In this document: positions 1 through 64,000 of the stretch, piece after piece
Layout of the letters: every line of letters begins with the position of its first letter
How positions within the stretch are numbered: the stretch's first letter is position 1
From: Candidatus Kapaibacterium sp.
GTDB lineage: Bacteria > Bacteroidota > Ignavibacteria > Kapaibacteriales > UBA2268
Length of the DNA stretch: 64,000 bases
Direction: 5' to 3'
Assembly: GCA_963664875.1 (NCBI GenBank)
Contig: OY761611.1
Location: forward strand, 1,760,958-1,824,957
Notes under the pieces: generated by a model
What the model was told of the DNA's origin: nothing
The model's database searches: none
Seen by the model: only the letters and a program-made list of their open reading frames with translations
Translations under genes and position numbers: made by a program

Positions 1-442
1 TAATTGGTACACTTTCGTATTTAATCTTGATAACATAATTACTTTCAATATTAAAACTATCGAGTACGCTTTTTGCTTTTCCTACCACTTTAACATTACA
101 AATGGAATCTGCACCGGCAAGGACAATACATTTAATAAATAAATCTATATCTTCACTAAGATTGACATCTTGTGCGTCCAACTGATAAATATCATAAGAA
201 GTTCGACTTACTTTTGTATCTATCTGATTAGAATCAGACTTGCAGATAGAATGCGGTTTCAACAATGTGGATTCTGAATTTTCCAATTCAAAAGACATAT
301 CGTATTTCGAATCGACTGCTTGACTTAGTTCGATTGGTATTCTGAGGTAAATAACATCTCCGGACTCTGCCGACAATGTATCAGCTGCTTTAAGATTGGG
401 GGTCAGCAACAGTATTAACAATATAAATATTATCTTATTCAT
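1..442 (-). CDS. Hypothetical secreted protein, partial; the gene runs off the left edge of the window
   Basis: My manual reverse-complement translation from the ATG at 440-442 reads MNKIIFILLILLLTPNLKAADTLSAESGDVIYLRIPIE... and stays open through position 1. The N-terminus looks like a signal peptide. The start overlaps the stop of the upstream vWA-OmpA gene by 8 nt in another frame, so the pair is operonic. This ORF is absent from the provided track, probably because it touches the window edge. Confidence 0.45.
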   Translation of the reverse strand, partial: MNKIIFILLILLLTPNLKAADTLSAESGDVIYLRIPIELSQAVDSKYDMSFELENSESTLLKPHSICKSDSNQIDTKVSRTSYDIYQLDAQDVNLSEDIDLFIKCIVLAGADSICNVKVVGKAKSVLDSFNIESNYVIKIKYESVPI

Positions 443-2207
443 TTTCGAGCACCACAAATTCTGTTCTTCTGTTGAGTTTTCTGTTTTTATTCGAATCATT
501 TGGTACTAAAGGCTGCGATTCTCCAAAACCTTTTGTAAATAGTCTGTTTTGTTCAATACCCAGACTTATTAGAACATCTCGAACTGATTTTGCCCTTTCC
601 TTTGAAAGGATTAGGTTATCTTCTTCTGCACCAACATCGTCAGTATGGCCATGTATTGCTATTTTTATCCCCGGGTTGTTACGCATTACTTCGTAAACTT
701 GAATGATATATTCGCGGGAAGATTCTGAAAGTTTAGCACTTCCGGTTTCAAATTCTATATTCAACATAGCAGTTGTACCTGCAGCATCAAATTGAGTAAT
801 TATGGATTTATCATAATATATCGTATCAGAAGCATTTATAGAAGTTATATTAGGAAGCTGCACATTTAAGTTCACTCTGTGAATACCTGCGCATTTTGGA
901 GGCTCATATCTCACAAGATAGTAATTATTTAGTGAGTAGTAAATATCTCTAAACACGAACGGAAACTCTTTTATCGAAAAAATCTTATAATAAGTGCCAC
1001 CTGTATAAACTGAAACATCACGCAAAAGCTGATTGTCATAGTCAAAATCTATTGATATGATTGAAACTTTGTGCTTTTTGCATTCTTTTATAGCGGAATC
1101 CAATATTGACTTATTAGAATTATCAGCTCCGTCCGAAAGCAAAATCAAGCTTCTTTTATATCCTGCGGGAGCTTTTGCCAACTCATCAATCCCTACATTC
1201 AAAGCATCATAAATACGAGTGCCTCCGCCCACATCAGGCTTTTCTTTCAGCTCATTTTTAAATTTAGTTACGTAGTATTTTTTATCATTACTCAAAGGTA
1301 TCTGAACAAAAGATTTGCCTGCAAACTTAACTACAGAGACATAATCCTGCCTTTTCAACGCAGTAAGTATTCTAGCTAATGCCTGATTCAATAAGTAAAT
1401 TTTGCCTTCGCCCATAGAACCGGAATGATCTAAAACAAAAGCTATCGCATTTTGGACATCTGACTTTTCACTAATCTCTTCCACAAAAAAGTCGGTAATT
1501 TTATGTACTCCGCCGCAGCTATCCTGCAGCAGGTGCCAATAGTCCTGCCACTTCCCTTTGCCTTTGAAGTTAGGAGGAGCAAGACCGGCGATGCTTCTAC
1601 CGGCAGTATCCTTTACACTTAATCGGAGCTCAATCGAATTTGGATAATCATCAGTGTGAATGGAGTTGATTTTCATAACCCATGGCAAAACAGTCTCATT
1701 ACTTTGCTTATTAATTGTATTATTTACTGAAGAATTAGATTCAATACTCAGCTGTGAAGAAGTTTTGTTCTGCACAGAATCATTATCCATTCTATGATTT
1801 CCGGGCAAGTAGGCAGCAGTTCCTCTTAGGCTATCTGTAGTTCTTTCGTTACTTATGTTTGTATCAAGATTACTGTCATATAAGCCACGCATTTTCCCGG
1901 AATTACGAACTATATTTGCAATATTGGGTTCTTCCTGAGAAGCTCCGAAATTGTTTAGGGTATCTAAGTTTTTGCAATTGTTTCTTTGCTCACTCGAATC
2001 ATCTTCTACAAGTAACTCTAACCTATCCAAAGATATTTTATCAGATGAATTTTGGGAGTAATCCGGCTTTCTTTCATTTAGCTCCTTAGCCCTCTCAGCA
2101 TCTTCCTGTATAGCCTTATAAGCTATATGCGGACAAGCAGTTATGAATAAGCATGTTGCAATCAGCATAAAGAATAAACCAACTTTATTATATTTCTCTA
2201 TATTCAT
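435..2207 (-). CDS. Lipoprotein with a von Willebrand factor A (vWA) domain and a C-terminal OmpA-like peptidoglycan-binding domain
   Basis: The N-terminus MNIEKYNKVGLFFMLIATCLFITAC is a lipoprotein-type signal with a lipobox Cys. The vWA metal-ion-dependent adhesion site appears as AFVLDHSGSMGEG. The C-terminus IAIHGHTDDVGAEEDNLILSKERAKSVRDVL...NRRTEFVV matches the OmpA_C family. Confidence 0.8.
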   Translation of the reverse strand: MNIEKYNKVGLFFMLIATCLFITACPHIAYKAIQEDAERAKELNERKPDYSQNSSDKISLDRLELLVEDDSSEQRNNCKNLDTLNNFGASQEEPNIANIVRNSGKMRGLYDSNLDTNISNERTTDSLRGTAAYLPGNHRMDNDSVQNKTSSQLSIESNSSVNNTINKQSNETVLPWVMKINSIHTDDYPNSIELRLSVKDTAGRSIAGLAPPNFKGKGKWQDYWHLLQDSCGGVHKITDFFVEEISEKSDVQNAIAFVLDHSGSMGEGKIYLLNQALARILTALKRQDYVSVVKFAGKSFVQIPLSNDKKYYVTKFKNELKEKPDVGGGTRIYDALNVGIDELAKAPAGYKRSLILLSDGADNSNKSILDSAIKECKKHKVSIISIDFDYDNQLLRDVSVYTGGTYYKIFSIKEFPFVFRDIYYSLNNYYLVRYEPPKCAGIHRVNLNVQLPNITSINASDTIYYDKSIITQFDAAGTTAMLNIEFETGSAKLSESSREYIIQVYEVMRNNPGIKIAIHGHTDDVGAEEDNLILSKERAKSVRDVLISLGIEQNRLFTKGFGESQPLVPNDSNKNRKLNRRTEFVVLENE

Positions 2208-2440
2208 TAAGTTATTCGGTTATTTATTACTATAATATTCACAATATAACGATTATTTATCGAAATAGTTCAATTTTGGGAATTATTTCAAGTTTATACC
2301 TAACTATTTTCAATAATTCAAACATTGCCTGTTACATTTAGCTCAATCAACTGTTTATACTAAGATATGCAAGAATAAAGTTGTATATATTAAATATCTT
2401 TATATATTGCAGTTACAGCATAATTTCGTGAGATTAGCCT

Positions 2441-5400
2441 ATGAAATATATATACACTCTTTTGATAATATCATTTTTATCTTTCAGTGCTTTACAAGCC
2501 GATTACTGGGAAGAAGTGACTGATATTACTCCATCATCTTTTATTGATTCTTATTGGCTTGATATTTATTTCCTGCCTTCAAATCTAAATTATGGTTGGG
2601 TTTGTGGACGAGATGCACGAGTTCTACGCACTACTGACCGCGGGAAAACATGGCGTGGAGTTACACTCCCATCTACTGAGCATCTTGAAAGTATTCATTT
2701 TACAACTCAAAATATTGGATATGTCTCCGGCGTTGATGGTATTTGGAAATCTGAAGATGGCGGGATTAACTGGACTGACATAACCCCTTCGGACACAGTT
2801 AGTTATTGGGGTTGCTATTTTTGGGACTCAAACACCGGCGTAGTTGTAGGTGACGGCTGCTCGCTTTACCACCAATATTTCTGGCATACTACTGATGGTG
2901 GAAACTCGTGGACACAATTTGAAGGGAATCAGGAAAATAGCGGACTCACTGACGCACTTATCGTAAACCCTAATACTGAAGCCTATGCTATTAGCAGCGG
3001 CAGATTATGGATTAGCTACGACGGTGGCAGAAACTGGGAAGTCAAAGATACTACAGGCACTACAGTCTGGCACGAAGAAATTACAAAATTCTCGAATTCA
3101 TTCCTGATACCAACTTCAGGCACTACTTGTTCTGGTGGAGGTTCCGTAGGCGGTATGCGATTTTCCACAAATGGTGGTGCTACATGGACAGACAGATCTG
3201 CACCTCGAGGTCCAATGTACGGCACGTTTCTTATTAATCAGGCGAAAGGCTGGGCTTGTGGACTATATGGACAAGTACTATATACAGACGACGCCGGGCA
3301 AAGCTGGAAAGAAATGAGCTGTGGTCTTGACAACTCACATCTTGATGACATTAGATTTTTGTCTGAAACAGAAGGCTGGGTAGTTGGTCAGGGACTATAT
3401 AGGCTTGGGAAGAACACATACGAAGTTTCTGAAGATCCTGTTATATTTCCGGATATGTGCCTGCCCGGATATAAAGATCACACGATTTACATCAGCAATA
3501 AATCTTTCGAATCCAATATTGTTAGCCTAAATATTATTGGACTCGACAAAGACGATTTCACATTGATGATGCCTAAAACTACAATAAATATGGCAAGCTG
3601 TGATGATATTCCTGTAGTAATTCGATTTGAACCCAACACATTGGGCGAAAAAAATGCGATACTGCATTGCGAGTTCACAGGAGTAGTTACGCGTGACATC
3701 CCTTTAAATGGATTTGCATTAGAGCCTTCCTTGATAATGGATAGCACTACAATCGTTATCAATCCTGCATACTGTGGACTGATGAACAGTCGATATATAG
3801 AACTCGGCTCTCTAACTAAAAAAGATACGATAGATTCCTATAACAAGAAAAACGGCTCCAATGATATAAAAATATTAAGTTCGATGCCCCTTGGAGTTAC
3901 GGTAGGTTCTACTTTTGCAGTGGAGGCTACCCCTAAAGACACAGGCTGGGTAGAAGCCCAGTACCTGCTCCACCTAAAGCCGTGCGAAAACGACACAGTA
4001 ATTACAGTCAGAGCCTATGGAGTGTCTCCAATTATCAATGCTCCGCTTCAGATCCAACAAGTGCTTGCCTGCACAAATAAGGGAGAGATACTTATACCGA
4101 TAAGCAATACAGGAAATACTGAACTTTATCTTCCAAATCTGGACTTTATAGAAGACAACGCGAACTTCAAATTTAAGGGTACAAAAAGTAAAAAATCCTT
4201 TCCGCTTTCAATAGCCCAAGGGAGTTCTGATACCTTAATAGTAGAGTTGCTTCCGCAGGATTTCGGGATACATGAAGAAACATTATATATCTACAATAAT
4301 GATTCTACGAAGGTACGAGGCAATAAAAATCCATTTATAATAGAGCTTCGTTATGAATATTCCACTCCGCTACCGGAAATTTCCACCGAAAAAATAGATT
4401 TTGGCAGAATTTGCTTAGGGGAGTCTCAACTACAGAGCTTTAAGTTCTTTAATAAAGGAAGTATAGAACTTACACTAACTAATATACTTGCAGAACTAAA
4501 TCTCTTTGGAATTGATTCCGAAAAATACTCAAATAGAACTATACATCCGCTCGACTCTTTAGAGATAGATATCAACTTTTTGGCTACTGAGATTGGTAAG
4601 AAATATGATACTTTAAAGATAGTTACCAATCCTTGCGAAGATACTCTATTTGTTGTACTAACATCCCAAGTAGAAACTGCAGCAATCAGAGCTACTCCTG
4701 AAGATGTGTTACTCAACCTACAAACAGGAGAAAGTGAAGAAGCATCGTTGAATCTGAAATCATACTCTACCATAGATTTGAATATTACCAATATATCATT
4801 AGTTCCTGAAAATCCTGATTTACTTGTTCAATTCGCAGATACTTTTCCGTTAGAACTAAAGTCAGGAAAATCTCTTGATTTGCTTTATTCAATTATTGCG
4901 TCAAAAGATTTAAGCTATTCCGGTAGCTTATGTATTGAAACTGACGGTTTTTGCGATGCAGATACATGTATTCCGTTTACAATTGAAAGTTTTTCCGGAA
5001 AAATTGAGCTTTCAGCAAATGATATAAATTTCGGTTATTTTACTTGCGAACCTCAAACAATAACAAAATCTATTACTATCACTAATAGTAGCGATTACGC
5101 TGATACTCTAACTAAAATTACAATAAATCCTACCGGAGATTTTGCAATAACCAACTTGCCTTCTTTGCCTCTGCTAATGAAGTCCGGAGATGAATTGACA
5201 TTAGATATCAGTTACGTAATACAAAATGAAGGTAAGTTTTCCGCCGAGTTGCTAATATCATCCTATCTCATGCAAGGTAGAGATATAAAAGTTCCCTTAG
5301 ATATTGAGTTTAGAACGCCAAAAATTTCTGTATCAGCATTATCTGCAGATTTTGGTACAAAAGAACGCTGCGACATCGCAACAAGTTTTAGCTTCAGCAT

Positions 5401-6655
5401 CGCAAATAGTGGGACTTTGGCAGATACTTTGGAGTATAGTGATAATAGTATTGCAGGATTTTCGAATACTTTAAATGATAATCTTATCATTCTTCCAAAT
5501 ACTGATACTACTATCACAATTACATTTGACCCGACACAAACTCAAGGCTTGGGCAATAAATCATACAAAATTACCTTAAGAAGTGAAGTCTGCGATTTTG
5601 AATTTACACATACATCATCGGCTGATATTATAGCTCCAAGAGTTTCATTTTTACCTACAACAGTCAATCTGGGACAGGTTTGGAAAGATTTCTCCAAGGA
5701 TACGGTAATAGTGATTTTTAACAACTCACAAGTAGAAAGAACCATAAGTCATATAGAGTTTATGCCGGAAGTACCGGGATTAGAATTTGATTTTGACCTG
5801 CCTAAAGCAATCCCTGTAGGACTCACAGATACAATATATATCAACTTCAAAGCCACAGAGAAAGGCAACTTCTCAACTAAGCTATTTATTGAAGATAGGT
5901 CTGTATGTATTGATTCTACTTATTTGGACTTTGTTGTTTCTGTGCCTGATGAATATTACAAAGTAGATTTAAGAACCAATAATTACATTTTCGATATTCA
6001 CGAAAAAGGAACCTTAGAAGTATTTCTCGACAATCCTGTTTTCAAATTTAATCCCGAAAATATTACTCTTGACCTGAATTATGATATTAATCTATTTAAT
6101 CCTGAAAAAGCATATCTGCACAACAAAGGAGTGAAAACTGAAATCGAATTTCAGCCCATTTCCAATGGTGTAAGTATCACAAGCAATAGTGTAAGCATAG
6201 ACAGCTTATTCACAGAAGCAGGACTCATACTTTCGGTAGAAGGCAAACCTCTTGCCTCTTTCCCACAATCCAGTGGACTTTTGATTTCTGAAGTTCATTT
6301 TGGTACGAATAAACCTTTTGATTTGGAAACGAAAAATGGTAGCATACAGGTTGAAGGTTACTGCGAAGCTGTGATAAACGATGGTCTAATGATGCTACCA
6401 AATATGCAGGCAAGGCTCATAAACAGCATAAACTCAGATAATATTGTTTTAGAATTGGAAAGCGATTTGCCTCAACTGGCAGATATTTCAATAATAGATT
6501 TGAGTGGCAGTGAAACTAAAGCTAAAATATTCGTAGATAAGAAAGCAGAATATCAGATTAGCACTGCCACTTTCTCTCAGGGAGTATATTTCATTGTGTT
6601 AAAAACAGAATGGGGCAAGCGGGTCGTAACTTCAAAATTTTTAATTTTGAAATAA
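2441..6655 (+). CDS. Large (1404 aa) T9SS-secreted surface protein with an N-terminal BNR/Ycf48-like beta-propeller, multiple Ig-like repeats and a T9SS C-terminal sorting domain
   Basis: There is a signal peptide. BNR-like repeat motifs recur: TDRGKTWRGV, SEDGGINWTDI, TDGGNSWTQ, SYDGGRNWEV, STNGGATWTD, DDAGQSWKE. A long series of roughly 100 aa beta-rich repeats follows. The C-terminus ...ATFSQGVYFIVLKTEWGKRVVTSKFLILK has the Por-secretion-tail pattern. Confidence 0.8.
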   Translation: MKYIYTLLIISFLSFSALQADYWEEVTDITPSSFIDSYWLDIYFLPSNLNYGWVCGRDARVLRTTDRGKTWRGVTLPSTEHLESIHFTTQNIGYVSGVDGIWKSEDGGINWTDITPSDTVSYWGCYFWDSNTGVVVGDGCSLYHQYFWHTTDGGNSWTQFEGNQENSGLTDALIVNPNTEAYAISSGRLWISYDGGRNWEVKDTTGTTVWHEEITKFSNSFLIPTSGTTCSGGGSVGGMRFSTNGGATWTDRSAPRGPMYGTFLINQAKGWACGLYGQVLYTDDAGQSWKEMSCGLDNSHLDDIRFLSETEGWVVGQGLYRLGKNTYEVSEDPVIFPDMCLPGYKDHTIYISNKSFESNIVSLNIIGLDKDDFTLMMPKTTINMASCDDIPVVIRFEPNTLGEKNAILHCEFTGVVTRDIPLNGFALEPSLIMDSTTIVINPAYCGLMNSRYIELGSLTKKDTIDSYNKKNGSNDIKILSSMPLGVTVGSTFAVEATPKDTGWVEAQYLLHLKPCENDTVITVRAYGVSPIINAPLQIQQVLACTNKGEILIPISNTGNTELYLPNLDFIEDNANFKFKGTKSKKSFPLSIAQGSSDTLIVELLPQDFGIHEETLYIYNNDSTKVRGNKNPFIIELRYEYSTPLPEISTEKIDFGRICLGESQLQSFKFFNKGSIELTLTNILAELNLFGIDSEKYSNRTIHPLDSLEIDINFLATEIGKKYDTLKIVTNPCEDTLFVVLTSQVETAAIRATPEDVLLNLQTGESEEASLNLKSYSTIDLNITNISLVPENPDLLVQFADTFPLELKSGKSLDLLYSIIASKDLSYSGSLCIETDGFCDADTCIPFTIESFSGKIELSANDINFGYFTCEPQTITKSITITNSSDYADTLTKITINPTGDFAITNLPSLPLLMKSGDELTLDISYVIQNEGKFSAELLISSYLMQGRDIKVPLDIEFRTPKISVSALSADFGTKERCDIATSFSFSIANSGTLADTLEYSDNSIAGFSNTLNDNLIILPNTDTTITITFDPTQTQGLGNKSYKITLRSEVCDFEFTHTSSADIIAPRVSFLPTTVNLGQVWKDFSKDTVIVIFNNSQVERTISHIEFMPEVPGLEFDFDLPKAIPVGLTDTIYINFKATEKGNFSTKLFIEDRSVCIDSTYLDFVVSVPDEYYKVDLRTNNYIFDIHEKGTLEVFLDNPVFKFNPENITLDLNYDINLFNPEKAYLHNKGVKTEIEFQPISNGVSITSNSVSIDSLFTEAGLILSVEGKPLASFPQSSGLLISEVHFGTNKPFDLETKNGSIQVEGYCEAVINDGLMMLPNMQARLINSINSDNIVLELESDLPQLADISIIDLSGSETKAKIFVDKKAEYQISTATFSQGVYFIVLKTEWGKRVVTSKFLILK

Positions 6656-6712
6656 AGCCTGCGGATATTCGATTTACGCTTTATGTGTTGAACCCATTAT
6701 AGAAGGCTGAAA

Positions 6713-7561
6713 ATGAAAACTAAAATTGTCGCTTTTGCGATTGCAGCATTTGCACTAAGCTCTTGTGTGTCTTCTTCAAAATATGACGCTATGGTAGCAG
6801 AACGCGATCAGGTAACTGCTTCCAAAGATTCGCTTCAAAACGAATACCGTTTATTAAATGCAAAATATTTAGAGAAAGTTGATGAAGTTGCCGGTTTGAA
6901 ACAAGAATTAAAAGTAATGACTGATAAGTACAATGAGCTCAAAAAAAGCTATGAGGCTCTGAAAACAAGCTCAACAGAAAATGTTCAGGATTTGCTCACA
7001 AGAATCGAAACTTTGGAGAAATCTATCGCTGAAAAAGAAGCTAAAATTGCTGATATCAACCAAAAACTTGCAGAACGAGAAAACAAAATGAAACGCTTGC
7101 AGCAAACTATCAGCAATGCTTTGCTCAGCTTCAAAGATAGCGGACTGGAAGTTAGCATCAAAGATGGCAAGGTTTATGTTTCACTTTCAAATAAACTTTT
7201 ATTCTCTTCAGGAAGTACTAAAATTGACAAAGAAGGACAAAAAGCTCTTATAGAGCTTGCCAATGTTCTGAAAACTCAACCTGATATAAACGTACTTGTC
7301 GAAGGTCACACTGATGACAAAAAAGTTTCCGGGGGTCAAAGATTTAGCGACAACTGGGATTTGAGTGTGCTACGTGCTACTGAAGTTGTGCGTTATCTTA
7401 CTGTGGACGGTGGTCTCGAATCAACAAGAATCATCGCTTCCGGCAGAGGAGAGTTTTTCCCTATTAGAGCTGAAGACTCTGACGAAGCAAGAGCAGTAAA
7501 CAGAAGAACCGAAATCATCCTAACGCCTAAATTAGATGCACTTTTCGAGATTATAGAGTAA
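6713..7561 (+). CDS. OmpA-family (MotB/Pal-like) lipoprotein with a coiled-coil region
   Basis: The signal peptide carries the lipobox ALSSC. The central region has heptad-like K/E-rich coiled coil. The C-terminus VLVEGHTDDKKVSGGQRFSDNWDLSVLRATEVVRYL...NRRTEIIL is an OmpA_C domain. Confidence 0.8.
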   Translation: MKTKIVAFAIAAFALSSCVSSSKYDAMVAERDQVTASKDSLQNEYRLLNAKYLEKVDEVAGLKQELKVMTDKYNELKKSYEALKTSSTENVQDLLTRIETLEKSIAEKEAKIADINQKLAERENKMKRLQQTISNALLSFKDSGLEVSIKDGKVYVSLSNKLLFSSGSTKIDKEGQKALIELANVLKTQPDINVLVEGHTDDKKVSGGQRFSDNWDLSVLRATEVVRYLTVDGGLESTRIIASGRGEFFPIRAEDSDEARAVNRRTEIILTPKLDALFEIIE

Positions 7562-7613
7562 AATCTGACTCTACGAGTCTTTGAAGATTTAGATTTTAGT
7601 ATGAAAATCATTT

Positions 7614-7653
7614 CGCCATGGCAAAGAAGAAAATTTCCCATGGCGTTTTTTTT
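7614..7653 (+). terminator. Rho-independent terminator after the OmpA-family lipoprotein gene
   Basis: The stem CGCCATGG...CCATGGCG is followed by a T8 run (cgccatggcaaagaagaaaatttcccatggcgtttttttt). Confidence 0.7.
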
Positions 7654-7730
7654 ACTTATAATGAGACGATATTTTTCAACTCACAAATACTTTCCTGCCA
7701 ATTTGCATAAGAATCATACAACCAGTATAT

Positions 7731-8072
7731 TTGTTTATCATAATAGTAACATCATCATTGTTTTTTTCGATGAAACTTAAGATCTTACTTCTCGAATCTG
7801 CGTTAGTCTCGATTGCAGCAAGCATAATAACTTTGCTTATCTTATTTTTGTTTAGTCAGATAGATAGCCTTGGAATGTTGTTAATTAAAACAATAACAAG
7901 TGCTTTTATCTTTAGTCTTATTTTATTTCAATTCTCCGGCGATGCTTACAAAAAGAATTTGTCTGAATTGAAGAATATCTCGGAAATCAGACTGACAAAC
8001 TTTGGCTATTGGTCATTATTCATAAAATTAGCATCAATAACTGTATTCTTGGTTTTTACGGAAATGTTTTAA
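7731..8072 (+). CDS. Hypothetical small membrane protein
   Basis: The 113 aa ORF is hydrophobic with about three predicted transmembrane helices. I recognised no motif, and the region is AT-rich. Confidence 0.3.
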   Translation: MFIIIVTSSLFFSMKLKILLLESALVSIAASIITLLILFLFSQIDSLGMLLIKTITSAFIFSLILFQFSGDAYKKNLSELKNISEIRLTNFGYWSLFIKLASITVFLVFTEMF

Positions 8073-8345
8073 ACCTCATTTGTCATTAGGGCTCAAAAAG
8101 ACATTTATTTTTCTTTATTTACAAAGAAAAATTCAAATCGTAAATGTAAGAAAAACTTACATATTGAATCATCGAACAAGGTAAAGATTGCTGAGCTGAG
8201 AGTTTATGCCGAGCAAAGTCGAGGTAAAGCATAACCCATTTCCCAGCAACAAGATATCGACGTATATTGATTTTTCTAATGACATCTATTTTTTATAAAA
8301 TCTTTTGCTCATTTTGCAATCGTCGCCACAGTGTAGCGACAATAT

Positions 8346-8384
8346 TAACAAAAATATCCGCAGCAAATCAAATTCACTGCGGAT
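8346..8384 (-). terminator. Rho-independent terminator downstream of nfnB (minus strand)
   Basis: The hairpin ATCCGCAG...CTGCGGAT is preceded on the plus strand by an A-run, which gives a T-run on the minus strand. Confidence 0.6.
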
Positions 8385-8411
8385 ATTTAATATTACAGAT
8401 ACTAATTTGGA

Positions 8412-9839
8412 TTATAACCAAACATCCGGATTTTTCAAATATTCGTTGATTGATTCAGCTGCTGTTCTGCCTGCTCCCATCGCTAGGATTACGGTTGCAC
8501 CACCTGTAACAATATCACCACCGGCAAATATGCCTTTTTTGTTAGTTCGCATTGTTTTTTCGTCAACTAAGATATTGCCCCATTTGTTTACATCCAAATC
8601 AGGTGTTGATTGGCTTATAATTGGGTTGGAACCATTGCCGATTGCTACCACTGCAACCTGAACTTCAATTTCTTCGATAGCTCCTTCGATTGGAACCGGT
8701 CTTCTTCTGCCTGAGGCATCAGGTTCTCCTAGTTCCATTTTCTGCAGCTTCATAGATTGCAACCAACCTTTATCATTTCCGATTAGTTCAGTTGGATTGT
8801 GAAGCAGCAAGAACTCTACACCTTCTTCTTTGGCATGATGTATCTCTTCCACACGAGCCGGCATCTCAGCTTCAGTTCTGCGATATATAATCATGGCTCT
8901 TTTTGCACCAAGACGAAGTGAAGTCCTCACCGCATCCATAGCAGTATTACCACCGCCAAAAACTGCAACTGTTTTACCTTTTATGTCAAACATTGGAGTG
9001 TCGTTGTTAGGGAAATCGTAAGCTTTCATTAGGTTTACACGAGTAAGGTATTCATTAGATGAATATACACCGTTCAAATGCTCACCCGGGATATTAAGAA
9101 AGTAAGGCAATCCTGCACCGACACCAATGAATGACGCATCAAAACGAAGCATAAGCTCCTCTAATGTTTCAGTCAAACCAACCACATAGTTAGTTTCAAA
9201 TTTCACACCGAGGGTCTTTAGATTTTCTACTTCTGCTTGCACTATTTCTTTTGGCAGACGAAACTCTGGGATACCATACATCAAAACGCCGCCGATTGCG
9301 TGCAATGCTTCAAATACAGTAACTTCATGCCCCATTTGGATTAAATCGCCGGCACAGCTCAAGCCTGCAGGGCCGCCACCTATAATGGCAACTTTTTTGC
9401 CTGTCTTATTTTTTATTTCAGGAAGCTCTATTTTGACATTATTTCTCTGCCAATCTGAGGCAAATCTTTCCAAGTATCCAATTGCAACCGGAGTGCCTTT
9501 TTTGCCGAGAATACATACTTTTTCGCATTGCTCTTCCTGTGGACAAACACGACCGCAAACTGCAGGAAGTGCGTTATCTTCTTTCAATATTTCTGCAGCT
9601 CTATTAAAATTACCCAGAGCTATTTGCTCTATAAATTGAGGGATTTTAACATTAACCGGACATCCGTCAACGCATAGAGGATTTTTACATTGGATACATC
9701 TGTTTGCTTCTTCGATAGCAGTTTCCGGTGCATAACCCAAATTTACTTCTTGAAAATTTTTATTTCTTACATTTGGATCCTGCTCAGGCATCTTATGTCT
9801 TGGAATAGCCATTCTTTCTTTTTTGGTCAATTCAGCCAT
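8412..9839 (-). CDS. nfnB: NADPH-dependent glutamate synthase small-subunit-like (GltD/SudA family) iron-sulfur flavoprotein, probably NfnB
   Basis: Two Cys clusters are present: CIQCKNPLCVDGCP and CGRVCPQEEQCEKVC. A dinucleotide-binding motif KVAIIGGGPAGLSCAGDL and a second Rossmann motif TVAVFGGGNTAMD follow. The gene overlaps the upstream PyrK-like gene by 1 nt. Confidence 0.8.
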   Translation of the reverse strand: MAELTKKERMAIPRHKMPEQDPNVRNKNFQEVNLGYAPETAIEEANRCIQCKNPLCVDGCPVNVKIPQFIEQIALGNFNRAAEILKEDNALPAVCGRVCPQEEQCEKVCILGKKGTPVAIGYLERFASDWQRNNVKIELPEIKNKTGKKVAIIGGGPAGLSCAGDLIQMGHEVTVFEALHAIGGVLMYGIPEFRLPKEIVQAEVENLKTLGVKFETNYVVGLTETLEELMLRFDASFIGVGAGLPYFLNIPGEHLNGVYSSNEYLTRVNLMKAYDFPNNDTPMFDIKGKTVAVFGGGNTAMDAVRTSLRLGAKRAMIIYRRTEAEMPARVEEIHHAKEEGVEFLLLHNPTELIGNDKGWLQSMKLQKMELGEPDASGRRRPVPIEGAIEEIEVQVAVVAIGNGSNPIISQSTPDLDVNKWGNILVDEKTMRTNKKGIFAGGDIVTGGATVILAMGAGRTAAESINEYLKNPDVWL

Positions 9840-10702
9840 TACTTTTTCTCCTCTAAGCCTGCATTAAACATCTTGTCCATATTACATTCGTGTTCTTCTT
9901 TTGAAACGGTTTCCTGTTCTTGGTACATGAAGTTTCTGTTTCTTAAAATATCAAAATCTACTTCATGCGCATCAAACTCAGGGCCATCAACACAGACAAA
10001 TACTGTTTTACCGCCGACAGTTGCACGACATCCGCCGCACATTCCCGTACCGTCAACCATAACAGGATTCAAACTTACCACGGTTTTAATGCCATAAGGA
10101 CGAGTGAGATCAGCAATAGCTCTCATCATCGGGATAGGACCTATAGCAAGCACAAAGTCAATCTTCCTGCCTTCGTCAATCAATTCCTGCAACTTCTGAG
10201 TTACAAAGCCATGGAAACCATAAGAACCGTCGTCAGTTGTAGGATAGACCTCATCAGAGACTTCTTTCATCTCATTTTCTAAAATAACATGTTCTTGAGA
10301 TCTGCCACCTATAATACTGATTACGTGATTACCTGCTTCTTTTAGTGCTTTAGCAGTTGGGAAGGCAATTGCAGTACCCACGCCTCCACCAATAGAAACA
10401 GCAGTCCCGAAGTTTTCAATGTGTGATGCTTTGCCGAGTGGACCGACTAAATCCTGGATATAGTCTCCTGCTTCGAGATTATTAAGCATCTTTGTGGTTT
10501 TACCCACACCTTGAACGATAATTGTTATGGTGCCGTCATTTGTATTCGAATCAGCTATAGTTAGCGGTATTCTTTCACCGTTTTCGTGAACTCTAAGTAT
10601 GATAAACTGTCCTGCTTTACGCTTTTCAGCAATTTTTGGAGCTTCAATTCTGAAAAGCTTTATCTCAGGGCCTATAAATCTGGCTTCAACTATTTTGTTC
10701 AT
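9839..10702 (-). CDS. nfnA: Ferredoxin-NADP+ reductase-like subunit (PyrK/SudB family), probably NfnA
   Basis: The 287 aa protein has the FAD/NAD-binding fold of the PyrK-like family (RVHENGERIPLTIAD, GGGVGTAIAF). The C-terminal Cys cluster CGGCRATVGGKTVFVC fits a 2Fe-2S site. It is paired with, and overlaps, the GltD-like gene. Confidence 0.8.
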   Translation of the reverse strand: MNKIVEARFIGPEIKLFRIEAPKIAEKRKAGQFIILRVHENGERIPLTIADSNTNDGTITIIVQGVGKTTKMLNNLEAGDYIQDLVGPLGKASHIENFGTAVSIGGGVGTAIAFPTAKALKEAGNHVISIIGGRSQEHVILENEMKEVSDEVYPTTDDGSYGFHGFVTQKLQELIDEGRKIDFVLAIGPIPMMRAIADLTRPYGIKTVVSLNPVMVDGTGMCGGCRATVGGKTVFVCVDGPEFDAHEVDFDILRNRNFMYQEQETVSKEEHECNMDKMFNAGLEEKK

Positions 10703-10986
10703 GTTGTCCCCTGAATGATATATATATGTGAGTGTGAGTGTTAATTAGCCGTTAGCATTTTTCTAATATAAGAAATAAAAAACAAAATTGCATAGAGAAT
10801 AGTAAAAATGCTTCGACTTCTGATACTATTAACTTACCAAAAGGTCAAATATTTAGCTTTGACAGAGAAATAAGCTCAGAGGCTATACGAAGTTTATATA
10901 ATATCCAAAGCAATATTTAGCTTTTAATCTTATCAGTGTTTTATTTAAATAGTATCTTTTTTGAACTTTATTCGTATTATTAGCAA

Positions 10987-11925
10987 TTGTTTTTCGATTT
11001 TGTACTTTCGTTACATCTAAAGCCGGAGCGTATAGTGAAAAATGTAATTTATACTTTTGCCATTCTATTGTTGACTTTTTCCGTTTCCCTTTCTGCTCAA
11101 GACACTTATGTAGAAGATGAAGCAGATACACTAACTAAGCAGGAACCAAGGATTACTCATCGAGATGTATTGGACAGTCTCAAAAGATTTGTCAATACAA
11201 GATCTGCTATCGGCTTGATGGGAGGAACAACAATTAACGATAATAGCGATGCTTTCGGTGAAGGGAATACTTCTTTTGGTTTCTTTTTGGGTACTATTAG
11301 CACTACAAGATTAGAATTTGAAAACATAATTGATGTAGATCAGTCGCATTTAGGCATCAACTTTACGGATTTCATAGGCGAATCAGGCAACAAGTTTAGC
11401 TTATTTTCCGTCGAACTTTCAGATGTGGCAGGAAAATCATGGGAGTTGTCAAAGGATCACCTTTTAGGTTTCTATGTTGGTGGTGCTATTACATGGACAA
11501 ATATTGACCTCGAAAATCCATATTTAGGTAGCTTTAACGAAGGTGAAGCCCGAATATCAGCAGAGGATGATGATTATCTGGCTACAAATTTTGGTGACAC
11601 CTATAAATGGGGTATCACATATTCTGTTGCAGAATCTATTAATTTTAATGCAGGCTGGGAATCCAATCACGTATTGCATCACTTTCTGCCTTACAAATAT
11701 ATCTTGAGTAGAATGCTTTATGCTCTTGGCCATGAAATTATCAAAGGAACCAGTTCTACAATTTTTGGAGTAAATTATTTTACGCCTGTAGTCGATTTCG
11801 TGCTTAGAGGTGCGTATTATTTACTCTTAGATAATATAAATAAAAAGGAAATGTACGGCCCATATAGTGGTTCGCCTTCATTCCACTTCAATCAATTCAA
11901 ATTTGCAGTTTCTTACAGTTTGTAA
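10987..11925 (+). CDS. Hypothetical secreted protein, possibly an outer-membrane protein
   Basis: The real start is probably the internal GTG or ATG giving VKNVIYTFAILLLTFSVSLSAQD, which is a signal peptide. The protein is beta-rich and ends ...FKFAVSYSL, an aromatic-rich C-terminus. No family was recognised. Confidence 0.5.
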   Translation: MFFDFVLSLHLKPERIVKNVIYTFAILLLTFSVSLSAQDTYVEDEADTLTKQEPRITHRDVLDSLKRFVNTRSAIGLMGGTTINDNSDAFGEGNTSFGFFLGTISTTRLEFENIIDVDQSHLGINFTDFIGESGNKFSLFSVELSDVAGKSWELSKDHLLGFYVGGAITWTNIDLENPYLGSFNEGEARISAEDDDYLATNFGDTYKWGITYSVAESINFNAGWESNHVLHHFLPYKYILSRMLYALGHEIIKGTSSTIFGVNYFTPVVDFVLRGAYYLLLDNINKKEMYGPYSGSPSFHFNQFKFAVSYSL

Positions 11926-11959
11926 GGCAAAAAAATAAAATTACAAGTGATAAAGACAT

Positions 11960-12005
11960 AAAAAAAATCCGCATCGAGTCCCATAGCCAATGCGGATTTT
12001 TTTTA
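11960..12005. terminator. Bidirectional rho-independent terminator between convergent genes
   Basis: The stem AATCCGCAT...ATGCGGATT has an A-run on its 5' side and a T8 run on its 3' side. Confidence 0.7.
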
Positions 12006-12038
12006 TGTACGGTGTGAGTCCGATTTTTTTGTCTTTTT

Positions 12039-13544
12039 TTATTTGTCACAGATATAGTCGTTCCAGTTTACCCCTCTCATGTCGCCATCCTTCTGCAATT
12101 TGATGTGCATACCAAATGCTGCAGCAAGGTGAGTTGGTGTATGACTGTGGTCACCTGTTATTTTTACATATTCCCAAAGCTGATCTTTGTAATCAGGATG
12201 AACGCAATTTTCGATGATCGCTCTCATTTTTTCTTTAGGAGATTTGGATCTCAAATCAGCGATACCTTGCTCAGTGATTATTATCTGTACTGAGTGTTCG
12301 TTGTGATCTACGTGCGATACCATTGGAACAAAAGCGGATATTTTTCCACCTTTAGCAACTGAAGGGCAAGTAAAGATAGAAATATAAGCATTACGTGTGA
12401 AATCGCCTGAACCGCCGATACCGTTCATCATTTTTGAACCCATCACCTGAGTGCTGTTTACGTGTCCAAAAAGGTCACATTCCAAAGCTGTATTTATTGA
12501 GATAATACCAATTCTTCTTGCAATCTCAGGGTTATTTGATATTTCCTGAGGTCTTAGAACTAATTTATCTTTAAAGAAGTCCCAATCAGCATATATTTTT
12601 TTGAGCTGGTCATCAGAAACTGTTAGTGAGCAGCCAGAAGCAAATTTGATTCTACCTTCGAGCATCAAATCTATAACAGAGTCTTGGATTACTTCTGTGT
12701 ACATTTCAAAATCAGGAATATCTTTTGCCTGTCCTAAAGCTCCAAGTACAGCATTGGCAATATTGCCCACACCTGACTGTATCGGAAGGAAAGAAGCAGG
12801 AATTCTACCGTCTTTCAGTTCTTTTGCTAAAAACGCTGCTACGTTTTGTCCGATTCTGTTTGTAACTTCATCAGTAGCTGAAAAAGCACCAACACCATCG
12901 GGAGCATTTGTTTTTACAACACCAACTATTTTGGCAGGATCTACTTTAATTACAGGGCTACCCGCTCTGTCTTTTGCACTATATAATGGAATTTCTCTTC
13001 TGTTTGGTGGGTCTAAAGGTATATGAATATCGTGCAGACCTCTTAATTCTTTAGGATGAAATTCATTTAGCTCTATCAAGATTTTATCTGCTACCTGGCA
13101 AATCGAAGGTGAAATGCCAACACCTGTAGTCAGTACTATTTCGCCGTCTTCTGTAACGTCGCAGGCTTCTATAATACCCCATTTCATTTTACCTAAAAAG
13201 CCATAACGAAGATTTTGTGCAACCACAGATAAGTGCGAATCGAAGTACTCAGCTCTGCCTTCGTTGATTGCATCTCTAAGGTCTTTGTTTGATTGGTATG
13301 GAGTCCTGAAAGCAACTGCATCAGCACGAGCCAAAGCACCATCTAAAGAGTCTCCTGTAGAGGCACCGGTTATAACTCCGATTTTGAAAGGATTACCTTC
13401 TGCATGGATTTTTTTTGCCATTTCACCTATTGCTGTAGGTATTGCTTTTGCTGCACCTGCAGGAGTGAATCCACTAAAACCAACTATATCGCCATGCGCG
13501 ATATGAGACGCTGCTTCTTCCGCAGAAATAAAATTGAGAGCCAT
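12039..13544 (-). CDS. Acetyl-CoA hydrolase/transferase family protein (succinyl-CoA:acetate CoA-transferase-like)
   Basis: The 501 aa protein has a family-typical N-terminus MALNFISAEEAASHIAHGDIVGFSGFTPAGAAKAIP and a length typical of the family. Confidence 0.8.
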   Translation of the reverse strand: MALNFISAEEAASHIAHGDIVGFSGFTPAGAAKAIPTAIGEMAKKIHAEGNPFKIGVITGASTGDSLDGALARADAVAFRTPYQSNKDLRDAINEGRAEYFDSHLSVVAQNLRYGFLGKMKWGIIEACDVTEDGEIVLTTGVGISPSICQVADKILIELNEFHPKELRGLHDIHIPLDPPNRREIPLYSAKDRAGSPVIKVDPAKIVGVVKTNAPDGVGAFSATDEVTNRIGQNVAAFLAKELKDGRIPASFLPIQSGVGNIANAVLGALGQAKDIPDFEMYTEVIQDSVIDLMLEGRIKFASGCSLTVSDDQLKKIYADWDFFKDKLVLRPQEISNNPEIARRIGIISINTALECDLFGHVNSTQVMGSKMMNGIGGSGDFTRNAYISIFTCPSVAKGGKISAFVPMVSHVDHNEHSVQIIITEQGIADLRSKSPKEKMRAIIENCVHPDYKDQLWEYVKITGDHSHTPTHLAAAFGMHIKLQKDGDMRGVNWNDYICDK

Positions 13545-13961
13545 ATAACTAAATCCTTGTTTTTACTTATAATTGCTCTAAACACATAAGAGACTTATGT
13601 TTAGATATTTCAACCATACAAATTTAAAATTTTTAGGATTAAGCAGACAATTTAATTTACTGCTGTATGAACGCTAAAATAGGACTAAATGAGCATTTCA
13701 GGTATATGCTTTGTAGCAGATATGATATTATAATGGCTTAGATTTAAGTATCTCAACAATCACAAACAAGATGAATGCCATAGATTTGACATAGCTTATA
13801 ATCTATGTTTTGAGCGAAGCGAAAGTCAAGAATATTAAGACAATGTAAAAGTGGAGTTAATATTGCCGCTAAGAAATACAAATAAATCAATATTACAATC
13901 CTATAACCGAGATAAATTTCCCTATATCTAAGATTTAATTGTATTGTTTATGAAAAGCCGT

Positions 13962-14498
13962 CTATCTGTTGATTTCCCTTCTTGGAATCATAAGTAGCAT
14001 GGCAAAAATTGACATAATTGTAGTATATAGAGAGATTGCCAGACCATATTCGGTAAATAGTGCCCAGTAATCCATCTCGCTAACTTTAATATAAAAGAAG
14101 AAATAAATGATATTGTGGAATAAGGAAGCCAGAAATACTGTAATTAAAAACCTTACACTGCCTATAGTCTGATCCTGTTTGCCTTCTTTGTAGAAATATC
14201 CGGCTATAAATGCCACTACAGTTTTGGCGAGTGCATTGGTACCAATCACATCATGAGAGGTCATATCAAACAGCAAGCCTATACCAAAACCAAAAAAAAG
14301 ACCTACAAACTGACCTTCTGATAGAGCTATCCAAACAACTAATATCAATAATAAATCCGGAGTCAGCCCACCAATTTCGATAAACTCAATGAACAGTGCA
14401 TTTGCCAAAGAAAGGATTAGTGCAACAAGTGTATAAACTACATAAGTCAAACCTTTAGACTTTTTACCCGTGTTCAGCTGATCTAAATATGGAAACAT
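13962..14498 (-). CDS. mreD: Rod shape-determining protein MreD
   Basis: The 178 aa polytopic membrane protein lies immediately downstream of mreC with a 2 nt gap. Confidence 0.65.
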   Translation of the reverse strand: MFPYLDQLNTGKKSKGLTYVVYTLVALILSLANALFIEFIEIGGLTPDLLLILVVWIALSEGQFVGLFFGFGIGLLFDMTSHDVIGTNALAKTVVAFIAGYFYKEGKQDQTIGSVRFLITVFLASLFHNIIYFFFYIKVSEMDYWALFTEYGLAISLYTTIMSIFAMLLMIPRREINR

Positions 14499-14500
14499 AT

Positions 14501-15352
14501 CTATTTTTTCTTCCTTGCTATTAGTTTTTCCTCAAACTCTTTTATCAATTCCAATCGCTCTTCGTCCGGTATATATTTCATAACAAAGACCTGCTCTATG
14601 GTCGAAAAGTTCACGTAAGGCTCTATCTCAACTTTAAAGAACAAAGATCCCGGGTCATCCTTGATTTGTTTTATCACACCTATCGGCACATTTTTCGGAT
14701 ATTTATTGGTAAAATTTGAGGTAAGCACCACATCACCTATCTGGACATCAAACGATGTGGGTATATTTTTAAGCAGAAGATACTCATCACCTTCCCATGC
14801 GACAATACCGTCGATGCCGGTTCGCTGAATTTTTGCAGAGATTCTGACGTTTCTGTTGAAGATAGATTCCACAAGGCTGTAATTATCAGATGACGACACA
14901 ATTTGCCCGGCAAGTCCGGCATCAGTCCTTACAGACATACCCTCAGTTATTCCTTCGATTTTGCCACGGTTTAAAGTAAGTGTATTTCTCATTTCGACTG
15001 AATTTTTACCAACAACCTCTGCACTTATGACCTCGTAATCAGCATCATCTTTAAATTCAATCATCTGACGGAGACGTTTGTTTTCAATTAGAGCATGCCT
15101 CATCCTTGTTATCTCAGCCGATTGACGAAGATTTAACTCTCTTACGGCTCTGTTTTCGCTTTTAAGAGCTCCGGGGTTAGGAATCCAGGCAAATGCCTCC
15201 TGCATCCAGCCAACCGTCCCGATAATTACTGCCCGATACCCGCCCAACTTAGAAACATCGCCCATTGAGATTAGAGCAAGACATATAACTATCAGCGAAG
15301 CGAAAGTAATATATTCTTTGAACTTGACTATAAAATTGATTATTCTTTGCAT
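14501..15352 (-). CDS. mreC: Rod shape-determining protein MreC
   Basis: An N-terminal transmembrane helix is followed by a coiled coil (RAVRELNLRQSAEITRMRHALIENKRLRQMIEF). The beta domains end with GDVVLTSNFTNKYPKNVPIGVIKQI. Confidence 0.8.
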   Translation of the reverse strand: MQRIINFIVKFKEYITFASLIVICLALISMGDVSKLGGYRAVIIGTVGWMQEAFAWIPNPGALKSENRAVRELNLRQSAEITRMRHALIENKRLRQMIEFKDDADYEVISAEVVGKNSVEMRNTLTLNRGKIEGITEGMSVRTDAGLAGQIVSSSDNYSLVESIFNRNVRISAKIQRTGIDGIVAWEGDEYLLLKNIPTSFDVQIGDVVLTSNFTNKYPKNVPIGVIKQIKDDPGSLFFKVEIEPYVNFSTIEQVFVMKYIPDEERLELIKEFEEKLIARKKK

Positions 15353-15622
15353 ATAGAAGTCTATCGTAAAATGCTAAAACAGCAACAATCGGAATATACA
15401 ATTATATCATATATTCCGATAAGACACAAAAATAATAAGCAATTCGCATATAAATGAGCTAATATTTTTTGAAGCTCGAAAAAGGTACTCAATTTTGAGT
15501 TTGAAGAAGCAATAATATGTCAGGTTTATTGCTGCCAATATATTATTATAGAAGATAAAAGAGACGATCCAGTTAAGACTCTGTGAGCAAATGCAGTCAT
15601 TCACTATAACGATACATTTGTT

Positions 15623-16210
15623 CTAAAAACCTATCCCCAATCCGACTCCATAGACTACAAAAACAGTGCTTTCTATTATGTCAGCACTTATGGTAGGGCT
15701 TATCGAAAATTGTTGATAATGAAAATCATAGGCAGCTCCAAACCTAACAAAGAAATGAGAATTGGAGTGTGATATATTTTCCTCTAAAGCACTTTCTGTC
15801 CCTGCCAGCAGCACATCATTTGCTTCAAACTTATGTGTTTGAGTGTCTCCTGTCTCTAAGGTGTGATCAGTTGTGTGCGAGTCACTTGCAGTTATATATC
15901 CCGGTGCAAAAAACAATTTTAATCCCTGCCATGGATGTATAAACAATGGCAAGGCTGCAATATATTCGGTATGTTCGGCAAGAACTATTTCACCTATCAG
16001 ACCAATCCCGACATTAGGTGTCGTATGAATAAATCGATATTCGTAATCAATGCCGACTGTAAAATTGAATTCGAAAGCTATATCAGTATTAGTGGTTCCG
16101 CCAAGGAATATACCGGCATGATGCTCGTGTACCTTATGTCCGTGAGCTTCTTCAGCATTTGTATTATAGAAGCAGCAAAACAACGCTATAAGCAATATAA
16201 AACGTTTCAT
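15623..16210 (-). CDS. Hypothetical His-rich secreted protein, possibly a small outer-membrane beta-barrel
   Basis: After the signal peptide comes a His-rich stretch, EEAHGHKVHEHHAG. The protein has alternating hydrophobic beta-strand character and ends ...GVGLGIGF with a C-terminal Phe. Confidence 0.45.
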   Translation of the reverse strand: MKRFILLIALFCCFYNTNAEEAHGHKVHEHHAGIFLGGTTNTDIAFEFNFTVGIDYEYRFIHTTPNVGIGLIGEIVLAEHTEYIAALPLFIHPWQGLKLFFAPGYITASDSHTTDHTLETGDTQTHKFEANDVLLAGTESALEENISHSNSHFFVRFGAAYDFHYQQFSISPTISADIIESTVFVVYGVGLGIGF

Positions 16211-16225
16211 TACTCAAACCCCTAT

Positions 16226-17182
16226 TTATTTGCGAATAAAAATAAAAATGAGTCCACCTGCCAATAAAGCTACTACGATAACAAAAATGCCCATATAGAC
16301 CATACCCGGAGTCGAAAATAAACCTTTTTCTATAGCAGGAACCTCAAATTTATTCATATCTGTCGGCCCATCTTTTTTATCTTTTCCGTGGCTGATAAGT
16401 TCAACTTGCTGAGGATGCTCTCCAAGCCATCTGACTTTACCTGATTCGATGTCGTAAACAGCACCGACTACTGCCAACTTGCCTGTTTTTACAAGCTCTC
16501 TTGCATCTTTGGAGAAATGGAACAAATCGCTTATAGATTGCCATACATTTTCTTCAATTGCGTAAGGAACAACCTCTTTTCCTTTCAAATGACTATACTT
16601 AGATTTGGCTTTACGAACCGCCGGCTCAATATTATCCACAAGGGCAGGTATATTGCCATGCACATGGTCTTTCATTGTTACAGCAGTAACTGCTCCACAG
16701 CTCGAATGTCCCAAAACAACCATCAATGGAGTACCAAGATGGGCTACACCATATTCTATAGAACCTATTTCGTCAACATCGCTTACGTTTCCTGCTACTT
16801 TAATCACAAACAAATCACCAATGCCCTGATCAAAGAGTATCTCAACAGGTACACGAGAATCTGAGCAAGCCATAATAGTAGCAAACGGCTTTTGCCCTTC
16901 TGTGCTTGTGTTATACCTTACTCCGTCATCAAGCCTTGGATGCACAGAGTTACCGGCAAAAAATCTTTCATTGCCTGCCTGCAATTTCTCAAAAGCAATT
17001 TTGATTTCTTTTATCTCCAGATTTCCGGAAGATGAAGTCTGATGCTCTGCACTATCAGTCTCATGTTCGGAAGCAGCTTCATGAGCGTCATGTTTTTCTT
17101 CGTGCGAAGGCTCATTAGATTGTAGATAAAATAGAGGTAATAAAAACAATAATGCAAAAGCGAATATAGATTTGAAGCTCAT
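16226..17182 (-). CDS. Beta-class carbonic anhydrase with an N-terminal signal peptide, an acidic/His-rich linker and a C-terminal transmembrane anchor
   Basis: Beta-carbonic anhydrase zinc-ligand motifs are present: CSDSRVPVE and HSSCGAV. The N-terminus MSFKSIFAFALLFLLPLFYLQS is followed by HEEKHDAHEAASEHETDSAEHQ. The C-terminus VYMGIFVIVVALLAGGLIFIFIRK forms a transmembrane helix. Confidence 0.8.
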   Translation of the reverse strand: MSFKSIFAFALLFLLPLFYLQSNEPSHEEKHDAHEAASEHETDSAEHQTSSSGNLEIKEIKIAFEKLQAGNERFFAGNSVHPRLDDGVRYNTSTEGQKPFATIMACSDSRVPVEILFDQGIGDLFVIKVAGNVSDVDEIGSIEYGVAHLGTPLMVVLGHSSCGAVTAVTMKDHVHGNIPALVDNIEPAVRKAKSKYSHLKGKEVVPYAIEENVWQSISDLFHFSKDARELVKTGKLAVVGAVYDIESGKVRWLGEHPQQVELISHGKDKKDGPTDMNKFEVPAIEKGLFSTPGMVYMGIFVIVVALLAGGLIFIFIRK

Positions 17183-17524
17183 GGTTTTCTCCGGAATAGG
17201 TTATAACAGTACAATCGAAAATAAGGACAAAATATTATTAAACAGAATATAGTGTTTTTTTTTGAATTGCAAGTATTTGCCACATAAAATACATCAATAA
17301 TCGTAAAAACTAAGATCTTATATTTTATTATAAACACATTTTTCGAGCCTGTAATCGGCTACTATAGATGCACTGCAACGATAATAACATAAAATTAATT
17401 AGGCAAATGATAAATTGAAGTTAACTTTGTATATATCCATGAAATAAAGTCAATTTGAAGAAATTGCATTCTTTATTTCCACTAATAGGAAAACAATCAT
17501 TTTTCTTGCCAATTTAAACTATGT

Positions 17525-19024
17525 TTGGGAGATAGTATGGAAAAATTTAAAAACTACATTAACGGACAGTGGGTTGACGCTGTTTCCGGTAAAACTTTTC
17601 AGAACATTAACCCCGCCAATTTAGAAGATATTATTGGCGAATTTGCTCTTTCAGAACAAGCCGACGTTGATAACGCAGTAGCAGCAGCTCGCGAAGCATA
17701 TAAAACATGGAAAAAAATCCCTGCTCCTAAAAGAGGCGATATCCTCAAAAAAGCAGGCGACATTTTTGTTCGTCGCAAAAAAGAATTAGCTAAAATCATG
17801 ACACGCGAAATGGGCAAACCTACATTCGAAACTGAAGGCGATGTGCAGGAAGCTATCGATACAGCTTTTTACTCTGCAAGCGAAACACGCCGCCTGTTCG
17901 GATTTACTGCTCCTTCTGAAATGGACAATAAAATGAATATGTCTTTCAGAACTCCTATCGGTGTTTGTGGTATCATCACTGCTTGGAATTTCCCTGTGGC
18001 TGTGCCTTCTTGGAAAATTCTTCCTGCACTTGCTGCAGGTAACACTGTTGTTTACAAACCTTCTAAAGAATCTCCGCACTCAGGTGTGATTTTTGCAGAA
18101 ATCCTCGAAGAAGCAGGCCTACCAAAGGGCGTATTTAACTTATTGACCGGCAAAGGCTCAATGGGTAACCTTATGGTTGAGCATCCTGGTATTGACCTTA
18201 TCGGCTTTACCGGCTCTACTAATATTGGTTTCCAAATTGGCGAAATTTGCGGTAAAACTAATAAAAAATGCTCTCTCGAAATGGGTGGAAAAAACGCTCA
18301 AATCGTTATGCATGATGCAAACATGGACTTAGCAGTCGAAGGTGCATTATGGGGCGCTTTCGGTACGACAGGTCAAAGATGTACTGCAACTTCTCGCTGC
18401 ATCGTTCACGCTGACGTTTATGATGAGTTTTTGGATAGAATGAAAGCAAGAGCTGAAAAATTGAAATTGGGTTACGGCCTTCTTAAAGAAACAGAAGTTG
18501 GTCCGGTTATCCACGAAGGTTCTTTGCAAAATTGCTTGAATTATGTAGATATCGCTTTGAAAGAAGGCGGTCGATTAGTTACCGGTGGCAAAAGAGCTAC
18601 TGACGGCGATTTAGCAAAAGGTTGCTTTATGGAACCAACTATCATTGCTGATGTAACTAAAGATCACACTATCTTTAACGAAGAAATCTTCGGTCCTGTG
18701 CTTTCTGTTACTAAATGCGAATCATTAGACGAAGCAATCGAATTGCAAAACCATTGCGAATTTGGTTTGTCTTCTGCTATTTTCACTCGCGACGTAAACG
18801 CTGCTTTCAAAGCAATCAGAGACATCGAAGCCGGTATTACTTATATCAACGCTCCTACTATCGGCGCCGAAGCTCACATGCCTTTCGGTGGTGTAAAAGG
18901 TACCGGTAATGGTCACAGAGAAGGTGGCTGGACTGTATTTGATATCTTCACAGAATGGAAAACAGTTTATGTTGACTACTCTGACAAACTACAAAGAGCA
19001 CAAATTGACAACTATGACGAATAA
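17525..19024 (+). CDS. NAD(P)+-dependent aldehyde dehydrogenase
   Basis: The ALDH N-terminus reads FKNYINGQWVDAVSGKTFQNINPAN. The catalytic Glu lies in SLEMGGKNA and the catalytic Cys in GQRCTATSR. An SD-like GGGAGA precedes the start. Confidence 0.85.
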   Translation: MGDSMEKFKNYINGQWVDAVSGKTFQNINPANLEDIIGEFALSEQADVDNAVAAAREAYKTWKKIPAPKRGDILKKAGDIFVRRKKELAKIMTREMGKPTFETEGDVQEAIDTAFYSASETRRLFGFTAPSEMDNKMNMSFRTPIGVCGIITAWNFPVAVPSWKILPALAAGNTVVYKPSKESPHSGVIFAEILEEAGLPKGVFNLLTGKGSMGNLMVEHPGIDLIGFTGSTNIGFQIGEICGKTNKKCSLEMGGKNAQIVMHDANMDLAVEGALWGAFGTTGQRCTATSRCIVHADVYDEFLDRMKARAEKLKLGYGLLKETEVGPVIHEGSLQNCLNYVDIALKEGGRLVTGGKRATDGDLAKGCFMEPTIIADVTKDHTIFNEEIFGPVLSVTKCESLDEAIELQNHCEFGLSSAIFTRDVNAAFKAIRDIEAGITYINAPTIGAEAHMPFGGVKGTGNGHREGGWTVFDIFTEWKTVYVDYSDKLQRAQIDNYDE

Positions 19025-19063
19025 ACAATTTAGATTTGTTTATCTCATCAGTTAGCTGAGTTG

Positions 19064-19100
19064 CCGCAGATATCACCAAGGTATCTGCGGTTTTTTTTTG
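19064..19100 (+). terminator. Rho-independent terminator after the aldehyde dehydrogenase gene
   Basis: The stem CCGCAGATA...TATCTGCGG is followed by a T9 run. Confidence 0.75.
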
Positions 19101-19141
19101 GAAGATATTTTAGTTGTTCAAGTTAAATTCACCAAGAATTA

Positions 19142-19175
19142 TAAAAAAAGAGCATATATCTTAAATATATGCCCT
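19142..19175 (-). terminator. Rho-independent terminator after the FKBP gene (minus strand)
   Basis: The stem GCATATAT...ATATATGC is flanked on the plus strand by an A-run, which gives a T-run on the minus strand. Confidence 0.65.
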
Positions 19176-19206
19176 TCAATTTTTTTATCTAAAGAGAGAG
19201 AAGATA

Positions 19207-19896
19207 TTACTTAAGAATATCTAATAGCTCTACTTCAAATACAAGTGTTCTGTTTGGTCCAATTTCGCCCGGGCCATTAGGACCATAAGCTAAATTAGCA
19301 GGTATGTAGAATATATATTTGCTGCCAACGCTCATAAGCTGCAAACCTTCTGTCCAACCCGGAATAACTCTGTCAAGCGGAAATTCTGCAGGTTGGCCAC
19401 GCTCTACTGAGCTGTCAAATACTTTACCATCAATAAAAGTACCATGGTAGTGCACTTTAACTCTATTTGTAGCAAGCGGTTTAGCTCCGTCGCCTTCTTT
19501 GATTACTTTATATTGCAAACCTGAAGCAGTTACTTTTACGCCTTCTTTGCTTTTATTTGCTTCTAAGAATTTGTTACCTTCTTCGAGATTAGCACTTCCG
19601 GCTTTGTTTTGCTGTTTCATTAAGTAAGCATTGATAAGCTCACCTGCTTTTTCGCGGTTAATCAAAGTGTCTTTGTCGCTACCAAATGAGTTCCGGATAC
19701 CTGATAGGAATGCATCTAAGTTCATTTCATCCAGTTTATCGTTTTTAAGGTTCAAGCCAATTGACTGACCTATTGCATAAGACACACTGTCCAATTCAGT
19801 TTTTAGAACAACTTTTTTTGTTTCGTTGTTTGCATTGGCATTGCATGCTATAATACCTACAATCACTGCAGCTAATACTAACATTTTAGCTTTCAT
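19207..19896 (-). CDS. FKBP-type peptidyl-prolyl cis-trans isomerase (FkpA/Mip-like), secreted or lipoprotein
   Basis: The signal peptide carries the lipobox IIAC. The FKBP domain reads VKVHYHGTFIDGKVFDSSVERGQPAEFPLDRVIPGWTEGLQLMSVGSKYIFYIP. Confidence 0.85.
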   Translation of the reverse strand: MKAKMLVLAAVIVGIIACNANANNETKKVVLKTELDSVSYAIGQSIGLNLKNDKLDEMNLDAFLSGIRNSFGSDKDTLINREKAGELINAYLMKQQNKAGSANLEEGNKFLEANKSKEGVKVTASGLQYKVIKEGDGAKPLATNRVKVHYHGTFIDGKVFDSSVERGQPAEFPLDRVIPGWTEGLQLMSVGSKYIFYIPANLAYGPNGPGEIGPNRTLVFEVELLDILK

Positions 19897-20077
19897 TAGG
19901 AAACTCCCTTAATGGTTATAATAAAAAAAATCTTATCTTCGTATTATACTTATTGCAAATTTTGGACTATATTTTCCTATTGTGCAAAATTACAAACAGT
20001 AAAGATACCAATATTTTAAGACAAAGAAAAGATTATTCAATAGTAATATTAACATATCCTAAAAGACGGAGTATATC

Positions 20078-20545
20078 ATGCCAAAAATTATCGAAGGGAT
20101 GTATGATGCAAAGGGCAAATCTTTTGCCATAGTTGTAACCAGATGGAACCAGTTTGTAGTTTCCAAATTATTAGATGGTGCGTTGGACGGGCTAAAAAGA
20201 AACAAAGCCGACGACGCAAAAATCACAGTTGCGTATTGCCCCGGCTCTTTCGAAATTCCGCTTGTAGTGCAAAAGTTTGCCAAATCCGGCAAATATGATG
20301 CTGTTATTGCTCTCGGTGCAGTCATCAGAGGAGCTACTCCTCATTTTGATTACGTTTCTGCAGAAGTAACAAAAGGGGTCGCTCATGTCCAACTCGAAAC
20401 AGGTATCCCATGTGTCCTTGGAGTACTTACAACTGATACAATCGAGCAGGCAATTGAACGTGCAGGCAGTAAAGCGGGTAATAAAGGTTTTGAAGCTGCC
20501 ACTACTGCAATAGAAATGGCAAATTTACTTCAGGAACTCAAATAG
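20078..20545 (+). CDS. ribH: 6,7-dimethyl-8-ribityllumazine synthase
   Basis: The 155 aa protein contains [12 protein letters not shown] and [21 protein letters not shown] ribosome-binding site is present. Confidence 0.9.
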
Positions 20546-20577
20546 CATTTGTAACACCAATTTACTGTGATATAGCA

Positions 20578-22800
20578 ATGCGTAAACTTAGTCTGATATT
20601 ATTGCTCTCTATATTTTCCTTAACCACTTCATACAGTCAGGTCAGACTTGACAATTGGAAGACATATTCATCGCTTACAGACATCTATCAGGTCGATGTG
20701 GATGATGATATGAATGTCTGGGCAGCATGCTCAGGAGGTCTGTTTAAGTATGAAACCGGAACAGAAAAACTGATTCCATATACTAATATCGACGCTCTTT
20801 TGAGTTTAGATATCAGCTCAGTTCTGTGTGGTAATAACGGAGAAGTTTACGCCGGCTCTACTGATGGTGTTATTCATGTTTTAGACAAAAACGGCAAATG
20901 GAGCTATCTTACAGATATTCGCTCTGCCGGAAAACCTAATCCTTCCATAAGAAAAATGTTCCTCTATGATGAGAAGCTCTATGCTGTAGGTGGATTTGGA
21001 ATTTCTGTTATAGATAAAGATCAACATATTTTTATAGAGTCTGCTTCTAAATTCGGAGACCTTCCTGCCAATGCTGAAGTCAGAGATGCTACAATACTTG
21101 GCGATTCGGTATTTCTTGCTACATCAACAGGCATTGCAGCTGCAAAAATAAATAAATCACTTGTTGATCCCAATAACTGGTTAACATACAAGAATAAAGA
21201 CTTCGGCAATAATACTTTTTTCCATATTGCTGCTTACAAAGGTCAAATCTATGCCGGCACGGAAGAAAATATTTATATTGTCAAATCAGATACTTTCCTT
21301 CTTCATAAGAAAGTTGAATACGGACTCACAGGACTAAAATCTACTGAAAGTAATCTTTATTATTCAAGTTTATCAAAAATAATAAGCACTGAGGGAGAGA
21401 TTGCATTCCCTCACTCAGAACCCGTTTCAGGATTTATAGTGTTAGATGAGCAGGAAGGCAAATTTCTTGTTACTCTCAAAAAATATGGTATCAGTTTAGT
21501 TAAATCAGGAGAGAGTAAAGAAATAGTACCAAACTCACCAAATTCGAATCTATACAGCTCAACTGACGTTGATAGCCAAGGCAATTTTTGGGTAGCCAGT
21601 TCATCAGGAGGCGGCACAGGTGTTATGAAATTTGATGGAGAAAATTGGACAAATTATACAGCCAAATTGCCTGAAATAGAAACAAACGACTTTTTCAAAA
21701 TAAAATCAGGAAGCAACGGTAAAACGATTGCTTCTACATGGGGCGATGGTTTTTATATATTCGAAAATGACGGCTCTATTACTCATTACGACGAGAGCAA
21801 TACTCCAATGAAAGGTATTGCATCTGCACCTACTTATACATTGGCAGGATGCTCTGAATATGACTTTATCGGTAATCTCTGGGTTGTAAATTATGGAGAA
21901 AATTCTGCAGGTCCTGTGCTTATAGCAATGGAACCAAGCGGCACTATGCATTCTTTCCAAAACAACTACAGTCCCAATGCCCGCCATTATGTTGCAATGA
22001 CTATTGACTACTCCGGTACAAAATGGCTGGGATCTACAGAAAAGTTTAATTCAGGTCTTTATTATTTCAATGAACGAAACACTTTAGAAGATTTGTCAGA
22101 TGATATTTTTGGTACATTTACAAGTTCTTCTCTAAACAATCTACCTGCGAATACTATCAATGACCTCGCAACAGACAAGCAAGGCAAGGTCTGGGTTGCT
22201 ACTTCTTCCGGTATATGCCAAATACTTAACCCCGGAGCAGTGCTTAGCAATCAGAAGCCTATCGCAGTCTTTTCTAATTTGATTGGCAATGTTCAGGTTT
22301 ACGATATAGAAGTAGATGCAATAGATAATAAATGGGTAGCTACTTCTTCAGGTTTGTGGGTATTAGATGCGGAGGGAACTGAAGTACTGGCTATTATAAA
22401 TAAAAGTAACTCTCCCCTAACTACAGACGTAATAGAAAGTGTTTCACTCGACGATGGTACAGGTAGAGTCTTTATTGGCACTAAAGAGGGACTTTTCACT
22501 GCTTATAGCTTGTCAGTAGCACCTGAAGATAATCATAACATTTCTTGCTATCCGCAGCCATTCAAACCGAGGAAAGACAGCGAAATAGTAATAGAAGGGC
22601 TAGCAGGGAACTCTGATGTGAGAATTCTGACTACCAACGGACAGTTAGTTGCTTCTATCCAAAGTGCAGGTGCTAAAACGATTTGGAACGGAAAAGACCA
22701 AAACGGAAACTATGTCCAGACAGGTGTGTATCTTATTGTAGCAAGCTCAGAAACCTCAGGAGCAACTGCAGTACAAAAAATTGCAGTAATCAATGATTAG
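20578..22800 (+). CDS. T9SS-secreted protein with beta-propeller-type repeats (two-component-regulator-propeller-like) and a C-terminal sorting domain
   Basis: A signal peptide is present. Short motifs of the SSGL/GGLF/TKEGLF type recur. The C-terminus ...GVYLIVASSETSGATAVQKIAVIND is a T9SS C-terminal domain. Confidence 0.65.
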   Translation: MRKLSLILLLSIFSLTTSYSQVRLDNWKTYSSLTDIYQVDVDDDMNVWAACSGGLFKYETGTEKLIPYTNIDALLSLDISSVLCGNNGEVYAGSTDGVIHVLDKNGKWSYLTDIRSAGKPNPSIRKMFLYDEKLYAVGGFGISVIDKDQHIFIESASKFGDLPANAEVRDATILGDSVFLATSTGIAAAKINKSLVDPNNWLTYKNKDFGNNTFFHIAAYKGQIYAGTEENIYIVKSDTFLLHKKVEYGLTGLKSTESNLYYSSLSKIISTEGEIAFPHSEPVSGFIVLDEQEGKFLVTLKKYGISLVKSGESKEIVPNSPNSNLYSSTDVDSQGNFWVASSSGGGTGVMKFDGENWTNYTAKLPEIETNDFFKIKSGSNGKTIASTWGDGFYIFENDGSITHYDESNTPMKGIASAPTYTLAGCSEYDFIGNLWVVNYGENSAGPVLIAMEPSGTMHSFQNNYSPNARHYVAMTIDYSGTKWLGSTEKFNSGLYYFNERNTLEDLSDDIFGTFTSSSLNNLPANTINDLATDKQGKVWVATSSGICQILNPGAVLSNQKPIAVFSNLIGNVQVYDIEVDAIDNKWVATSSGLWVLDAEGTEVLAIINKSNSPLTTDVIESVSLDDGTGRVFIGTKEGLFTAYSLSVAPEDNHNISCYPQPFKPRKDSEIVIEGLAGNSDVRILTTNGQLVASIQSAGAKTIWNGKDQNGNYVQTGVYLIVASSETSGATAVQKIAVIND

Positions 22801-22828
22801 TTTTCATAAGTTTGCATCTTACTAAAAC

Positions 22829-24499
22829 ATGCAAACAATCAAACGGAGCAAGACCTTGGAGCAAGTAAAAATATCTATATTGATGATTTTGTTTGGCATA
22901 TTTATCTATTCAGAGGCCGAATCACAGTTGAAAATTGACAATATCTATTTCGAACAAAAAGATGTTTTCGATTCGACACAGTCTGATTGGTTTTTTGCGG
23001 CTCCACTTCTTAATGCTCTTCACACTAACACGAGAAACTACATAGTTCGCGACGAATTGCTATTCGAATCTAATCAATGGGTCGAAGAAGAACTATTGTT
23101 CGAGACAGAGAGGAATCTGCGTCAAAGCGGTCTTTTTACTAATGTCAGAATTGAACTCGATTCAGTTGGTGAGGATCGATACGATGCTTATGTAATCACT
23201 CAGGACAGATGGTCCACTTATCCCTCTGCATTATTCGGAACGGGCGGTGGTGAAAACACCTACGGATTCCGCATGGAGGAGTTCAATCTGGCAGGATTTG
23301 GCACTTACATTGCCGGAGAAGCTCTTCACCGCTCAGAAAACGGTATTGGTTGGCAGGGTGCAGCGACTCTGACTCAACCACGCCTCTTTAGATCGGAATT
23401 AATGCTAACAGCCGGAATTTTGGCTCATGAAAAGCGGACCACTCAATCTTTTGCAATAACAAAGCCATATCGAACAACCTATACTAATTTTGCTTATGGA
23501 GTAAACGCCGAAAATACATTTGGCAGCGACTATATGTACCTTTTTGATCAAAGCAGCTACACTTTGCTCGATTTTACCGAAAAAAAAGCACAGGCATGGT
23601 TTTCGAAAGCTTGGGACAAAAAGGACAGAATCTTTTTTACGGGATTAGTAGAATACCATGATGTCAATAGAAGTAATATCTACGACCCGGTTTCAAAAAA
23701 ATATTCGAGCACAGCAAGAGCTTTTGACAATACAGGTAAAATCATTGCAGCTTTTTCTTCGATAGACCAAAATTTCTATTCAACAACAAAACTTAATTCT
23801 TACTTTGTTGAAGATATGACCGTAGGTGGGTGGGGTACTGCAATTTTAGGTAAATTTTTTCCAATTGGCAGCAAAGGTGAGAGTTATTACTACGTAGCCG
23901 GAAAAGGGGAAATGTCCCACTATGACGGCATAAATTATATCTTTGGTTCTGTTGTCGGGGCGAGTGCTTTCGAAACCGGCAGAAGTGTCAATACTTATTT
24001 GGAATTCCAAGGCAAAGCATTTCACAGGTTCAATTCGGACTTGCTAATTGCACTTAATCTAAGGCAACAAACAGTTTGGAACTGGTTCGCATTACGCCAG
24101 CTGATAATAGATAATGACTATGGAATGAGAGGCTATCCTGTCAATTACCTTTCAGGTGACAACAGAATAATCGGCAATCTTGAGCTACGGTACTTCCCTG
24201 ATTGGGAACTGTCAGTCTTCAAACTAAGCGGCGTAGTCTTTTATGATTTTGGCTCAGTATGGGAACAGCAAACTCCTGTTTACAAATCAAAACTGCACAA
24301 TTCTATGGGTCTGGGACTCAGGTTCCATTTTACCAAATCTCCAAATGAAAACCATGTTTTTCGTATAGATGTGGGCTACAATTTCGATGATATGAAAATT
24401 GGCGGAATAGTATTTACAACATCTCAGCAGTTTTCTGCATTTACAAATCACCTATTCAAGTTGCCAAAAATCTTCGGATTAGATTTTGATTACGAGTAA
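22829..24499 (+). CDS. Omp85-family (surface antigen D15/BamA-like) outer-membrane protein with one POTRA-like domain
   Basis: An N-terminal POTRA-like pattern is seen (IYFEQKDVF...IVRDELLF...DAYVITQDRW). The C-terminal barrel motif reads GDNRIIGNLELRYFP...GLGLRFHFTKSP...FRIDVGYNF. Confidence 0.55.
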   Translation: MQTIKRSKTLEQVKISILMILFGIFIYSEAESQLKIDNIYFEQKDVFDSTQSDWFFAAPLLNALHTNTRNYIVRDELLFESNQWVEEELLFETERNLRQSGLFTNVRIELDSVGEDRYDAYVITQDRWSTYPSALFGTGGGENTYGFRMEEFNLAGFGTYIAGEALHRSENGIGWQGAATLTQPRLFRSELMLTAGILAHEKRTTQSFAITKPYRTTYTNFAYGVNAENTFGSDYMYLFDQSSYTLLDFTEKKAQAWFSKAWDKKDRIFFTGLVEYHDVNRSNIYDPVSKKYSSTARAFDNTGKIIAAFSSIDQNFYSTTKLNSYFVEDMTVGGWGTAILGKFFPIGSKGESYYYVAGKGEMSHYDGINYIFGSVVGASAFETGRSVNTYLEFQGKAFHRFNSDLLIALNLRQQTVWNWFALRQLIIDNDYGMRGYPVNYLSGDNRIIGNLELRYFPDWELSVFKLSGVVFYDFGSVWEQQTPVYKSKLHNSMGLGLRFHFTKSPNENHVFRIDVGYNFDDMKIGGIVFTTSQQFSAFTNHLFKLPKIFGLDFDYE

Positions 24500-24647
24500 G
24501 ATGTAACCGCAAAATTATTGGTTATTCTATATTTTTCGAGATTGATAAATATATATCAAAAACCGGAAATACATTTCTGCATCTCCGGTCTGATGTTTAA
24601 ACTTTTTCAAAAATAACTTCAATCTTATAGTGAATTGCTATATACTG

Positions 24648-25337
24648 TTAGTCATTGTGATATACAAATGTAACTGCGTCATTAGGCAGCTTGCTGACAG
24701 TTTTTTTAGAAGAAGGACCTGATTTGTGCTCTTCAAGATTCCAGCCTTTTTTGCAATTAATATCGAATCCACTTACTAAATCGCCTGCAAAGTTGATGCC
24801 GTCGCCTTTTGCACTGCCGTCAGCTGAGTAGAAGTAATAGTAATAATCCGTATCAAATTCTTCTTCAGATTTGCTTAAAACTTTAGAGAACATTAGTCTT
24901 TCTTCGCCATCAACTACAACATATGCTTTTGCAGGAAAAATTGAAGCAGCAAGATTCGACGGATTAACAACAACTCCTGTTAAGTTATATGCAACATCAA
25001 AAGTATTTGCTGTACTCATTGACTTTGTAAGAGTGTATTCGTAAGTACCGTCTGCATTTACTTTGCCTTCTCCTATTTTATACTCTTCACTGCCATTTGT
25101 ACCAAGATAAACATTGATTTGGCACTCGCCCAAAGACCATGCACTTATTTCTGCACCTAATATAAGGCTTGTAGATTTTTGCAATGTACCATTTACAGTA
25201 AGCTCAGTTGCCTGAATAGTGGTAGTTGTAGGTGTAGTGATTGGAGCAGTTGTGCTTTCATCGTCAGAGCAAGCTGCTACAAAACTAACCATTAGTGCTA
25301 ATAAAAGCACTTTCAAAAGATAATTAAATTTTGCCAT
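24648..25337 (-). CDS. Hypothetical lipoprotein
   Basis: The lipobox is VAACSDDE, followed by the Thr/Pro-rich linker TTAPITTPTTTT. The protein is beta-rich. Confidence 0.5.
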   Translation of the reverse strand: MAKFNYLLKVLLLALMVSFVAACSDDESTTAPITTPTTTTIQATELTVNGTLQKSTSLILGAEISAWSLGECQINVYLGTNGSEEYKIGEGKVNADGTYEYTLTKSMSTANTFDVAYNLTGVVVNPSNLAASIFPAKAYVVVDGEERLMFSKVLSKSEEEFDTDYYYYFYSADGSAKGDGINFAGDLVSGFDINCKKGWNLEEHKSGPSSKKTVSKLPNDAVTFVYHND

Positions 25338-25480
25338 CTGAAATCTCCTGATTTTGGATTCTGTTAAAAAAGATAATGCAAAATACTATATTTTAATATA
25401 AAACCATAAAATATTTACTTTACACATGGTTTTACAGTTGATTACAATAGCTCAGTCAGCCATTTTTTCATTTACCAAAG

Positions 25481-26977
25481 TCAGTTCTTGTTTGTTTGCA
25501 AAAATTGTTCTGCAGTTTCAAGAATAGTTGCCCATGCTTCTTGGACATGATATTCTTTTAGATAGGTCTGACCTGCCACCATTCTAATTGTATATTTGCC
25601 GTTGAGCTTGGTATGAGTCAGATACAACTTTCCATCTGAATTTATAGTCTCAAGAAATTTTGCATTTATGTTATTTATTTCTTCCGAATTCAATTCGATT
25701 GATGGTACTAATCGAAAGCAAATTAAGTTCAGAGAAACCGGAGCCAGTATTTCGAAATTGGGATGAACTTTCATCTGTTTTGCAACATTTTGCACCCATT
25801 TAATTTGATTACGGATTATCTGCTGCATTTGCTCTATGCCAAAGCTACGAATCACAAACCAGAGTTTGAGCGCTCTGAACCTCCTGCCTAACTGGATACC
25901 CCAGTCACGGTAATTATTAACTACATCATCGGATTTTGTTTTCAAATATTCAGGCAAAATTTCAAATGTCCTTACCAGAGCTTCCTTGTCCTTTACAAAG
26001 TAAGCTGTACAGTCAAAGTTTGTAAACATCCATTTATGCGGATTGAATACATAGGAATCTACAAACTCAGCCCCATTGATGAAGTGCCTGTATTCAGGAA
26101 GCAACATTGCAGTCCCGGCATAAGCAGCATCAACATGCAACCATATTCCATATCTGTTGCAAATTTCGCCTATTGCAGCAAGCGGATCGATAGCTGTGCT
26201 TCCGGTTGTACCTATAGCAGCAACGGCGAAACAAGGAACAAAACCCTCAGCCAAATCCCGTTTGATATTTTGTTCAAGATCATTTACGTCCATTGCGAAG
26301 TTTTCGTCAGTTTTTATAAGTCTCAGAGCAGTTCTACCAAATCCTGCTATCTTGGCAGCTTTTTCTATAGATGAGTGTGCCTGCTCCGAACAGTAAACAG
26401 TAAATTTCTCACTACCATCAAATCCTGACTGATTTATTTTATATGAGCTTTTTTTCTCTCGGGCGGACAATAGAGCAGCCAGAGTGGCAGTAGAAGCAGT
26501 ATCCTGTATGACTCCCTCCCAGCTTTTTGGAAGCCCACACATATCACGTAGCCATTGCATCACTCGTTCTTCTAGTTCCGCAGCCGCAGGAGAGGTATCC
26601 CAAATCATACACTGTGAAGCAAGAGCTGAACTAAGCAACTCACCAAGAAGCGCAGGATAGCTACTGTTTGCCGGAAAGTAAGCCATGAATTTGGGATGTT
26701 GCCAGTGAGTAATTCCGGGCATTATAATCTGCTTGAAGTCATCATAAATCGAGTTGAAATCTTCTGCTTTTTCCGGAGCAGATTCAGGAAGCTGTGATAA
26801 AATATCACCCGGTTTGACTAAAGATTTCGGAGGTAGATTTTCAATATTTTCAAAGTAATCTGCAATTTCATCTACCATATTGTGCGCATAAAGTCGAAAA
26901 TCGTCAAGAGTCATATTATTTTCCCTTTTCATATAAACTAATTCCTTAAATATCCTTATTTTGGAGGATAAAATCAA
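25481..26977 (-). CDS. Pyridoxal-phosphate-dependent group II decarboxylase (aromatic-L-amino-acid/tyrosine decarboxylase family)
   Basis: The PLP-lysine motif NPHKW appears in FNPHKWMFTNFDCTAYFVKD. The N-terminus (DDFRLYAHNMVDEIADYF) and C-terminus are typical of this decarboxylase class. The true start is probably an internal Met (MTLDDF). Confidence 0.8.
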   Translation of the reverse strand: MILSSKIRIFKELVYMKRENNMTLDDFRLYAHNMVDEIADYFENIENLPPKSLVKPGDILSQLPESAPEKAEDFNSIYDDFKQIIMPGITHWQHPKFMAYFPANSSYPALLGELLSSALASQCMIWDTSPAAAELEERVMQWLRDMCGLPKSWEGVIQDTASTATLAALLSAREKKSSYKINQSGFDGSEKFTVYCSEQAHSSIEKAAKIAGFGRTALRLIKTDENFAMDVNDLEQNIKRDLAEGFVPCFAVAAIGTTGSTAIDPLAAIGEICNRYGIWLHVDAAYAGTAMLLPEYRHFINGAEFVDSYVFNPHKWMFTNFDCTAYFVKDKEALVRTFEILPEYLKTKSDDVVNNYRDWGIQLGRRFRALKLWFVIRSFGIEQMQQIIRNQIKWVQNVAKQMKVHPNFEILAPVSLNLICFRLVPSIELNSEEINNINAKFLETINSDGKLYLTHTKLNGKYTIRMVAGQTYLKEYHVQEAWATILETAEQFLQTNKN

Positions 26978-26994
26978 AATTATTATTCAGAAGT

Positions 26995-27897
26995 TTGATA
27001 TTGCAGATGAGAAAGTATAAGATATTGCTAACTAATCACAGCCTTGATAAAACCACCGGCTCCGAAACTTATTGCTATAATTTAGCCTTTAGATTTTCAC
27101 AAGAGCATGATGTATATATATGGACACCAAATCAGGGACAGATGTCAGAAAAAATCAAACAATTTGCCACAGTTTTAGACAAACCCGAAGGTAAGTTTGA
27201 TTTCATATTTTATAATCATAACAATACTCAATCTGATGATTTTCATGCTGAGGCTAAAATATTTACTATGCAGGGAATCTTCCCGGAATTGGAGCAACCT
27301 CCTTTGGGAATGGATGCCTACGTAGCCATTTCAGAAGAAATTGCAAACTTTCACTGCCAACTCCAACCGCATATAATCCGAAATGGAATAGATACAGAAT
27401 TATACAATATGACGAAACGACAAGGCAAGCCCAAAAATGTGCTTTTTTCGAGCAATTACAGATCAAAATTGCACAAAACTATAAAGTATGCTTGCTGGAG
27501 TCTTGGCTTAAAATTTAGAAGAATAGGGGATAAAAACCTTAAATATGACGTATTGCCTGAATTAGAATGGGCTGACATAGTAATCGGTTTAGGAAGAACC
27601 GCTTTGGAAGCTCTAAGCTGTAATAAAAAGGTAATAGTTGCCGACAGAAGAGACTACAGTGATTTGGGTATGGATGGTTTGCTTACAGTAGAAAATATCA
27701 AAGATGTTCAACAGAACAATTTCTCCGGCAGAAGATACAAAAAACCAATCTGCTACCTTAGCATTAGAGATGAATTAAAAAAAGCCCTCAATGATAGTTC
27801 AACATGGGAAAGACAGTACATCCTTGATAACTATGATATCAATAGTATTATCAAACAGTACATCAGTCTCGCAGAAAGCATTGCTGCATCTAAATAG
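26995..27897 (+). CDS. Hypothetical protein, possibly glycosyltransferase-like
   Basis: The 300 aa protein has an N-terminal TGSETYCYNLAFRF that is reminiscent of a GT-B N-terminus. It overlaps the next gene by 8 nt in a convergent arrangement. The call is weak. Confidence 0.35.
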   Translation: MILQMRKYKILLTNHSLDKTTGSETYCYNLAFRFSQEHDVYIWTPNQGQMSEKIKQFATVLDKPEGKFDFIFYNHNNTQSDDFHAEAKIFTMQGIFPELEQPPLGMDAYVAISEEIANFHCQLQPHIIRNGIDTELYNMTKRQGKPKNVLFSSNYRSKLHKTIKYACWSLGLKFRRIGDKNLKYDVLPELEWADIVIGLGRTALEALSCNKKVIVADRRDYSDLGMDGLLTVENIKDVQQNNFSGRRYKKPICYLSIRDELKKALNDSSTWERQYILDNYDINSIIKQYISLAESIAASK

Positions 27898-28975
27898 ATT
27901 GGAATAGTTTTTCTCTCATATTTTGATAAGAGTATTTTGCAATAAGCTCAATATCAGGATTAGCATTTTGCTTGTAGAAGTCCGGGTCAGTCGCAAGTCT
28001 TTTGCCAAGATTTATAGCTTTATCTATCTGGAATTCATTATCCACAGTTAGTTCCGGGAACAAAGTCGTTCCATGTCCGGTAGATTTAGTGGTAATAATA
28101 GGAATTCCGAGAGCAGCTGCATCTAACACGTACCTTGCCCATGTATAGCGTTCGTCAAGATTCACCCAAAAATAGGTGTTGCTAAGTTGATGAAAATAGT
28201 CTTTAAGAGTATAGGCTCTACGGATTTCGAGCTTATCGTCTTTATAGAATTTCTTTACTTTGTCCATACGGATATTACCATTTAAAGTACCGTATTTTTT
28301 TAGCATTTTTGGAATATTCCTCAAAGTTCTATGCTCTTTTTCTTCGATGCCAAAGTAAGGCAGCCCGCTTGCACGAGCAACAGAGTGATCGTTCCACCTT
28401 TTTAGAAGCATAGGAGCAATAAAGACTTCTCGCTTTCTTTCACCAATGCTTTTCCTAAGATTGTACACATTTTCAACAGGATAAGGCACTCCAATAAATT
28501 CAGCTTTTGTACCGGTCAGTTCTCTGAAAAATGGAAGCGATTGTTCGTTTATTACATTGATTAAATCTGAAGCTGCAAAGATTTCTTTAATATAAGACAT
28601 CGGTCTCAAATATTCTTTGGCACAGCCTTCTATCAGAGAAATCCACTTTACGCTCTGATTTCTGCCTGTGCAAAGCTGAAGCAGTTTTTCCTGATATTTT
28701 GGAGCAAAGTTAGTATTTCCGATTACTATATCAAAGCTGTCAACGATTTGCTGAGTACACTCAAAAACATTGCAGTATTCGCCATCGCAAGCGTAAACCC
28801 AAGATTCTATTCCTGTCATAAAGTCTCTGAAATGAGGGCGTTCAGATGCCTTCCATCTACCAAGATTATCTGCAATAACTAATACTTTTGGGAATTGCAT
28901 AATTGCTCTTTTCTCACAAATCGCACAATCAAATAACTTTAAATATACAATACTTTTGCTAATAATCTTAAGCAA
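27890..28975 (-). CDS. Hypothetical protein, possibly glycosyltransferase-like
   Basis: The 361 aa protein contains GIPIITTKSTGHGTTLFPE, which is similar to GT-B C-terminal donor-binding segments. The call is weak. Confidence 0.35.
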   Translation of the reverse strand: MLKIISKSIVYLKLFDCAICEKRAIMQFPKVLVIADNLGRWKASERPHFRDFMTGIESWVYACDGEYCNVFECTQQIVDSFDIVIGNTNFAPKYQEKLLQLCTGRNQSVKWISLIEGCAKEYLRPMSYIKEIFAASDLINVINEQSLPFFRELTGTKAEFIGVPYPVENVYNLRKSIGERKREVFIAPMLLKRWNDHSVARASGLPYFGIEEKEHRTLRNIPKMLKKYGTLNGNIRMDKVKKFYKDDKLEIRRAYTLKDYFHQLSNTYFWVNLDERYTWARYVLDAAALGIPIITTKSTGHGTTLFPELTVDNEFQIDKAINLGKRLATDPDFYKQNANPDIELIAKYSYQNMREKLFQSI

Positions 28976-29026
28976 AATAGAAATAGGGTAAGTTGAAGCT
29001 AAGGAATACTTCCATTATTTTATAAG

Positions 29027-29965
29027 CTAACTGTCCATCTCCTGAACAATAGTAAAGAGACCTTTGTTTCTATATACTTCACAAATCTCTTCAGCGTATT
29101 TTTCGGAAAAATATCTTTCGAGCGAGAAGGCAATGCCTCCGGCAACTTGCTTTTCCTCCGCATCAGGCTTTATTTGACGAATTAGGGCAGTTTGTTCTTC
29201 GTTTTGCGGCACTATCAATACGTGGAAATAGCTTTTTGCATTTTCTCCGCTCAGATAGTGCGAGGCTATAGCATCTAACTCAGAGAAAATAATTTCCTCT
29301 TCTTTGGAGACAAGCTCATCTGCTTTTACTAATGTCTCCAATAAATCAATCAGCTGAGCCAACTGCTCATGTTTAGGTTCAGTAGCGAGGTAGTTCTGCA
29401 TACCACTCCTGAGATTGTTCAATTTATCTGCAAAAGAGAGTGCAGAATTTACTTCTGGCTGCTGCAAATTGAAATCAATATTCCATGCATTGGCAAAATC
29501 ATTTATTAACTTCTCTTCCTTTTTATCCAAATTATTATCTATCCACGCTAACTGATTGAGAATTTCAAGGATTGCTTTGGCTTCGGTTTTACCTGAAAGC
29601 GTATTAAGCAGGTAAGTCGCTTCTTTTCTCTCGAGAGTAATCGCATTTTTTATCAACTGCATGAATCCTAATTTCTTATTGCCCCCAACAAAAAAACCTG
29701 TACTGATCACAAGTAAAATCAATGTTTCGAAGATATAAATGGCATTATCCACTATTGAGGTATATTCTCCGATAATGATATATTTCACAGTCCACACCAC
29801 GAGTATAAAAAGAGACAGAGAAAGCCCCAAAATAGACTGCGACTCTGCTACTTCCCTTTCTGCTTTCCTCTTCCAAATTTTATTTACTTTCAGATACACT
29901 TCTAAAAGGGCAAAACCAAGAGCTACATATATAATCAAATCAAGTATTTTTACGATTAGTTCCAT
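29027..29965 (-). CDS. Membrane-anchored protein with TerB-like (tellurite-resistance TerB-type) repeat motifs
   Basis: Three N-terminal transmembrane helices precede soluble segments LVKADELVSKEEEIIFSELDAIA and LAWIDNNLDKKEEKLINDFA. These resemble the TerB family (KADG...E) pattern. The gene lies 5 nt downstream of the channel gene. Confidence 0.45.
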   Translation of the reverse strand: MELIVKILDLIIYVALGFALLEVYLKVNKIWKRKAEREVAESQSILGLSLSLFILVVWTVKYIIIGEYTSIVDNAIYIFETLILLVISTGFFVGGNKKLGFMQLIKNAITLERKEATYLLNTLSGKTEAKAILEILNQLAWIDNNLDKKEEKLINDFANAWNIDFNLQQPEVNSALSFADKLNNLRSGMQNYLATEPKHEQLAQLIDLLETLVKADELVSKEEEIIFSELDAIASHYLSGENAKSYFHVLIVPQNEEQTALIRQIKPDAEEKQVAGGIAFSLERYFSEKYAEEICEVYRNKGLFTIVQEMDS

Positions 29966-29970
29966 AGTGT

Positions 29971-32169
29971 TTAAACCTGCCCTTTTAGTAAGATAATTTT
30001 ATCACCGGAAAGGAGATTGCCCGATTCAATTTTTTCAATTTTATGTGAGTTATGGTTATACTTTCCAAATACTACTGCTCTTGCATCAAATTGTAATATC
30101 AGGTCTTCCGGTAAATCTTCATATTTGATTGGTGCAATTTCAAAGCTTTTGGTATTGAATATTGCTTCAATTATTTGCTTAGAATCAGGATTGAGAGCAA
30201 ACTGTGCTAAAATAGCATACGTTAGTCGCTGCAGACTTAGATAATTATCCGGCATCAAATCCTCACCGAGTTTAGTATTTACTATTTCAGCAAGAATTTC
30301 TATGTTTAGATTCTGCTTAGTCAAAATGTCTTTAATATAAGTGTAACACAGCACCGCTTCTGTGTCTGCTTTGCTAAAATCAACAAAATCGGAATAATTA
30401 ATTATATATATCCTATCGTATTTCTGCCAATCGAGTAACAAAAGCTGGTCGTAATCATTATGAAGGTAATGCCCAATAGAAATCTTGATATTATTAGTTT
30501 TGTTTGTAATTTCAGGCAACTCAGGCAAAATTTTTGGAGTAATGAGTATTTCAATATTGAAATCTTTACCGTAGCTATCCATTTCATCTATTACACTAAA
30601 CAAGTAATCATTGAAACCAATTATCAAAATATTTTTGATGGCATTATTAGTGTTAAATTCCAATTGAGTTGATTTTGAAGTTTGTCTTTTACTGATTTCC
30701 GAATACTCAAAAGATTCGGAATCATCTGCTATAGCTATCAGTTCATCACTCGTACCAATAACATAATCATGTTCCGGAAGAAACACTATTTCATTGTTAG
30801 TGCGTTTTATACCTATCAACAATGCATCTTTAAAGTTATTGATAAGATTGCCAAATGTTTGCCCTGCAGCTTTATCAATACGTTTGACATATACTTCCCT
30901 TCCTTCAAACGAAAGTAGCTCTTCATAAACTTTAAAAGTAAGAGGTTCGAGGATTGAAAGTGCAATAATTCTGCTGATAATCCCATTGTTATCAACAGGT
31001 AGAAATCTATCATTCAATATATTTTTGCAGAATGGTCTCAGTGCGGGGTTATTTAGAATAAATGAGATATAAGGCATTTTAGCTTTATTTTCAAATATTT
31101 TATGCAAGAGTAAAAGTATCTGAGTTGATTTAGAATTATCTTCATCTTCGGATATGATTATGATAGAATTAGCATATTGCACATTCGCTATTTTCAAATC
31201 ATCTTCTACAGTAGGGCTTCCGGTACGAAACGTAATGCTTAATCTGCTACTGTTTTTGATATTTTGAGAAAAATACGCAGCCATGTCCGCTTTGCTCTTT
31301 TCTGCAAGCACAACAGCAATTATTCTTTTCTTGCCCTCTAAAGACATCAGCAATTCGTTAAAAATTATACTGATGTTGTCAGACCATCCCAAAATCACAA
31401 CATGATCGGTGTCGTAGGTCTGTTTCCTGCCGGAGGCATCTAACTCACGAATATTTTCCAACTCCGAAACTAATACACCTATAAACAAATTGAGTATAAT
31501 CATACTGCCAATAACAATAAAGGAAATGTAAAATATAGATGCAATCAGAGTGTTTCCGTTTTCTATCTGGGTGGCAAGCAAATCCGGCCAACCTTCACCC
31601 GTAATTGTCTGAAACAAAGTAAGCACTGCGGAAGAAAGATCTCCATAATGCTCTGGGTCTGACACTTTGAACATGAAAACACCCATTATTCCATAGACAT
31701 AAAACAAAATAAGAATTATCAGTGCTACATAACTCATGGAAGGAAGACTCTGGAATAAGGTATTAACAAGGCGTTGCAGCGGCTTGACAAAAGAGAAAAA
31801 ACGCAGCACTCTCAGCACTCTGGTCAATCTCACTAATCTGAATACGATTACTGCCTCAACCACGGAAGATGCTTCAAACAACCACGGCAAAATGCTAAGT
31901 GCGACAATGATAAAATCAAACAAATTCCAGGCATCTTTGAAGTAGTCAAAAGGAGTGGGTTTGTTAGCATACATCTTAATAAATACCTCAGCAACAAAGA
32001 TTGAGATAATTATATTATCAACAGTATGCAGAATGTGCGACATTTCCGAGCTCAGACCGGGTATAGTTTCCAGTCCAATCAGACATGCCGAAATAAAAAT
32101 GAGAAGCATTATTGCATTTTCGAACCAGTTATTTTCTTTATTCTTTATTTTTTCAAAAAGTTGGCTCAT
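29971..32169 (-). CDS. Voltage-gated cation channel (6TM; CaV/NaV-like TGEGW selectivity filter) fused to tandem C-terminal RCK/TrkA-N-like domains
   Basis: The S4 helix RLVRLTRVLRVLRFFSF has Arg at every third position. The pore loop reads LTLFQTITGEGWPDLL. Beyond residue ~250 two Rossmann-like segments appear: HVVILGWSDNISIIFNEL and ILIIGFNDYLFSVIDEM. Confidence 0.7.
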   Translation of the reverse strand: MSQLFEKIKNKENNWFENAIMLLIFISACLIGLETIPGLSSEMSHILHTVDNIIISIFVAEVFIKMYANKPTPFDYFKDAWNLFDFIIVALSILPWLFEASSVVEAVIVFRLVRLTRVLRVLRFFSFVKPLQRLVNTLFQSLPSMSYVALIILILFYVYGIMGVFMFKVSDPEHYGDLSSAVLTLFQTITGEGWPDLLATQIENGNTLIASIFYISFIVIGSMIILNLFIGVLVSELENIRELDASGRKQTYDTDHVVILGWSDNISIIFNELLMSLEGKKRIIAVVLAEKSKADMAAYFSQNIKNSSRLSITFRTGSPTVEDDLKIANVQYANSIIIISEDEDNSKSTQILLLLHKIFENKAKMPYISFILNNPALRPFCKNILNDRFLPVDNNGIISRIIALSILEPLTFKVYEELLSFEGREVYVKRIDKAAGQTFGNLINNFKDALLIGIKRTNNEIVFLPEHDYVIGTSDELIAIADDSESFEYSEISKRQTSKSTQLEFNTNNAIKNILIIGFNDYLFSVIDEMDSYGKDFNIEILITPKILPELPEITNKTNNIKISIGHYLHNDYDQLLLLDWQKYDRIYIINYSDFVDFSKADTEAVLCYTYIKDILTKQNLNIEILAEIVNTKLGEDLMPDNYLSLQRLTYAILAQFALNPDSKQIIEAIFNTKSFEIAPIKYEDLPEDLILQFDARAVVFGKYNHNSHKIEKIESGNLLSGDKIILLKGQV

Positions 32170-32463
32170 ATAAAACTCTCTTATAGATTATTCTATCAAT
32201 ATCATCTAAAATAAACGGCTTCATAGGAGGCAAATTAAACAAAAATATAAACATACACCCCATATTCAATTCACAATATATAAAATATCAAATTAAGAAA
32301 GTGATAAGAAAAGACTTAGATTAGATGATTTTGTAAGAACTTGTTATTGTGGAGATTATGTGGGGGGTGTTTCTATCACACTCTTTCTATTTGCGGGCAA
32401 TACAAAAAAAATGTATTTTGAGTAGAATAATTTTAGTTTGTACTATTTTTTCGAATCAGCCAA

Positions 32464-32805
32464 ATGTCAAATTCAATCCGCACAACAGATGATTATACCA
32501 AATTAGGTTTTTGGAAAAAACTTGTCAATTCTGCACAAAAGGGCGGGAAGAAAGTTATAGAAAAGGCTCTTATTCTATACTATACTCTTAATGACAGCGA
32601 TACTCCCAAAAAGTACAAAGCTATTATTTACGGAACTTTGGGCTATTTTATAGCTCCCTTGGACGCTATCCCTGATTTTGCACCTGTGATAGGCTACAGT
32701 GATGATTTATCTGTTATTGTAGCTACTCTGATCGCAGTCTCTTCCTTCGTGAAAGAACAACACAAAGAGCTGGCACGACAAAAAATAGACAAACTTTTTG
32801 GTTAG
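32464..32805 (+). CDS. DUF1232 (YkvA-family) small membrane protein
   Basis: The signature LDAIPDFAPVIGYSDDLSVI is present. Confidence 0.6.
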   Translation: MSNSIRTTDDYTKLGFWKKLVNSAQKGGKKVIEKALILYYTLNDSDTPKKYKAIIYGTLGYFIAPLDAIPDFAPVIGYSDDLSVIVATLIAVSSFVKEQHKELARQKIDKLFG

Positions 32806-32877
32806 GAAGAGAAGGACTTTACAATAAACATATAAACCATTTTTTTATCAGCAACGTTAATCTGAGAAAATCAATAT

Positions 32878-34575
32878 TTGGATTCTATCATGGAAGGTAT
32901 TAAAGATACTTCAACTATAAGTCTGAGAAAGATATTAGGAAACGGACTTACATATCTTGTTCCGAAATTCCAAAGGGATTATTCTTGGGAAACGGAGCAC
33001 TGGGATGACTTATGGTTAGACATGATAGATTTATATAATGATGTTGAAACAAGCCATTATATGGGATATTTAGTTTTTCAGACATCAGACAATAAACTGC
33101 ACAAAATTATTGATGGACAGCAAAGGCTTACTACAATTTCTTTACTCATAATTTCTATCTTGAAGAGACTCAAAGAACTTGAAGAGACAGGTATTGATGC
33201 TGAGAAGAATAAACTTAGAAGAGAACAACTTCAAAATAGCTATATAGGATTTATCGACCCTGTTACTTTGATTGCTAAGAATAAATTAGAGCTCAATAGA
33301 AACAATGATGATTTTTACAAACATTATATTGTGCCTCTTGCAAATCTCCCTCAAAGAGGCAGAAATGCCTCAGAAAAGTTAATGAAAGCTTGTTTTGAGT
33401 GGTTTTATAAAAAAACAACTTCTCTATATAAAACCGGAGAAGAGCTAACAAGGTTTATTGAAAAAATAGTAGATAAACTTTTCTTTACGGTTATCACTGT
33501 AGGCGATGAACTAAATGCTTATAAAGTATTTGAGACATTGAATGCGAGAGGAGTTAAACTATCTACGGCTGATTTATTAAAAAACTACCTTTTTTCAATT
33601 GTTGACTCGAATGAGAAAGAAACTAGGAAAGAAGAATTTGAGCTTTTAGAGTACTTATGGAGTGAATTACTCAGGAAGCTCGGTTCTGAGAAATTGCCTG
33701 AGTACATACGATATTACTGGAACAGCAAAAATAAAACTGTAAGAAAAAATGATTTATTCAAGACATTAAAATCTAACATAAAAGATAAAGCAAACGTTTT
33801 TGCATTGTTGAGAGATTTAGTTGAGAAAGCTGATATTTTTGTTGCGATTTTAAGTCCTGAAGATGAGTATTGGAATAACCATACTTTAGAACTTCGCAAT
33901 AGCTTACGAGAATTGAAAATCTTTGGTGCAAAACAACAAATCTCTTTACTTATTTCAGGCAAAAGTAATTTGACTGACCCAAAATTTACTGAGTTAGTTA
34001 AATACTGCTCGATAGTGTATATGAGATATAATATTATTGGTGGACTTAATCCAAATGAGCAAGAAGGAATTTTCAACAAGTTAGCTTTGGATATTCAAAA
34101 CAATAAAGATTATAACAAATCTGATTTTTTGGAAATATACCCATCTGATGAAGAATTTGAAGTAGCCTTCTCAAATAAAGAATTTACAAATACCTCAAGA
34201 AACAACAAAGTTACAAAATACATCTTAACAAAAATAGAGAACTATATCTCACAGGCAGATTTTGATTTTCAGAGCGATAGAAATACGATTGAACATATTT
34301 TACCTGAAAATCCGGATGATACATGGGATATCGAAGATGATGTGCGAAATAGATGCAGATATAGACTTGGCAATCTAACATTGTTAGAAAAAAACAAAAA
34401 TTCGCATCTTAAGAACAAATCTTATGATCAGAAAAGAATTGTTTTTCAGAATTCCAAATTTGCTATAACTAAGGATATTGCGGCAGATTATTCTCATTGG
34501 GGTGAAGAAGAAATATCAAGACGTCAGAATATTCTGGCAAAAAAAGCTAAGACTATTTGGAGAATAAGTTTTTAG
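32878..34575 (+). CDS. DUF262-DUF1524 fusion protein (GmrSD-family putative type IV restriction endonuclease)
   Basis: The N-terminal DUF262 has the DGQQR motif (IIDGQQRLTTISLLI). The C-terminal DUF1524 has a His-Me-finger-like segment TIEHILPENP...LGNLTLLEKNKNSHLKNKSY. Confidence 0.7.
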   Translation: MDSIMEGIKDTSTISLRKILGNGLTYLVPKFQRDYSWETEHWDDLWLDMIDLYNDVETSHYMGYLVFQTSDNKLHKIIDGQQRLTTISLLIISILKRLKELEETGIDAEKNKLRREQLQNSYIGFIDPVTLIAKNKLELNRNNDDFYKHYIVPLANLPQRGRNASEKLMKACFEWFYKKTTSLYKTGEELTRFIEKIVDKLFFTVITVGDELNAYKVFETLNARGVKLSTADLLKNYLFSIVDSNEKETRKEEFELLEYLWSELLRKLGSEKLPEYIRYYWNSKNKTVRKNDLFKTLKSNIKDKANVFALLRDLVEKADIFVAILSPEDEYWNNHTLELRNSLRELKIFGAKQQISLLISGKSNLTDPKFTELVKYCSIVYMRYNIIGGLNPNEQEGIFNKLALDIQNNKDYNKSDFLEIYPSDEEFEVAFSNKEFTNTSRNNKVTKYILTKIENYISQADFDFQSDRNTIEHILPENPDDTWDIEDDVRNRCRYRLGNLTLLEKNKNSHLKNKSYDQKRIVFQNSKFAITKDIAADYSHWGEEEISRRQNILAKKAKTIWRISF

Positions 34576-34655
34576 TCAAATCAATTATCCATTCTTCTCT
34601 ACGCAATTTGTATATTTGTTTTTCGTACTAAGTAGAAAATTCTATTGAGCGTGAA

Positions 34656-36686
34656 ATGGGTGATTTTAAATTACAGTCTAAATATAAGCCGTCTGGTGAC
34701 CAGCCTACTGCTATCAAGGAGCTGACAGAAGCTGTCGAAAGAGGTGACAAACATCAGGTTTTGCTTGGTGTTACCGGGTCGGGTAAAACTTTTACCATAT
34801 CTAATTTGATAAAAAATGTGCAGCGTCCCACTCTTGTCATTTCTCCTAATAAAACTCTTGCAGCTCAGCTTTTTGGCGAATTGAAGGCTTTTTTCCCTGA
34901 AAACTCAGTAGAATATTTCATTTCCTACTATGATTACTACCAGCCGGAAGCATATATAGTTACTTCCGATACTTATATTGAAAAAGACTTTTCTATAAAC
35001 GACGAAATCGACCGTTTGCGTCTTCGTGCTACTTCTGCTTTGGTTGAGGATAGGCGTGATGTGATAGTTGTAGCTTCTGTTAGTTCAATCTATTCCATAG
35101 GTAGAAAGCAGGACTTTGTGGATAGCCTTTATCATGTTTATGTCGGCAAAAAAGTTGATAGACAAGCGATTTTATATAAACTGACTGACTTATATTATAC
35201 AAGAAATGATTTCGAATTTCAGCGCGGTACTTTCCGTGTCCGCGGCGATGTTATAGATATTATCCCTGCGTATGAAAACCAGCTTGGTATTCGCATAGAG
35301 CTTTTCGGAGATGAGATAGACAAAGTTTCTTATATAGATGCTCTGACAGGAAAGGTCGTTCAGAACCTGCAGGGTACAAAAATATTCCCGGCTAAGCTTT
35401 TTGTAACAGGTGACACTCAACTAAAAACTGCAATGCAGAAAATAAGAGATGAGCTATATGACAGATTAAAAGAATTGCGTAGTCAGGATAAGTTAGTAGA
35501 AGCACAACGCCTCGAGCAGCGTACTCTTTTTGATTTGGAGATGATGAAGGAAGTAGGTTATTGCTCTGGTATTGAGAATTATTCAATGCACATTTCAGGC
35601 AGAGACTTTGGCGAGAGACCTCACTGTCTTTTCGATTTCTTCCCGGATGACTATTTGCTTGTAATTGACGAAAGTCACGTTACTTTGCCTCAGCTAAGAG
35701 CGATGTATAATGGCGACCGCAAGCGAAAAACTAATCTTGTGGAACATGGTTTCCGCCTTCCTTCAGCAATTGAAAATAGGCCAATGAAGTTTGAAGAGTT
35801 TGAGGCTATGGTGAATCAGGCTGTGTATGTAAGTGCGACACCAGGGCCTTATGAATTAGAAAAAGCAGAGGGTGTAGTGGTCGAGCAGGTTATCCGCCCA
35901 ACCGGATTATTAGATCCTGAGATTGATGTTAGACCAATATCTAATCAAATAGACAATCTTCTTTTCGAAATTCGCAAAAGGCAGGAAAAAGGCGAAAGAG
36001 TACTCGTTACTACTCTAACCAAGCGTATGGCGGAAGACTTGACTGATTACCTAAGTAATTTAGATGTAAAAGTAGCTTATATCCACTCAGATATAGACAC
36101 TCTTGCACGAGTAGAAATCATACGTGATTTGCGTCTGGGCGAGTTTGAAGTATTAGTTGGTGTAAACCTGCTTCGCGAGGGCTTAGACTTACCTGAAGTA
36201 TCGCTTGTTGCTGTACTCGATGCTGATAAAGAAGGCTTCCTTCGCTCCGAAACATCTTTGCTTCAGATTGCCGGAAGAACTGCACGTAATGCTGAGGGGC
36301 GCGTAATTTTATATGCTGATAGGATTACAAGATCTATGCAGGCTTTGATTGACGAAACAAACCGTCGCCGTAAACTGCAAACCGAATACAACGAAAAGCA
36401 TGGCATAAATCCTGTTACAGTATTCAAATCCCTGGAAGAAATTCTAAGCTCTACTTCTATAGCTGATGTAAGAAAAGACAGCAATAAGAGAGATTTAGCT
36501 TACGGAGTCCACAAAAATAAAGAGATAAAAGTAGCTGACCCACTTGCTGAATATATGAGTAAAGAACAGCGAAAAGAGCTAATTGAACAAATGTTTGTCG
36601 AAATGAAAAAAGCCGCCAAAGATTTGGACTTCGAACGTGCTGCAGAGTTGAGAGATGAGATACAAAGACAGCAGGAAATGGTGTAG
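34656..36686 (+). CDS. uvrB: Excinuclease ABC subunit B
   Basis: The N-terminus reads [42 protein letters not shown], with the Walker A and helicase motifs. The C-terminal UvrB/UvrC-interaction segment ends [14 protein letters not shown]. Confidence 0.95.
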
Positions 36687-36794
36687 TTTGTATATATGCT
36701 GTAGTATAAAGTACTTTTTTCAATTTGAAAATTGTGGGTCAAGTTCCTGAGTAGTTAAAAAACTATTCTATCCGGAAAATCAAAATATTACACA

Positions 36795-36836
36795 TTGAAA
36801 ACCTCCCGTGGTATAAAAGCCCGGGAGGTTTAATTC
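36795..36836. terminator. Bidirectional terminator between convergent uvrB and the 1075 aa oxidoreductase gene
   Basis: The perfect stem AACCTCCCG...CGGGAGGTT has T/A-rich flanks on both sides. Confidence 0.7.
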
Positions 36837-36857
36837 AATTTACTTTAATTCAATTTC

Positions 36858-39800
36858 TTATTTGAATGCTTTTTCTAAAAGTCCATCGCCTTTTAGACTT
36901 AATCTTTCGAAGTAATCAGGTACGTCTTTGCCCGTTAGTTTATCTACGTACATTTTTGCAAGGTACTGACCAAGCATAAAACCTTGACCACGAAGACCGG
37001 TAAATAAACCTAATTCAGGATCTATGTACATTCTTGGTTCCACGTAGTAGCCTGCCCAGATCGCCTGGAAACCAACGCTTGATAGCTCAGGTAGCCAATC
37101 CACAAAGACTTCTGAGACTATTCTGAGGAAGTCTTCAGAGTTGATTTTTAAGTTGGCTTTTGCTTCCTGAGGGTCAACTGCAGGTGATGCACAACCTATA
37201 ATCTGTCCTGTTTCTGCTAATTGCTGACCGTAAACTGCCACAAAACCTTTGTAGTTTCTGCGGTCAATAAGCATAGGAAGCGGAATACCATCTTTACCCA
37301 TCATAGGCAAACGACGAGTAATAAATGCCTGATGTTTCACAGGGTACAAGCCTGTTTCCAGACCAACCATTTTAGTAAATTCTTCTGCCTCAGGGCCAAG
37401 TGCATTTATAAAGACTTCAGTTTCATATTCTACATATTCTTTATCGTGATTATGTACCAAAACGTGGTATTTGCCATCTTCTTTTGTTACCTGAATTAGT
37501 TTACAGTCCTCCTGAACCGTACCACCATTTTTGATACCGATTTGTCTGATCAGGTCAACTACTTTGCCCGGAGTAGCCTGCCAGCAGTCTTTAGTAATAA
37601 GGGCCGCCTGATAAGTAGAAAGATTTTGGTTAAATCTTGGAGATATTTCTTTAGCAAAGTCTTTAGGTTCTACCATGTATGCATTTGACCATTGTTTAGA
37701 AGCTTCAAGAGCCTGATAAACATTGTCGTCATGAGCAAATGTTACATAATCGATAGGTCTGTAGTCGATATTTGCTATTTTATCCAATTCTTTGAAAATA
37801 GCAAGGTTATTTATTGCTATGTCTGAGATTTCAGGCAATGAAAACGCAGGGCGACCACCGGCAATATTTCTCCATGAAGAGCCTCTGCCGTAGTTTACCA
37901 AAGTTGGTTCCATGCCTGCTTCTGCCAGATAGCGGAATAAAGCAGAGCCACCGATACCGCCGCCCGCAACAAGTGATTTGACTTTGATTTTTCTGATATT
38001 TTTAGTTGCTACCGGAATTACTTTATGCACAGAACCGTTCGGGTAAAGCTCGCCCATATTTACCTGATTTGACATCGGCCCGCGTGGGGTCGCTTCACCT
38101 ACAATAGTTATGCCGCTGCCTGCAAGCGTCTGTTTCAAACGTTTGATACATCTTTTACCGCGACATGCACCCATACCCAAACGTGTAGTGTGTTTGATTT
38201 CGTCAATTGAGATGAATTTTCTGTCTCCGATAACATCCATGATTGTATCAAGCGTAACATCATCGCAGTGGCAGATGTATTTTTTTGATTCGATATTTTC
38301 TTCATTATCCACAAACTCGACAGGTTCGGGGTAGTTTTCTCTAAGGATAAAACCGCGAGCTTTTACAATTTCTCTACCTTCTAAAGTAGTAGATTTCACT
38401 CTTGCTATATGAGTTTTATTTCCTTTTTTGAATATTTTTTCGATGATTCCTTCGCCAAGTTTTTTGCCATGATTATCAACAAGAAATACTTCTTTATTAG
38501 TTTCAATATCAAATTCGATAGGAAGGAATAACCAGCCTTTTTTGATATTATAACCAAATATGGCTAAGCCCGGGCACTGATAAACGCACTCCATACAGCC
38601 GATACATCTGTCATAATCAATAACAGGTACAGTAGATGAAGAGTTTTTGCTGATAGCACCATGAGGACAAGAGAAAGCACAAGGATTACAAGCAAAACCG
38701 TACAAACAGTCAGCTATAACAAAAGGTTTTTCTAACCTATCTTCATTAGGCATAACAGCTTCTGCGATTATTTTGTGAGGGTGCTGCTGAGAGTCAATAT
38801 ACTCTTTAGAGATTTTTAGATAGTCGTCGTAGTTATAACGCATACCCAAATCTTCCAAAATCTCAAACGCTACCTGCTTGCCCCGAAGTACAGCACTTGT
38901 ACCTTCGCCGATTCTAACGGCATCACCTATGCCATGGCAATCGCGTTTAAATATTTCTTTGCCTTTGATAAGCAAAGCATCATCTGGCACAAGACCTGTA
39001 CAGATATTTATCGCATCGATACCTTTGATAATTTTTTCAGTACCCGGAACAGGTTTGAAGTTTTTGGCTTCAGCAACCACTGCGCCGATGATACCGTCTT
39101 TATTTTCATTTGGAATCGCTTTAACTAAGATATGAGAAAGCATAACAGGAATGCCAAGTCTTCTTACTCTGTTTGCCTGAACAGGGAAACCACCTTCATG
39201 AGGTTGTGCTTCGATAATAGCTTTTACGTTAGCACCACCCTGCATAAGCTGGTAAGAAGTCAAGTAACCGATATTACCTGCACCAACTGTCAAAATGTTT
39301 TTACCAAGAAGAGTAAGCTCGTCATTCATCATTTTCTGAACAACTGCAGCAGTATAAACTCCCGGTAAATCATCATTTTCAAAAGAAGGCATAAACGGTA
39401 CTGCACCTGTAGCAATGACAAGCACATCTGCTTCTACATAGTAGATTTCATCTGTTTTGATATTTTTAACAGCTAAACGTTTGCCGTCTAAAATGTCCCA
39501 AACAGTTGAGTTCAGGAAGATATTTTCATGGCTGGCGCCGGCTAAAGTAGCAGAAATATCAAAACCACGCATACCGCCAAATTTCTTCTCTTTTTCGAAG
39601 AAGAAGAACTGGTGTGTTTGCATATTAAACTGACCGCCAACTTTATCATTATTATCGATAACAATATTATCTACGCCAAAGTTATTTAACTCTTCGCGTG
39701 CTGCCAAGCCTGCTGGGCCGGCACCGATGATAGCGACAGTAGTTTTATAAATTTTTACTTCATGATTATTTTTATAGTCCGAAACGCTCGGAGTATAATC

Positions 39801-40085
39801 TTTAGGAATCTCTTCAACATTACTAATGTTATCAACTTTAGTAATGCAGATACGTTTGATTTGACCATCTACAAGCATTTCGCAGGCGCCACATTTTCCG
39901 ATGCCGCATTCCAAGCTGCGTTTACGGTTGTCTAAGCTGTGGCTGTGAACGGGATACCCCGCTTGATGCAGTGCCGCAGCTATTGTTTTGCCTTTTTGTC
40001 CTTTTACTTTGTTTCCCATATAAGTAAAAGTAACTTCAGATGATTCCTGTATCTCTAATATTGGGTGTGATGTGATTTGATACAT
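36858..40085 (-). CDS. Multidomain fused flavo-iron-sulfur oxidoreductase: 2Fe-2S ferredoxin-like, FAD/NAD(P) pyridine-nucleotide-disulfide-oxidoreductase-like, 4Fe-4S dicluster, BFD-like [2Fe-2S] and DAO-type FAD oxidase domains (HcnABC / proline-dehydrogenase-complex / opine-oxidase-like)
   Basis: An N-terminal CGIGKCGACEM (Fer2-like) is followed by VAIIGAGPAGLAAREEL and LTVGAGNIGYLTSYQLMQGGANV. Two 4Fe-4S motifs, CNPCAFSCPHG and CIGCMECVYQCPGLAI, come next. The BFD-like segment is CHCDDVTLDTIMDVIG...GMGACRGKRC. The C-terminal DAO-like motif is VAGGGIGGSALFRYLAEAG. Confidence 0.7.
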   Translation of the reverse strand: MYQITSHPILEIQESSEVTFTYMGNKVKGQKGKTIAAALHQAGYPVHSHSLDNRKRSLECGIGKCGACEMLVDGQIKRICITKVDNISNVEEIPKDYTPSVSDYKNNHEVKIYKTTVAIIGAGPAGLAAREELNNFGVDNIVIDNNDKVGGQFNMQTHQFFFFEKEKKFGGMRGFDISATLAGASHENIFLNSTVWDILDGKRLAVKNIKTDEIYYVEADVLVIATGAVPFMPSFENDDLPGVYTAAVVQKMMNDELTLLGKNILTVGAGNIGYLTSYQLMQGGANVKAIIEAQPHEGGFPVQANRVRRLGIPVMLSHILVKAIPNENKDGIIGAVVAEAKNFKPVPGTEKIIKGIDAINICTGLVPDDALLIKGKEIFKRDCHGIGDAVRIGEGTSAVLRGKQVAFEILEDLGMRYNYDDYLKISKEYIDSQQHPHKIIAEAVMPNEDRLEKPFVIADCLYGFACNPCAFSCPHGAISKNSSSTVPVIDYDRCIGCMECVYQCPGLAIFGYNIKKGWLFLPIEFDIETNKEVFLVDNHGKKLGEGIIEKIFKKGNKTHIARVKSTTLEGREIVKARGFILRENYPEPVEFVDNEENIESKKYICHCDDVTLDTIMDVIGDRKFISIDEIKHTTRLGMGACRGKRCIKRLKQTLAGSGITIVGEATPRGPMSNQVNMGELYPNGSVHKVIPVATKNIRKIKVKSLVAGGGIGGSALFRYLAEAGMEPTLVNYGRGSSWRNIAGGRPAFSLPEISDIAINNLAIFKELDKIANIDYRPIDYVTFAHDDNVYQALEASKQWSNAYMVEPKDFAKEISPRFNQNLSTYQAALITKDCWQATPGKVVDLIRQIGIKNGGTVQEDCKLIQVTKEDGKYHVLVHNHDKEYVEYETEVFINALGPEAEEFTKMVGLETGLYPVKHQAFITRRLPMMGKDGIPLPMLIDRRNYKGFVAVYGQQLAETGQIIGCASPAVDPQEAKANLKINSEDFLRIVSEVFVDWLPELSSVGFQAIWAGYYVEPRMYIDPELGLFTGLRGQGFMLGQYLAKMYVDKLTGKDVPDYFERLSLKGDGLLEKAFK

Positions 40086-40448
40086 AAAATCTTTTTTAAT
40101 TAATGGCTATTCTAAATTTATATAGTATAATAAATTAGCCAAATTATGGGATACAGCCAAGACTTAGTCTATGCTAAATATTAAGTACATATAATATCAA
40201 TATCTCAGCTAAAAGCATATAAATAGGGCTAATTTAAGAGATTTTAGCGACTAAGCTATCTTATCAGCTAAATTTAGTTTTTGTGAGATTTTGTATATTG
40301 GAAGAAATTAGTACAATAAAAGCAAAATAAGAAAAAATATAGATCATTGGAGAAAGAGAGGAAAGCAAATTTAAAGATATTGATTTACTTTATATTCTTA
40401 CGGGTTCATAATGCAAGTCTGAAACTTTACTCGTTGATGTCGGCATCC

Positions 40449-41021
40449 CTATCGAGTCCTCATTGCATTAATCCAATATCTCAAGGCAGGGAAAAACGCA
40501 AATCCTAAAGCTATTTTCAACTCTGTATAAACAGATATTAAGTATGTATCTACAACTACATATGCTAACAAAGGCAAGACTTCAACTGAAAAAGTAAGTA
40601 CTGATTTGATGTTTAGATAATCTATTTTTTTCAAAACAAACTCAGTAACAAGCATACCTAATCCAAAAAAGACATTTATTTCAAATATTGCTTTTGCGAT
40701 AGAGTATAGATTAAAACTATCAACAAAAGATAATAGAATCAGCTTCTCTGCAAAGAGCGCAAGCATTAACATATACAGTGCTATATCTCTTGAGTAATTG
40801 ATTTCTTTCATAGACAGCGGAAGCCGCTCTAATCTCGCTTTCTCAAAATTGAAATACAAACCATAAAAGACTATAGGGTATGCAACAATTTCAATTAACT
40901 CAAATGCAGATCTAATGTACTCACCGCTAAACCAAGCTAAAGTCATCAGGAACGGATATAGAAAAAACAAAGCATAGTAGTTGTTTCTTGTCCGGAGGAA
41001 ATATGCAACAAGCGTAAACAT
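40449..41021 (-). CDS. Small polytopic membrane protein, paralog 5 of 5 (ABC-2-type permease-like)
   Basis: The likely start is the ATG at 41019-41021, which gives MFTLVAYFL and has a GGAGGA SD 7 nt upstream. That start forms a TAATG 1 nt overlap with paralog 4. The protein has about 6 hydrophobic helices and shares the LPLS(M/F)..(I/L)(N/Y)(Y/F)..(D/K)I..Y motif with paralogs 1 to 4. Confidence 0.55.
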   Translation of the reverse strand: MFTLVAYFLRTRNNYYALFFLYPFLMTLAWFSGEYIRSAFELIEIVAYPIVFYGLYFNFEKARLERLPLSMKEINYSRDIALYMLMLALFAEKLILLSFVDSFNLYSIAKAIFEINVFFGLGMLVTEFVLKKIDYLNIKSVLTFSVEVLPLLAYVVVDTYLISVYTELKIALGFAFFPALRYWINAMRTR

Positions 41022-41638
41022 TAGAATGTCCTCCAATTATTCATCTTCGCTATCATATAGTCAGCAATTGTGATTATTATAAGAGGACTTACAGAAAGTA
41101 GAATTAGAAGCAAATGTTCTTCGCTAAATCCAAAGTTCCCAATAATTATATCTTTTAGATTGGTCAGAAGAATGCTGTAAACAAATAATCCAACAACAGC
41201 ATAAGCTGATGCAGTTAGTACAGGGAAGTTCTTTTCTTTCACCATCAGCAGTCTGCTCAGGAAAAAGGAGATAAAATACATAGAAAATATTTGATTTGAT
41301 ATTGTACCTATATGCAGCTTATACTCCGGATCAAAATTCAATTCAATTATAATAAAGCTTAGAGCATATATTGTCATATAGAAAAACATACTCAGTAGCT
41401 TAGCAAGCCATATTTTCTTAGTATCAATTGGAATATCTGCTTCTATAGCGTTTGTTTTGCGTCCGAAAAAATCCTTAGAAAAGATAAAGAAGTAAGCAAA
41501 AATCATTGCAAGCGCGATAACAGAAGCTACTTCTTTAGTCTCAAAAACAAAAGTACTTAGAACCCCAATGAGTATCGATAAAAGCATCACCAAGAGCGGC
41601 TCTTTCGCAGTAATATAGTATTTTATTATTAGTAACAT
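41021..41638 (-). CDS. Small polytopic membrane protein, paralog 4 of 5
   Basis: The N-terminus MLLIIKYYITAKEP is family-typical. About 6 transmembrane helices are predicted. The conserved GFSEEHLLLILLSVSPLIIITIADY segment is present. A 1 nt overlap links it to paralog 3. Confidence 0.6.
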   Translation of the reverse strand: MLLIIKYYITAKEPLLVMLLSILIGVLSTFVFETKEVASVIALAMIFAYFFIFSKDFFGRKTNAIEADIPIDTKKIWLAKLLSMFFYMTIYALSFIIIELNFDPEYKLHIGTISNQIFSMYFISFFLSRLLMVKEKNFPVLTASAYAVVGLFVYSILLTNLKDIIIGNFGFSEEHLLLILLSVSPLIIITIADYMIAKMNNWRTF

Positions 41639-42267
41639 TATAGATTTACCTTATATCTTTTTGCAAAGTAAACTACCACAAAATCTAATATTGATATTAC
41701 TGATATTGGTAGTAAGTACATTAGAAGCAAAACCGGATGCTCTCTATCAATACCGGCATAGGAGCTTACTGCATTAATCAACTTGTAGAAATTTAATGTA
41801 TAAATTCCATAAATAATGAACAGCCCAAAACAAATCGATAGAACTTTTACATGACCAAGTTTTCTGTACTTCCACTTGCTCAATAAAAAAAGCATAAAAT
41901 ACATCATAATATAAGAGTGTATAGAGCCCTCTGTGGCATGCCACACATTCCCGAAGTAGTCTGATCTCAATACTATCTGAAGCAGAATTGTAATTGAAGA
42001 AAGGATGTAAAAACTGATATACTTCGCCATCCATAAAGTATTAAAACTCACAGGTATAGACAAATTCAAATCTGAGTTTGAAAAATCTGAGTTTGAGCTT
42101 TTGCCAAAAATTTCGAAGTAAGGTGCAATCAGAATTAGCATATAAAAATCAATAGCTGTACGCTCAAGGAATACAAGCTGATCAAGAGAGAATACTAGTA
42201 TCATGCCCAAAATAAAAGCAGGGAGACCTGTTCTGCTTTTAAGGTAATGTAGAATAATCTGTAGCAT
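41638..42267 (-). CDS. Small polytopic membrane protein, paralog 3 of 5
   Basis: The N-terminus is MLQIILHYLKSRTGLP. The conserved segment is GIDREHPVLLLMYLLPISVISILDF. A 1 nt overlap links it to paralog 2. Confidence 0.6.
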   Translation of the reverse strand: MLQIILHYLKSRTGLPAFILGMILVFSLDQLVFLERTAIDFYMLILIAPYFEIFGKSSNSDFSNSDLNLSIPVSFNTLWMAKYISFYILSSITILLQIVLRSDYFGNVWHATEGSIHSYIMMYFMLFLLSKWKYRKLGHVKVLSICFGLFIIYGIYTLNFYKLINAVSSYAGIDREHPVLLLMYLLPISVISILDFVVVYFAKRYKVNL

Positions 42268-42899
42268 TATATTTTCACCATGTTATTCTTATTGAAATAT
42301 GCTATCAAGTAATCAGATAGCGTTATTACTAATATGGGTATCAGAAACGATAATAGAATTACAGGATGCTCTCTTCCAAAACCTGTTTGCTGCATTAGCG
42401 TATCCATTAGCCACTTGAAATTCCAAAGATATACTGTAAAAAAGAGAAGCACACCAAAAATAACAGTCAAATATTTATAGCTTCCGGGTTTGAAAAGCAT
42501 CCATTTCCCCATCAAAAAAAATATCAAATACATTATCATATAGCCTCTTACTGCTCTCTCTGTCTCCTTCCAAAAATCAATTTCAAAATATGAAATCATA
42601 AGTAGATGAATAGCAATTACTAATGCTGAAAGCACATAGAAACTGATAATCTTTGCAGCCCAAATTTTATTAAATCCGAGAGGCAATCTCAAACCCAAGC
42701 CGGTATAGTCCTTATTTGCACCAAATGGCTTGGCGAACATATCCAAATATGGGAACATCAACACAACACTTATGGATGTAATTACTCCCACTTCTTCGAA
42801 CACAATAAAGTCGAAAACAAACATAACAGCGATAGCCAGTAAAATAACGGGAATACCGCCCCGATAGAACAAATAATGCTTAATAATCTGCCACATCAC
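42267..42899 (-). CDS. Small polytopic membrane protein, paralog 2 of 5
   Basis: The N-terminus is MMWQIIKHYLFYRGGIP. The conserved segment is GFGREHPVILLSFLIPILVITLSDY. A 4 nt overlap links it to paralog 1. Confidence 0.6.
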   Translation of the reverse strand: MMWQIIKHYLFYRGGIPVILLAIAVMFVFDFIVFEEVGVITSISVVLMFPYLDMFAKPFGANKDYTGLGLRLPLGFNKIWAAKIISFYVLSALVIAIHLLMISYFEIDFWKETERAVRGYMIMYLIFFLMGKWMLFKPGSYKYLTVIFGVLLFFTVYLWNFKWLMDTLMQQTGFGREHPVILLSFLIPILVITLSDYLIAYFNKNNMVKI

Positions 42900-43510
42900 G
42901 CCCTCGTTAATCTGTTTCTGTTTAGATAGGCTGCACCAAAGTCAAAAGCAGTAAAAACCAATAAAACTAAAAGGTTTATGGGTATTGCAGTTGCAGAGTT
43001 TTCTTCATTACTCAAGAGATTTGTTTTAAATAGTAGTACAAAATAAGCTATACACAAAATCATATAAGCAAGATTAGGCAAGTTTACTACAGTATGCTTA
43101 TCTCTTAACCATACTACTTTACCAATAAATGAGATGACGACATATATCATTCCATAAACCCAACTCAAAGCGGCAGCTCCTTCCTGAATATCATTACGTT
43201 CATGATACATAACGATAAAAATTACAACTGTAGCAAAGGCTAAATAGATATAGAAACTGATAATTTTTGCGAAATACAACTTGGAAAAGCTAAGCGGCAA
43301 GTTCCGGGTGATACTGTCAATTTTTTCTTTTCTCCACATCCCGTCAAACATCAATAGATATGGCATCACCAATCCTGATGTGAGCAAGCCGAAACTCTTG
43401 GATATTTCATATCCTAATAGGTTCGAATAGACTAAGATAAATGCTAAGATTCCGGCAATGAGAATCAAGCCGTACCTATAGGTCATATAATATTTGATTA
43501 CGTTTAGCAT
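42896..43510 (-). CDS. Small polytopic membrane protein, paralog 1 of 5
   Basis: The track extends this ORF to 43603. The more likely start is the ATG at 43508-43510 (MLNVIKYYMTYRYG), which has a GAGG SD upstream and lies 2 nt after the ATPase stop. The protein shares the LPLSFSKLYFAKIISFYIYL motif with its paralogs. Confidence 0.55.
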   Translation of the reverse strand: MLNVIKYYMTYRYGLILIAGILAFILVYSNLLGYEISKSFGLLTSGLVMPYLLMFDGMWRKEKIDSITRNLPLSFSKLYFAKIISFYIYLAFATVVIFIVMYHERNDIQEGAAALSWVYGMIYVVISFIGKVVWLRDKHTVVNLPNLAYMILCIAYFVLLFKTNLLSNEENSATAIPINLLVLLVFTAFDFGAAYLNRNRLTRA

Positions 43511-43512
43511 AA

Positions 43513-44370
43513 TTACCTCAATCGTATAAGTACGATTTCCTGAATAGTCATATAGTGAGTATCGCGAATGCCTATATTGAGATTGGCGAGATGGCGCTTG
43601 CACTCTTCAAAATTATTTGTTGTTATAGTAAAGAAGTCGGTTTTGTCTTCCTGCTTTTGGATAAAAGGCTTGTCGTCCATGCGGTTTGTGATGTTTACAT
43701 CAATCCTTCGCCAGTTTTCTATCATATCTTCTTTGTACTCGTTAGCCACTATTTTTCCGTTATCGAGCAAAGTAACCTTGTCAACCATTCTCTCAATCTC
43801 AGGAATAATATGAGTCGAATAAATAAGCGAGTGTTCTTCGTTTTCCATATACTCAAAAAGTAGCTCGGCAAAATCATCTCTTACTATCGGATCCAATCCG
43901 TCCATAGGCTCATCTAAAAGCAGAAGTTTAGGCTGCTTTGCCAGCTCGCCTGCGATAGATAGCTTCATCTTTTGCCCCTTCGACATCTGATGTATTTTGT
44001 CATCCAAATCGAGCCTGAGCACTTTCGCCACACGGTGACACAAATCCCATGACCAAGTGGGATAAAACGAAGACAAAAACTTCAAATGCTTCATTGGCTT
44101 CACGTAGTAGAACTTCGGATTGCTGTCGATAAATCCTATTTGGCTTTTCCATTTTTCGTGGTCTTTTTTAGTATTATAGCCAAGCACCTCTATTTCGCCT
44201 CTGTCCTGCGACATCAGTCCGGCGAGGATATTCAGTGTAGTAGTTTTGCCGGCACCGTTTCTGCCGAGGTAAGCCATAGCCATACCTTTTTCGAGTTCCA
44301 AATCTATTGGGCCTAACTTGAATTTTGAAAAATCAAGAGAAGTGCCGCTAATTTTAAAAGAAAAATCCAT
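43513..44370 (-). CDS. ABC transporter ATP-binding protein
   Basis: The Walker A motif is GRNGAGKTTTL. The ABC signature is LSKGQKMKLSIAGEL. The Walker B motif is LLLLDEPMDGLD. The gene overlaps the GntR gene by 1 nt. Confidence 0.85.
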   Translation of the reverse strand: MDFSFKISGTSLDFSKFKLGPIDLELEKGMAMAYLGRNGAGKTTTLNILAGLMSQDRGEIEVLGYNTKKDHEKWKSQIGFIDSNPKFYYVKPMKHLKFLSSFYPTWSWDLCHRVAKVLRLDLDDKIHQMSKGQKMKLSIAGELAKQPKLLLLDEPMDGLDPIVRDDFAELLFEYMENEEHSLIYSTHIIPEIERMVDKVTLLDNGKIVANEYKEDMIENWRRIDVNITNRMDDKPFIQKQEDKTDFFTITTNNFEECKRHLANLNIGIRDTHYMTIQEIVLIRLR

Positions 44371-44762
44371 TATTTGCTCTCCAAAATCTTATTCAAAGTT
44401 TCCAAAATCTTTGATTTATTTATGCCCTCGCTTATAGCCTTATCTATCAAAGGCGAGACAGCTGACTTAAAATCCGTCAGAGCCATAGACTCTTTTGAGT
44501 TTTCACTTATGCCACTGACAAAGTAACCTTTGCCTACCCGGGCATAGATTAGCCCCTCTGCCTCTAAAGTTTCATAAGACTTTTTAACAGTGATGACACT
44601 GACCCGAAGCTCTTTTGCCAGCTTGCGAATAGACTGCAAAGCTTCGCCTTCGCCTATCTTTCCGGAAAGAATAAGCGAGCGAATCTGAGAGTATATCTGC
44701 CGATGAAGCGGCTCAGAAGAGCTTTCTGTTATATTTAAGTGCATAGATTTCCTATGTGTCAT
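44370..44762 (-). CDS. GntR-family (YtrA-like, short) transcriptional regulator
   Basis: The 130 aa protein has a winged helix-turn-helix: IYSQIRSLILSGKIGEGEALQSIRKLAKELRVSVITVKKSYETLEAEGLIYARVGKGYFV. Confidence 0.8.
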   Translation of the reverse strand: MTHRKSMHLNITESSSEPLHRQIYSQIRSLILSGKIGEGEALQSIRKLAKELRVSVITVKKSYETLEAEGLIYARVGKGYFVSGISENSKESMALTDFKSAVSPLIDKAISEGINKSKILETLNKILESK

Positions 44763-44763
44763 T

Positions 44764-44788
44764 ACTGTATATAGACAATATATACAGT
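44764..44788. promoter_or_regulatory. Perfect 10-5-10 palindrome, the candidate autoregulatory operator of the GntR operon
   Basis: ACTGTATATA-gacaa-TATATACAGT begins 2 nt upstream of the GntR ATG. Confidence 0.55.
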
Positions 44789-45114
44789 TGTCGAATTATT
44801 TCCAAAAATATTTTTGTAAAATTCAATTTTTTGTAGATTTAGCAAAAGTTGGATATTGGGAAGGAAGAGGCTGTTACATGAGTCAAAATTTGCATTGTAC
44901 CTCTGAGACAGCTTCGAATAGGTAATGAAGACTTGGGAAATTTAAAGGCCAATTTAACTTGATTGTTTGAGATGTTATCTAACTAATATGCTTATAATAT
45001 CCAGTAACGCTATATGTAGTTTTTATAGATTATATTGCACATAGCTTTAAATTCTTGACTTAAAATATAAAAAGTATATTCACTTCCTCCTAACACCTCA
45101 ATCCAAGACTAAAT

Positions 45115-46743
45115 TTACATTTTCCTGTATTTTCCATCTTTTAATTCCAATTGCAGATACCGGAGGTAGCTATCTTCCGCAAATTTCGTTTGATGCAAAA
45201 AATAATCTTTGTGAATTGGCAATTGCTCCAAATCGCCTCGGAGCACTTTGTGTGTGTTGAATATCTTTTGGAAGATAAAATTTATGATTTTACTATTCAG
45301 CAAATCGGCAAGCTGACTGTGAGTGATACCAGCGTCCTCGTGCAATATCAGCATATTGGCACTATTTAAAAAAAAGCTTTGCTTTCTGTCGCATACAAAA
45401 GACAGTTTCGAGGATATAAACTTATAAATCAGCTTCTCTTTAGCCTGATAAAGATGAATTGGAGCTACCTGTTGGTACAAGCTCAAATCTGCAGGTATGT
45501 AATTGGAAGCATTTTTCAAACCACCTTCGCTTATGTCTGCCCCTTTGTAAACAGGGATATAACCCGCTTGGTTTTCTGACTGTAAAAATTTAGAGTTACT
45601 TCCAGTTACAATACCCATGCCCCATTCGGCTCTACTTTGCAAAGTAATATGCGGCTGATTGTAAATGTGTTCAATGATTTTACTATCCTCGACAGAACAG
45701 AAAAAATTAAAGATAGCCTTAGGATTTTGTTTGAAAGATTCGCGTTCCCTAAAGTGCGAATAATCTGCTCCTTCGCAGAGAATATCATGCTTTTCTTTTG
45801 AGCATTTTTGCAGAGTGATTGCCTGAGCTTTTGTAATCAGCCCGCCAAAACATTTCCCATAATCTTTCATTTTCAATATTTTATTCTGCAATGCTTTGTT
45901 GCGGGCGTCTTCAAATATTTGAATATTGAAAAAAGCTTCCTGCAGTAAAAATCCTAAATACCCACCCTCTTTCAATGACTTTATCGCTGCAAAGAAAAAC
46001 AGGGAACTCGTGTCATTGCTTTTTCCGGAAGCAAAATAATTAGATAATTGTACTTTGCTTTCTGCATCAATCTTTTTTCCCCATGGCGGATTGGTAAAAA
46101 TCAAATCGAACTGCAAATCTGTCTGAGTTATATGCTTCAAAAAATCAGCATTTTGTATATTTTTACATTCTTTCCCGGTTTTTTCCAATATTCTTTGTTT
46201 GGCTATAGCTACTGCCACCGGATCGGTATCAAATCCGTAAATATTATCAGGAGAAATTCCCAATTCTAATGCTCTCATTAGAAAATTGCCGGAACCACAG
46301 CAAGGATCGCAAAATGTCAGTGCTGAGAAATCGGGCAAAAGCTCAACGCTTAACATATCTTCTACAACATCAAAAGGAGTGTAATAAATGCCTTCTTTAT
46401 TGCGAAAAGAGTCCGAAAGTTCATTTTCGTATTCCGAACCTAATATTTCCAAATCTGACTCGCCTCTTTTCAGCCTTGCAGTAATGGCTTGGGCAAGTAG
46501 ATTTTGATTGTGCTTGTCCTTGACTGATTTGTTAGCTCTGTTGTTGAGTTTATAAGTCCCTGCTACTTCATGCAGAAATTTCTCAAGAGAAACTGCACAC
46601 ACCATTCCTTTGGAAGTCTGAACCAAATACTTCGTTTTGATCCAATTACGGATAGTGGCTACTGAGACTTTAGCCTGCTTGGCTGCTTCTTTAATAGGTA
46701 TTTCCGTGACCTTGGGATTGATAGAATTTTTCGCAGGTTGCAT
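45115..46743 (-). CDS. N6-adenine-specific DNA methyltransferase (gamma-class, NPPW motif) with an N-terminal helix-turn-helix
   Basis: Motif I is FCDPCCGSGNFLMRALE. Motif IV is FDLIFTNPPWGKK. The N-terminal AKQAKVSVATIRNWIK is an HTH. A target-recognition-like region of about 250 aa lies at the C-terminus. No restriction endonuclease gene is adjacent. Confidence 0.8.
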   Translation of the reverse strand: MQPAKNSINPKVTEIPIKEAAKQAKVSVATIRNWIKTKYLVQTSKGMVCAVSLEKFLHEVAGTYKLNNRANKSVKDKHNQNLLAQAITARLKRGESDLEILGSEYENELSDSFRNKEGIYYTPFDVVEDMLSVELLPDFSALTFCDPCCGSGNFLMRALELGISPDNIYGFDTDPVAVAIAKQRILEKTGKECKNIQNADFLKHITQTDLQFDLIFTNPPWGKKIDAESKVQLSNYFASGKSNDTSSLFFFAAIKSLKEGGYLGFLLQEAFFNIQIFEDARNKALQNKILKMKDYGKCFGGLITKAQAITLQKCSKEKHDILCEGADYSHFRERESFKQNPKAIFNFFCSVEDSKIIEHIYNQPHITLQSRAEWGMGIVTGSNSKFLQSENQAGYIPVYKGADISEGGLKNASNYIPADLSLYQQVAPIHLYQAKEKLIYKFISSKLSFVCDRKQSFFLNSANMLILHEDAGITHSQLADLLNSKIINFIFQKIFNTHKVLRGDLEQLPIHKDYFLHQTKFAEDSYLRYLQLELKDGKYRKM

Positions 46744-47044
46744 GAATAATTTGATTTAGTATTTAAGTAGGCAGTTTTTATATCTAATGATAGTCCAAAT
46801 TTACATACCATAGCCTCAAAATACAACATAATAATCTCTGTGATAAGAAAGCAAGAGCAAAAGAATACCTTAACCTCATCAAAATCTGTCAGTTTTGCAG
46901 ACTGTATTGCAATTATGTCAGACTTCGAGATGCCGTTTTGACATACATAAAAAATCTAAACGCCATTTTGGCACGCCACTACGCCATATTGACGTGTTTT
47001 TAGTTTTGGCACGGTTTTGCTAATAAGTTATTATGTAAGCGAAA

Positions 47045-47527
47045 TTGACACAACAAAAAAGCAAAAAATATATCAAAGGAGATTTGAAAATGACAATGAT
47101 TAAATTCGACCCGGTTAGACATTTTGAGAATATGACTCGCAAAATGCAACACATAGCCAACGAGGCTGAAAAAGGTTTTGTATTCGAAAAAGGTGGTTTC
47201 AATCCGAGAGTTGACATCACTGAATACGACAACAAAGTAGTGGTCTATGCGGAAGTGCCCGGTTTGGCAAAAGAAGACGTTAAAGTATCGGTAAACGAAG
47301 AAAGAATTTTGACTATCAAAGGCGAAAAAAAGAAACCAGAGCTTGCTGAAGGCGAATCGCTCATCCGCATGGAACGCTCTTTTGGTGAATTCTCCAGATC
47401 ATTTATGCTCCCTGAAGATATTGATTTGGAAAACATCAAGGCTTCTTTCAAACATGGTCTGTTAGAATTGACTTTGAGCAAAAAAGAACCCGAAGAGCCA
47501 AAAGAGATTAATATCACAATCGAATAG
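47045..47527 (+). CDS. Small heat-shock protein (Hsp20/alpha-crystallin family), copy 1
   Basis: The alpha-crystallin domain reads PRVDITEYDNKVVVYAEVPGLAKEDVKV...GLLELTLSKKEP. The likely true start is the ATG at about 47090 (MTMIKFDP), which has an AAGGAG SD. Confidence 0.9.
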   Translation: MTQQKSKKYIKGDLKMTMIKFDPVRHFENMTRKMQHIANEAEKGFVFEKGGFNPRVDITEYDNKVVVYAEVPGLAKEDVKVSVNEERILTIKGEKKKPELAEGESLIRMERSFGEFSRSFMLPEDIDLENIKASFKHGLLELTLSKKEPEEPKEINITIE

Positions 47528-47714
47528 TTTAAATAAGAGAGTCCGGTGTTTGACAGACAACCCCATAGCAAAGACATTAGACAGATGTAGCTCGTTTTCA
47601 TAGCACCAGTATATTAAAAGAAACAGAATGACAGTATATCGGCATCGGACTCTTCTTTAACAAAAAGTATTAAAGAAAATAAAAAAAAGCAAAAAATAAA
47701 AAGGAGATATAAAA

Positions 47715-48164
47715 ATGGCAGTAGTAAGATTTGATCCTTTCAGAGGATTTGAAAGAATAAATAAGAGAATGGGGCAATTTGTTGACGAAATGGAAAAAGG
47801 TTTTAGAGTAGAGTATGGATCATTTGCCCCCACGATTGACATAGTTGAAGACGAAAAAACTTTGAAGCTCTTCGCGGAGCTTCCCGGTATTCCGAAAGAG
47901 CAGGTCAAAATCACTGTAAACGAAGACAAAGTGCTTATAATCAAAGGCGAAAAGAAAAGATGCGAGGAAGAAACTGACGAATGCAAGGAAAAAGCTTATA
48001 TCAGAGCAGAAAGAAGTTTTGGTGAGTTTTCCCGCTCTTTCCAGCTACCGGAAAATATCAATACCGACTCAATCAATGCTAAATTCGAAAATGGTGTGCT
48101 AAGCATATCTTTGAGTAAAAAAGAGCCGGTAAAACCAAAAGAAGTTGAAGTAACGATAGACTAA
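47715..48164 (+). CDS. Small heat-shock protein (Hsp20 family), copy 2
   Basis: The sequence reads PTIDIVEDEKTLKLFAELPGIPKEQVKI...GVLSISLSKKEP. The SD is AAAGGAG. Confidence 0.9.
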   Translation: MAVVRFDPFRGFERINKRMGQFVDEMEKGFRVEYGSFAPTIDIVEDEKTLKLFAELPGIPKEQVKITVNEDKVLIIKGEKKRCEEETDECKEKAYIRAERSFGEFSRSFQLPENINTDSINAKFENGVLSISLSKKEPVKPKEVEVTID

Positions 48165-48287
48165 AATTGAATTGATTGTATTTTGTTCAGGTCTCGAACA
48201 ACAGCAAGGAATAAAGAATCTTAAGTTTTTTACCCAAAAACAAATTGACCAAATAGTAATGTTCAACAACCTAATCGGAGGTGTATT

Positions 48288-48740
48288 GTGACTTTAGTAA
48301 AATATGATCCGTTTACCGGTGTAGATGGCTTAATCCGCAGAATGGACAGATGGATGGATGGCTTTAACAGAAGAAGCATGGTGTTTAATACATCAGCATG
48401 GATGCCTAAAATTGACGTACACGAAGAGGCAGATAGATTTTGGATTTCTGCGGAACTACCCGGCATAGCAAAAGAAGACGTTAAGGTAAAAGTAAACGAC
48501 GACAATATGCTTATCATCTCCGGCGAAAAGAGAAGCGTATTTGAGGAAAATGATGAAAAAGATGATAAGCGTCTGATTCGCTCTGAAAGATCTTACGGCA
48601 GTTTCACGCGCTCATTCATTTTGCCTGACAATGTTGATAAAGACAGCATCAAAGCAAAATATGAAAACGGCGTGTTGAATATGGAAATATTGAAGAAAGA
48701 ACCGGAAAAACCAAGCGAAACAGAAATAACTATAGACTAA
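48288..48740 (+). CDS. Small heat-shock protein (Hsp20 family), copy 3
   Basis: The sequence reads PKIDVHEEADRFWISAELPGIAKEDVKV...GVLNMEILKKEP. The start codon is GTG, with an SD of GGAGGTG. Confidence 0.9.
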   Translation: MTLVKYDPFTGVDGLIRRMDRWMDGFNRRSMVFNTSAWMPKIDVHEEADRFWISAELPGIAKEDVKVKVNDDNMLIISGEKRSVFEENDEKDDKRLIRSERSYGSFTRSFILPDNVDKDSIKAKYENGVLNMEILKKEPEKPSETEITID

Positions 48741-48828
48741 ATTTTCCGACCTTTTAGCACAAGACGCAATGGAAATGGTATTTAAAAAAGGAAAGTCGTA
48801 CACTTTAGGTGTTCGGGAAATTATCAAA

Positions 48829-48870
48829 AGAGACTCCACTCTACCCTCGGAGTCTCTTTTTATTTTATTG
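48829..48870 (+). terminator. Rho-independent terminator after the third sHSP gene
   Basis: The stem AGAGACTCC...GGAGTCTCT is followed by TTTTTATTTTATT. Confidence 0.75.
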
Positions 48871-48968
48871 TAGTGCCACAAGCTGAACTGTAGCAAAAAA
48901 AATATTATAAGACAATATTAGTCCTATTTTTATTCGTTTTATTTCGTATATTTGTTCTGCAATCTATC

Positions 48969-48982
48969 TTGCTATATAGCAA
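48969..48982. promoter_or_regulatory. Perfect 14 bp palindrome upstream of hydG, a candidate operator
   Basis: TTGCTATATAGCAA lies about 120-170 bp upstream of the hydG start. Confidence 0.35.
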
Positions 48983-49103
48983 TTAGTTAGAGCTAAGTTT
49001 TGTAGAATAGATATGATTTATCCTTTAAACCTTGTTAATTAGGTAGTTTTTCTTACTCAAAAAAGGATAAATCAATCGTCTTTGCAAAATAGAATGCTTA
49101 GTT

Positions 49104-50555
49104 TTGCGTAAAGCAATTTGCTTTCTCTTTACTTTTTATTTTCTTGGGAACATGATGTACGATAATATTATTTCTGAGTCGCAGATATTTGAGCTTCTTA
49201 GTCATGCTCAAAAACCTGATAATAAGCAAATAGATGATATTTTGATTAAAGCTAAAGAGCTTAAAGGGCTTTCAAAAGAAGATGTAGCCGTCCTTCTTAA
49301 TATAGAAGATAATGATACACTCCAAAAGCTATATGAGACTGCACTATACATAAAAGAAGAAATTTACGGCAATCGCCTCGTGCTTTTTGCTCCGCTTTAT
49401 GTCTCTAATCATTGTGCAAATAACTGCTTATATTGCGGTTTCAGAGCTGCTAATAAAGAAATACACCGTCACACCTTGACGTTGGATCAGGTAAAAGAGG
49501 AAACTCTTGAGCTATTGAAGCAGGGACATAAGCGCGCTCTTATGCTTATTGGCGAAGGACACAAAAGCTGTACGTTTGACTACTTCCTCGAAACAATCGA
49601 CGCTGTTTATAGTGTTAGAGATGACAAAGGAAGCAGCATCAGACGTGTCAATGTGGAAATTGCTCCGCTCACTGACGAAGAATTCCAAAAACTTAGAAAT
49701 GTAAAAATTGGTACTTATACTGTTTTTCAGGAAACTTACCACAGAGAAACATATAAACAAATGCACCCGAGCGGCAAAAAGTCTGATTATGACTGGCGTA
49801 TCGAAGTTATGCACCGTGCATTGAAAAACGGAATGCACGATGTCGGAATCGGCGCTTTGTTCGGATTGTATGACTATAAATTTGAAGTAATGGCTCTTAT
49901 CCAACATGCTGAATCTTTGGATAAGGAATTTAACGTTGGCCCTCACACGATCTCTATCCCGAGGATCAAACCAGCTTCCAATGCACCGGCAGCATTGCAT
50001 ATACCTCATCAGGTTAGCGACAGAGATTTTAAAAAGCTCGTCGCTGTGCTTAGGCTTGCTGTCCCTTATACCGGTATGATTTTATCAACTCGCGAACCAA
50101 TGTCTCTTAGAACTGAGCTATTCGATTTGGGTATATCTCAAATAAGTGCCGGCTCTAAGACTAATCCGGGTGGATATAAGCAGGCGATGAACGAGCACGA
50201 AGAAGATGCTTCTCAGTTCTGCCTAAACGATGCACGCACTTCCGGTGAAATTATACATGATGTAATTAAAATGGGGCACGTTCCTTCTTTCTGTACCGGT
50301 TGTTACCGCAAAGAAAGAGTGGGAGCTGACTTTATGGACTTGGCAAAACCGGGACTTATCAAGTTGCACTGCCTTCCAAACGGGCTAACTACGCTAAAAG
50401 AATATCTCGAAGATTACGCAACTCCTGAAACTAAGGCTCTAGGCGAAGCTCTGATAGAAAAGGAAATAATGAATATTCCTGCTGAAAACGTTAGAGAAAG
50501 AACTCGGGAATTCTTAAGCAAAATCGAAAAAGGCGAAAGAGATTTATACTTCTAA
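49104..50555 (+). CDS. hydG: [FeFe]-hydrogenase maturase HydG (radical SAM, tyrosine-lyase-like)
   Basis: The radical-SAM motif CANNCLYCGF is present. The C-terminal auxiliary cluster motif CTGCYRKE-x22-C (FCTGCYRKERVGADFMDLAKPGLIKLHC) is present. The protein is about 470 aa and sits next to hydE. Confidence 0.8.
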   Translation: MRKAICFLFTFYFLGNMMYDNIISESQIFELLSHAQKPDNKQIDDILIKAKELKGLSKEDVAVLLNIEDNDTLQKLYETALYIKEEIYGNRLVLFAPLYVSNHCANNCLYCGFRAANKEIHRHTLTLDQVKEETLELLKQGHKRALMLIGEGHKSCTFDYFLETIDAVYSVRDDKGSSIRRVNVEIAPLTDEEFQKLRNVKIGTYTVFQETYHRETYKQMHPSGKKSDYDWRIEVMHRALKNGMHDVGIGALFGLYDYKFEVMALIQHAESLDKEFNVGPHTISIPRIKPASNAPAALHIPHQVSDRDFKKLVAVLRLAVPYTGMILSTREPMSLRTELFDLGISQISAGSKTNPGGYKQAMNEHEEDASQFCLNDARTSGEIIHDVIKMGHVPSFCTGCYRKERVGADFMDLAKPGLIKLHCLPNGLTTLKEYLEDYATPETKALGEALIEKEIMNIPAENVRERTREFLSKIEKGERDLYF

Positions 50556-50564
50556 GGAAAAAAA

Positions 50565-51659
50565 TTGAATAATATAGATAGCATCCTCTTACAAGACAAT
50601 TTTACAAAAGAAGATATTGTCTCTCTGCTCGCTATTGAGTCAGACGAGGACATGGAAAAACTACGCAAGCGAGCCAACGACGTGCTAATGGAACACGTCG
50701 GCGAAAAGATATTTCTGCGTGGTTTAGTCGAGTTTTCCAATATCTGTGCTTTAGATTGCAACTATTGCGGCATCAGAAAAAGCAACAAAAATGTACACCG
50801 CTACCAGCTCACTAAAGATGAAGTAGTCAGTGCAGCTAAGTGGTGCGCCGATAAAGGATACGGCTCTTTTGTGCTACAGTCAGGCGAAAGAAGTGATAGC
50901 CATTTTATAGATTACGTATGCGATTTGCTTCGAGGCGTAAAAGATGCTTCCAAATCGGAACAACTACCGAACGGGCTTGGCATAACTCTCTCCATTGGCG
51001 AGCAAACGAAAGAGGACTATCAAAAGTTATATGATGCCGGAGCTCACCGCTTCCTTCTTCGCATCGAATCTACAAATAGAGAACTTTTCGATAAAATACA
51101 CCCGCACTCTCAGTCTTTTGAAAGTCGCATCAAAGCGATGCAAAATCTGCGTGAAGTAGGTTTTCAGGTGGGAACAGGCGTTATGATTGGTCTGCCCGGA
51201 CAAACTTTGGATGACCTCGCAGGAGACATTCTTTTCTTCAAGGAGCAGGATGTTGACATGATTGGCATGGGGCCTTACCTTGTGCATAGAGATACACCTA
51301 TGGCAGATTACTATGCAACATGGCTCGAACGCAAAGACGAAATAACAAAACTCGCTCTGAAGATGATAGCCGTTACAAGGATTGTGCTGAAAGATGTAAA
51401 TATTGCCTCTACAACTGCACTTGAGACAATTCATCCGAGTGGAAAAGAAAAAGGACTGATGCACGGAGCAAATGTAATCATGCCTATGCTCACTCCCGAA
51501 AACATACGCGCAAACTACAAACTCTACGAGGGCAAGCCAACAGGCGACAACTTCAAATCGGAACAAGGCGGAGACTCCCCTATTCTAAAAATTGCCGGAA
51601 GAGAAGTAAACTACGGCTCATGGGGCGATTCCAAGCATTTTGAGAGAAAGAGGAAGTAA
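50565..51659 (+). CDS. hydE: [FeFe]-hydrogenase maturase HydE (radical SAM, BioB-like)
   Basis: The motif CALDCNYCGIRKSN is present. The 364 aa protein lies immediately downstream of hydG. Confidence 0.75.
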   Translation: MNNIDSILLQDNFTKEDIVSLLAIESDEDMEKLRKRANDVLMEHVGEKIFLRGLVEFSNICALDCNYCGIRKSNKNVHRYQLTKDEVVSAAKWCADKGYGSFVLQSGERSDSHFIDYVCDLLRGVKDASKSEQLPNGLGITLSIGEQTKEDYQKLYDAGAHRFLLRIESTNRELFDKIHPHSQSFESRIKAMQNLREVGFQVGTGVMIGLPGQTLDDLAGDILFFKEQDVDMIGMGPYLVHRDTPMADYYATWLERKDEITKLALKMIAVTRIVLKDVNIASTTALETIHPSGKEKGLMHGANVIMPMLTPENIRANYKLYEGKPTGDNFKSEQGGDSPILKIAGREVNYGSWGDSKHFERKRK

Positions 51660-51730
51660 GAGAGTAGCTCTTCCACCAGTATCAAGGCTCGTTTGGGACT
51701 TACACCTATCGTAACCGTGCCGGGAGCACG

Positions 51731-51764
51731 AAAAAAAAGACTCTATGAATTATATCATAGAGTC
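51731..51764 (-). terminator. Rho-independent terminator (minus strand) after the small-membrane-ORF cluster
   Basis: The 10 bp stem GACTCTATGA...TCATAGAGTC is preceded on the plus strand by A8, which gives T8 on the minus strand. Confidence 0.65.
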
Positions 51765-51815
51765 CAATAATAGGTAAGGAAAAAATATTTTCCCAAACAG
51801 TACTTGTTATAATTG

Positions 51816-52181
51816 CTAAGTTTCTTTGTTTCGAGACATATTCCCAAAAAACGCTAAAAAAGTTCCATATGATTGAACAATCATGCTTGGTGACATCAGT
51901 ATTTGGATAATATCGAAATCATTTGCACTATTTAGAAAAAAAAGATACAAAGAAATAAGAAGCAATATTTCCGATGCATACCTCATCATAATATATACTT
52001 TTTTTTCTTTAAAATTGAAAAACAATCTGTTAATTAAGACAATATTGCTAAACAATAATATTAAATGTGCTTCTGAGTTTGCATACTTATCAAAAATAAA
52101 TATACTATACAGTAAGAACAACTCTATACTTGCTAAAACAATGAAACCGGTCACCAATAGTGCAGTATTTCTTTTTTTCAT
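51816..52181 (-). CDS. Hypothetical small membrane protein (121 aa)
   Basis: About three hydrophobic helices are predicted. A minus-strand terminator follows about 55 nt downstream. The region is AT-rich, so confidence is low. Confidence 0.3.
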   Translation of the reverse strand: MKKRNTALLVTGFIVLASIELFLLYSIFIFDKYANSEAHLILLFSNIVLINRLFFNFKEKKVYIMMRYASEILLLISLYLFFLNSANDFDIIQILMSPSMIVQSYGTFLAFFGNMSRNKET

Positions 52182-52247
52182 AATATTCTACTTCTTTTTA
52201 ATCACCGAAAAAACGAGCAAAACTGTTATATATTAAGGTAGCCGTGT

Positions 52248-52484
52248 TCATTGCTTCCTTCTTTTTAGCAGTGCATCTTTGCTATATTTTACTCCATAGA
52301 TGATGACATGCGGAAGAATAGCTATATTAATCATAAAAAAGTAAACATGCAGCAAATCTAACTCTATCAAAACTAAGACCGCTATAAATATCAGCACTTC
52401 TATATATAGATATATCGGTTTCATGTCATACCTGCGATTATAAATTACAATTCGCAAAATACACAATATTATATTCATTTTCAT
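52248..52484 (-). CDS. Hypothetical small membrane protein (78 aa)
   Basis: About two hydrophobic helices are predicted. It has the same orientation as its neighbours. Confidence 0.25.
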   Translation of the reverse strand: MKMNIILCILRIVIYNRRYDMKPIYLYIEVLIFIAVLVLIELDLLHVYFFMINIAILPHVIIYGVKYSKDALLKRRKQ

Positions 52485-52778
52485 ATAGAATACAGCATAG
52501 AGTGTAAGTTTTATGCTCTATTAGCTACTATTTACCTATACTACCTGCTAAAAGCTACCTGAGAAGCCTGACCGTCTAAGTGCTGGATGCCAAGGCTGTT
52601 AAATCTAAAGTTTTGCCTTTTAAGGAGTATTTGGAGTTAAATGTTTTTATTATTTATGACTATGCTGATAGTTTGTTTCAATTATAGTAATCAAAGGGCT
52701 CTGTTTATCATTGTCGAAGAACATGATATTACATAATCAGAAAAAGTTCTACAAATACAGTTCAGAATCAATAGACTA

Positions 52779-52967
52779 TCAAACAAAAAGCCAAAACAAA
52801 ACAACTACTAATGCCACATAGCAACTGAAAAAAATATACTTTTTATTTCTGTTGCCAAAGAATATATTCGATACTTTGGCATATAAAACAGGATTGTTCT
52901 TTTCTGTTTTATGTTTCAGAATAAAAATCGAAAATAATATTCCAAAATACAATAAAAACAATACCAT
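52779..52967 (-). CDS. Hypothetical small membrane protein (62 aa)
   Basis: It consists of two hydrophobic segments. It has the same orientation as, and lies downstream of, the paralogous lipoprotein genes. Confidence 0.2.
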   Translation of the reverse strand: MVLFLLYFGILFSIFILKHKTEKNNPVLYAKVSNIFFGNRNKKYIFFSCYVALVVVLFWLFV

Positions 52968-53040
52968 AGGATTTACCCTAAAATTATTTTTTGAATTCTA
53001 TGTAGGTTTAGGTCGAAAACCTAAACCTACGTATGTTTGA

Positions 53041-53940
53041 TTAATCCCACCAACCGAAAAGATATTTACCTGCTGCGGCAACTCCACAAACAACTGCATT
53101 GGTCACCACTACAGCAGAACTACCAGAGGCAGCTGCAGCACCTGGCAAAGCTCCGATTCCTCCTGTACAAACACCACCTGCAATTGCTCCAGCAGCATCA
53201 GCTAATACAGTTCCAACTGCACAAGCAGCAACAGCAGCTTCTGTTTTTCCAATCTTTTTAGAAACTACATTTTGTTCTTTTGCTCCTAACAACTTGCTTA
53301 CGTTAAATTCATAAGAATGTTTCACGATAGCAATAGTTTTAAGAGCCATAGTTTCTTCTTCATCCCATGTCTCTTGTAAAATCTTACTTTCTACTGCTTG
53401 AATTCGATTAGCAATACTTGCCAAAGTAAACATCTCCTCTCCTTCAATAATATTTCGTAATTCATCAAAAATGTAAACTACCATATTAGCATCTTTCTCA
53501 GAAGTACAGCCATATATGGTCTCTCTTAATGAGGATGTCAGAAAATAGCCTGTGTTTAGTTCGTTTACTGCTGTTTTAAATCCGTTAGATATTAGGAAAT
53601 CATCCACTTCTTGTTCAGATACGTTTAGGGACTGATTATTAAGAGCTCCAGTGATAATAGTCAACACTTTGCTATTAAAGTTGTCATCTTCATAGTTAGA
53701 AGTACTAGTAAACTCACCTGATTGGTAGTAAGGCAATAATTGCTGAAAAACTTCTTCCATAGCTTTATTATGTATTTCGCCTAAGTAATCATAGGGATTT
53801 ACTAACTGTACTTGGACACTATTTGTTATAGTATTGTTTGACATTGCAGGAACAACAGATTCATTGTCTTCTGTACAACTCATCAAACCAAAGATTGAAA
53901 GCGATAATGCCATTAAGGCAAGGATAATTTTTGTTTTCAT
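53041..53940 (-). CDS. Secreted lipoprotein with a C-terminal Gly/Ala-rich glycine-zipper tail (bacteriocin/microcin-like)
   Basis: The N-terminus MKTKIILALMALSLSIFGLMSC has a lipobox. The C-terminus is AVAACAVGTVLADAAGAIAGGVCTGGIGALPGAAAASGSSAVVVTNAVVCGVAAAGKYLFGWWD. Confidence 0.6.
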   Translation of the reverse strand: MKTKIILALMALSLSIFGLMSCTEDNESVVPAMSNNTITNSVQVQLVNPYDYLGEIHNKAMEEVFQQLLPYYQSGEFTSTSNYEDDNFNSKVLTIITGALNNQSLNVSEQEVDDFLISNGFKTAVNELNTGYFLTSSLRETIYGCTSEKDANMVVYIFDELRNIIEGEEMFTLASIANRIQAVESKILQETWDEEETMALKTIAIVKHSYEFNVSKLLGAKEQNVVSKKIGKTEAAVAACAVGTVLADAAGAIAGGVCTGGIGALPGAAAASGSSAVVVTNAVVCGVAAAGKYLFGWWD

Positions 53941-53975
53941 TTTGATATCTGTAATTAGTTTTTACATTAAGTAAT

Positions 53976-54102
53976 TGAATTACTATTGCTTTTAAGCGAA
54001 AAAGCAATAATTTACAGTGCATGATTTCGTGTAAGTCAAACATTTCGAAATCACGTGCGTTTTGTAGCCGATTACTCCCCAGTATCGGCTCTTTTTTTGC
54101 CG
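53976..54102 (+). repeat. Conserved upstream element, copy 1: three hairpins, the last being an intrinsic terminator on the plus strand
   Basis: Copy 1 is nearly identical to 55217-55344. The first hairpin is TATTGCTTTT...AAAAGCAATA. The second is TGATTTCG...CGAAATCA and contains the palindrome ATTTCGAAAT. The third is AGCCGATTACT-CCCC-AGTATCGGCT followed by T7. Confidence 0.7.
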
Positions 54103-54314
54103 TTTGTGTAATTTAGTTATAGTTTTTAGAACACTTTACTCCTGTTTCTTATTGAATATGATATTCCTATTTCGTAAAACTGATTTTTGAAGTTAAATGT
54201 TCCAAAATAGAACAACCATTTTGCAAAGAAAATTATTACAAGTATACTTTATAATACAAAATTAGCGAGTTAACTTTTATGTATTCATCCTATTACATAT
54301 TAGTATGCTATATT

Positions 54315-55181
54315 TTATTTTCCCCAGTTGCCTAAGTCAACTTCTCCCAACCAAACCTCAGCTATATCAGGCTCGAGTTTAACAAGCCCCATTTTAATTA
54401 ACACTTCAAGCCATGAACCAGGTAAAACAACTACACCTTTCAAGCTAATAAAACCATCAGGCATAAACTTGATATTCCCATTGCCAAACCAGAACAAACT
54501 CCCCAAAAACATTTGCATAGTCGGCTTAGTAAAGATTGGCAATTCACCTTCATAGTCCGGTTTACAGCCGGTTTGGACAAACCAAACATCTTTATCTTCA
54601 TCTATAAGATTATTCCAATATACTGCATTAGCAAGACTTAGTTCACAAGCATTAAGTAAGATACTTTTTTTCGAGGACAACAATCCAAAATCACTATTAA
54701 TTGCTTTTTTTATTTCAGTGATTTTAGAATCCATCTCAGCTATATCATTAACATTTGCAATTATATCTGCGATTTGTCTGATATAATTTTTCACTAAATC
54801 AGAAATATTCGCATTATTATAATAATCCTGTAATGAGATCGATTGTATCATTGTGTAATTTTCTACAATCCAATCGTTGAATTCTGTCGGAATTGAATTC
54901 ATATCTGAAGCTACAAATATGTTGCTCTTGTACATATTGCTAAAGCTCTGATAATCACATAATCCAATGAATTGATCTTTTAAACTAAAAAAATTATGCC
55001 AAGTTTGATTAAGCTGGTAAGAAACCTCAGTATTCAATATGCTAAGTTTTGACACATTTGAACTGCTAAATTCGCTTGAATTATCTGATGGCATTGTGTT
55101 AGAAGCTTGTTCCGTACAACTCATAAGACCAAAGATAGAAATCGATAATGCCATAATAGCAAGAATAATTTTTGTTTTCAT
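54315..55181 (-). CDS. Secreted lipoprotein paralog
   Basis: The N-terminus MKTKIILAIMALSISIFGLMSC matches the 53041..53940 gene at 19 of the first 22 residues. The rest of the protein has diverged. Confidence 0.6.
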   Translation of the reverse strand: MKTKIILAIMALSISIFGLMSCTEQASNTMPSDNSSEFSSSNVSKLSILNTEVSYQLNQTWHNFFSLKDQFIGLCDYQSFSNMYKSNIFVASDMNSIPTEFNDWIVENYTMIQSISLQDYYNNANISDLVKNYIRQIADIIANVNDIAEMDSKITEIKKAINSDFGLLSSKKSILLNACELSLANAVYWNNLIDEDKDVWFVQTGCKPDYEGELPIFTKPTMQMFLGSLFWFGNGNIKFMPDGFISLKGVVVLPGSWLEVLIKMGLVKLEPDIAEVWLGEVDLGNWGK

Positions 55182-55216
55182 ATTTTTAACTGTAATATGA
55201 TTCTACATTATTTTAT

Positions 55217-55344
55217 TGAATTCCTATTGCTTCTTTTCAAAAAAAGCAATATATTACAGTGCATGATTTCGTGTAAGTCAAACATTTCGAAATCACGTGC
55301 GTTTTGTAGCCGATTACTCCCCAGTATCGGCTCTTTTTTTGCCG
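55217..55344 (+). repeat. Conserved upstream element, copy 2
   Basis: Copy 2 is about 95% identical to 53976-54102 over roughly 125 bp. It includes the same hairpin and T-run terminator. Confidence 0.7.
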
Positions 55345-55455
55345 AAATTATTTTTTACTTTTTGTCAAGAAATATATCACCTATAAATCAATGAATAAAC
55401 TATTTTCGTCTGTTATTATAGTCAAATATCAACAGCACTAATTTAGCAATTTCTC

Positions 55456-55495
55456 AAAAAAAAAAAAAACGAAAATGCTATGTTTCTTTAGCATT
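55456..55495 (-). terminator. Rho-independent terminator (minus strand) about 200 bp beyond the esterase terminator
   Basis: The plus strand carries an A14 run followed by AATGCTA...TAGCATT. On the minus strand this is a hairpin followed by T14. Confidence 0.5.
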
Positions 55496-55671
55496 CATAA
55501 TTCAAACTATCCTTGATAACATGGGCTATGCAATGACTTATATTCTAACATAATGATTTAACACTATTTACCGCTGAATTTCTGTCGTTATATAGTATTA
55601 TTTTTACAATAAGAACTATTATGAATGAGTATTTTAATACACCTATAATTTATTCATTATTTTATTCATTT

Positions 55672-55710
55672 TTACAAAAAAAGAGCATAAGACCTGCATC
55701 CTATGCTCTT
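55672..55710 (-). terminator. Rho-independent terminator after the esterase gene (minus strand)
   Basis: The stem AGAGCATA...TATGCTCT is preceded on the plus strand by A-rich sequence, which gives a T-run on the minus strand. Confidence 0.7.
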
Positions 55711-55733
55711 TGATATGAATATCTGTATAGCAA

Positions 55734-57596
55734 CTATTGCACTATTACTTTTACATTTTTTCCGTTGAGGATTAAATTGTAAACTCCGGCGGAAAGTGCT
55801 CTTAAATCAAGCTGTTTCCCGTCCGCTTTTACTGCAGAAGTAACATCATTACCTAAAATATCAACTACTTTATATGTACTTGGTAGCTCAGTATTGATTG
55901 TAATAAAGTCAGCTGTAGGATTAGGGAATACTGAGATTTCTTCTTCGTTTGTTTCTTCTACTGAAACATTAGGATCTAAGATAATATTATCTATAAGAGT
56001 CATACCGCCCATTGCTCCATAAACTGAGAATTTGAATTGAGCGTGTTCGGACATATATTTAGAATCAAGATCAATTCTTTCAGTTCTCCAGTTTTCCTCT
56101 GCCGGTTTTACATTGTAGATATAAGTCTGTTCAAATATATCTTTGAATGGCTCATCATAAGTCGCAAGCTCTTCTCTTGTTTTTCTGTATATCTCTTCGA
56201 AAGTTTTACCACCGTCTATTGAGATTTCTACTACAAGAGTATCAGAGTAAATATATTCTGTTCCCTGAATATTATAATGGAAGTAGTTATAAGCAACATC
56301 AAAAGATAAATATGGAGCCATACCATCAATATTAAAGAATGGAGAAATCAGCTCATCTTTGAAGCCTTCGTAGTTAAATACCATAAGTGTAGGATTGCTG
56401 TAAAATGCCATAGCATAGTTGTCTCCATCTTGGTAAGGTTGCCAAGTTTCTAGTTGAGGGGATTCTTCTAAAAACCAATCATTTTCTAATTCGTTACCCG
56501 GAGCAGGATTGAATACATAAGGCAATTTATGAGGTTCCTCTGTGTAATAAATTGTATGTACAGTTTCTTCCTCTTCTTCTTTTGCTACGCCATTTACTTC
56601 CAGTACTTTGAAAGAAATATCATTTAGTCCCGGCTCTAAAGCACCTGCTTCCACTTCGAGCGATTCAAAAACGTACTGTTCAGCTTCGCCTTCCCAAGTA
56701 TATTCGTATGAATTAGTACCATTAGAAACTTCAAATTTGCAAGAAGTGATAGAGTTGTCTCCGGCACCTCTAAATCTGATATTAAACTTAGGTGTTTCTT
56801 CCAAAGTGTTGTTCGGTGAATCTATATCCATGATTTCTACTATGTCGTTGCCCATATTGTCCCCGTTAAAAGCAACCTGTGCAACCGGGAACGCATGATA
56901 AACAATAGAGTGTCCCATATCAGGAATCACAAAGTGACGCATAATTGCATTGTATTTTTCTAAACTGTCAACTACCATCTGAATTGGTTCTAAATAAAAA
57001 ATATCATCAGCACCATTTGTAATAATCATAGGAACCTTTCTTGCATTTTCATAACGAATGCGTTCGAAAATGCCTAAATCAGCATATAAATTCATTGCAT
57101 CTTTCGGCCCTTGCACTGCAGGAGTATTTAGTATTAGAGTATGAAATTTTTCCGGGTACTGCAAACCATAGCACATAGCCGAGCGCGCACCAAGAGAAAA
57201 GCCTTCAAGAAATATTCTGTCTTCAGCTACATTGTAGTTTGCTTTAACATAGTCGATACACTTGTCAACTATAGTAATGTCTTCACGAGGCTCGTAGAAG
57301 TCTCTGTTTTGGTCATCGCCACCATCAGGAATAACATAAATATAGTTATTATACATTGGGTCTAATTCCGCAACAGATTTAGCAAAAGCTGCCATATTCG
57401 CAGAGTTGTCACCCAAACCATGTAGCATAATCATTACATCATAAGCTTTTGTACCATCGTAATCCAAAGGTACATAAAGCGAAACAGGTCTGTCTTCATC
57501 CAAATGAGGAAGTGTGATATTAATTAAGCCGGTTTCCTGCGAAAAAGCAGTGCCAAAGCAAATAAATAAAGCGAGTAGAGTAGATAAGTATTTCAA
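55734..57596 (-). CDS. T9SS-secreted alpha/beta-hydrolase (esterase/lipase or depolymerase-like) with a C-terminal sorting domain
   Basis: An HGLGDNS oxyanion-hole-like segment is present. The nucleophile elbow is GFSLGA (GxSxG). The C-terminus ...GVYNLILNGKNVKVIVQ is a T9SS C-terminal domain. The start codon is TTG, with a GGGAGA SD. Confidence 0.75.
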   Translation of the reverse strand: MKYLSTLLALFICFGTAFSQETGLINITLPHLDEDRPVSLYVPLDYDGTKAYDVMIMLHGLGDNSANMAAFAKSVAELDPMYNNYIYVIPDGGDDQNRDFYEPREDITIVDKCIDYVKANYNVAEDRIFLEGFSLGARSAMCYGLQYPEKFHTLILNTPAVQGPKDAMNLYADLGIFERIRYENARKVPMIITNGADDIFYLEPIQMVVDSLEKYNAIMRHFVIPDMGHSIVYHAFPVAQVAFNGDNMGNDIVEIMDIDSPNNTLEETPKFNIRFRGAGDNSITSCKFEVSNGTNSYEYTWEGEAEQYVFESLEVEAGALEPGLNDISFKVLEVNGVAKEEEEETVHTIYYTEEPHKLPYVFNPAPGNELENDWFLEESPQLETWQPYQDGDNYAMAFYSNPTLMVFNYEGFKDELISPFFNIDGMAPYLSFDVAYNYFHYNIQGTEYIYSDTLVVEISIDGGKTFEEIYRKTREELATYDEPFKDIFEQTYIYNVKPAEENWRTERIDLDSKYMSEHAQFKFSVYGAMGGMTLIDNIILDPNVSVEETNEEEISVFPNPTADFITINTELPSTYKVVDILGNDVTSAVKADGKQLDLRALSAGVYNLILNGKNVKVIVQ

Positions 57597-57637
57597 CTCA
57601 AGTTCTCCCGATTAGTAACAGTAAATACAAAATGTTT

Positions 57638-57666
57638 TATATGATTAGCACAAATATATGTAAAAC
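57638..57666 (-). promoter_or_regulatory. Promoter-like element upstream of the esterase gene, duplicated at 60462-60490
   Basis: On the minus strand it reads TTTTACATATATTTGTGCTAATCATATA. This contains a TAtaTTTG -7-like box of the FCB-group type. Confidence 0.4.
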
Positions 57667-57869
57667 TGTGAACATAAAACAATTAAAAATGACGATTCGT
57701 TTTAACAAGAATCGTCATCAAATAAATAAGTGAAATATCTATATAAACATCTTCTTTTTTCAGGTTTTCTCAACTTTGTGTAAAGGATAGTTCGATATCA
57801 TTATCTTTGGTGCAGTAAGTGCTAGAACGATAGCAAAACCATACTTAAATAAATTGGATAACATGATAA

Positions 57870-60314
57870 TTACCTCCTATTAATATTAATTATTTTTGAA
57901 ATCTTTTTATTATTCATCTTAATTTCTAATATGTATTCTCCCATAGAAAGATTGTATGGTAACACAATCGTCGCTGCATCGGAAAACCACATATCTTGGT
58001 GCAATACTAAATTCCCGGTAATATCATACAATAAAACCGTTGCGTTACCTCTATAATCTGACATATTCCTAATATGAACATAATTGACAGCAGGATTTGG
58101 AAAAAGTTGGAATTCTGATTCTACACTACCTTCCATTTCCTCAATTACAGATAAAACATTACCAATATCTAATATAGATATGTTTTCTATTCTTCTAAAC
58201 GAATTATTATCTCCATTTGGAACCGTATTTGCAGAAAACAAATAAACAGATTTTTTGTCCTTAGACAGAATTGGATATATATAACTGTGTTTTAATTTTG
58301 GAATAGCCTTACTTAGATCAATATTTTGTATTATCTGTTCATTATCTACATCGAGTATCAACATGTTTTCTGTGTCAAAATTACAAACAATCATATTGGA
58401 AGACTGTGGTACAGATATTATACTAGCACTTTCGTTATCACTTGAGCCTAATTGGTTATAAAACAAACTCGAAAAACTATCTTCATTAATGTGCAACTTT
58501 ATACAAATGTCATAGTCATATGATAATATATACAACAAAGAATCATTGTCAGGTATATCATAAGAAGCAAACTGATTATATATCTCATTTGTCTGAAAAA
58601 AAACTCCACCCTTGAAAGGAATTACTTTTTCATCTATCAGTGAATACTTCGCAAATGAAAACAAATTATTATCATCATACTCTTTATCGATGTCTTTTTT
58701 TGCTGTCACCAGTATAAGCTCATAGTTATCGATTAATAGTAAGTCAGATATAACAGTATTGGTTGAATACTGTTGAACAACTTTATCTAATGATATATCA
58801 TAAATAATAATATCACCAGAATATGTTGTAAGAATAATATTTTCAGAGTTTTTGTAGAAGTGAATAGAGCTAATATCTTCGTCATATTGTATAGTCTGTT
58901 TCAAAGACATATCTGATGCATTTAATATCCTAATTGTATTATATATTGATAACTCTTCATCTCTTACCAACATAGCAACATATTGATCATCTATAGAAAT
59001 ATCAAACTTGCCTTCATTCATATTATCACAATAATAAAAATCTTCAATTATAGAAGTAGATGGATCATATTTACATACATAACTAGTATTATAAGAATAA
59101 TCATAGCATCTAGTACTGATGCACATATCATCAGATTTATTATAACGTTTTATATTGTTAACATTTCCTGGCAAAGTGAGTAATTTTGTCTTAGAGTCAG
59201 AATAGTCTGATAATAATAAAAATTGATCTGCTATTGAAATAACTCTGGAATTACCTATATAATTCCCTGTCGCCAATATAGGAGAACTATAGCTCAACAG
59301 AGGTTGCTCATATTTCGGAGATGATATATCATTCAAATCATAAGTACAAATCTTTGCATTATTCATAGCTGTAAAAGTATTATATTTTTTATTTATATTA
59401 CATTGATAGCTAGAATTAAAATCTAATGTTTGCCGATTTTTTAAGTTTGAATCTAAAACATTCAGACTATAACAACTATTATTAGCATTATAGCCTACAA
59501 ATATGATTTTATCTCCTGATTCAAACAATCTACCATAAGCTCCATAAACAATATTGCCAGTAATATCTCGCATACTATAATTAATAGTCTCATCATACTC
59601 ACCAGACTCGGTCAATGCAATCAAACGCCCATTAGTACTTTGATCATAAACTAAACAAAGCAATTTATTATTAAAGTAACAAACATCAAGAGGACCACCT
59701 TTGTACTTTTCAGTCACATTTACAACCCAATTTATTTGCATTGTTTCTATATTCATAGATAATATTTCTCCATTACCATAAATGCAGAAATAGTCTGTAT
59801 CCGAAATAGAAGTTCGAATTGGTATTTTCACATTATCCAATTTTACAATATCAGTAAATTCTTTATTTATGATATCATACTTTATAATGTAACTAGCTTT
59901 ATGTTTTCCCCACTCTCCTTGGTAGCCATTTATTAGAATATATCTATCATCTCTACTAATAATAGGGCACTGTGGAAAAAACCCAACAGTATCAATATTA
60001 TCATTCGTAATTACATCAGCTAACTCACAATCTGAATTTCTATATAGCATTAACATCCCTGATCCTTGTGGTTCTGATTCTACCTCAGAACCATTTGCAA
60101 TCAAAGAGAAAATTCCACTCTCACTGGTGTATATCCTATTTAGATGAACGAGATCCCCAGCTTGATATCTAAAATATTTTGTCCCGGCTAAAGAACTGCC
60201 TTGCAATTGAGTCGTGAAACTAGCCAATAAAATCGCCCAAATAAAAAACAATATATTAATTGACAACAACATTCTAAAAACTTTCATGAATCTCTCCAAA
60301 ATTTGGTGGTTCAA
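57870..60314 (-). CDS. T9SS-secreted hypothetical protein (814 aa, Asn/Tyr/Ile-rich, probably beta-propeller-like)
   Basis: The signal peptide MKVFRMLLSINILFFIWAILLA starts from an internal Met. The C-terminus ...GEYILEIKMNNKKISKIININRR is a T9SS C-terminal domain. Confidence 0.6.
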   Translation of the reverse strand: MNHQILERFMKVFRMLLSINILFFIWAILLASFTTQLQGSSLAGTKYFRYQAGDLVHLNRIYTSESGIFSLIANGSEVESEPQGSGMLMLYRNSDCELADVITNDNIDTVGFFPQCPIISRDDRYILINGYQGEWGKHKASYIIKYDIINKEFTDIVKLDNVKIPIRTSISDTDYFCIYGNGEILSMNIETMQINWVVNVTEKYKGGPLDVCYFNNKLLCLVYDQSTNGRLIALTESGEYDETINYSMRDITGNIVYGAYGRLFESGDKIIFVGYNANNSCYSLNVLDSNLKNRQTLDFNSSYQCNINKKYNTFTAMNNAKICTYDLNDISSPKYEQPLLSYSSPILATGNYIGNSRVISIADQFLLLSDYSDSKTKLLTLPGNVNNIKRYNKSDDMCISTRCYDYSYNTSYVCKYDPSTSIIEDFYYCDNMNEGKFDISIDDQYVAMLVRDEELSIYNTIRILNASDMSLKQTIQYDEDISSIHFYKNSENIILTTYSGDIIIYDISLDKVVQQYSTNTVISDLLLIDNYELILVTAKKDIDKEYDDNNLFSFAKYSLIDEKVIPFKGGVFFQTNEIYNQFASYDIPDNDSLLYILSYDYDICIKLHINEDSFSSLFYNQLGSSDNESASIISVPQSSNMIVCNFDTENMLILDVDNEQIIQNIDLSKAIPKLKHSYIYPILSKDKKSVYLFSANTVPNGDNNSFRRIENISILDIGNVLSVIEEMEGSVESEFQLFPNPAVNYVHIRNMSDYRGNATVLLYDITGNLVLHQDMWFSDAATIVLPYNLSMGEYILEIKMNNKKISKIININRR

Positions 60315-60490
60315 AAATATTTGGTCAGCTCCGCCTTCCTCAGTGTATTCGTAGCTGTTTATACTATTAGAAACTTCAAACTTACATGAATCGATAGAGT
60401 TCTCGACCGCACTTCTATATCTGATTGTAGATTTTGGTATTTCTTCTAATGTATTATTATATGATTAGCACAAATATATGTAAAAATTTT
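60309..60490 (-). pseudogene. Remnant of an esterase paralog: an internal gene fragment fused to a copy of the esterase upstream promoter-like element
   Basis: Positions 60309-60460 align at about 70-75% identity with 56676-56830, which is internal to the esterase gene. Positions 60462-60490 match 57638-57666, which is upstream of the esterase gene. The roughly 800 bp that separate these two segments in the intact gene are absent here. Confidence 0.5.
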
Positions 60491-60604
60491 GTAATATAAT
60501 ATCACAATATTATATATTTATATATACTTATAGTAACATTGCTAAACTTGTAAGACACTCTATAGTACCAATCTTTCGCTCAATAAGCCCGGAACAACCC
60601 ACAC

Positions 60605-60641
60605 TTAAAAAAAAGCCGTCCAAATTATACATCCGAACGGC
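60605..60641 (-). terminator. Rho-independent terminator after the cyclophilin pair (minus strand)
   Basis: On the plus strand A8 precedes the stem AGCCGTCC...GAACGGCT. On the minus strand this is a hairpin followed by T8. Confidence 0.65.
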
Positions 60642-60679
60642 TTCAAACTCTTCTATTAGAGTAATTTTATTTTCTTAAA

Positions 60680-61180
60680 CTACTCTGCTTTTTTGATAGT
60701 CATCTCTACTTTTTCTCTCGGGCAATCTCTCATATCGCGAGGAGCTGATACTATTTTATCAGCTATTTCCATACCTTCGGTTACCTGACCGTAAACTGTG
60801 TACTGGCCATCTAAATGCGGTGCATCGGATACACAAATAAAGAATTGAGAAGTTGCACTGTTAGGATCCATTGTCCTTGCTGCAGATAAGATACCTCTTT
60901 TGTGAGGTGTTTTAGAAAATTCTGCTTTCACAGTTTTTTGCTTAGGATCGCCAAATCCCCACATTTCTTTATTGTCTGTCTTGGAGTTTGGATCTCCACC
61001 CTGAATCATAAATCCCGGGATTACTCTATGAAAAGCAGTGCCGTTGTAAAACTCATCTGCCACCAATTTTTCGAAATTTTCGCAATGCAAAGGAGCAATC
61101 TCAGGGAAAAGTTCTAATGTCATATTTCCAAGCTCTACTTCGCCGTGTTTTACAGAGATGATATATTTAGGATTTGCCAT
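60680..61180 (-). CDS. Cyclophilin-type peptidyl-prolyl cis-trans isomerase, cytoplasmic
   Basis: The cyclophilin signature is FHRVIPGFMIQGGDP. The 166 aa protein has no signal peptide. Confidence 0.9.
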   Translation of the reverse strand: MANPKYIISVKHGEVELGNMTLELFPEIAPLHCENFEKLVADEFYNGTAFHRVIPGFMIQGGDPNSKTDNKEMWGFGDPKQKTVKAEFSKTPHKRGILSAARTMDPNSATSQFFICVSDAPHLDGQYTVYGQVTEGMEIADKIVSAPRDMRDCPREKVEMTIKKAE

Positions 61181-61196
61181 TTTAGTAAAACTCCTG

Positions 61197-61889
61197 TTAT
61201 TGTTTCAATTCTACTTTATAATCATGTAATTTTGTTATAGTCATTTCTACTTTATCATTTGGTCTGTCGTTGCTTTTGCTTCTTGGTACACTAACTACCT
61301 GAAAAGCAACTCCGATATTAGCAAGCACCTGTCCGTAAACAGTATATTTCCCATCTAAATGCGGTGCATCCGCAACGCAGATGAAAAACTGCGAGGTCGC
61401 ACTGTTCGGGTTCTGCGAGCGTGCAGCCGAAAGGATACCTGTGGTGTGCTTAATTTCGTTAAATTCTGCCGGAATTTTTCTCTGGTTTTCATCGCCCATG
61501 CCCCAAGTCTCTTCAGGCATGTGTTTAGAGTTTGGATCTCCGCCTTGAATCATAAATCCAGGAATCACTCTATGAAAAGCTGTGCCGTCATAAAACTTGA
61601 TAGCTACAAGGCTGTCAAAATTGCGTGCGTGCTCAGGAGCAACTTCCGGAAATGTTTCCAATATCATTGAGCCAAATTCCTGCTCCCCTTGTCTTACGGT
61701 AATTTCGTAAAGTGGATTGTTGCCCGAAGGCAATTTGTCTAATAATATAATTCTTTCTGATTTGAACATAGAACATGAAGCCAAAGCCAGCATCAAAGCA
61801 AACAAAGGAATTAGTCTTTTCATTATTACTCCCATAGATAGATTACTTTTAGATAATGGATACAAAAATACAAAATTTTTGCAAGTCAT
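61197..61889 (-). CDS. Cyclophilin-type peptidyl-prolyl cis-trans isomerase, secreted or lipoprotein
   Basis: The same FHRVIPGFMIQGGDP core is present, preceded by a signal peptide with the lipobox LASC. Confidence 0.85.
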   Translation of the reverse strand: MTCKNFVFLYPLSKSNLSMGVIMKRLIPLFALMLALASCSMFKSERIILLDKLPSGNNPLYEITVRQGEQEFGSMILETFPEVAPEHARNFDSLVAIKFYDGTAFHRVIPGFMIQGGDPNSKHMPEETWGMGDENQRKIPAEFNEIKHTTGILSAARSQNPNSATSQFFICVADAPHLDGKYTVYGQVLANIGVAFQVVSVPRSKSNDRPNDKVEMTITKLHDYKVELKQ

Positions 61890-62054
61890 TACAAAAAAAA
61901 GGAAGTAGTCCTACCTTTATTATTGTTTCTTCCGGACAAGTTTAAGGCAAAATATAAAACAATAAAGGGTACTCGCAATAAATAAAACCGCACTACTCCA
62001 CCATCGGGAATGATGCGGCTTATAAATTTCATAATATCTTTTCTTCCCCACCTG

Positions 62055-62530
62055 CTACTCTACCGCGAAACCTATGCTACGCTTCTCGCTGCCATTGTCT
62101 ATCACAAGGTAGTAGATTCCGGTACTTATATCCTCAACATCTATCTGTTTACTGCCGAATGCCTCGGAGGCGTTGTAGCTGTAACTGCCGTCAAGTTCCT
62201 TAATTTTGCAGCCCATATAGTCATATATTTCAAATTTTACTTTCTCGCGGTAATTTGGATTCAAAAAGAAGTTTACCGTTACCATACGTTTCGCAGGATT
62301 TGGGTATAGTTTAGTGGGCAGTACCGTTGGGAAACTCTCCGTTTCTTCTGCTACTGAGGTAGTGTCCTTATAGATATTATAACTTACTGCTCCCTGATAG
62401 TGCCACTTGCCGTCTTTGCCCTTTATTCCATCGCCCCAATGAAAGAAAAACCACATACGCTTTTTGTCAGGGGAAATATATATTCGTCCCGGTGAAACAT
62501 ATTGTCTGACAGGATCGTTAGGTCTGTCTA
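62055..62530. repeat. Tandem direct repeat: the 3' ends of two adjacent T9SS cargo genes are near-identical (the second copy is 63521-64000)
   Basis: Identity is about 95% or higher over the first ~330 bp, including the C-terminal-domain coding region. It declines further upstream. Confidence 0.75.
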
Positions 62531-63518
62531 TCATTTCCCAATCTTTATCTTTATATTTGATGTAAAACCTTGCATAATCGATATCTGCAACAAAAGCAAT
62601 GCAGAAATCTTCGTTTACTTCTCTGATATTGAACACTATATTCTCACTTGCTTTTATACTTGTATCGTACATCGCAGTTGTCGATAAATCTTCGACTGTA
62701 TAGTCCATAGTGTATAAATTCAATGTAAACATCTGCCACTTGTTATTAGTAAAATATAGCAGACTGTCTTTAAATAAATATGATTTTATTTTTTGATTAG
62801 TGTCCTGAACCAATTCTCTCAAATCAACTGCATATTTCCCATTCTCGTTAAAATATGTGATATTGTAATAAACTGAAGGATATACATAATAACCCTTTAT
62901 TTTGTGGAGTTTATAATCAGAATAATTTATCTGCGGTATAAATTGCAAACTATCATAGCTCATCACAAATTCCCATTCTAAGGTTCTTTCCGAAAATTTG
63001 AACACTCCCGGATATTTGAATACATAATTTTCAATCTTGCACAGAAAACTACTGTCATCATACAAAGGCTGTCTGAGGATAGGTGAATCTATGCCAAACT
63101 CCTTAAATACGGGAACTTCTTTGTCAAACCTGATGATTGTATCGTCAGTAATGTAATCTATACCAAAATTATACCTTGCAAGTGCTGAATGTTTGGTAAA
63201 GTTAATTACTGACTCACAATTTGCCTGACTTGACCACTTTGTGTATCTTATTGTATCCTTACCTCTTACTATCTCATCCACATGCCAGGTAGTATCGCCC
63301 GATGGTGGAATTATCCAAAATCCTCTATCTGTTCCTACCCAAAGATTCCCGGTAGAGTCAAACGAATGTTGAGTTAATACCACACCTTTTATATATTCAA
63401 AATATACGGGGTCGTTCCAGCGTTCTGCTTTGCTGCTGATTGCTGTAATCAGGAGGAGTAAATATATGGTGTATTTCATAGTTTGCCTCTTTGATTGGAT
63501 TGTTTGGGTAATTATCAT
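62055..63518 (-). CDS. T9SS-secreted hypothetical protein (487 aa)
   Basis: The probable signal peptide comes from an internal Met (MKYTIYLLLLITAISSKA). The C-terminus ...GIYYLVIDNGSEKRSIGFAVE is a T9SS C-terminal domain. Confidence 0.6.
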   Translation of the reverse strand: MIITQTIQSKRQTMKYTIYLLLLITAISSKAERWNDPVYFEYIKGVVLTQHSFDSTGNLWVGTDRGFWIIPPSGDTTWHVDEIVRGKDTIRYTKWSSQANCESVINFTKHSALARYNFGIDYITDDTIIRFDKEVPVFKEFGIDSPILRQPLYDDSSFLCKIENYVFKYPGVFKFSERTLEWEFVMSYDSLQFIPQINYSDYKLHKIKGYYVYPSVYYNITYFNENGKYAVDLRELVQDTNQKIKSYLFKDSLLYFTNNKWQMFTLNLYTMDYTVEDLSTTAMYDTSIKASENIVFNIREVNEDFCIAFVADIDYARFYIKYKDKDWEMIDRPNDPVRQYVSPGRIYISPDKKRMWFFFHWGDGIKGKDGKWHYQGAVSYNIYKDTTSVAEETESFPTVLPTKLYPNPAKRMVTVNFFLNPNYREKVKFEIYDYMGCKIKELDGSYSYNASEAFGSKQIDVEDISTGIYYLVIDNGSEKRSIGFAVE

Positions 63519-63520
63519 TA

Positions 63521-64000
63521 CTACTCTACCGCGAAACCTATGCTACGCTTCTCGCTGCCATTGTCTATCACAAGGTAGTAGATTCCGGTACTTATATCCT
63601 CAACATCTATCTGTTTACTGCCGAATGCCTCCGAGGCGTTGTAACTGTAACTGCCGTCAAGCTCCTTAATTTTGCAGCCCATATAGTCATATATTTCAAA
63701 TTTTACTTTCTCGCGGTAATTTGGATTCAAAAAGAAGTTTACCGTTACCATACGTTTCGCAGGATTTGGGTATAGCTTAGTAGGCAGTACCGTTGGGAAA
63801 CCCTCTGTTTCTTCAGCTACTGAGGTAGTGTCCTTATAGATATTATAACTTACTGCACCCTGATAATGCCACTTGCCGTCTTTGCCCTTTATTCCATCAC
63901 TCCAATAAAAGAAAAACCACAAGCACTTTTTATCCGGTGACATATATAGTCGCTCAGGGCCTTCGTATTCCCTTATTGGATCATTTGGTCTGTCAATCAA
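63521..64000 (-). CDS. T9SS-secreted hypothetical protein, a tandem paralog that is partial because it runs off the right edge
   Basis: The C-terminal ~110 aa are nearly identical to those of the 62055..63518 gene. Confidence 0.6.
   Translation of the reverse strand: MIDRPNDPIREYEGPERLYMSPDKKCLWFFFYWSDGIKGKDGKWHYQGAVSYNIYKDTTSVAEETEGFPTVLPTKLYPNPAKRMVTVNFFLNPNYREKVKFEIYDYMGCKIKELDGSYSYNASEAFGSKQIDVEDISTGIYYLVIDNGSEKRSIGFAVE

Follow-up and report, generated by a model that had tools for sequence, protein, structure and literature searches.

A rare glycine-zipper lipoprotein family paired with small membrane proteins: a candidate toxin/immunity cassette behind a shared leader and signal peptide in Candidatus Kapaibacterium

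The window, by which we mean the whole 64,000-nucleotide stretch of Candidatus Kapaibacterium DNA analyzed here, carries a lipoprotein gene (lipoB) whose product belongs, judging from its sequence, to an undescribed glycine-zipper lipoprotein family, and in related loci the lipoprotein gene is strictly followed by a gene for a small multi-pass membrane protein. Whole cassettes are replaced at the signal-peptide boundary behind a conserved leader, and the window keeps both the relic of a lost lipoprotein gene and a conserved partner gene, ORF121. The pairing, the cassette behavior and the relics fit a toxin/immunity layout, and the explanation we favor, to which we give about an even chance, is that of a glycine-zipper membrane toxin borne on a surface lipoprotein, with an inner-membrane immunity partner, produced via the shared leader and export platform. 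We infer that members of the lipoB family are toxic, exposed at the surface and inserted into membranes, and that the partner confers immunity. A sequence-only reading of this DNA had also proposed a toxin/immunity-like layout; two of its three immunity ORFs lack coding support, and what remains is a conserved two-gene module of zipper lipoprotein and membrane protein.

That reading had correctly placed five ORFs on the minus strand (Table 1) in an AT-rich block, which has a GC content of 0.285-0.316 compared with about 0.34-0.42 elsewhere in the window. The strong terminator it saw at the end of the block is also present, as a hairpin with an 11-bp stem and a T8 run behind it (folding energy -16.0 kcal/mol, z = -5.7); in two relatives (L008 and L010) a 45-nt stretch (~51766-51810) spanning most of this hairpin is absent, leaving only the 3' arm and the T-run. 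ORFs of such length are found on the other strand too (one of 117 aa spans 51883-52236), and hence in such AT-rich DNA the presence of an ORF alone is no evidence of a gene.

Table 1. Features of the block, in the order in which the minus strand is read
Feature	Position	Strand	Basis or remark
Leader A, structured 5' region upstream of lipoA	55182..55346	-	repeats, alignment, consensus fold
lipoA, 288-aa orphan lipoprotein	54315..55181	-	ORF list
Leader B, structured 5' region preceding lipoB (copy 2)	53941..54104	-	repeats, alignment, consensus fold
lipoB, 299-aa glycine-zipper lipoprotein	53041..53940	-	ORF list, profile search
Glycine-zipper C-terminal domain of lipoB (about residues 230-299)	53044..53253	-	family alignment, AF2 model
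Stem-loop directly 3' of the lipoB stop codon	52999..53033	-	hairpin scan and RNA fold
ORF62, 62-aa hydrophobic ORF, unsupported as a gene	52779..52967	-	uncalled in source assembly
T9SS C-terminal sorting-domain relic, reads ..GKTLDLTALASST and stop	52574..52618	-	blastn
ORF78, 78-aa hydrophobic ORF, unsupported as a gene	52248..52484	-	uncalled in source assembly
Lipoprotein relic, last ~17 codons of a deleted L003-type zipper gene	52198..52246	-	blastn, translations
ORF121, 121-aa multi-pass membrane protein gene	51816..52181	-	called in source assembly, relatives
Intrinsic terminator closing the block	51738..51765	-	11-bp stem, then T8

A search with a profile built from lipoB and the protein P0002 returned 38 family representatives among 1.84 billion proteins, and the family is very rare and patchy. 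Its members are roughly 250-320 aa long and share a lipobox, an NPYxxxGxxHN motif (in 36 of the 39 aligned sequences), a helical domain and a C-terminal ADxxGxxxGxxxG glycine zipper (in the tail of 37/39), with an aromatic C-terminus in 34/39. In lipoB these elements follow one another as the lipobox, C-TEDNE, NPYDYLGEIHN, the helical domain, ADAAGAIAGG... and a terminal GWWD. The paralogue in locus L003 shares 30% identity with lipoB over the full length, tail included (E = 9e-33), and no match to lipoB was found in Pfam, NCBIfam, the PDB or by fold. An AF2 model of lipoB is all-helical (pLDDT 73.9, pTM 0.72), and the Gly/Ala-rich tail, with its overlapping GxxxG motifs, is predicted to form a helical hairpin (residues 234-258 and 264-293), in which Asp-248, Gly-251 and Gly-255 are invariant or nearly so across the family. 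At least two Asp or Glu residues lie within positions +2 to +6 of the lipid-modified Cys in 22 of 37 family members. The published export signal of Bacteroidota lipoproteins consists of a polar or basic residue and then at least two acidic ones (PMC5080379), and the acidic residues of C-TEDNE in lipoB look similar to it.

The tail had been described as a bacteriocin-like glycine zipper. The zipper is there, but the likeness to bacteriocins is not borne out, since comparison with class II bacteriocin, microcin, toxin and curated glycine-zipper families gave only sub-threshold matches (12.8 bits for Gly-zipper_YMGG and 10.5 bits for Gly-zipper_Omp). Glycine-zipper-hairpin lipoproteins with a structural, non-toxic role exist, for example the outer-membrane SlyB, and a possible though clearly less probable explanation is that the pair forms a non-toxic envelope module. 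The lipoprotein would then be anchored in the outer membrane by its lipid, with the zipper hairpin in a membrane of the producing cell itself as in SlyB/Pcp-type lipoproteins or as a unimolecular, spanin-like tether, and the membrane protein would be a structural or assembly partner. The lack of a recognizable toxin domain, the strong conservation of the N-terminal NPYxxxGxxHN motif and the fact that SlyB is the nearest glycine-zipper lipoprotein in the PDB to the lipoB tail all speak for such a module. However, at E = 0.51 the resemblance to SlyB falls short of significance, and no Pfam glycine-zipper family reaches threshold, so that, as judged by homology only, the tail is not the membrane anchor of a known structural family; the acidic residues after the Cys moreover suggest the surface rather than the periplasm.

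In all seven related loci examined (L003, L006, L011, L012/L013, L014, L016 and L001), a gene for a multi-pass membrane protein of 115-147 aa lies directly downstream of the lipoprotein gene. In the first six of these the partner encodes 2-4 hydrophobic segments and begins 0-70 nt downstream, and three of the partner proteins are detectably homologous to one another. ORF121 appears from its relatives to be a conserved, immunity-like partner gene of this kind. In L003 a 122-aa gene with 54% identity to it (E = 6e-43) immediately follows that of the glycine-zipper lipoprotein, and the L006 partner (115 aa) is related to it as well. ORF121 is intact in three metagenomic relatives, and its relatives are 97%, 93% and 54% identical. 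Against close relatives its dN/dS is 0.32-0.44, based on 7-14 substitutions, with one pair at 1.1. The strict co-occurrence of the two genes suits a complex and hence an envelope module, as does the better conservation of the partner than of the lipoprotein (54% versus 30% identity), which together with the strong N-terminal motif suggests a stable complex and counts against toxicity. Three further observations count against the toxin explanation: no intact partner gene adjoins lipoB, a hairpin stands between lipoB and the downstream ORFs, and the L001 protein, like lipoA, has no zipper.

ORF121 is present in the window without the lipoprotein with which a gene of its type pairs elsewhere. Immediately before it stands the 17-codon lipoprotein relic, which reads ..TATLIYNSFARFFGD and stop compared with ..ITAIAIYNSFCGFFSGD and stop in L003, within an alignment of L003 6912-7441 to window positions 52246-51718 at 74.5% identity (blastn). 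Because the lipoprotein that precedes ORF121 in the L003 arrangement is a different gene, reduced here to the relic, ORF121 is not simply the downstream gene of lipoB. If the lipoproteins are toxins, one toxin gene would have been cut to 17 codons while its partner was kept intact, and ORF121 may be an orphan immunity gene or may now serve lipoB. Loss of one copy with retention of the partner is also a point against an envelope module.

The proposal of three small membrane-protein genes holds for ORF121 but not for ORF62 and ORF78, which have no coding support and no relatives among the small ORFs of the related loci compared. ORF62 faintly resembles the N-terminal half of ORF121 (BLASTP E = 0.002 against a very small database, HMM E = 0.013); it may be what is left of a decayed partner-type gene. 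ORF78 has no significant similarity to small ORFs of related loci, and in L010 (~95% identical) a 2-nt indel puts the upstream ORF78 frame, including both ATG starts, out of frame. Between the two lies the T9SS sorting-domain relic, matching L001 11469-11514 and L003 8969-9013 (blastn), with a decayed copy of the terminator of the T9SS gene 3' of it at about 52485-52522; an inverted repeat (I1) pairs this relic stretch with the esterase terminator at 55679-55716. Both ORFs are probably debris of earlier cassettes. The stem-loop after lipoB (15 pairs with a 5-nt loop on the plus strand in the consensus scan; a 13-bp stem with a 3-nt loop in the RNA fold) is strong, at -18.7 kcal/mol (z = -6.5), and no T-run follows it on the minus strand. 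With such a hairpin directly 3' of lipoB, co-transcription of the small ORFs with this gene is not obvious. The literal form of the first reading, in which one operon holds a duplicated lipoprotein effector and then three immunity genes (62, 78 and 121 aa), draws on the hydrophobic character of all three small ORFs and on the position of every ORF on one strand between the esterase terminator and that at 51738-51765. It is largely contradicted, and in our view very improbable, given the interposed relics of a T9SS gene, a terminator and a lipoprotein 3'-end, the hairpin after lipoB, two uncalled ORFs without relatives among the compared loci, one with its start broken in a close relative, and mature lipoproteins that are unrelated.

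What lipoA and lipoB have in common is only the ~165-nt 5' leader and the 24-residue signal peptide. The signal peptide of lipoA, MKTKIILAIMALSISIFGLMS followed by C, is encoded at 55110-55181 and, although the two had been called identical, matches that of lipoB at 22 of 24 residues; the lipobox, as stated, is the same in both (GLMS-C). BLASTP similarity is confined to residues 1-32, with none between the mature parts beyond residue 32, and hhalign of lipoA against the lipoB-family profile gave 32% probability over 68 columns. lipoA has neither the NPY motif nor the glycine zipper, the ORF list contains no partner ORF downstream of it, and its only database matches are lipoA itself and the signal peptide of P0002. 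The supposed duplication of a lipoprotein module thus does not extend to the mature proteins. The element repeated before each gene was likewise seen correctly but is larger than the ~130 bp given: the shared unit is about 255 nt, comprising about 185 nt upstream and the 72 nt encoding the signal peptide, with a 91-nt core that is 100% identical between copies and a coding part that is about 85% identical. The window contains exactly two copies of a 28-mer from this unit and two of a 46-mer, against zero expected by chance.

In leader A, hairpins H1 (55306-55333), H2 (within 55254-55299) and H3 are accompanied by a long-range helix, ACUGUAAU/AUUACAGU, whose closing point is roughly 8 nt ahead of the AUG, and folding of the sense strand gives -42.8 kcal/mol (z = -5.2); in leader B, H1 lies at 54064-54091 and H2 within 54012-54057. 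The covariance model scores the two at 189.9 and 171.6 bits, respectively. Across the five full copies from three genomes used for the alignment and consensus fold, the stems are invariant and the loops variable, with no compensatory double substitution, and Rfam gave no match. Between species the leader is 83-88% identical, compared with 79% for the adjoining radical-SAM genes (blastn). We infer a regulatory role for it.

Two related genomes have swapped an entire cassette. Identity between L003 and L005 is 93.7% as far as 86 nt inside the ORF, a breakpoint just behind the signal-peptide coding region; the next 1.4 kb, covering the mature domain and the partner, differs before homology resumes, and the 3' part of the L005 payload survives as a remnant in L003. 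The accessory look noted earlier is supported in that the module behaves as an exchangeable cassette, leaving relics and an orphaned partner gene. Presence or absence of the cassette between genomes 94% identical in the flank, together with the rarity and patchiness of the family, argues against an envelope module, as does the finding that one family member is phage cargo. This member, in L014, sits with its partner among Mu-like phage genes, flanked by a DNA methylase/REase gene on one side and by VRR-NUC and D5-primase genes on the other, with Mu F-like head and tail-completion genes nearby. The setting would suit a phage-derived module for superinfection exclusion or for spanin- or holin-like lysis, with the chromosomal copies as prophage remnants, and a lipoprotein with a C-terminal membrane segment does resemble a unimolecular spanin, of which phage T1 gp11 is an example. 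We regard this origin as improbable: the L014 pair is outside a lysis cassette, the copies in the window, L003, L012 and L001 have no phage genes beside them, PHROGs gives only three sporadic single-member matches, and Foldseek against viral structures returned nothing at E ≤ 0.001. PADLOC gave no informative result, which, like the PHROGs outcome, counts against the toxin explanation as well.

Under the favored toxin/immunity explanation, accessory cassettes would plug into a common expression-and-export platform, made up of the structured ~165-nt leader and the 24-residue lipoprotein signal peptide, with varied mature domains fused behind it. lipoB would be exported by Sec and lipidated at Cys-22; because its acidic C-TEDNE resembles the Bacteroidota export signal, it would then probably be flipped outward to the surface or loaded into vesicles. 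Behind its helical N-terminal domain, the C-terminal hairpin would insert into and permeabilize the membrane of a neighboring cell, and the small downstream protein with 3-4 transmembrane segments would be the inner-membrane immunity factor.

Several known systems share parts of this design. In Borrelia, Erp/Elp lipoproteins have a common upstream homology box and an OspE/F-like leader peptide, and there as here unrelated mature lipoproteins lie behind one conserved upstream region and signal peptide, which implies recombination and co-regulation; however, the Borrelia genes are on spirochaete plasmids, serve host interaction and are not known to have a zipper, a partner gene or such a long structured leader. 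The SitA/SitI polymorphic toxins of Myxococcus use a lipoprotein signal as a delivery tag and have the immunity gene directly downstream, SitA toxins being nucleases delivered by TraAB outer-membrane exchange, whereas the toxins of CDI and Rhs loci depend on secretion of types V and VI, respectively. With the SitA/SitI, CDI and Rhs cassettes our locus shares a constant N-terminus, an exchangeable C-terminus with its (here putative) immunity gene, displaced remnants and orphan immunity genes, but here exchange takes place right behind the signal peptide, and a zipper acting on membranes is the activity proposed. Lipoproteins of the SlyB/Pcp type (Rick_17kDa_Anti, Gly-zipper_Omp, Gly-zipper_YMGG) resemble lipoB in combining a lipoprotein with a Gly-rich helical hairpin, yet they are short, structural and widely conserved, and no small membrane protein is known as their obligate partner.

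TelE of Streptococcus gallolyticus is a T7SS LXG toxin with a C-terminal glycine zipper. The LXG-T2 toxin of the Streptococcus suis T7SS also ends in a glycine zipper, and in this type an N-terminal helical domain of about 200 aa precedes the membrane-damaging zipper module (PMC12955049). The order of helical domain and zipper is that of lipoB, and cassettes are polymorphic in both; LXG toxins differ in their Gram-positive hosts, type VII secretion and lack of a lipid anchor, and lipoB has no Pfam LXG match and no fold match. In Caulobacter, the glycine-zipper bacteriocins CdzC/CdzD are retained on the outer surface of the producer and are proposed to kill by membrane permeabilization, and the gene for CdzI, a small inner-membrane transmembrane immunity protein, adjoins that of the toxin (PMC5380434). 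Cdz and LXG-T2 are precedents for zipper toxins that act on membranes and come with small membrane immunity proteins. No sequence similarity was detected between the lipoB family and the Cdz proteins, which are peptides of about 85 aa with dedicated type I export, whereas in lipoB, a Sec/SPII lipoprotein of roughly 300 aa that has a large helical domain, the zipper makes up the last 70 residues. The likeness to Cdz lies in the combination of a glycine-zipper protein at the surface with an adjacent gene for a small membrane protein, surface location and toxicity being in our case predictions from sequence.

The two lipoprotein genes, lipoA and lipoB, lie in a minus-strand block where GC content drops to 0.285-0.316, in keeping with its description as AT-rich in the sequence-only reading, and the strong terminator named in that reading does stand at the block end, with two convergent radical-SAM genes coming next. 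The encoded N-termini, MKTKIILA(I/L)MALS(I/L)SIFGLMS-C, share signal peptide and lipobox as had been claimed, at 22 of 24 positions rather than in full. An SPII lipoprotein signal, recognized by an N-terminal signal peptide with a lipobox [LVI][ASTVI][GAS]C at its end, is present in both (..FGLMS-C, Cys22), and the Cys column of the family alignment hardly varies. Past residue 32, no similarity between the lipoA and lipoB proteins is detectable, so that the idea of a duplicated lipoprotein module had to be given up. The element ahead of each gene, put at ~130 bp in that reading, is indeed a repeat but extends over ~255 nt (53869-54123 and 55110-55365); its 91-nt core is 100% identical, its signal-peptide-coding part only ~85%, and each of two long exact words from it is found twice in the window, where chance predicts 0. 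At the other end of the block, 45 nt at ~51766-51810 that include the 5' arm of the terminator hairpin are missing in the close relatives L008 and L010, which retain just the 3' arm and the T-run. Elsewhere in the window, the annotation of 45115-48740 has three HSP20-family genes in a row after a fused methylase/restriction gene of Eco57I type.

Features of the lipoprotein block and its upstream neighbor in the window
Feature	Position	Remarks
620-aa esterase with type IX secretion tail	55734-57596	minus strand
lipoA, 288 aa	54315-55181	minus strand
lipoB, 299 aa	53041-53940	minus strand; then ORFs of 62, 78 and 121 aa
3' end and terminator of type IX secretion gene, copied and decayed in the spacer 3' of lipoB	52574-52618; 52485-52522 (paired with 55679-55716)	
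11-bp hairpin and T8	51738-51765	minus strand

Among 5.8 billion proteins searched, the only matches were the lipoA and lipoB products themselves and P0002, a 322-aa protein 30% identical to lipoB from a Candidatus Kapaibacterium MAG, the genus being classified in the phylum Bacteroidota. The P0002 site is syntenic, with the same radical-SAM genes adjoining and the same leader and signal peptide 5' of P0002; the mature lipoprotein DNA is not alignable between the window and the P0002 genome. Scanning with a back-translated signal-peptide pattern gave two further loci, L003, a second site in the MAG of P0002, and L005, the counterpart of the L003 site in a related MAG. A family profile built from mature lipoB and P0002 and run against 1.84 billion representatives then retrieved 38 proteins of 239-326 aa. 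The aligned sequences share the lipobox Cys and a helical region terminating in L..IA..K.S..FW, together with the motif NPYxxxGxxHN (36/39), an ADxxGxxxGxxxG glycine zipper (37/39) and an aromatic C-terminus (34/39). With the zipper present in nearly every sequence, the Gly-rich tail defines the family and is no peculiarity of lipoB. Seven matches to the glycine-zipper motif class, a repeated (G/A/S)xxxGxxx(G/A/S) on a hydrophobic helix, fall in the last 110 residues of lipoB, and D248, G251 and G255 are conserved across the family. The lipoA protein carries neither a glycine-zipper motif nor the family motif and aligns to the family profile in hhalign with 32% probability over 68 columns; by its sequence, its membership in the family is not demonstrable.

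The lipoB tail had been called bacteriocin-like, of which the zipper stood, but profile comparison with bacteriocin, microcin, and curated zipper families gave sub-threshold matches only. No Pfam or NCBIfam model covers the lipoprotein family. The curated glycine-zipper families, among them Gly-zipper_Omp, Gly-zipper_YMGG and Rick_17kDa_Anti, reached at best 10.5-12.8 bits against cut-offs of 25-29; neither NCBIfam YiaD (E = 0.2) nor SlyB in the PDB (E = 0.51) passed as a match to the tail; and ten family tails run against Pfam and NCBIfam gave sub-threshold matches to glycine-zipper, microcin E492 and DUF6861 models, DUF6861 recurrently, a domain for which we found no functional literature. 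Class II bacteriocins and microcins are recognized by a family profile match in a small peptide with a double-glycine or Sec leader; the sole such match was to the E492 microcin (E = 0.58, 10.7 bits against a cut-off of 50), and it counts against this class that a lipoB-type protein is a lipoprotein of ~300 aa and no peptide. A PDB sequence match to 28li_A is weak (E = 0.0013) and partly driven by the signal peptide. PADLOC returned no defence-system match, and PHROGs sporadic matches only. Both the lipoprotein family and the leader are undescribed. At the P0002 locus (L001), the 19-nt unit GATTCAATGTGGAACCGCT occurs in three tandem copies spanning the P0002 stop codon (10950-11010), and a change in copy number would alter the P0002 C-terminus.

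The pairing of these lipoproteins with a small gene is strict. At L003, the family member is a 320-aa protein that has the complete glycine-zipper tail and shares 30% identity with lipoB (E = 9e-33); 12 nt after its gene comes one for a 122-aa hydrophobic protein, which is 54% identical (E = 6e-43) to ORF121, one of the three small hydrophobic ORFs 3' of lipoB. Five more distant family members each have a gene of 115-147 aa with 2-4 hydrophobic segments directly 3', and with L001 included the downstream hydrophobic gene is found in 7/7 loci examined, an arrangement that belongs to polymorphic toxin/immunity systems, where a small gene lies directly 3' of every toxin-position gene. Only ORF121, the L003 protein and a 115-aa protein of L006 are detectably related, the other partners having diverged beyond recognition, and no partner protein matches Pfam. 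Relatives of ORF121 in other metagenomes are 97% and 93% identical, with dN/dS of 0.32-0.44 from few substitutions. All three small ORFs had been taken as immunity-type genes; ORF121, which is conserved, is supported as a gene, but not ORF62 and ORF78, which are uncalled in the source assembly and have no relative among the loci compared, the ORF78 start codons being out of frame in a close relative through a 2-nt indel. The L006 contig (1671 bp), which carries a family member and partner, has an identical 93-nt ORF end at 1-93 and 1516-1608, which could reflect a tandem module array or a circular assembly artefact.

Between lipoB and ORF121 lie the remains of other genes. In blastn, L003 6912-7441 aligns with window 52246-51718 at 74.5% identity, the homology beginning ~50 nt 5' of the L003 lipoprotein stop codon. 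In translation this stretch ends in ..TATLIYNSFARFFGD and a stop in the window against ..ITAIAIYNSFCGFFSGD and a stop in L003, with stop codons further upstream in that frame. Homology and translation together indicate that an L003-type glycine-zipper lipoprotein gene once stood 5' of ORF121, of which 17 codons are left. Upstream of this relic, toward lipoB, are a strong hairpin (52999-53033), ORF62 and a type IX sorting domain that was copied there with its terminator and has decayed, the same type IX relic being present in L001 (11426-11560). What lies 3' of lipoB is thus debris of earlier arrangements and not the operon of three immunity genes that had been proposed. Orphan immunity genes and displaced remnants are a mark of polymorphic toxin/immunity loci, and we found both a 17-codon relic 5' of an intact ORF121 and a 58-aa remnant of the L005 payload in L003. 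As a caveat to the orphan-immunity argument, lipoB, 860 bp upstream, may now be using ORF121 as its partner.

The clearest exchange is seen between L003 and L005, which are 93.7% identical over 5.5 kb until the identity stops exactly 86 nt from the start of the lipoprotein ORF, with signal peptide and C-GEDAENS still shared. Past this breakpoint L003 has 1.4 kb that encode the mature glycine-zipper domain and its 122-aa partner, and L005 has 0.47 kb encoding a Cys/Gly-rich peptide, whereupon homology returns; the 58-aa ORF of L003 is the 3' end of an L005-type payload. The swap displays the conserved N-terminal delivery part, with exchangeable C-terminal part and downstream gene, of polymorphic toxin/immunity systems, and four different mature domains are found behind the same leader and signal peptide. 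A further family member, P0010, lies with a 118-aa partner in L014 (1-10963; also L015) amid genes for a Mu F-like head protein, tail-completion protein S, D5 primase, VRR-NUC and a methylase/REase, and the pair appears to be carried as phage cargo. The swap, the payload remnant and the phage-located member make the module accessory and mobile, which bears out the accessory character suspected for the block. The same presence/absence polymorphism, like the relics, weighs against the main rival to a toxin/immunity function, a non-toxic envelope complex, which we regard as somewhat unlikely even though glycine-zipper lipoproteins such as SlyB are structural, the partner is the better conserved of the pair and the N-terminal motif is conserved. 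The alternative payload at L005 (6001-6633), encoded behind the shared leader and signal peptide, is an 88-aa Cys/Gly-rich lipopeptide, ..GGSGGCTASGWGCDC; its ORF overlaps a 106-aa ORF beginning MFFCDCDC, and the two may be one frameshifted gene.

The leader, the ~165-nt 5' region of each lipoprotein gene with a predicted RNA structure, is 83-88% identical between the window genome and the P0002 genome, against 79% and 76% for adjacent housekeeping genes. In an alignment of five copies from three genomes the stems do not change while the loops differ, and since metagenome scans with a leader 20-mer and back-translated signal-peptide patterns found no further copies, the leader is known from these three genomes only. 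RNAalifold predicts two hairpins and then a domain closed by ACUGUAAU/AUUACAGU ~8 nt 5' of the AUG, with a third hairpin enclosed. Among the 46 predicted pairs there is no compensatory double change in the five full copies; in a partial sixth copy (upstream flank and hairpin H1 only; L005 7776-7844), 5' of a gene for a 427-aa type IX secreted protein, H1 shows by eye one compensatory change, from G-C to A-U, and one C-G to U-G change. Rfam 15 gave no match in the whole window at gathering score, and in E-value mode only chance-level miRNA matches of ≤18 bits. An upstream ORF in the leader was rejected, the candidate frames varying in length and frame across the five copies through indels in the H3 loop. 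We also considered an antisense RNA terminating at H1: on the other strand, the A-run and H1 have the shape of an intrinsic terminator, and the leader covariance model weakly matches (24 bits) 19029-19103, the ordinary intrinsic terminator of a plus-strand aldehyde dehydrogenase gene, so that H1 is indeed terminator-shaped for the opposite strand. We did not adopt this explanation, though such an antisense transcript may exist. Two one-sided changes to or from G-U keep pairing on the sense strand only, folding is more favourable for the sense strand (-42.8 kcal/mol, z = -5.2) than for the antisense strand (-36.3 kcal/mol, z = -3.5), and third codon positions of the signal peptide vary normally, that part therefore being conserved as protein. 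Four leader copies have a (T/G)ATATTTG box ~240-270 nt 5' of the AUG, 15-30 nt 3' of a T-run that is a T14 homopolymer ~290 nt 5' of the lipoA start (window ~55462-55475, minus strand), again T14 in L001 (9714-9727), and T9 in L005 (~5712-5720); this could be a promoter element or a place of phase variation by slipped-strand mispairing.

The export signal published for lipoproteins (PMC5080379) has, just past the +1 Cys, one residue that is polar or basic and then at least two acidic ones. The lipoB and L003 proteins read C-TEDNE and C-GEDAE, lipoA reads C-TEQAS with one acidic residue only, and 22/37 family members have at least two D/E in +2..+6. As a motif, these acidic residues fit a Bacteroidota lipoprotein export signal, the published one coming from outside this lineage. 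Given the strict pairing of the two genes, an exchange point right behind the export signal, the relics with a retained partner gene, the rarity and phage carriage of the family and the precedent of glycine-zipper killers with protective small membrane proteins (Cdz; LXG-T2), a toxin/immunity cassette is the best-supported explanation, which we hold with even confidence. A surface-directed lipoprotein would damage membranes through its C-terminal glycine zipper, and a small inner-membrane protein would neutralise it; toxicity, immunity and surface exposure are all properties that we infer. What the sequence-only reading had observed is thereby partly confirmed and its interpretation partly supported. 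It is a doubtful further step to propose that the leader and invariant signal peptide form a dedicated "socket", which would take up unrelated surface-effector cassettes in exchange, serving as their recombination anchor and also as a new cis-regulatory RNA, and that glycine-zipper lipoprotein and small membrane partner make up a previously unrecognised class of lipid-anchored antibacterial toxin/immunity pairs, contact- or vesicle-delivered, in Bacteroidota-type bacteria and sometimes phage-carried.

If the toxin/immunity reading holds, a membrane-active glycine zipper displayed on a surface lipoprotein would be a new delivery format in bacterial antagonism, one for which the general lipoprotein pathway suffices with no dedicated secretion machine; if the pair is structural, it would be a new envelope component of narrower interest. 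The family (NPYxxxGxxHN plus glycine zipper) and the partner family are unnamed in any current database, and both could help in annotating genomes and in finding competition loci among little-studied lineages of Bacteroidota. As a fixed expression/export module with an exchanged payload, the shared leader and signal peptide make a tractable example, and the leader is a candidate new regulatory RNA.

Among known systems, the glycine-zipper proteins of Cdz kill and a small membrane protein protects (PMC5380434), and LXG-T2 provides a precedent for a glycine-zipper toxin (PMC12955049). A Cdz-type system is recognized by cdzAB transporter genes next to genes for small glycine-zipper peptides that bear a type I secretion signal, whereas here the signal is that of an SPII lipoprotein and no transporter genes flank the module in the window, L003 or L012. 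The mechanism that we propose is a variant of known toxin/immunity logic.

Follow-up and report, generated by a model that had tools for sequence, protein, structure and literature searches.

The gene considered here lies on the reverse strand of a window of 64,000 nucleotides (the whole stretch of DNA that was analysed) in a Kapaibacterium-like genome, and encodes a lipoprotein, P0001, with the following parts.

53041..53940, reverse strand: 299-aa lipoprotein gene (P0001), an ORF; belongs to a lipoprotein family, undescribed so far, whose C-terminus is a Gly-zipper
53875..53940, reverse strand: signal peptide and lipobox, residues 1–22, LMS followed by C22, read directly from the sequence
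53236..53874, reverse strand: all-helical N-domain, residues 23–235, with the family motifs NPYDYLGEIHN and KHSYEF
53044..53235, reverse strand: Gly/Ala-zipper tail, residues 236–299, from composition and motif counts, hydropathy and AF2

The signal peptide and lipobox read from the ORF (MKTKIILALMALSLSIFGLMS, then C22) are followed by TEDNES, and the TEDNE behind the lipid-modified Cys resembles the acidic export signal of Bacteroidota lipoproteins, for which the consensus K-(D/E)2 or SDDDD has been reported (PMC5080379). At least two acidic residues at positions +2 to +6 are present in 22 of the 26 family members whose lipobox was located by pattern search, and such residues suggest that P0001 may be exposed at the cell surface. 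The mature body ahead of the tail measures 213 aa, rather than the approximately 230 aa given in a preliminary description of the locus, which had presented the tail as a bacteriocin-like peptide fused to a lipoprotein.

The tail sequence quoted in that description occurs in P0001 exactly as given. Its 64 residues include 19 Ala, 12 Gly and 10 Val (Gly plus Ala, 48%) and are laid out as two marginally hydrophobic helices with an ALPG joint, the aromatic cluster YLFGWWD, also described previously, forming the end; we counted three Cys residues (C240, C258 and C285), not four. Among 65-residue stretches taken from all window ORF stretches of at least 150 aa, that of the tail ranks first in Gly plus Ala, at 49% against a mean of 12.6% (sd 5.5), so that the composition is far from chance. 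The serial GxxxG/AxxxA motifs noted earlier are indeed there (three strict GxxxG, two AxxxA and 14 [GA]xxx[GA]), but the zipper count is reached by 12% of shuffled tails, and the i/i+4 periodicity is no greater than composition alone gives. In the AF2 model a helix spans residues 234–259 at a pLDDT of about 80, and residues 272–299 fall below 50.

The limited periodicity would suit a protein of unrelated function whose C-terminus is simply an ordinary transmembrane anchor or a low-complexity run of Ala and Gly without meaning, as would the Kyte–Doolittle peaks of 1.82 and 1.65, which are close to the usual transmembrane threshold. However, the Wimley–White octanol free energy of the tail is at least +0.1 kcal/mol (signal peptide, −8.9), which disfavours a transmembrane helix in monomeric form, and the protein already possesses a lipid anchor. 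The Gly, Asp and Pro positions of the tail and its terminal aromatic cluster are, moreover, kept across about 40 divergent members of the family, and this conservation largely refutes such an explanation, which we find barely credible.

The composition of the tail is also similar to that of class IIb/IIc peptides and of the Cdz proteins, and the Lys-rich linker VVSKKIGK just before it has basic counterparts in many family members, as might be expected of a bacteriocin or microcin precursor from which a tail of about 64 aa is cut off to give a free peptide of class II-like or colicin V-like type. Against this, the P0001 tail gave no Pfam or NCBIfam match at E ≤ 10 and showed no kinship with class II bacteriocins, colicin V-type microcins or colicins; the best Bacteriocin_IIc (PF10439) value among ten family tails was E = 5.4, and none of 42 full-length members matched a bacteriocin or microcin profile at E ≤ 0.1. 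P0001 has no double-glycine leader, its 299-aa precursor carrying a signal-peptidase-II lipobox instead, and no ABC exporter, C39 peptidase or type I secretion genes occur among its called neighbours, namely hydE and hydG (both radical-SAM genes), an esterase and two substrates of type IX secretion; the neighbourhoods of related loci are similar. The processing site considered earlier finds no counterpart in the family alignment (A3), which has no conserved cleavage motif at the junction of N-domain and tail. In addition, conservation of the N-domain equals that of the tail and includes invariant motifs, which argues that the two work together. A cleaved precursor is, in our estimation, very unlikely; what had looked like a bacteriocin fused to a lipoprotein body is a tail that belongs to a whole family of the same build. 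In spirit the earlier interpretation fared better: the tail is not an ordinary housekeeping membrane anchor, being poorly hydrophobic, and its genomic context resembles that of a toxin–immunity system.

An exhaustive phmmer scan of 1.84 billion representatives yielded 48 cluster representatives at E ≤ 1e-3; the family is thus very rare and patchy, and inside one genus it is multi-copy and mosaic. Its members are lipoproteins of 250–320 aa with a common build, in which acidic residues come after the lipobox, the helical N-domain carries the motifs NPYDxxGxxHN and E..IL…KHSxxFW, and the C-terminus is an xADxxGxxxG… Gly-zipper with an aromatic end. In alignment A3, residues N48, P49, G54, H57, N58, E184, S209 and D248 are nearly invariant and G255 is invariant; P0001 carries them all, and the adjacent partner gene found in related loci (see below) is weakly represented beside it by a 62-aa ORF. 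The same kind of Gly-zipper tail is found in most members, and C-terminal polymorphism is limited; P0002 has the same N-domain as P0001 and a different, W-rich C-terminus. The P0001 tail is thus the C-terminal portion, conserved throughout, of a Bacteroidota lipoprotein family that is rare and undescribed.

Whether queried with P0001, its tail alone, 42 members or ten tails, Pfam and NCBIfam returned nothing beyond sub-threshold similarities to Gly-zipper profiles or DUF6861, and no family member reached a threshold of either collection. A word-indexed search with the tail by itself returned no match, the composition filters having removed even the tail's own sequence. The commonest match was DUF6861 (PF21724), seen in seven of the 42 members (best E = 5.7e-4; P0001, 0.054), with every score below the gathering threshold of 28 bits. 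Profiles of the Gly-zipper_Omp, OmpA and YMGG type matched one or two of the 42 members at E of about 5e-4, under the cut-offs of 25–29 bits. For toxin, bacteriocin, colicin and immunity profiles, nothing lay above threshold in any member, and the colicin pore-forming domain profile matched neither P0001 nor its relatives; P0001 has no match to that domain by fold either. PADLOC and PHROGs gave no matches to the proteins of the locus (the lipoproteins and a 121-aa membrane protein), the PDB profile search returned only matches driven by the signal peptide or by low complexity (e.g. prion protein), and the plasmid and phage collections searched contained no member of the family.

In all of the 20 distinct related loci outside the window, a small multi-pass membrane-protein ORF lies directly downstream of the lipoprotein gene on the same strand, its start ranging from an overlap with the lipoprotein stop codon to 106 nt beyond it. 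The complete partners are of 64–140 aa, and three others run off their contigs. Most of them form one alignable family (A6) with the motifs hINR and LLxxPS; this 4-TM family and that of the lipoproteins are two protein families, defined here, without a Pfam or NCBIfam model. Over these 20 loci there are at least four partner types, which track the lipoprotein subtypes: a ‘WIFGL’ type in L001 and L033, others in L009, L031 and L034, and a 64-aa type in L028. Partner similarity correlated with N-domain similarity at a Mantel rho of 0.49, compared with 0.35 for tail similarity, so that the test gives no specific match of tail to partner; co-variation of the partner with the one or the other is inseparable by this test because the module co-diverges as a unit. 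The possibility that L013 and L015–L017 are without partners was rejected, direct translation having found partner ORFs there.

Downstream of the P0001 gene, the window locus contains the following features.

52999..53033, no strand assigned: 15-bp hairpin directly past the stop codon of the 299-aa gene
52779..52967, reverse strand: uncalled 62-aa ORF with two hydrophobic segments, 73 nt past the stop of the 299-aa gene
52568..52639, reverse strand: relic of a type IX secretion C-terminal sorting domain (..LKGKTLDLTALASS), from blastn/tblastx to L001 11449–11520 and L004
52248..52484, reverse strand: uncalled 78-aa hydrophobic ORF, ending exactly at the start of the relic of a putative toxin gene
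52198..52246, reverse strand: that 3' relic, the last 49 nt of a Gly-zipper lipoprotein gene of a different, L002/P0006-like subtype, from translation and DNA alignment
51816..52181, reverse strand: 121-aa four-helix membrane protein, the orphan partner (putative immunity protein) of a displaced L002-type module
51738..51765, reverse strand: intrinsic-terminator-like hairpin with a T-run, closing the locus ahead of the convergent hydE

No called gene adjoins the 299-aa gene; the possible partners in the window are the adjacent 62-aa ORF, which gene finders did not call, and the orphan 121-aa gene 860 nt away. P0007 of L028, the closest tail relative of P0001, has a 64-aa ORF with two TM segments 94 nt downstream, to which the 62-aa ORF is 29% identical in a global alignment, with a BLAST value (E = 0.15) that is not significant; we regard the 62-aa ORF as a weak candidate for the cognate partner of P0001. 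The 78-aa ORF, which has no homolog among the related loci compared, could be spurious or a further orphan partner, and the sorting-domain relic is a sign of earlier deletion or rearrangement.

The 49-nt relic reads ..ATLIYNSFARFFGD and stop (…IYNSFARFFGD and stop), compared with ..AIAIYNSFCGFFSGD and stop in P0006, and blastn aligned window positions 52246..51718 with L002 6912–7441 at 74.5% identity over 541 nt, a match that runs from the gene end across the spacer and through the partner gene. The 121-aa protein is 54% identical to the 122-aa protein whose gene follows that of P0006 in L002 at a distance of 12 nt; it belongs to partner family A6, with the hINR and LLxxPS motifs, shows four helices in a low-confidence AF2 model (pLDDT 57 from a shallow alignment, to be read for helix count only) and has no Pfam, NCBIfam, PADLOC or PHROG match. 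P0001 and P0006 share 30% aa identity, and dS between the window and L002 is 0.33 for the partner genes compared with 1.4 for the lipoprotein genes. The relic and these dS values led us to reject the 121-aa gene as the cognate partner of P0001; gene and relic together form an orphan module of a different lipoprotein subtype. Contigs with close variants of the 121-aa gene begin at the gene itself, and are uninformative on what lay upstream. The dN/dS of the orphan partner (against L002) is 0.87, for which simple decay could be the explanation.

The locus adjoins hydE/hydG. At the syntenic site of L001, HydE is 88% identical to that of the window, whereas the lipoprotein is 30% identical and has a different tail; by this comparison, the window locus is hypervariable between conserved flanks.

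We suggest, with a probability of roughly 0.45, that the lipoprotein is a membrane-damaging toxin and the downstream membrane protein its immunity protein. The tail is the conserved C-terminal module of an undescribed two-gene Bacteroidota system. The first gene encodes a Sec/signal-peptidase-II lipoprotein, whose acidic residues would suit export to the cell surface and to outer-membrane vesicles, and whose mature form comprises a helical domain of approximately 210 aa, followed by a Gly/Ala-zipper helical hairpin of approximately 60 aa with an aromatic end. Being marginally hydrophobic, the hairpin could cross the Sec translocon without arrest; it would then oligomerise through its small-xxx-small faces and insert into the target membrane, and the lipoprotein would in this way act as a membrane-damaging antibacterial toxin. 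The second gene, directly downstream, encodes a small polytopic membrane protein, which would be the cognate immunity protein and neutralise the hairpin inside the membrane. In the Kapaibacterium-like genome, such modules would sit behind a constant leader and signal-peptide cassette (see below) at a recombination hot spot by hydE/hydG, the 299-aa gene being the current module, with the 62-aa ORF at best as its own partner, and the 121-aa gene and 49-nt relic the remainder of an earlier module of different subtype.

Several observations favour a toxin–immunity pair: the tail is kept across the 48 clusters (G255 without exception, D248 almost so), and the downstream partner is found in 20/20 loci outside the window, its type changing with the lipoprotein subtype. 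The hypervariable locus, with the lipoprotein at 30% beside HydE at 88%, and the orphan relic with its intact partner, point the same way; a partner kept after loss of its lipoprotein fits an immunity role. The tail is weakly hydrophobic for a stop-transfer anchor and is like known Gly-zipper toxins in composition, and most members have acid-rich residues past the lipobox that match the published export signal (PMC5080379). The shared N-domain and differing C-terminus of P0001 and P0002 may likewise be compared with the conserved-N/variable-C layout of polymorphic toxins such as the SitA lipoproteins (PMC8546572). Against the same reading, no member matches a toxin, bacteriocin, colicin or immunity profile above threshold, and the family is missing from the plasmid and phage collections. 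The partner tracks the N-domain at least as well as the tail, the tail type is the same in most members, the P0001 gene has no called adjoining gene and a 62-aa candidate without significant similarity, and the dN/dS of 0.87 of the orphan partner is compatible with decay. A further difficulty is the route by which a lipid-anchored surface protein would reach the membrane in which the polytopic partner resides.

A conserved gene pair would also suit a non-toxic two-protein membrane complex, and the main rival to the toxin reading is a non-toxic envelope lipoprotein, in which the Gly-zipper hairpin would serve for membrane embedding or for oligomerisation, as in the ‘glycine zipper 2TM’ proteins SlyB, Pcp, YfgH and OsmB, and the downstream protein is a functional or structural partner, for instance in envelope stress protection or as an adaptor. 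P0001 has the lipobox (LMS before C22) expected of SlyB/Pcp-type lipoproteins, and housekeeping proteins are well known to combine a lipobox with a Gly-zipper (SlyB and YfgH papers). The only profile similarities of the family that bear on this, all sub-threshold, are to Gly-zipper_Omp, Gly-zipper_OmpA, Gly-zipper_YMGG, YiaD, OsmB and TraT; the gene pair co-diverges as a unit, and in most members the tail is conserved rather than polymorphic. However, no member reaches the thresholds of these profiles, and P0001 matches none of the Gly-zipper_Omp, OmpA and YMGG or Rick_17kDa_Anti (SlyB/Pcp) profiles. SlyB has its zipper hairpin near the lipid anchor, and in SlyB, Pcp and YfgH generally the zipper follows the anchor, whereas in P0001 it begins 213 residues past the lipid-modified Cys and occupies the far C-terminus (residues 236–299). 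Those proteins are, furthermore, conserved stress proteins, for the most part encoded by single genes, and have no small membrane partner on which they depend, in contrast to a family limited to 48 clusters in 1.84 billion representatives, multi-copy and mosaic within one genus, with a locus that is hypervariable despite flanks 88% identical and a partner gene that persists next to a deleted lipoprotein gene. We consider an envelope pair of this kind possible, if somewhat unlikely.

If the two genes are indeed a toxin–immunity pair, one of the closest known systems is the Cdz system of Caulobacter crescentus (glycine-zipper bacteriocins CdzC/CdzD), with which they share zipper sequences rich in Gly and small hydrophobic residues. 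The Cdz proteins consist to 75% of Gly and small hydrophobic residues and are countered by CdzI, a 3-TM immunity protein (PMC5380434). As in Cdz, the toxin would be kept on the producer surface rather than diffusing, killing would proceed, as proposed there, through membrane insertion, and the putative immunity protein is, like CdzI, small, multi-pass and without known homologs (PMC5380434). Unlike P0001, however, Cdz comprises two peptides of approximately 85 aa with RTX-type leaders and dedicated type I export; here, a single Sec/SPII lipoprotein of approximately 275 aa has a large helical domain and no T1SS genes nearby, and no sequence similarity to Cdz was detected.

The myxobacterial SitA proteins are lipoprotein toxins without a dedicated secretion machine, as P0001 would be, and have a conserved N-terminal ‘escort’ region and a C-terminal toxic part; the immunity gene sitI lies in the same operon, and multiple mosaic loci occur per genome (PMC5562445, PMC8546572). 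The C-termini of SitA are nucleases acting in the cytoplasm, where P0001 has a membrane-active-looking hairpin, SitI is not a polytopic membrane protein and SitA is delivered via TraAB outer-membrane exchange. To our knowledge, that exchange is not known in Bacteroidota; nor was there sequence similarity between SitA/SitI and P0001. The relic at 52198–52246 and the partner at 51816–52181 correspond to the orphan modules of polymorphic toxins, in which a displaced 3' fragment of a toxin gene keeps its immunity gene. Pore-forming colicins (A, E1, Ia and pyocin S5 type) likewise have a helical domain of approximately 200 aa with an Ala/Gly-rich hydrophobic hairpin near the C-terminus, but are not lipoproteins and possess receptor-binding and translocation domains. 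Their immunity proteins (Cai/Cei type) are of approximately 110–180 aa, with 3–4 TM helices, and are encoded beside the toxin. The sub-threshold DUF6861 similarity of the family recalls the Gly-zipper effectors of type VI secretion and the polymorphic toxins in which DUF6861 is described as a Gly-zipper membrane domain joined to several toxin domains (bioRxiv 10.1101/2022.08.23.504947). DUF6861 is, however, N-terminal and translocates a separate toxin domain, and there is no T6SS context at the window locus.

Antagonism in Bacteroidota is known mainly from type VI secretion, MACPF proteins and small bacteriocins. A toxin–immunity pair would add a secretion-system-independent, lipoprotein-borne and membrane-targeting weapon, a Bacteroidota counterpart to the myxobacterial SitA toxins and Caulobacter Cdz; an envelope pair resembling SlyB would instead be a rare, lineage-specific envelope component of modest interest. 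More speculatively, and on balance doubtfully, a whole Bacteroidota weapon class without a dedicated secretion machine might exist, in which surface or vesicle lipoproteins permeabilise the membranes of competitors with a helical domain and a C-terminal Gly-zipper hairpin and are paired with small polytopic immunity partners, the Kapaibacteriaceae exchanging the modules as cassettes behind a constant, structured leader and signal-peptide segment, possibly under cis-antisense RNA control, with orphan immunity genes left where modules were displaced.

The leader in question precedes both lipoprotein genes of the window.

53941..54123, reverse strand: conserved 5' leader, copy 1, with three to four hairpins, upstream of the 299-aa gene
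54315..55181, reverse strand: 288-aa lipoprotein gene (ORF) with a different body and no Gly-zipper tail
55182..55365, reverse strand: conserved 5' leader, copy 2, upstream of the 288-aa gene

Each gene thus follows a conserved leader of approximately 170 nt and a signal-peptide cassette. The two leader copies form direct repeats (D1/D2) that are 81–90% identical, and a 47-nt core has two exact matches in the window, where none is expected; the leader is also conserved in L001, L002, L004 and L033. RNAalifold predicted 46 pairs with no covariation, the leader being too conserved for any, and Rfam gave nothing credible for the locus and no match for the leader. On the forward strand, a hairpin plus T-run at about 54085–54120 and again at about 55330–55365 is where the putative cis-antisense RNA would end. 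The 288-aa protein, earlier called a paralog without the tail, does lack it and has a different body. All that it shares with P0001 is the leader, residues 1–24 and, over its N-terminal half, a remote resemblance (21% identity; hhalign 95%, residues 1–144), and the 288-aa protein has no family matches in Pfam, NCBIfam, PADLOC or PHROGs. Leader and signal peptide are common to unrelated cargo genes, and the cassette is a possible handle for finding variable cargo genes in Kapaibacteriaceae genomes. At the other end of the 299-aa gene, the 15-bp hairpin past the stop codon has a comparable counterpart after the P0023 gene in L033.

The lipoprotein gene and the tail under study both lie on the reverse strand of the window.

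53041..53940, minus strand: lipoprotein gene, an ORF of 299 codons
53235..53044, minus strand: Gly/Ala-zipper tail, residues 236-299 (64 residues)

The product has a typical lipoprotein N-terminus, with the signal MKTKIILALMALSLSIFGLMS directly preceding C22, followed by TEDNES, and the tail sequence quoted in the preliminary description was present exactly at its end. The tail contains 19 Ala, 12 Gly, 10 Val and three Cys, rather than the four Cys originally counted, together with three strict GxxxG, two AxxxA and 14 [GA]xxx[GA] motifs, and YLFGWWD forms its C-terminal end. Its Gly+Ala content of 49% is the highest of any 65-residue stretch in the window (stretches from ORFs of at least 150 aa; mean 12.6%, SD 5.5), and the same zipper count was reached by 12% of shuffles of the tail, showing a periodicity not beyond what the composition yields; the tail is therefore confirmed, with minor corrections, as a compositional and positional feature. 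The AF2 model is all-helical (pLDDT 74), with a helix at residues 234-259 (pLDDT ~80) and values below 50 for the final 28 residues. That the tail is an ordinary membrane anchor is highly improbable; it is only marginally hydrophobic (Kyte–Doolittle peaks of 1.82 and 1.65, and a Wimley–White octanol free energy of at least +0.1 kcal/mol, against −8.9 kcal/mol for the signal peptide) and does not resemble an ordinary stop-transfer anchor.

Neither the whole protein nor the tail alone gave a match above threshold in Pfam or NCBIfam (best Pfam value, DUF6861, E=0.054), and PADLOC, PHROGs, a PDB sequence search and plasmid and phage collections were all negative. Bacteriocin profiles searched at E≤10 against ten family tails produced no match, the best value for Bacteriocin_IIc being E=5.4. 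With no similarity to any bacteriocin-type profile, the proposed homology to bacteriocins fails, and ‘bacteriocin-like’ does not hold as a statement of family membership, although it is plausible as a functional direction; that the lipoprotein is a processed bacteriocin precursor is improbable. Scanning all 42 aligned family members gave sub-threshold matches only, to DUF6861 in seven (best 5.7e-4) and to Gly-zipper_Omp, OmpA and YMGG in one or two of the 42. DUF6861 has been described as a Gly-zipper membrane domain joined to toxin domains (bioRxiv 10.1101/2022.08.23.504947).

A word-indexed search recovered a single relative, P0002, and an exhaustive HMMER scan of 1.84 billion representatives recovered 48 clusters at E≤1e-3; the tail belongs to a family of lipoproteins. 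Nearly all members are of 250-320 aa, with a lipobox followed by acidic residues, an N-terminal NPYDxxGxxHN motif, a central E..IL…W…E..AL..IA.KHS..FW motif and a C-terminal Gly/Ala zipper of 55-65 residues. In the family alignment the zipper opens with xADxxGxxxG, frequently contains a GP or ALP turn at its centre and has Trp or Phe at its end; N48, P49, G54, H57, N58, E184, S209 and D248 are near-invariant, and G255 is invariant. A weak profile match (E=0.0095) was also seen to PDB 28li_A, a 265-aa lipoprotein annotated as an ‘uncharacterized conserved protein’; it covers the signal peptide and the G.HHN region, and may mark a distant structural relative of the N-domain, or be driven by the signal peptide alone.

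We retrieved 20 distinct loci outside the window by genome scan, metagenome scan and exact look-ups, and in all 20 a small hydrophobic ORF lies downstream of, and in the same orientation as, the lipoprotein gene, separated from it by 106 nt at most and in the closest cases overlapping its stop codon. These partner ORFs encode 64-140 aa where complete (three run off contigs), and most form one alignable family of 113-135 aa; its members carry hINR and LLxxPS motifs and roughly four hydrophobic helices, and the family had no match in Pfam or NCBIfam. Other lipoprotein subtypes have other partners: a ‘WIFGL’ type at two loci (L001 and L033), different proteins again at L009, L031 and L034, and a two-helix ORF of 64 aa after the gene for P0007, the protein to which the window tail is most closely related. 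Partner similarity correlated with both the tail (Mantel rho 0.35) and the N-domain (0.49), and therefore the pair co-diverges as a unit, in which tracking of the tail by the partner is not separable from that of the N-domain. The P0007 gene itself (L028 ~1225-1400) has an apparent frameshift in a CCCCACCCACCACCAC run, between signal peptide/lipobox and body; the gene may be a pseudogene, the tract may be prone to slippage, or the assembly may be wrong here. At L031 (5538-5765), a 75-aa ORF of tandem MDFRGV/MSFRGV repeats lies two genes downstream of the family member.

In the window, 860 nt separate the 299-aa gene from a gene for a 121-aa membrane protein.

51816..52181, minus strand: gene for the 121-aa membrane protein
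52248-52484, minus strand: 78-aa hydrophobic ORF, its end falling precisely on the breakpoint from which the lipoprotein-gene relic starts
52568-52639, minus strand: intergenic relic of a type IX secretion C-terminal sorting domain

The 121-aa protein is 54% identical to the product of the gene 12 nt downstream of P0006, a Gly-zipper lipoprotein at a different genomic site (L002). P0006 itself shares only 30% identity with the window lipoprotein. By blastn, window 52246..51718 aligns with L002 6912-7441 over 541 nt at 74.5% identity, a stretch that runs from the final ~50 nt of the P0006 gene through the spacer and the partner gene into the flank 3′ of it; the relic translates to …ATLIYNSFARFFGD before the stop codon, against …AIAIYNSFCGFFSGD in P0006. 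Values of dS were 0.33 for the partner genes against 1.4 for the lipoprotein genes. This alignment and the dS contrast indicate that the 121-aa gene is the orphan partner of a displaced module of a different subtype, whose lipoprotein gene was deleted to a 49-nt relic. The 860-nt interval holds a hairpin immediately 3′ of the 299-aa gene stop codon and two hydrophobic ORFs (62 and 78 aa) that gene finders left uncalled. The sole candidate for the cognate partner of the 299-aa lipoprotein is the 62-aa ORF, whose resemblance to the 64-aa ORF after P0007 was not significant; the 78-aa ORF could be another orphan partner or spurious. The sorting-domain relic has a similar counterpart in L001, and the T9SS proteins that it matches in L002, L004 and L033 are intact (398-427 aa), evidence that deletions have recurred at the locus.

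The closest genomes are MAGs of Candidatus Kapaibacterium (Bacteroidota), and the locus varies among three related genomes beside a conserved hydG/hydE flank.

49104-51659, plus strand: hydG (with BATS domain) and hydE, radical-SAM genes for [FeFe]-hydrogenase maturases
55734-57596 and 57870-60314, minus strand: two large proteins with type IX secretion (Por) C-terminal tails

The HydE proteins of the window and L001 share 88% identity, and the lipoprotein at the syntenic site of L001, P0002, is only 30% identical to the window lipoprotein; the two lipoproteins have the N-domain in common (hhalign 98.8%, residues 1-241), and the P0002 tail is different and Trp-rich. The third relative, L033, has yet another arrangement. 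One of the large Por-tailed proteins carries an esterase domain; its homolog in L033 flanks the lipoprotein module on the other side, a rearrangement of the locus between relatives.

The lipoprotein/partner gene pair is previously undescribed and bears the signatures of a polymorphic toxin locus. The invariable presence of a small membrane partner, the rare and patchy distribution of the family, the several mosaic copies in one genus, the position of a hypervariable locus between well-conserved flanks and the persistence of a partner gene next to a lipoprotein gene that has been deleted are all features that a toxin–immunity system with orphan modules would be expected to show. We infer toxicity, immunity, surface exposure and delivery route alike, and put this reading at somewhat below even odds (about 0.45). 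Its main rival, in which the protein is a SlyB/YfgH-like Gly-zipper lipoprotein of the envelope that is not toxic and has a membrane partner, accounts for the combination of lipobox and zipper and for the weak profile matches. It is a poorer fit to the hypervariability of the locus, the orphan relic and a zipper placed at the C-terminus, and we regard it as rather unlikely. Pore-forming colicins have polytopic immunity proteins and, with CdzC/D and CdzI and with SitA, offer the closest functional analogies to the window pair; none of these is a homolog. CdzC/D are Gly-zipper bacteriocins retained on the surface, with a 3-TM immunity protein, CdzI (PMC5380434), and SitA are myxobacterial lipoprotein toxins (PMC5562445, PMC8546572). 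The acidic residues that follow the lipobox agree with the export signal of Bacteroidota lipoproteins, K-(D/E)2 or SDDDD (PMC5080379), and so point to surface or vesicle display.

Both lipoprotein genes of the window are preceded by a shared 5′ leader.

53941-54123 and 55182-55365, minus strand: two copies of the leader
54315-55181, minus strand: 288-aa lipoprotein sharing the leader cassette

The ~170-nt leader and the first 24 codons are 81-90% identical in nucleotides between the two copies, and the leader is also conserved in L001 (~9830-10000), L002/L004 (~5830-6000) and L033 (~4835-5000); the mature proteins encoded after it are at most distantly related. Three or four hairpins make up its fold, in which no covariation was seen, and it had no match in Rfam. 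Hairpin 1, with the A-run before it, would read on the opposite strand as a hairpin-plus-T-run terminator, making a cis-antisense RNA from the leader, or a recombination cassette, possible. The 288-aa protein, described earlier as a paralog without the tail, indeed has ~90 C-terminal residues (…WFGNGNIKFMPDGFISLKGVVVLPGSWLEV…) unlike a Gly zipper; its mature protein is 21% identical to the 299-aa lipoprotein, with remote family similarity in the N-terminal half only (hhalign 95%), and it had neither a family match nor an adjoining small membrane ORF. The same leader and signal peptide precede P0047, an 88-aa Cys/Gly-rich lipoprotein (L004 6001-6267) with the C-terminal end GGSGGCTASGWGCDC; this protein and its relative P0040, of 211 aa with many Cys, may represent a further type of secreted peptide cargo.

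What the first reader, a model, noticed from the sequence alone, without database searches (positions are those of the whole stretch)
53976..54102. Conserved ~130 bp structured element present in two copies upstream of the paralogous lipoprotein genes, possibly a small RNA
The two copies are about 95% identical over ~125 bp (the second is at 55217-55344), although the downstream coding regions diverge after ~25 codons. On the plus strand the element forms three hairpins. The first is TATTGCTTTT/AAAAGCAATA. The second is TGATTTCG/CGAAATCA, centred on the perfect palindrome ATTTCGAAAT. The third is a textbook intrinsic terminator, AGCCGATTACT-CCCC-AGTATCGGCT followed by T7. No plus-strand gene ends there. 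Either this is a divergently transcribed ~100 nt sRNA present in two copies, or it is a conserved promoter/operator region carrying an insulating terminator. Purifying conservation of non-coding sequence that exceeds the conservation of the adjacent coding sequence is notable.
Basis: seen in the sequence. Interest (0 to 1): 0.5.

Follow-up and report, generated by a model that had tools for sequence, protein, structure and literature searches.

The report
Conserved leader module of variable lipoprotein genes
The two-copy element is real. It is the outer part of a roughly 230-bp control region that sits in front of every known member of a small, fast-changing surface-lipoprotein gene family in an uncultured Bacteroidota lineage, and it is probably a structured mRNA leader carrying a reverse-facing terminator rather than a free-standing small-RNA gene.

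Summary
Coordinates 53976-54102 and 55217-55344 are 93% identical, with a perfect 91-nt run, and carry three inverted repeats plus a hairpin followed by T7 on the + strand.

It is not a local duplication. The same block occurs in 7 copies across about 5 Kapaibacteria-like genomes. It always lies directly 5' of a lipoprotein gene with a near-identical signal peptide and an unrelated mature part. Between genomes the block is 83-88% identical, while the neighbouring HydE/HydG genes are only 79% identical.

Hairpin stems are almost invariant and loops are variable. Covariation is not significant on either strand. No Rfam family matches.

A Bacteroidota-type -7 promoter box sits at -262 to -269 from the ATG in all copies, and no perfect box lies closer. 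The element is therefore most likely part of a ~250-nt 5' UTR on the gene's (minus) strand. G·U wobbles and folding energy also favour that strand.

The hairpin plus T7-9, read on the opposite strand, is kept in 7 of 7 copies. It looks like a real one-way terminator, for a cis-antisense RNA or as an insulator.

Homology between strains stops at the lipobox codon, so the module also anchors cassette exchange. Which strands are transcribed remains untested.

The parts
53875..54102 (-). Copy A of the conserved 5' module. In gene sense: CGGC, A7, hairpin H1, linker, hairpin H2, a long-range helix enclosing hairpin H3, the ATG (53940), the signal peptide and the lipobox Cys codon.
   Evidence: Seven-copy alignments. 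Conservation collapses on both sides. nhmmer finds it only in front of family genes.
54066..54098 (+). H1 read on the + strand: AGCCGATTACT-CCCC-AGTATCGGCT, then C, then T7. This is an intrinsic-terminator-like hairpin. On the - strand the same hairpin is preceded by A7.
   Evidence: Stem invariant in 7 of 7 copies, loop variable, U-tract 7-9 in all copies, dG -9.0 to -10.6 kcal/mol.
54099..54102 (.). GCCG (CGGC in gene sense), a third arm complementary to the H1 stem. It marks the distal edge of conservation.
   Evidence: Present in all 7 copies at the same place relative to the A-run. Its role is unexplained.
54020..54055 (-). Hairpin H2: a 10-bp stem, CGUGAUUUCG/CGAAAUCAUG in gene sense with a G·U pair, and a 16-17-nt hypervariable loop.
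   Evidence: The loop is a substitution hot spot between near-identical strains.
53984..54009 (-). Hairpin H3: TATTGCTTTT / AAAAGCAATA with a variable loop.
   Evidence: In 5 of 7 copies the stem holds a U·G pair on the gene strand, which is C·A on the + strand.
54010..54018 (-). 5' half of a predicted long-range helix (ACUGUAAAU in gene sense).
   Evidence: alifold helix, columns 100-107 with 165-172.
53949..53956 (-). 3' half of the long-range helix (AAUUACAG in gene sense), 9 nt upstream of the ATG.
53875..53940 (-). Signal peptide and lipobox codons of lipoprotein A (MKTKIILALMALSLSIFGLMSC), the proximal part of the conserved module.
   Evidence: Codons 11-14 show no synonymous change in 7 copies.
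54202..54209 (-). Near-consensus -7 promoter box TATTTTGG at -269 from the ATG of gene A. This is the positional equivalent of the perfect TATATTTG seen in four other copies.
54257..54264 (-). Perfect TAnnTTTG box (TAATTTTG) at -324 from the ATG of gene A.
55116..55344 (-). Copy B of the conserved 5' module (ATG at 55181).
55308..55340 (+). Copy B H1 hairpin plus T7, terminator-like on the + strand.
55262..55297 (-). Copy B hairpin H2.
55225..55251 (-). Copy B hairpin H3.
55438..55445 (-). Near-consensus -7 box TAAATTAG at -264 from the ATG of gene B.

Best explanation
The element is the distal part of a roughly 230-bp conserved 5' module that belongs to the lipoprotein genes. It is not an independent gene.

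Shown:
- The module precedes every known member of a small lipoprotein family in Kapaibacteria-like Bacteroidota. There are 7 copies in about 5 genomes.
- It is more conserved than neighbouring enzyme genes.
- It has invariant stems and variable loops.
- It ends at the lipobox codon, beyond which the coding cassette is swapped between strains.

Inferred:
- The mRNA starts at a Bacteroidota-type promoter (TAnnTTTG box) about 265 nt upstream of the ATG. H1, H2 and the helix enclosing H3 would then be transcribed on the gene's strand as a long structured 5' UTR. That UTR would set mRNA stability or translation.
- On the opposite strand, H1 plus U7-9 acts as a one-way intrinsic terminator. It most probably ends a cis-antisense transcript that starts near the gene's 5' end and is complementary to the leader. 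This would resemble the DonS-type antisense RNAs of Bacteroides. Alternatively it stops stray antisense transcription from reaching the promoter.
- Because the module is shared, it also serves as the homology block at which cassettes are exchanged and paralogues are homogenised.
For: Distribution:
- Seven copies, always directly 5' of a family gene and in the same orientation.
- No copy turned up in JGI metagenome, viral, plasmid or phage collections.

Selection:
- Between genomes the block is 83-88% identical, against 78.9% for HydE/HydG and 75.7% for the PPIase genes.
- 13 of 86 paired columns vary against 39 of 76 unpaired columns, Fisher p = 8e-7.

Gene-strand transcription:
- TAnnTTTG is enriched in the window, 129 sites against 85 +/- 9 expected.
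- That box lies within about 5-195 nt of the called starts of other genes in the window, mostly 45-165 nt.
- In all 7 copies a box lies at -262 to -269. Four are perfect and three have one mismatch. No perfect box lies between it and the ATG.
- The consensus fold is -35.5 kcal/mol on the gene strand against -28.8 on the other strand.
- Four stem positions in the main helices carry G·U on the gene strand where the other strand has A·C. One position shows the reverse.

Antisense terminator:
- H1 stem invariant, dG -9.0 to -10.6 kcal/mol, U7-U9 in 7 of 7 copies.
- Seven consecutive invariant unpaired columns, when 51% of unpaired columns vary, gives about 0.007 by chance (numbers).

Cassette anchor:
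- L042 against the window is 94% identical up to +66 and then unrelated.
- L041 against L002 is 89% identical up to +72 and then unrelated.
- A 91-nt perfect conversion tract links copies A and B.
Against: - There are no transcript data, so neither TSS is known.
- Covariation is not significant on either strand (83 of 500 and 153 of 500 shuffles reach the observed value). RNA structure is therefore not proven. Invariant inverted repeats could also be protein-binding DNA sites.
- The -7 boxes of both window copies carry a mismatch.
- No conserved canonical promoter was found for the proposed antisense RNA. Only near-boxes exist, at +15 and -16.
- On the gene strand the A-tract and the extra CGGC arm have no obvious role.
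- The wobble tally is weak evidence, roughly p = 0.1.
- Only about 4-5 independent lineages are available.
Confidence: 0.5

Rival explanations
1. A free-standing plus-strand small RNA gene of about 85-140 nt (H3', H2' and the terminator H1') that acts in trans. Each copy would merely be parked next to a lipoprotein gene.
For: - Terminator-like hairpin plus U7-9 on the + strand in 7 of 7 copies, with conservation ending 4-7 nt after the T-tract as at the end of an RNA gene.
- The + strand folds better than shuffles, z = -3.6.
- Near-consensus -7 boxes occur on that strand at -16 (TAGTTTTT in copy A and L041, TAGATTTT in L042) and at +15.
- About half of Bacteroides cis-antisense RNAs lack the canonical promoter (PMC7366714).
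Against: - It is never found away from a family gene.
- Conservation runs on through the ATG and signal peptide.
- The candidate promoters are not conserved across copies.
- Consensus stems carry A·C mismatches on this strand where the other strand has G·U, and the consensus energy is weaker.
- The unpaired linker, where a seed would be expected, is variable.
Confidence: 0.2
2. A DNA-level control region. The inverted repeats would be operator sites for regulators around a non-canonical promoter, for example one read by an ECF sigma factor. H1 plus the T-tract would be only an insulating terminator.
For: - Stem sequences are invariant with essentially no compensatory change, while spacers vary. 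That is the pattern expected of dimer-binding half-sites.
- ATTTCGAAAT and CACGTG are perfect palindromes.
- Both window copies lack a perfect canonical -7 box at the conserved position.
Against: - Four different, partly nested inverted repeats would need several different regulators.
- The H2 half-sites are 16-17 bp apart, with variable spacing.
- No sigma-70-like, ECF-like or TAnnTTTG motif is conserved between H3 and the ATG (inspection).
- The wobble asymmetry would be unexpected for double-stranded DNA sites.
Confidence: 0.15
3. A passive homology block. The 5' region would be kept similar only by gene conversion and horizontal exchange of cassettes, with the hairpins having no regulatory role.
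For: - A 91-nt perfect conversion tract between copies A and B.
- Mosaic identity steps inside the module between strains. Copy B against L042 is 98% identical from -320 to -105 and 84% from -101 to +66.
- Homology ends at the lipobox codon.
- Mycoplasma vsp/vpma families give a precedent for a shared 5' UTR plus signal peptide used in recombination (PMC5634654).
Against: - Conversion alone does not explain why stems are invariant while loops and linkers differ in the same copies.
- It does not explain why a T/A-tract of at least 7 survives in every lineage.
- It does not explain why the block is more conserved than HydE/HydG between genomes.
- No recombinase gene lies within 6-10 kb (the flank fetched) of any copy.
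Confidence: 0.1

Closest known systems
DonS-like PUL-associated cis-antisense sRNAs of Bacteroides
   Same: DonS-type RNAs are 78-128 nt, divergently encoded to and overlapping the 5' end of an outer-membrane or surface-protein gene, occur as a multi-copy family, and repress the adjacent gene (PMC7366714). Here the terminator faces away from the gene and lies 135-165 nt upstream of the ATG, which would give an RNA of similar size and geometry.
   Different: The target here is an orphan lipoprotein, not a susC homologue or PUL. No conserved promoter or transcript has been shown. No sequence relationship could be tested, because Rfam returned no match.
Shared 5' UTR plus signal-peptide modules of variable lipoprotein families (Mycoplasma bovis Vsp, M. 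agalactiae Vpma)
   Same: [quoted passage not shown]
   Different: Vsp and Vpma switching uses an adjacent Xer1 recombinase, a recombination site in the 5' UTR and a single promoter for a gene cluster. Here no recombinase is nearby, each copy has its own promoter box, copies are dispersed, and the module is a multi-hairpin with a reverse-facing terminator.
Long structured 5' UTR leaders in Bacteroidota
   Same: In B. thetaiotaomicron 13.5% of mRNAs have 5' UTRs longer than 100 nt, thought to host cis-regulatory elements or sRNA and protein binding sites (PMC7366714). Here the inferred UTR is about 250 nt with conserved hairpins.
   Different: No ligand-pocket-like conserved internal loops, no sense-strand terminator or start-codon sequestering helix, no Rfam family and no covariation support.
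Sense/antisense stem-loop control regions (hok/sok, CopA/CopT, RNAI/RNAII). Recalled from general knowledge, not tested here.
   Same: Mirror-image hairpins on both strands, conserved stems with variable loops, and an antisense RNA ending in its own terminator inside the target's leader.
   Different: Those systems control plasmid replication or small toxins. Here no antisense transcript has been shown. The small hydrophobic antisense ORF is not conserved.

Membership tests
Any Rfam 15 family | Match to a covariance model at or near the gathering score | tested here: not met
   No gathering-level hit in the window or in 5 related loci. With E up to 10 there were only chance-level miRNA and MicA hits, none of them over the hairpins H1 or H2.
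Intrinsic (Rho-independent) terminator, + strand | Stable G+C-rich hairpin immediately followed by a U-tract | tested here: met
   9-10 bp stem, dG -9.0 to -10.6 kcal/mol, U7-U9 zero or one nt after the stem in 7 of 7 copies.
Intrinsic (Rho-independent) terminator, + strand | Lies at the 3' end of a transcription unit on that strand | tested here: inconclusive
   No + strand gene ends there. The antisense ORF is not conserved. No conserved + strand promoter was found.
Intrinsic (Rho-independent) terminator, + strand | Transcripts actually end at the U-tract | not testable with these tools
   No transcript data are available.
DonS-like cis-antisense sRNA | Encoded divergently to and overlapping the 5' region of the regulated gene | tested here: inconclusive
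   The terminator's orientation and position fit, but the 5' end and promoter are unknown.
DonS-like cis-antisense sRNA | Target is a susC homologue of a PUL | tested here: not met
   The downstream genes are orphan lipoproteins with no Pfam or NCBIfam family. Pfam hits in the flanks list no SusC- or SusD-type family.
Cis-regulatory RNA leader or riboswitch-like element | Transcribed as part of the 5' UTR of the regulated gene | tested here: inconclusive
   A positionally conserved TAnnTTTG box lies at -262 to -269 and none lies closer. This is inferred from sequence only.
Cis-regulatory RNA leader or riboswitch-like element | Secondary structure supported by covariation | tested here: inconclusive
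   97.7% of cells are paired, but only one pair changed on both sides. 83 of 500 shuffles reach the observed value. With 7 sequences there is too little variation.
Cis-regulatory RNA leader or riboswitch-like element | Expression platform on the gene strand (terminator or start-site sequestering helix) | tested here: not met
   No hairpin followed by a U-run on the gene strand. The long-range helix ends 9 nt before the ATG.
Vsp/Vpma-type variable lipoprotein system | Conserved 5' UTR and signal peptide in front of divergent mature parts | tested here: met
Vsp/Vpma-type variable lipoprotein system | Adjacent site-specific recombinase and promoter switching within a gene cluster | tested here: not met
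   No recombinase Pfam hit within 6-10 kb (the flank fetched) of any copy. Copies are dispersed and each has its own promoter box.
Invertible promoter (inverton) | Inverted repeats flanking a promoter, with both orientations seen among genomes | tested here: not met
   T-run and A-run inverted repeats exist, but all 7 copies are collinear and no loop or segment appears as a reverse complement in another copy.
Type I toxin-antitoxin locus | Conserved small hydrophobic toxin ORF opposite an antisense RNA | tested here: not met
   An antisense frame is open and hydrophobic, but its start codon is not conserved and it is truncated in L041.

The most novel reading that the evidence does not exclude
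The module could be a two-strand RNA switch. A long mRNA leader and a terminator-ended antisense RNA would be made from the same hairpins. The hypervariable H2 and H1 loops would then act as copy-specific recognition (kissing) loops. The switch would gate expression of swappable surface-lipoprotein cassettes. Some of those cassettes resemble toxin/immunity pairs, with a Gly/Ala-rich hydrophobic C-terminus followed by a small membrane protein. It would be a portable 'expression and secretion adaptor' for cassette exchange in an uncultured Bacteroidota lineage.
Probability: 0.2. Interest if true: 0.65.

Novelty: new member of a known kind. Interest (0 to 1): 0.42.

Why it matters
If the reading is right, this is an undescribed, strongly selected non-coding module in a lineage with no cultured model. 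It would couple regulation and secretion signals to rapidly exchanged surface-protein cassettes. It also gives a concrete, easily tested case of a terminator embedded backwards in a conserved mRNA leader. Finally, it could act as a marker for finding hypervariable surface or antagonism loci in Kapaibacteria metagenomes. Its known range is narrow, at about five genomes, and the class of mechanism (leader or antisense control, shared 5' modules) is familiar. The general impact is therefore moderate.

Tried and rejected
- **Recent local duplication.** Rejected, because the block is present in other genomes with unrelated flanks.
- **Known RNA family.** None found.
- **Mobile element, plasmid or phage origin.** No match. 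The JGI metagenome and viral pattern scans gave only chance hits.
- **More copies in the window or fetched loci.** None found with an nhmmer profile run with filters off.
- **Antisense small hydrophobic protein served by the terminator.** The frame is open, but the start codon is not conserved and the ORF is truncated in L041.
- **Long-range pairing between H1 and the unusually conserved codons +21 to +44.** It looked striking, with 20 bp in L041, but shuffled segments pair equally well.
- **Invertible promoter bounded by the T-run and A-run or other long-range inverted repeats.** All copies are collinear and the repeats are low-complexity.
- **Sigma-70-like, ECF-like or canonical promoter between H3 and the ATG, or just upstream of CGGC.** No conserved motif was found.
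- **Xer/dif-like core sites at H1 or H3.** The conversion and recombination breakpoints do not fall in their spacers, and there is no recombinase nearby.
- **Function of the lipoproteins.** No Pfam, NCBIfam or PDB relatives. The AlphaFold model had pLDDT 50 and was not used for fold search.
- **Signal-peptide-only protein search to find more family members.** It returned nothing.

Full report
**Observation**

The region was read directly. Lipoprotein genes A (53041-53940) and B (54315-55181) lie on the minus strand. Upstream of each, at higher coordinates, lies the described element.

A perfect 91-nt run covers 54012-54102 = 55254-55344. Identity is about 80% from hairpin 3 through the ATG into the signal-peptide codons. 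It disappears distal to GCCG at 54102.

The three + strand hairpins exist. Two minor corrections apply. The palindrome ATTTCGAAAT overlaps the 3' arm of hairpin 2 rather than marking its centre. The terminator stem has a one-base bulge. Both strands fold better than shuffles, with z = -3.6 and -4.9. Rfam has no match at gathering level, and only chance-level hits up to E = 10.

**Where else it occurs**

The window comes from an ENA long-read metagenome contig of 1.03 Mb. Lipoprotein A has a single distant homologue among 5.8 billion proteins, at 30% identity. That homologue's locus, L002, is syntenic, with HydE/HydG next door. It carries the same upstream block almost unchanged.

An exact-pattern scan of one genome per species found the block in two genomes. 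One is Candidatus Kapaibacterium sp. (L006, which is the same place as L002). The other is an unnamed MAG (L005). A third hit was a chance match. The JGI metagenome and viral scans returned only chance matches.

A profile search with four family proteins added three more genes, P0004 to P0006. Each has the block in front of it. In total there are 7 copies in about 5 genomes. Every copy lies directly 5' of a gene whose product begins MKTKIILAIMALSLSIFGLMSC(T/D/G)E. The mature parts are only 24-32% identical or unrelated. An nhmmer profile of the 7 copies finds nothing else in the window or in the fetched loci. Plasmid and phage collections hold nothing similar.

**Extent and conservation**

In the 7-copy alignments the conserved block runs in this order, in gene sense: CGGC, A7-9, H1, a variable linker, H2, a long-range helix enclosing H3, the ATG, the signal peptide and the lipobox. 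That is about 230 nt, and conservation collapses on both sides.

Between the window and L002 the block is 83-88% identical. HydE/HydG are 78.9% identical and the PPIase genes 75.7%. Apart from a 46-nt remnant of a secretion-domain coding sequence at 52574-52619, no other intergenic DNA aligns. Within the block, 13 of 86 paired columns vary against 39 of 76 unpaired columns, Fisher p = 8e-7. Stems are constrained while loops and linkers drift.

**Cassette behaviour**

A strain relative, L042, is 94% identical to the window from the esterase gene to window position 55116. That position is the lipobox Cys codon, +66. Homology then stops and resumes at 53095. L041 and L002 are 89% identical up to +72 and again after the cassette.

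Mismatch maps show mosaic steps inside the module:
- Copy B against L042 is 98% identical from -320 to -105 and 84% from the H2 loop to +66.
- The H2 loop is a hot spot in both strain pairs.
- Copies A and B share a perfect tract from -162 to -72.

The module is therefore a recombination and conversion substrate. It is also the left anchor of a swappable coding cassette. The HydE/HydG baseline still shows excess conservation.

**Which strand**

1. *Promoters.* The Bacteroidota -7 box TAnnTTTG (consensus as summarised in PMC7366714) is enriched in the window, at 129 sites against 85 +/- 9 expected. It lies within about 5-195 nt of the called starts of other genes in the window, mostly 45-165 nt.
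   - In all 7 copies a box lies at -262 to -269 on the gene strand. It is a perfect TATATTTG in four copies and carries one mismatch in copy A, copy B and L042.
   - No perfect box lies between it and the ATG. The mRNA therefore probably carries a ~250-nt leader containing the element.
   - For comparison, the median 5' UTR in B. thetaiotaomicron is 32 nt, and 13.5% exceed 100 nt (PMC7366714).
   - On the opposite strand only near-boxes exist, at +15 and -16, and they are not conserved across copies.
2. *Pairing.* The consensus fold is -35.5 kcal/mol on the gene strand against -28.8 on the other. Four stem positions in the main helices are G·U on the gene strand and A·C on the other. One position shows the opposite. 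This is suggestive, at roughly p = 0.1.
3. *Covariation.* It is not significant on either strand, with 83 of 500 and 153 of 500 shuffles reaching the observed value. RNA structure is plausible but unproven.
4. *The T-tract.* Against a purely gene-strand reading, H1 is followed on the + strand by U7-U9 in every copy. Its stability is -9.0 to -10.6 kcal/mol. The tract is invariant over seven columns although half of the unpaired columns vary, which is about 0.007 by chance. On the gene strand an A-tract before a hairpin has no known role. This genome uses ordinary hairpin-plus-T terminators at gene ends.

**Most likely mechanism**

The simplest account that uses all the features has three parts:
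- The block is a cis-acting leader module of the lipoprotein genes, transcribed on the gene strand.
- Its distal hairpin also acts on the other strand as a one-way terminator. That terminator ends either a cis-antisense RNA complementary to the leader or stray antisense transcription. The first option has the same geometry as the 78-128-nt DonS-type RNAs of Bacteroides (PMC7366714).
- The shared module also serves as the homology anchor for cassette exchange. The precedent is the shared 5' UTR plus signal peptide of Mycoplasma Vsp/Vpma (PMC5634654), although that system works by a different, recombinase-driven mechanism.

I put about 0.5 on this composite. The rivals are a free-standing trans-acting + strand sRNA (0.2), a DNA-level operator or promoter with an insulating terminator (0.15), and a passive homology block (0.1).

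**Checked and dropped**

- An antisense hydrophobic ORF.
- Pairing between H1 and conserved codons +21 to +44, which is no better than shuffles.
- An inverton.
- Xer-like sites.
- Any protein family or fold for the lipoproteins.

**Verdict**

This is a real, selected, lineage-restricted non-coding module that is absent from Rfam. It is a new example of known kinds of element, namely a structured leader, cis-antisense control, and the shared 5' module of a variable lipoprotein family. Its unusual feature is a backwards terminator at its outer edge. Strand-specific transcript mapping would settle the mechanism.

Noticed in passing
window 53041-55181 compared with L042:2943-5641 and with L002 and L041: The coding cassette downstream of the lipobox codon is replaced between strains that are otherwise 89-94% identical. 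L042 has a 211-aa lipoprotein plus a redoxin gene where the window has lipoprotein B, a second module and lipoprotein A.
   Followed up: partly
window 51816-52181; L040:6976-7344; L002:11047-11412; L005:6909-7325: A-type lipoproteins have a Gly/Ala-rich hydrophobic C-terminus and are followed by a small 121-138-aa multi-pass membrane protein. That gene is absent from L042 together with the A-type gene. The arrangement is reminiscent of toxin/immunity pairs, but no family match was found.
   Followed up: partly
window 55456-55469 (A14 on the + strand, T14 at -288 to -275 in gene sense); the same tract occurs in L002 and L042: A long homopolymer lies just 5' of the putative -7 box. It is T14 in three copies, T9 in L005, interrupted in L040 and L041, and absent in copy A. 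It is a candidate slipped-strand tract, or an assembly-sensitive site.
   Followed up: no
window 52574-52619: A 46-nt stretch 85% identical to L002:11469-11514 and L041:6270-6315. It translates as part of a type IX secretion C-terminal sorting domain (GKTLDLSGLASGTY...), so it is apparently a gene remnant in the window.
   Followed up: partly
window 53834-53974 and 55039-55200 (+ strand): An open antisense frame runs across the signal-peptide codons and the ATG and encodes a hydrophobic tail (...ARIIFVFILISVISFYIK). It is open in most copies, but the start codon is not conserved and it is truncated in L041.
   Followed up: yes
L005:5060-5295: A G+C-richer stretch holding two short hairpins, ending in GCTCTTTTTTTT on the + strand. 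No gene lies upstream on that strand and there is no Rfam match. It may be another non-coding RNA.
   Followed up: no
window 57651-57658 and 60471-60478 (- strand): Two neighbouring type IX secretion cargo genes (55734-57596 and 57870-60314) share an identical promoter-like string, TTTTACATATATTTGTGCTAATCATAT. The window also holds tandem paralogues with a 300-nt stretch 97% identical (62055-62354 and 63521-63820) and three tandem HSP20 genes (47045-48740).
   Followed up: no
window 53898-53912 (codons 11-14 of lipoprotein A) and the same codons in all 7 copies: The string GGCATTATCGCTTTC shows no synonymous change in 6 of 7 copies. Copy B has one non-synonymous C-to-A change (Leu to Ile) and still no synonymous change. 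It includes a rare TCG codon. A nearby Leu codon, by contrast, uses four different codons. This nucleotide-level constraint is unexplained.
   Followed up: partly
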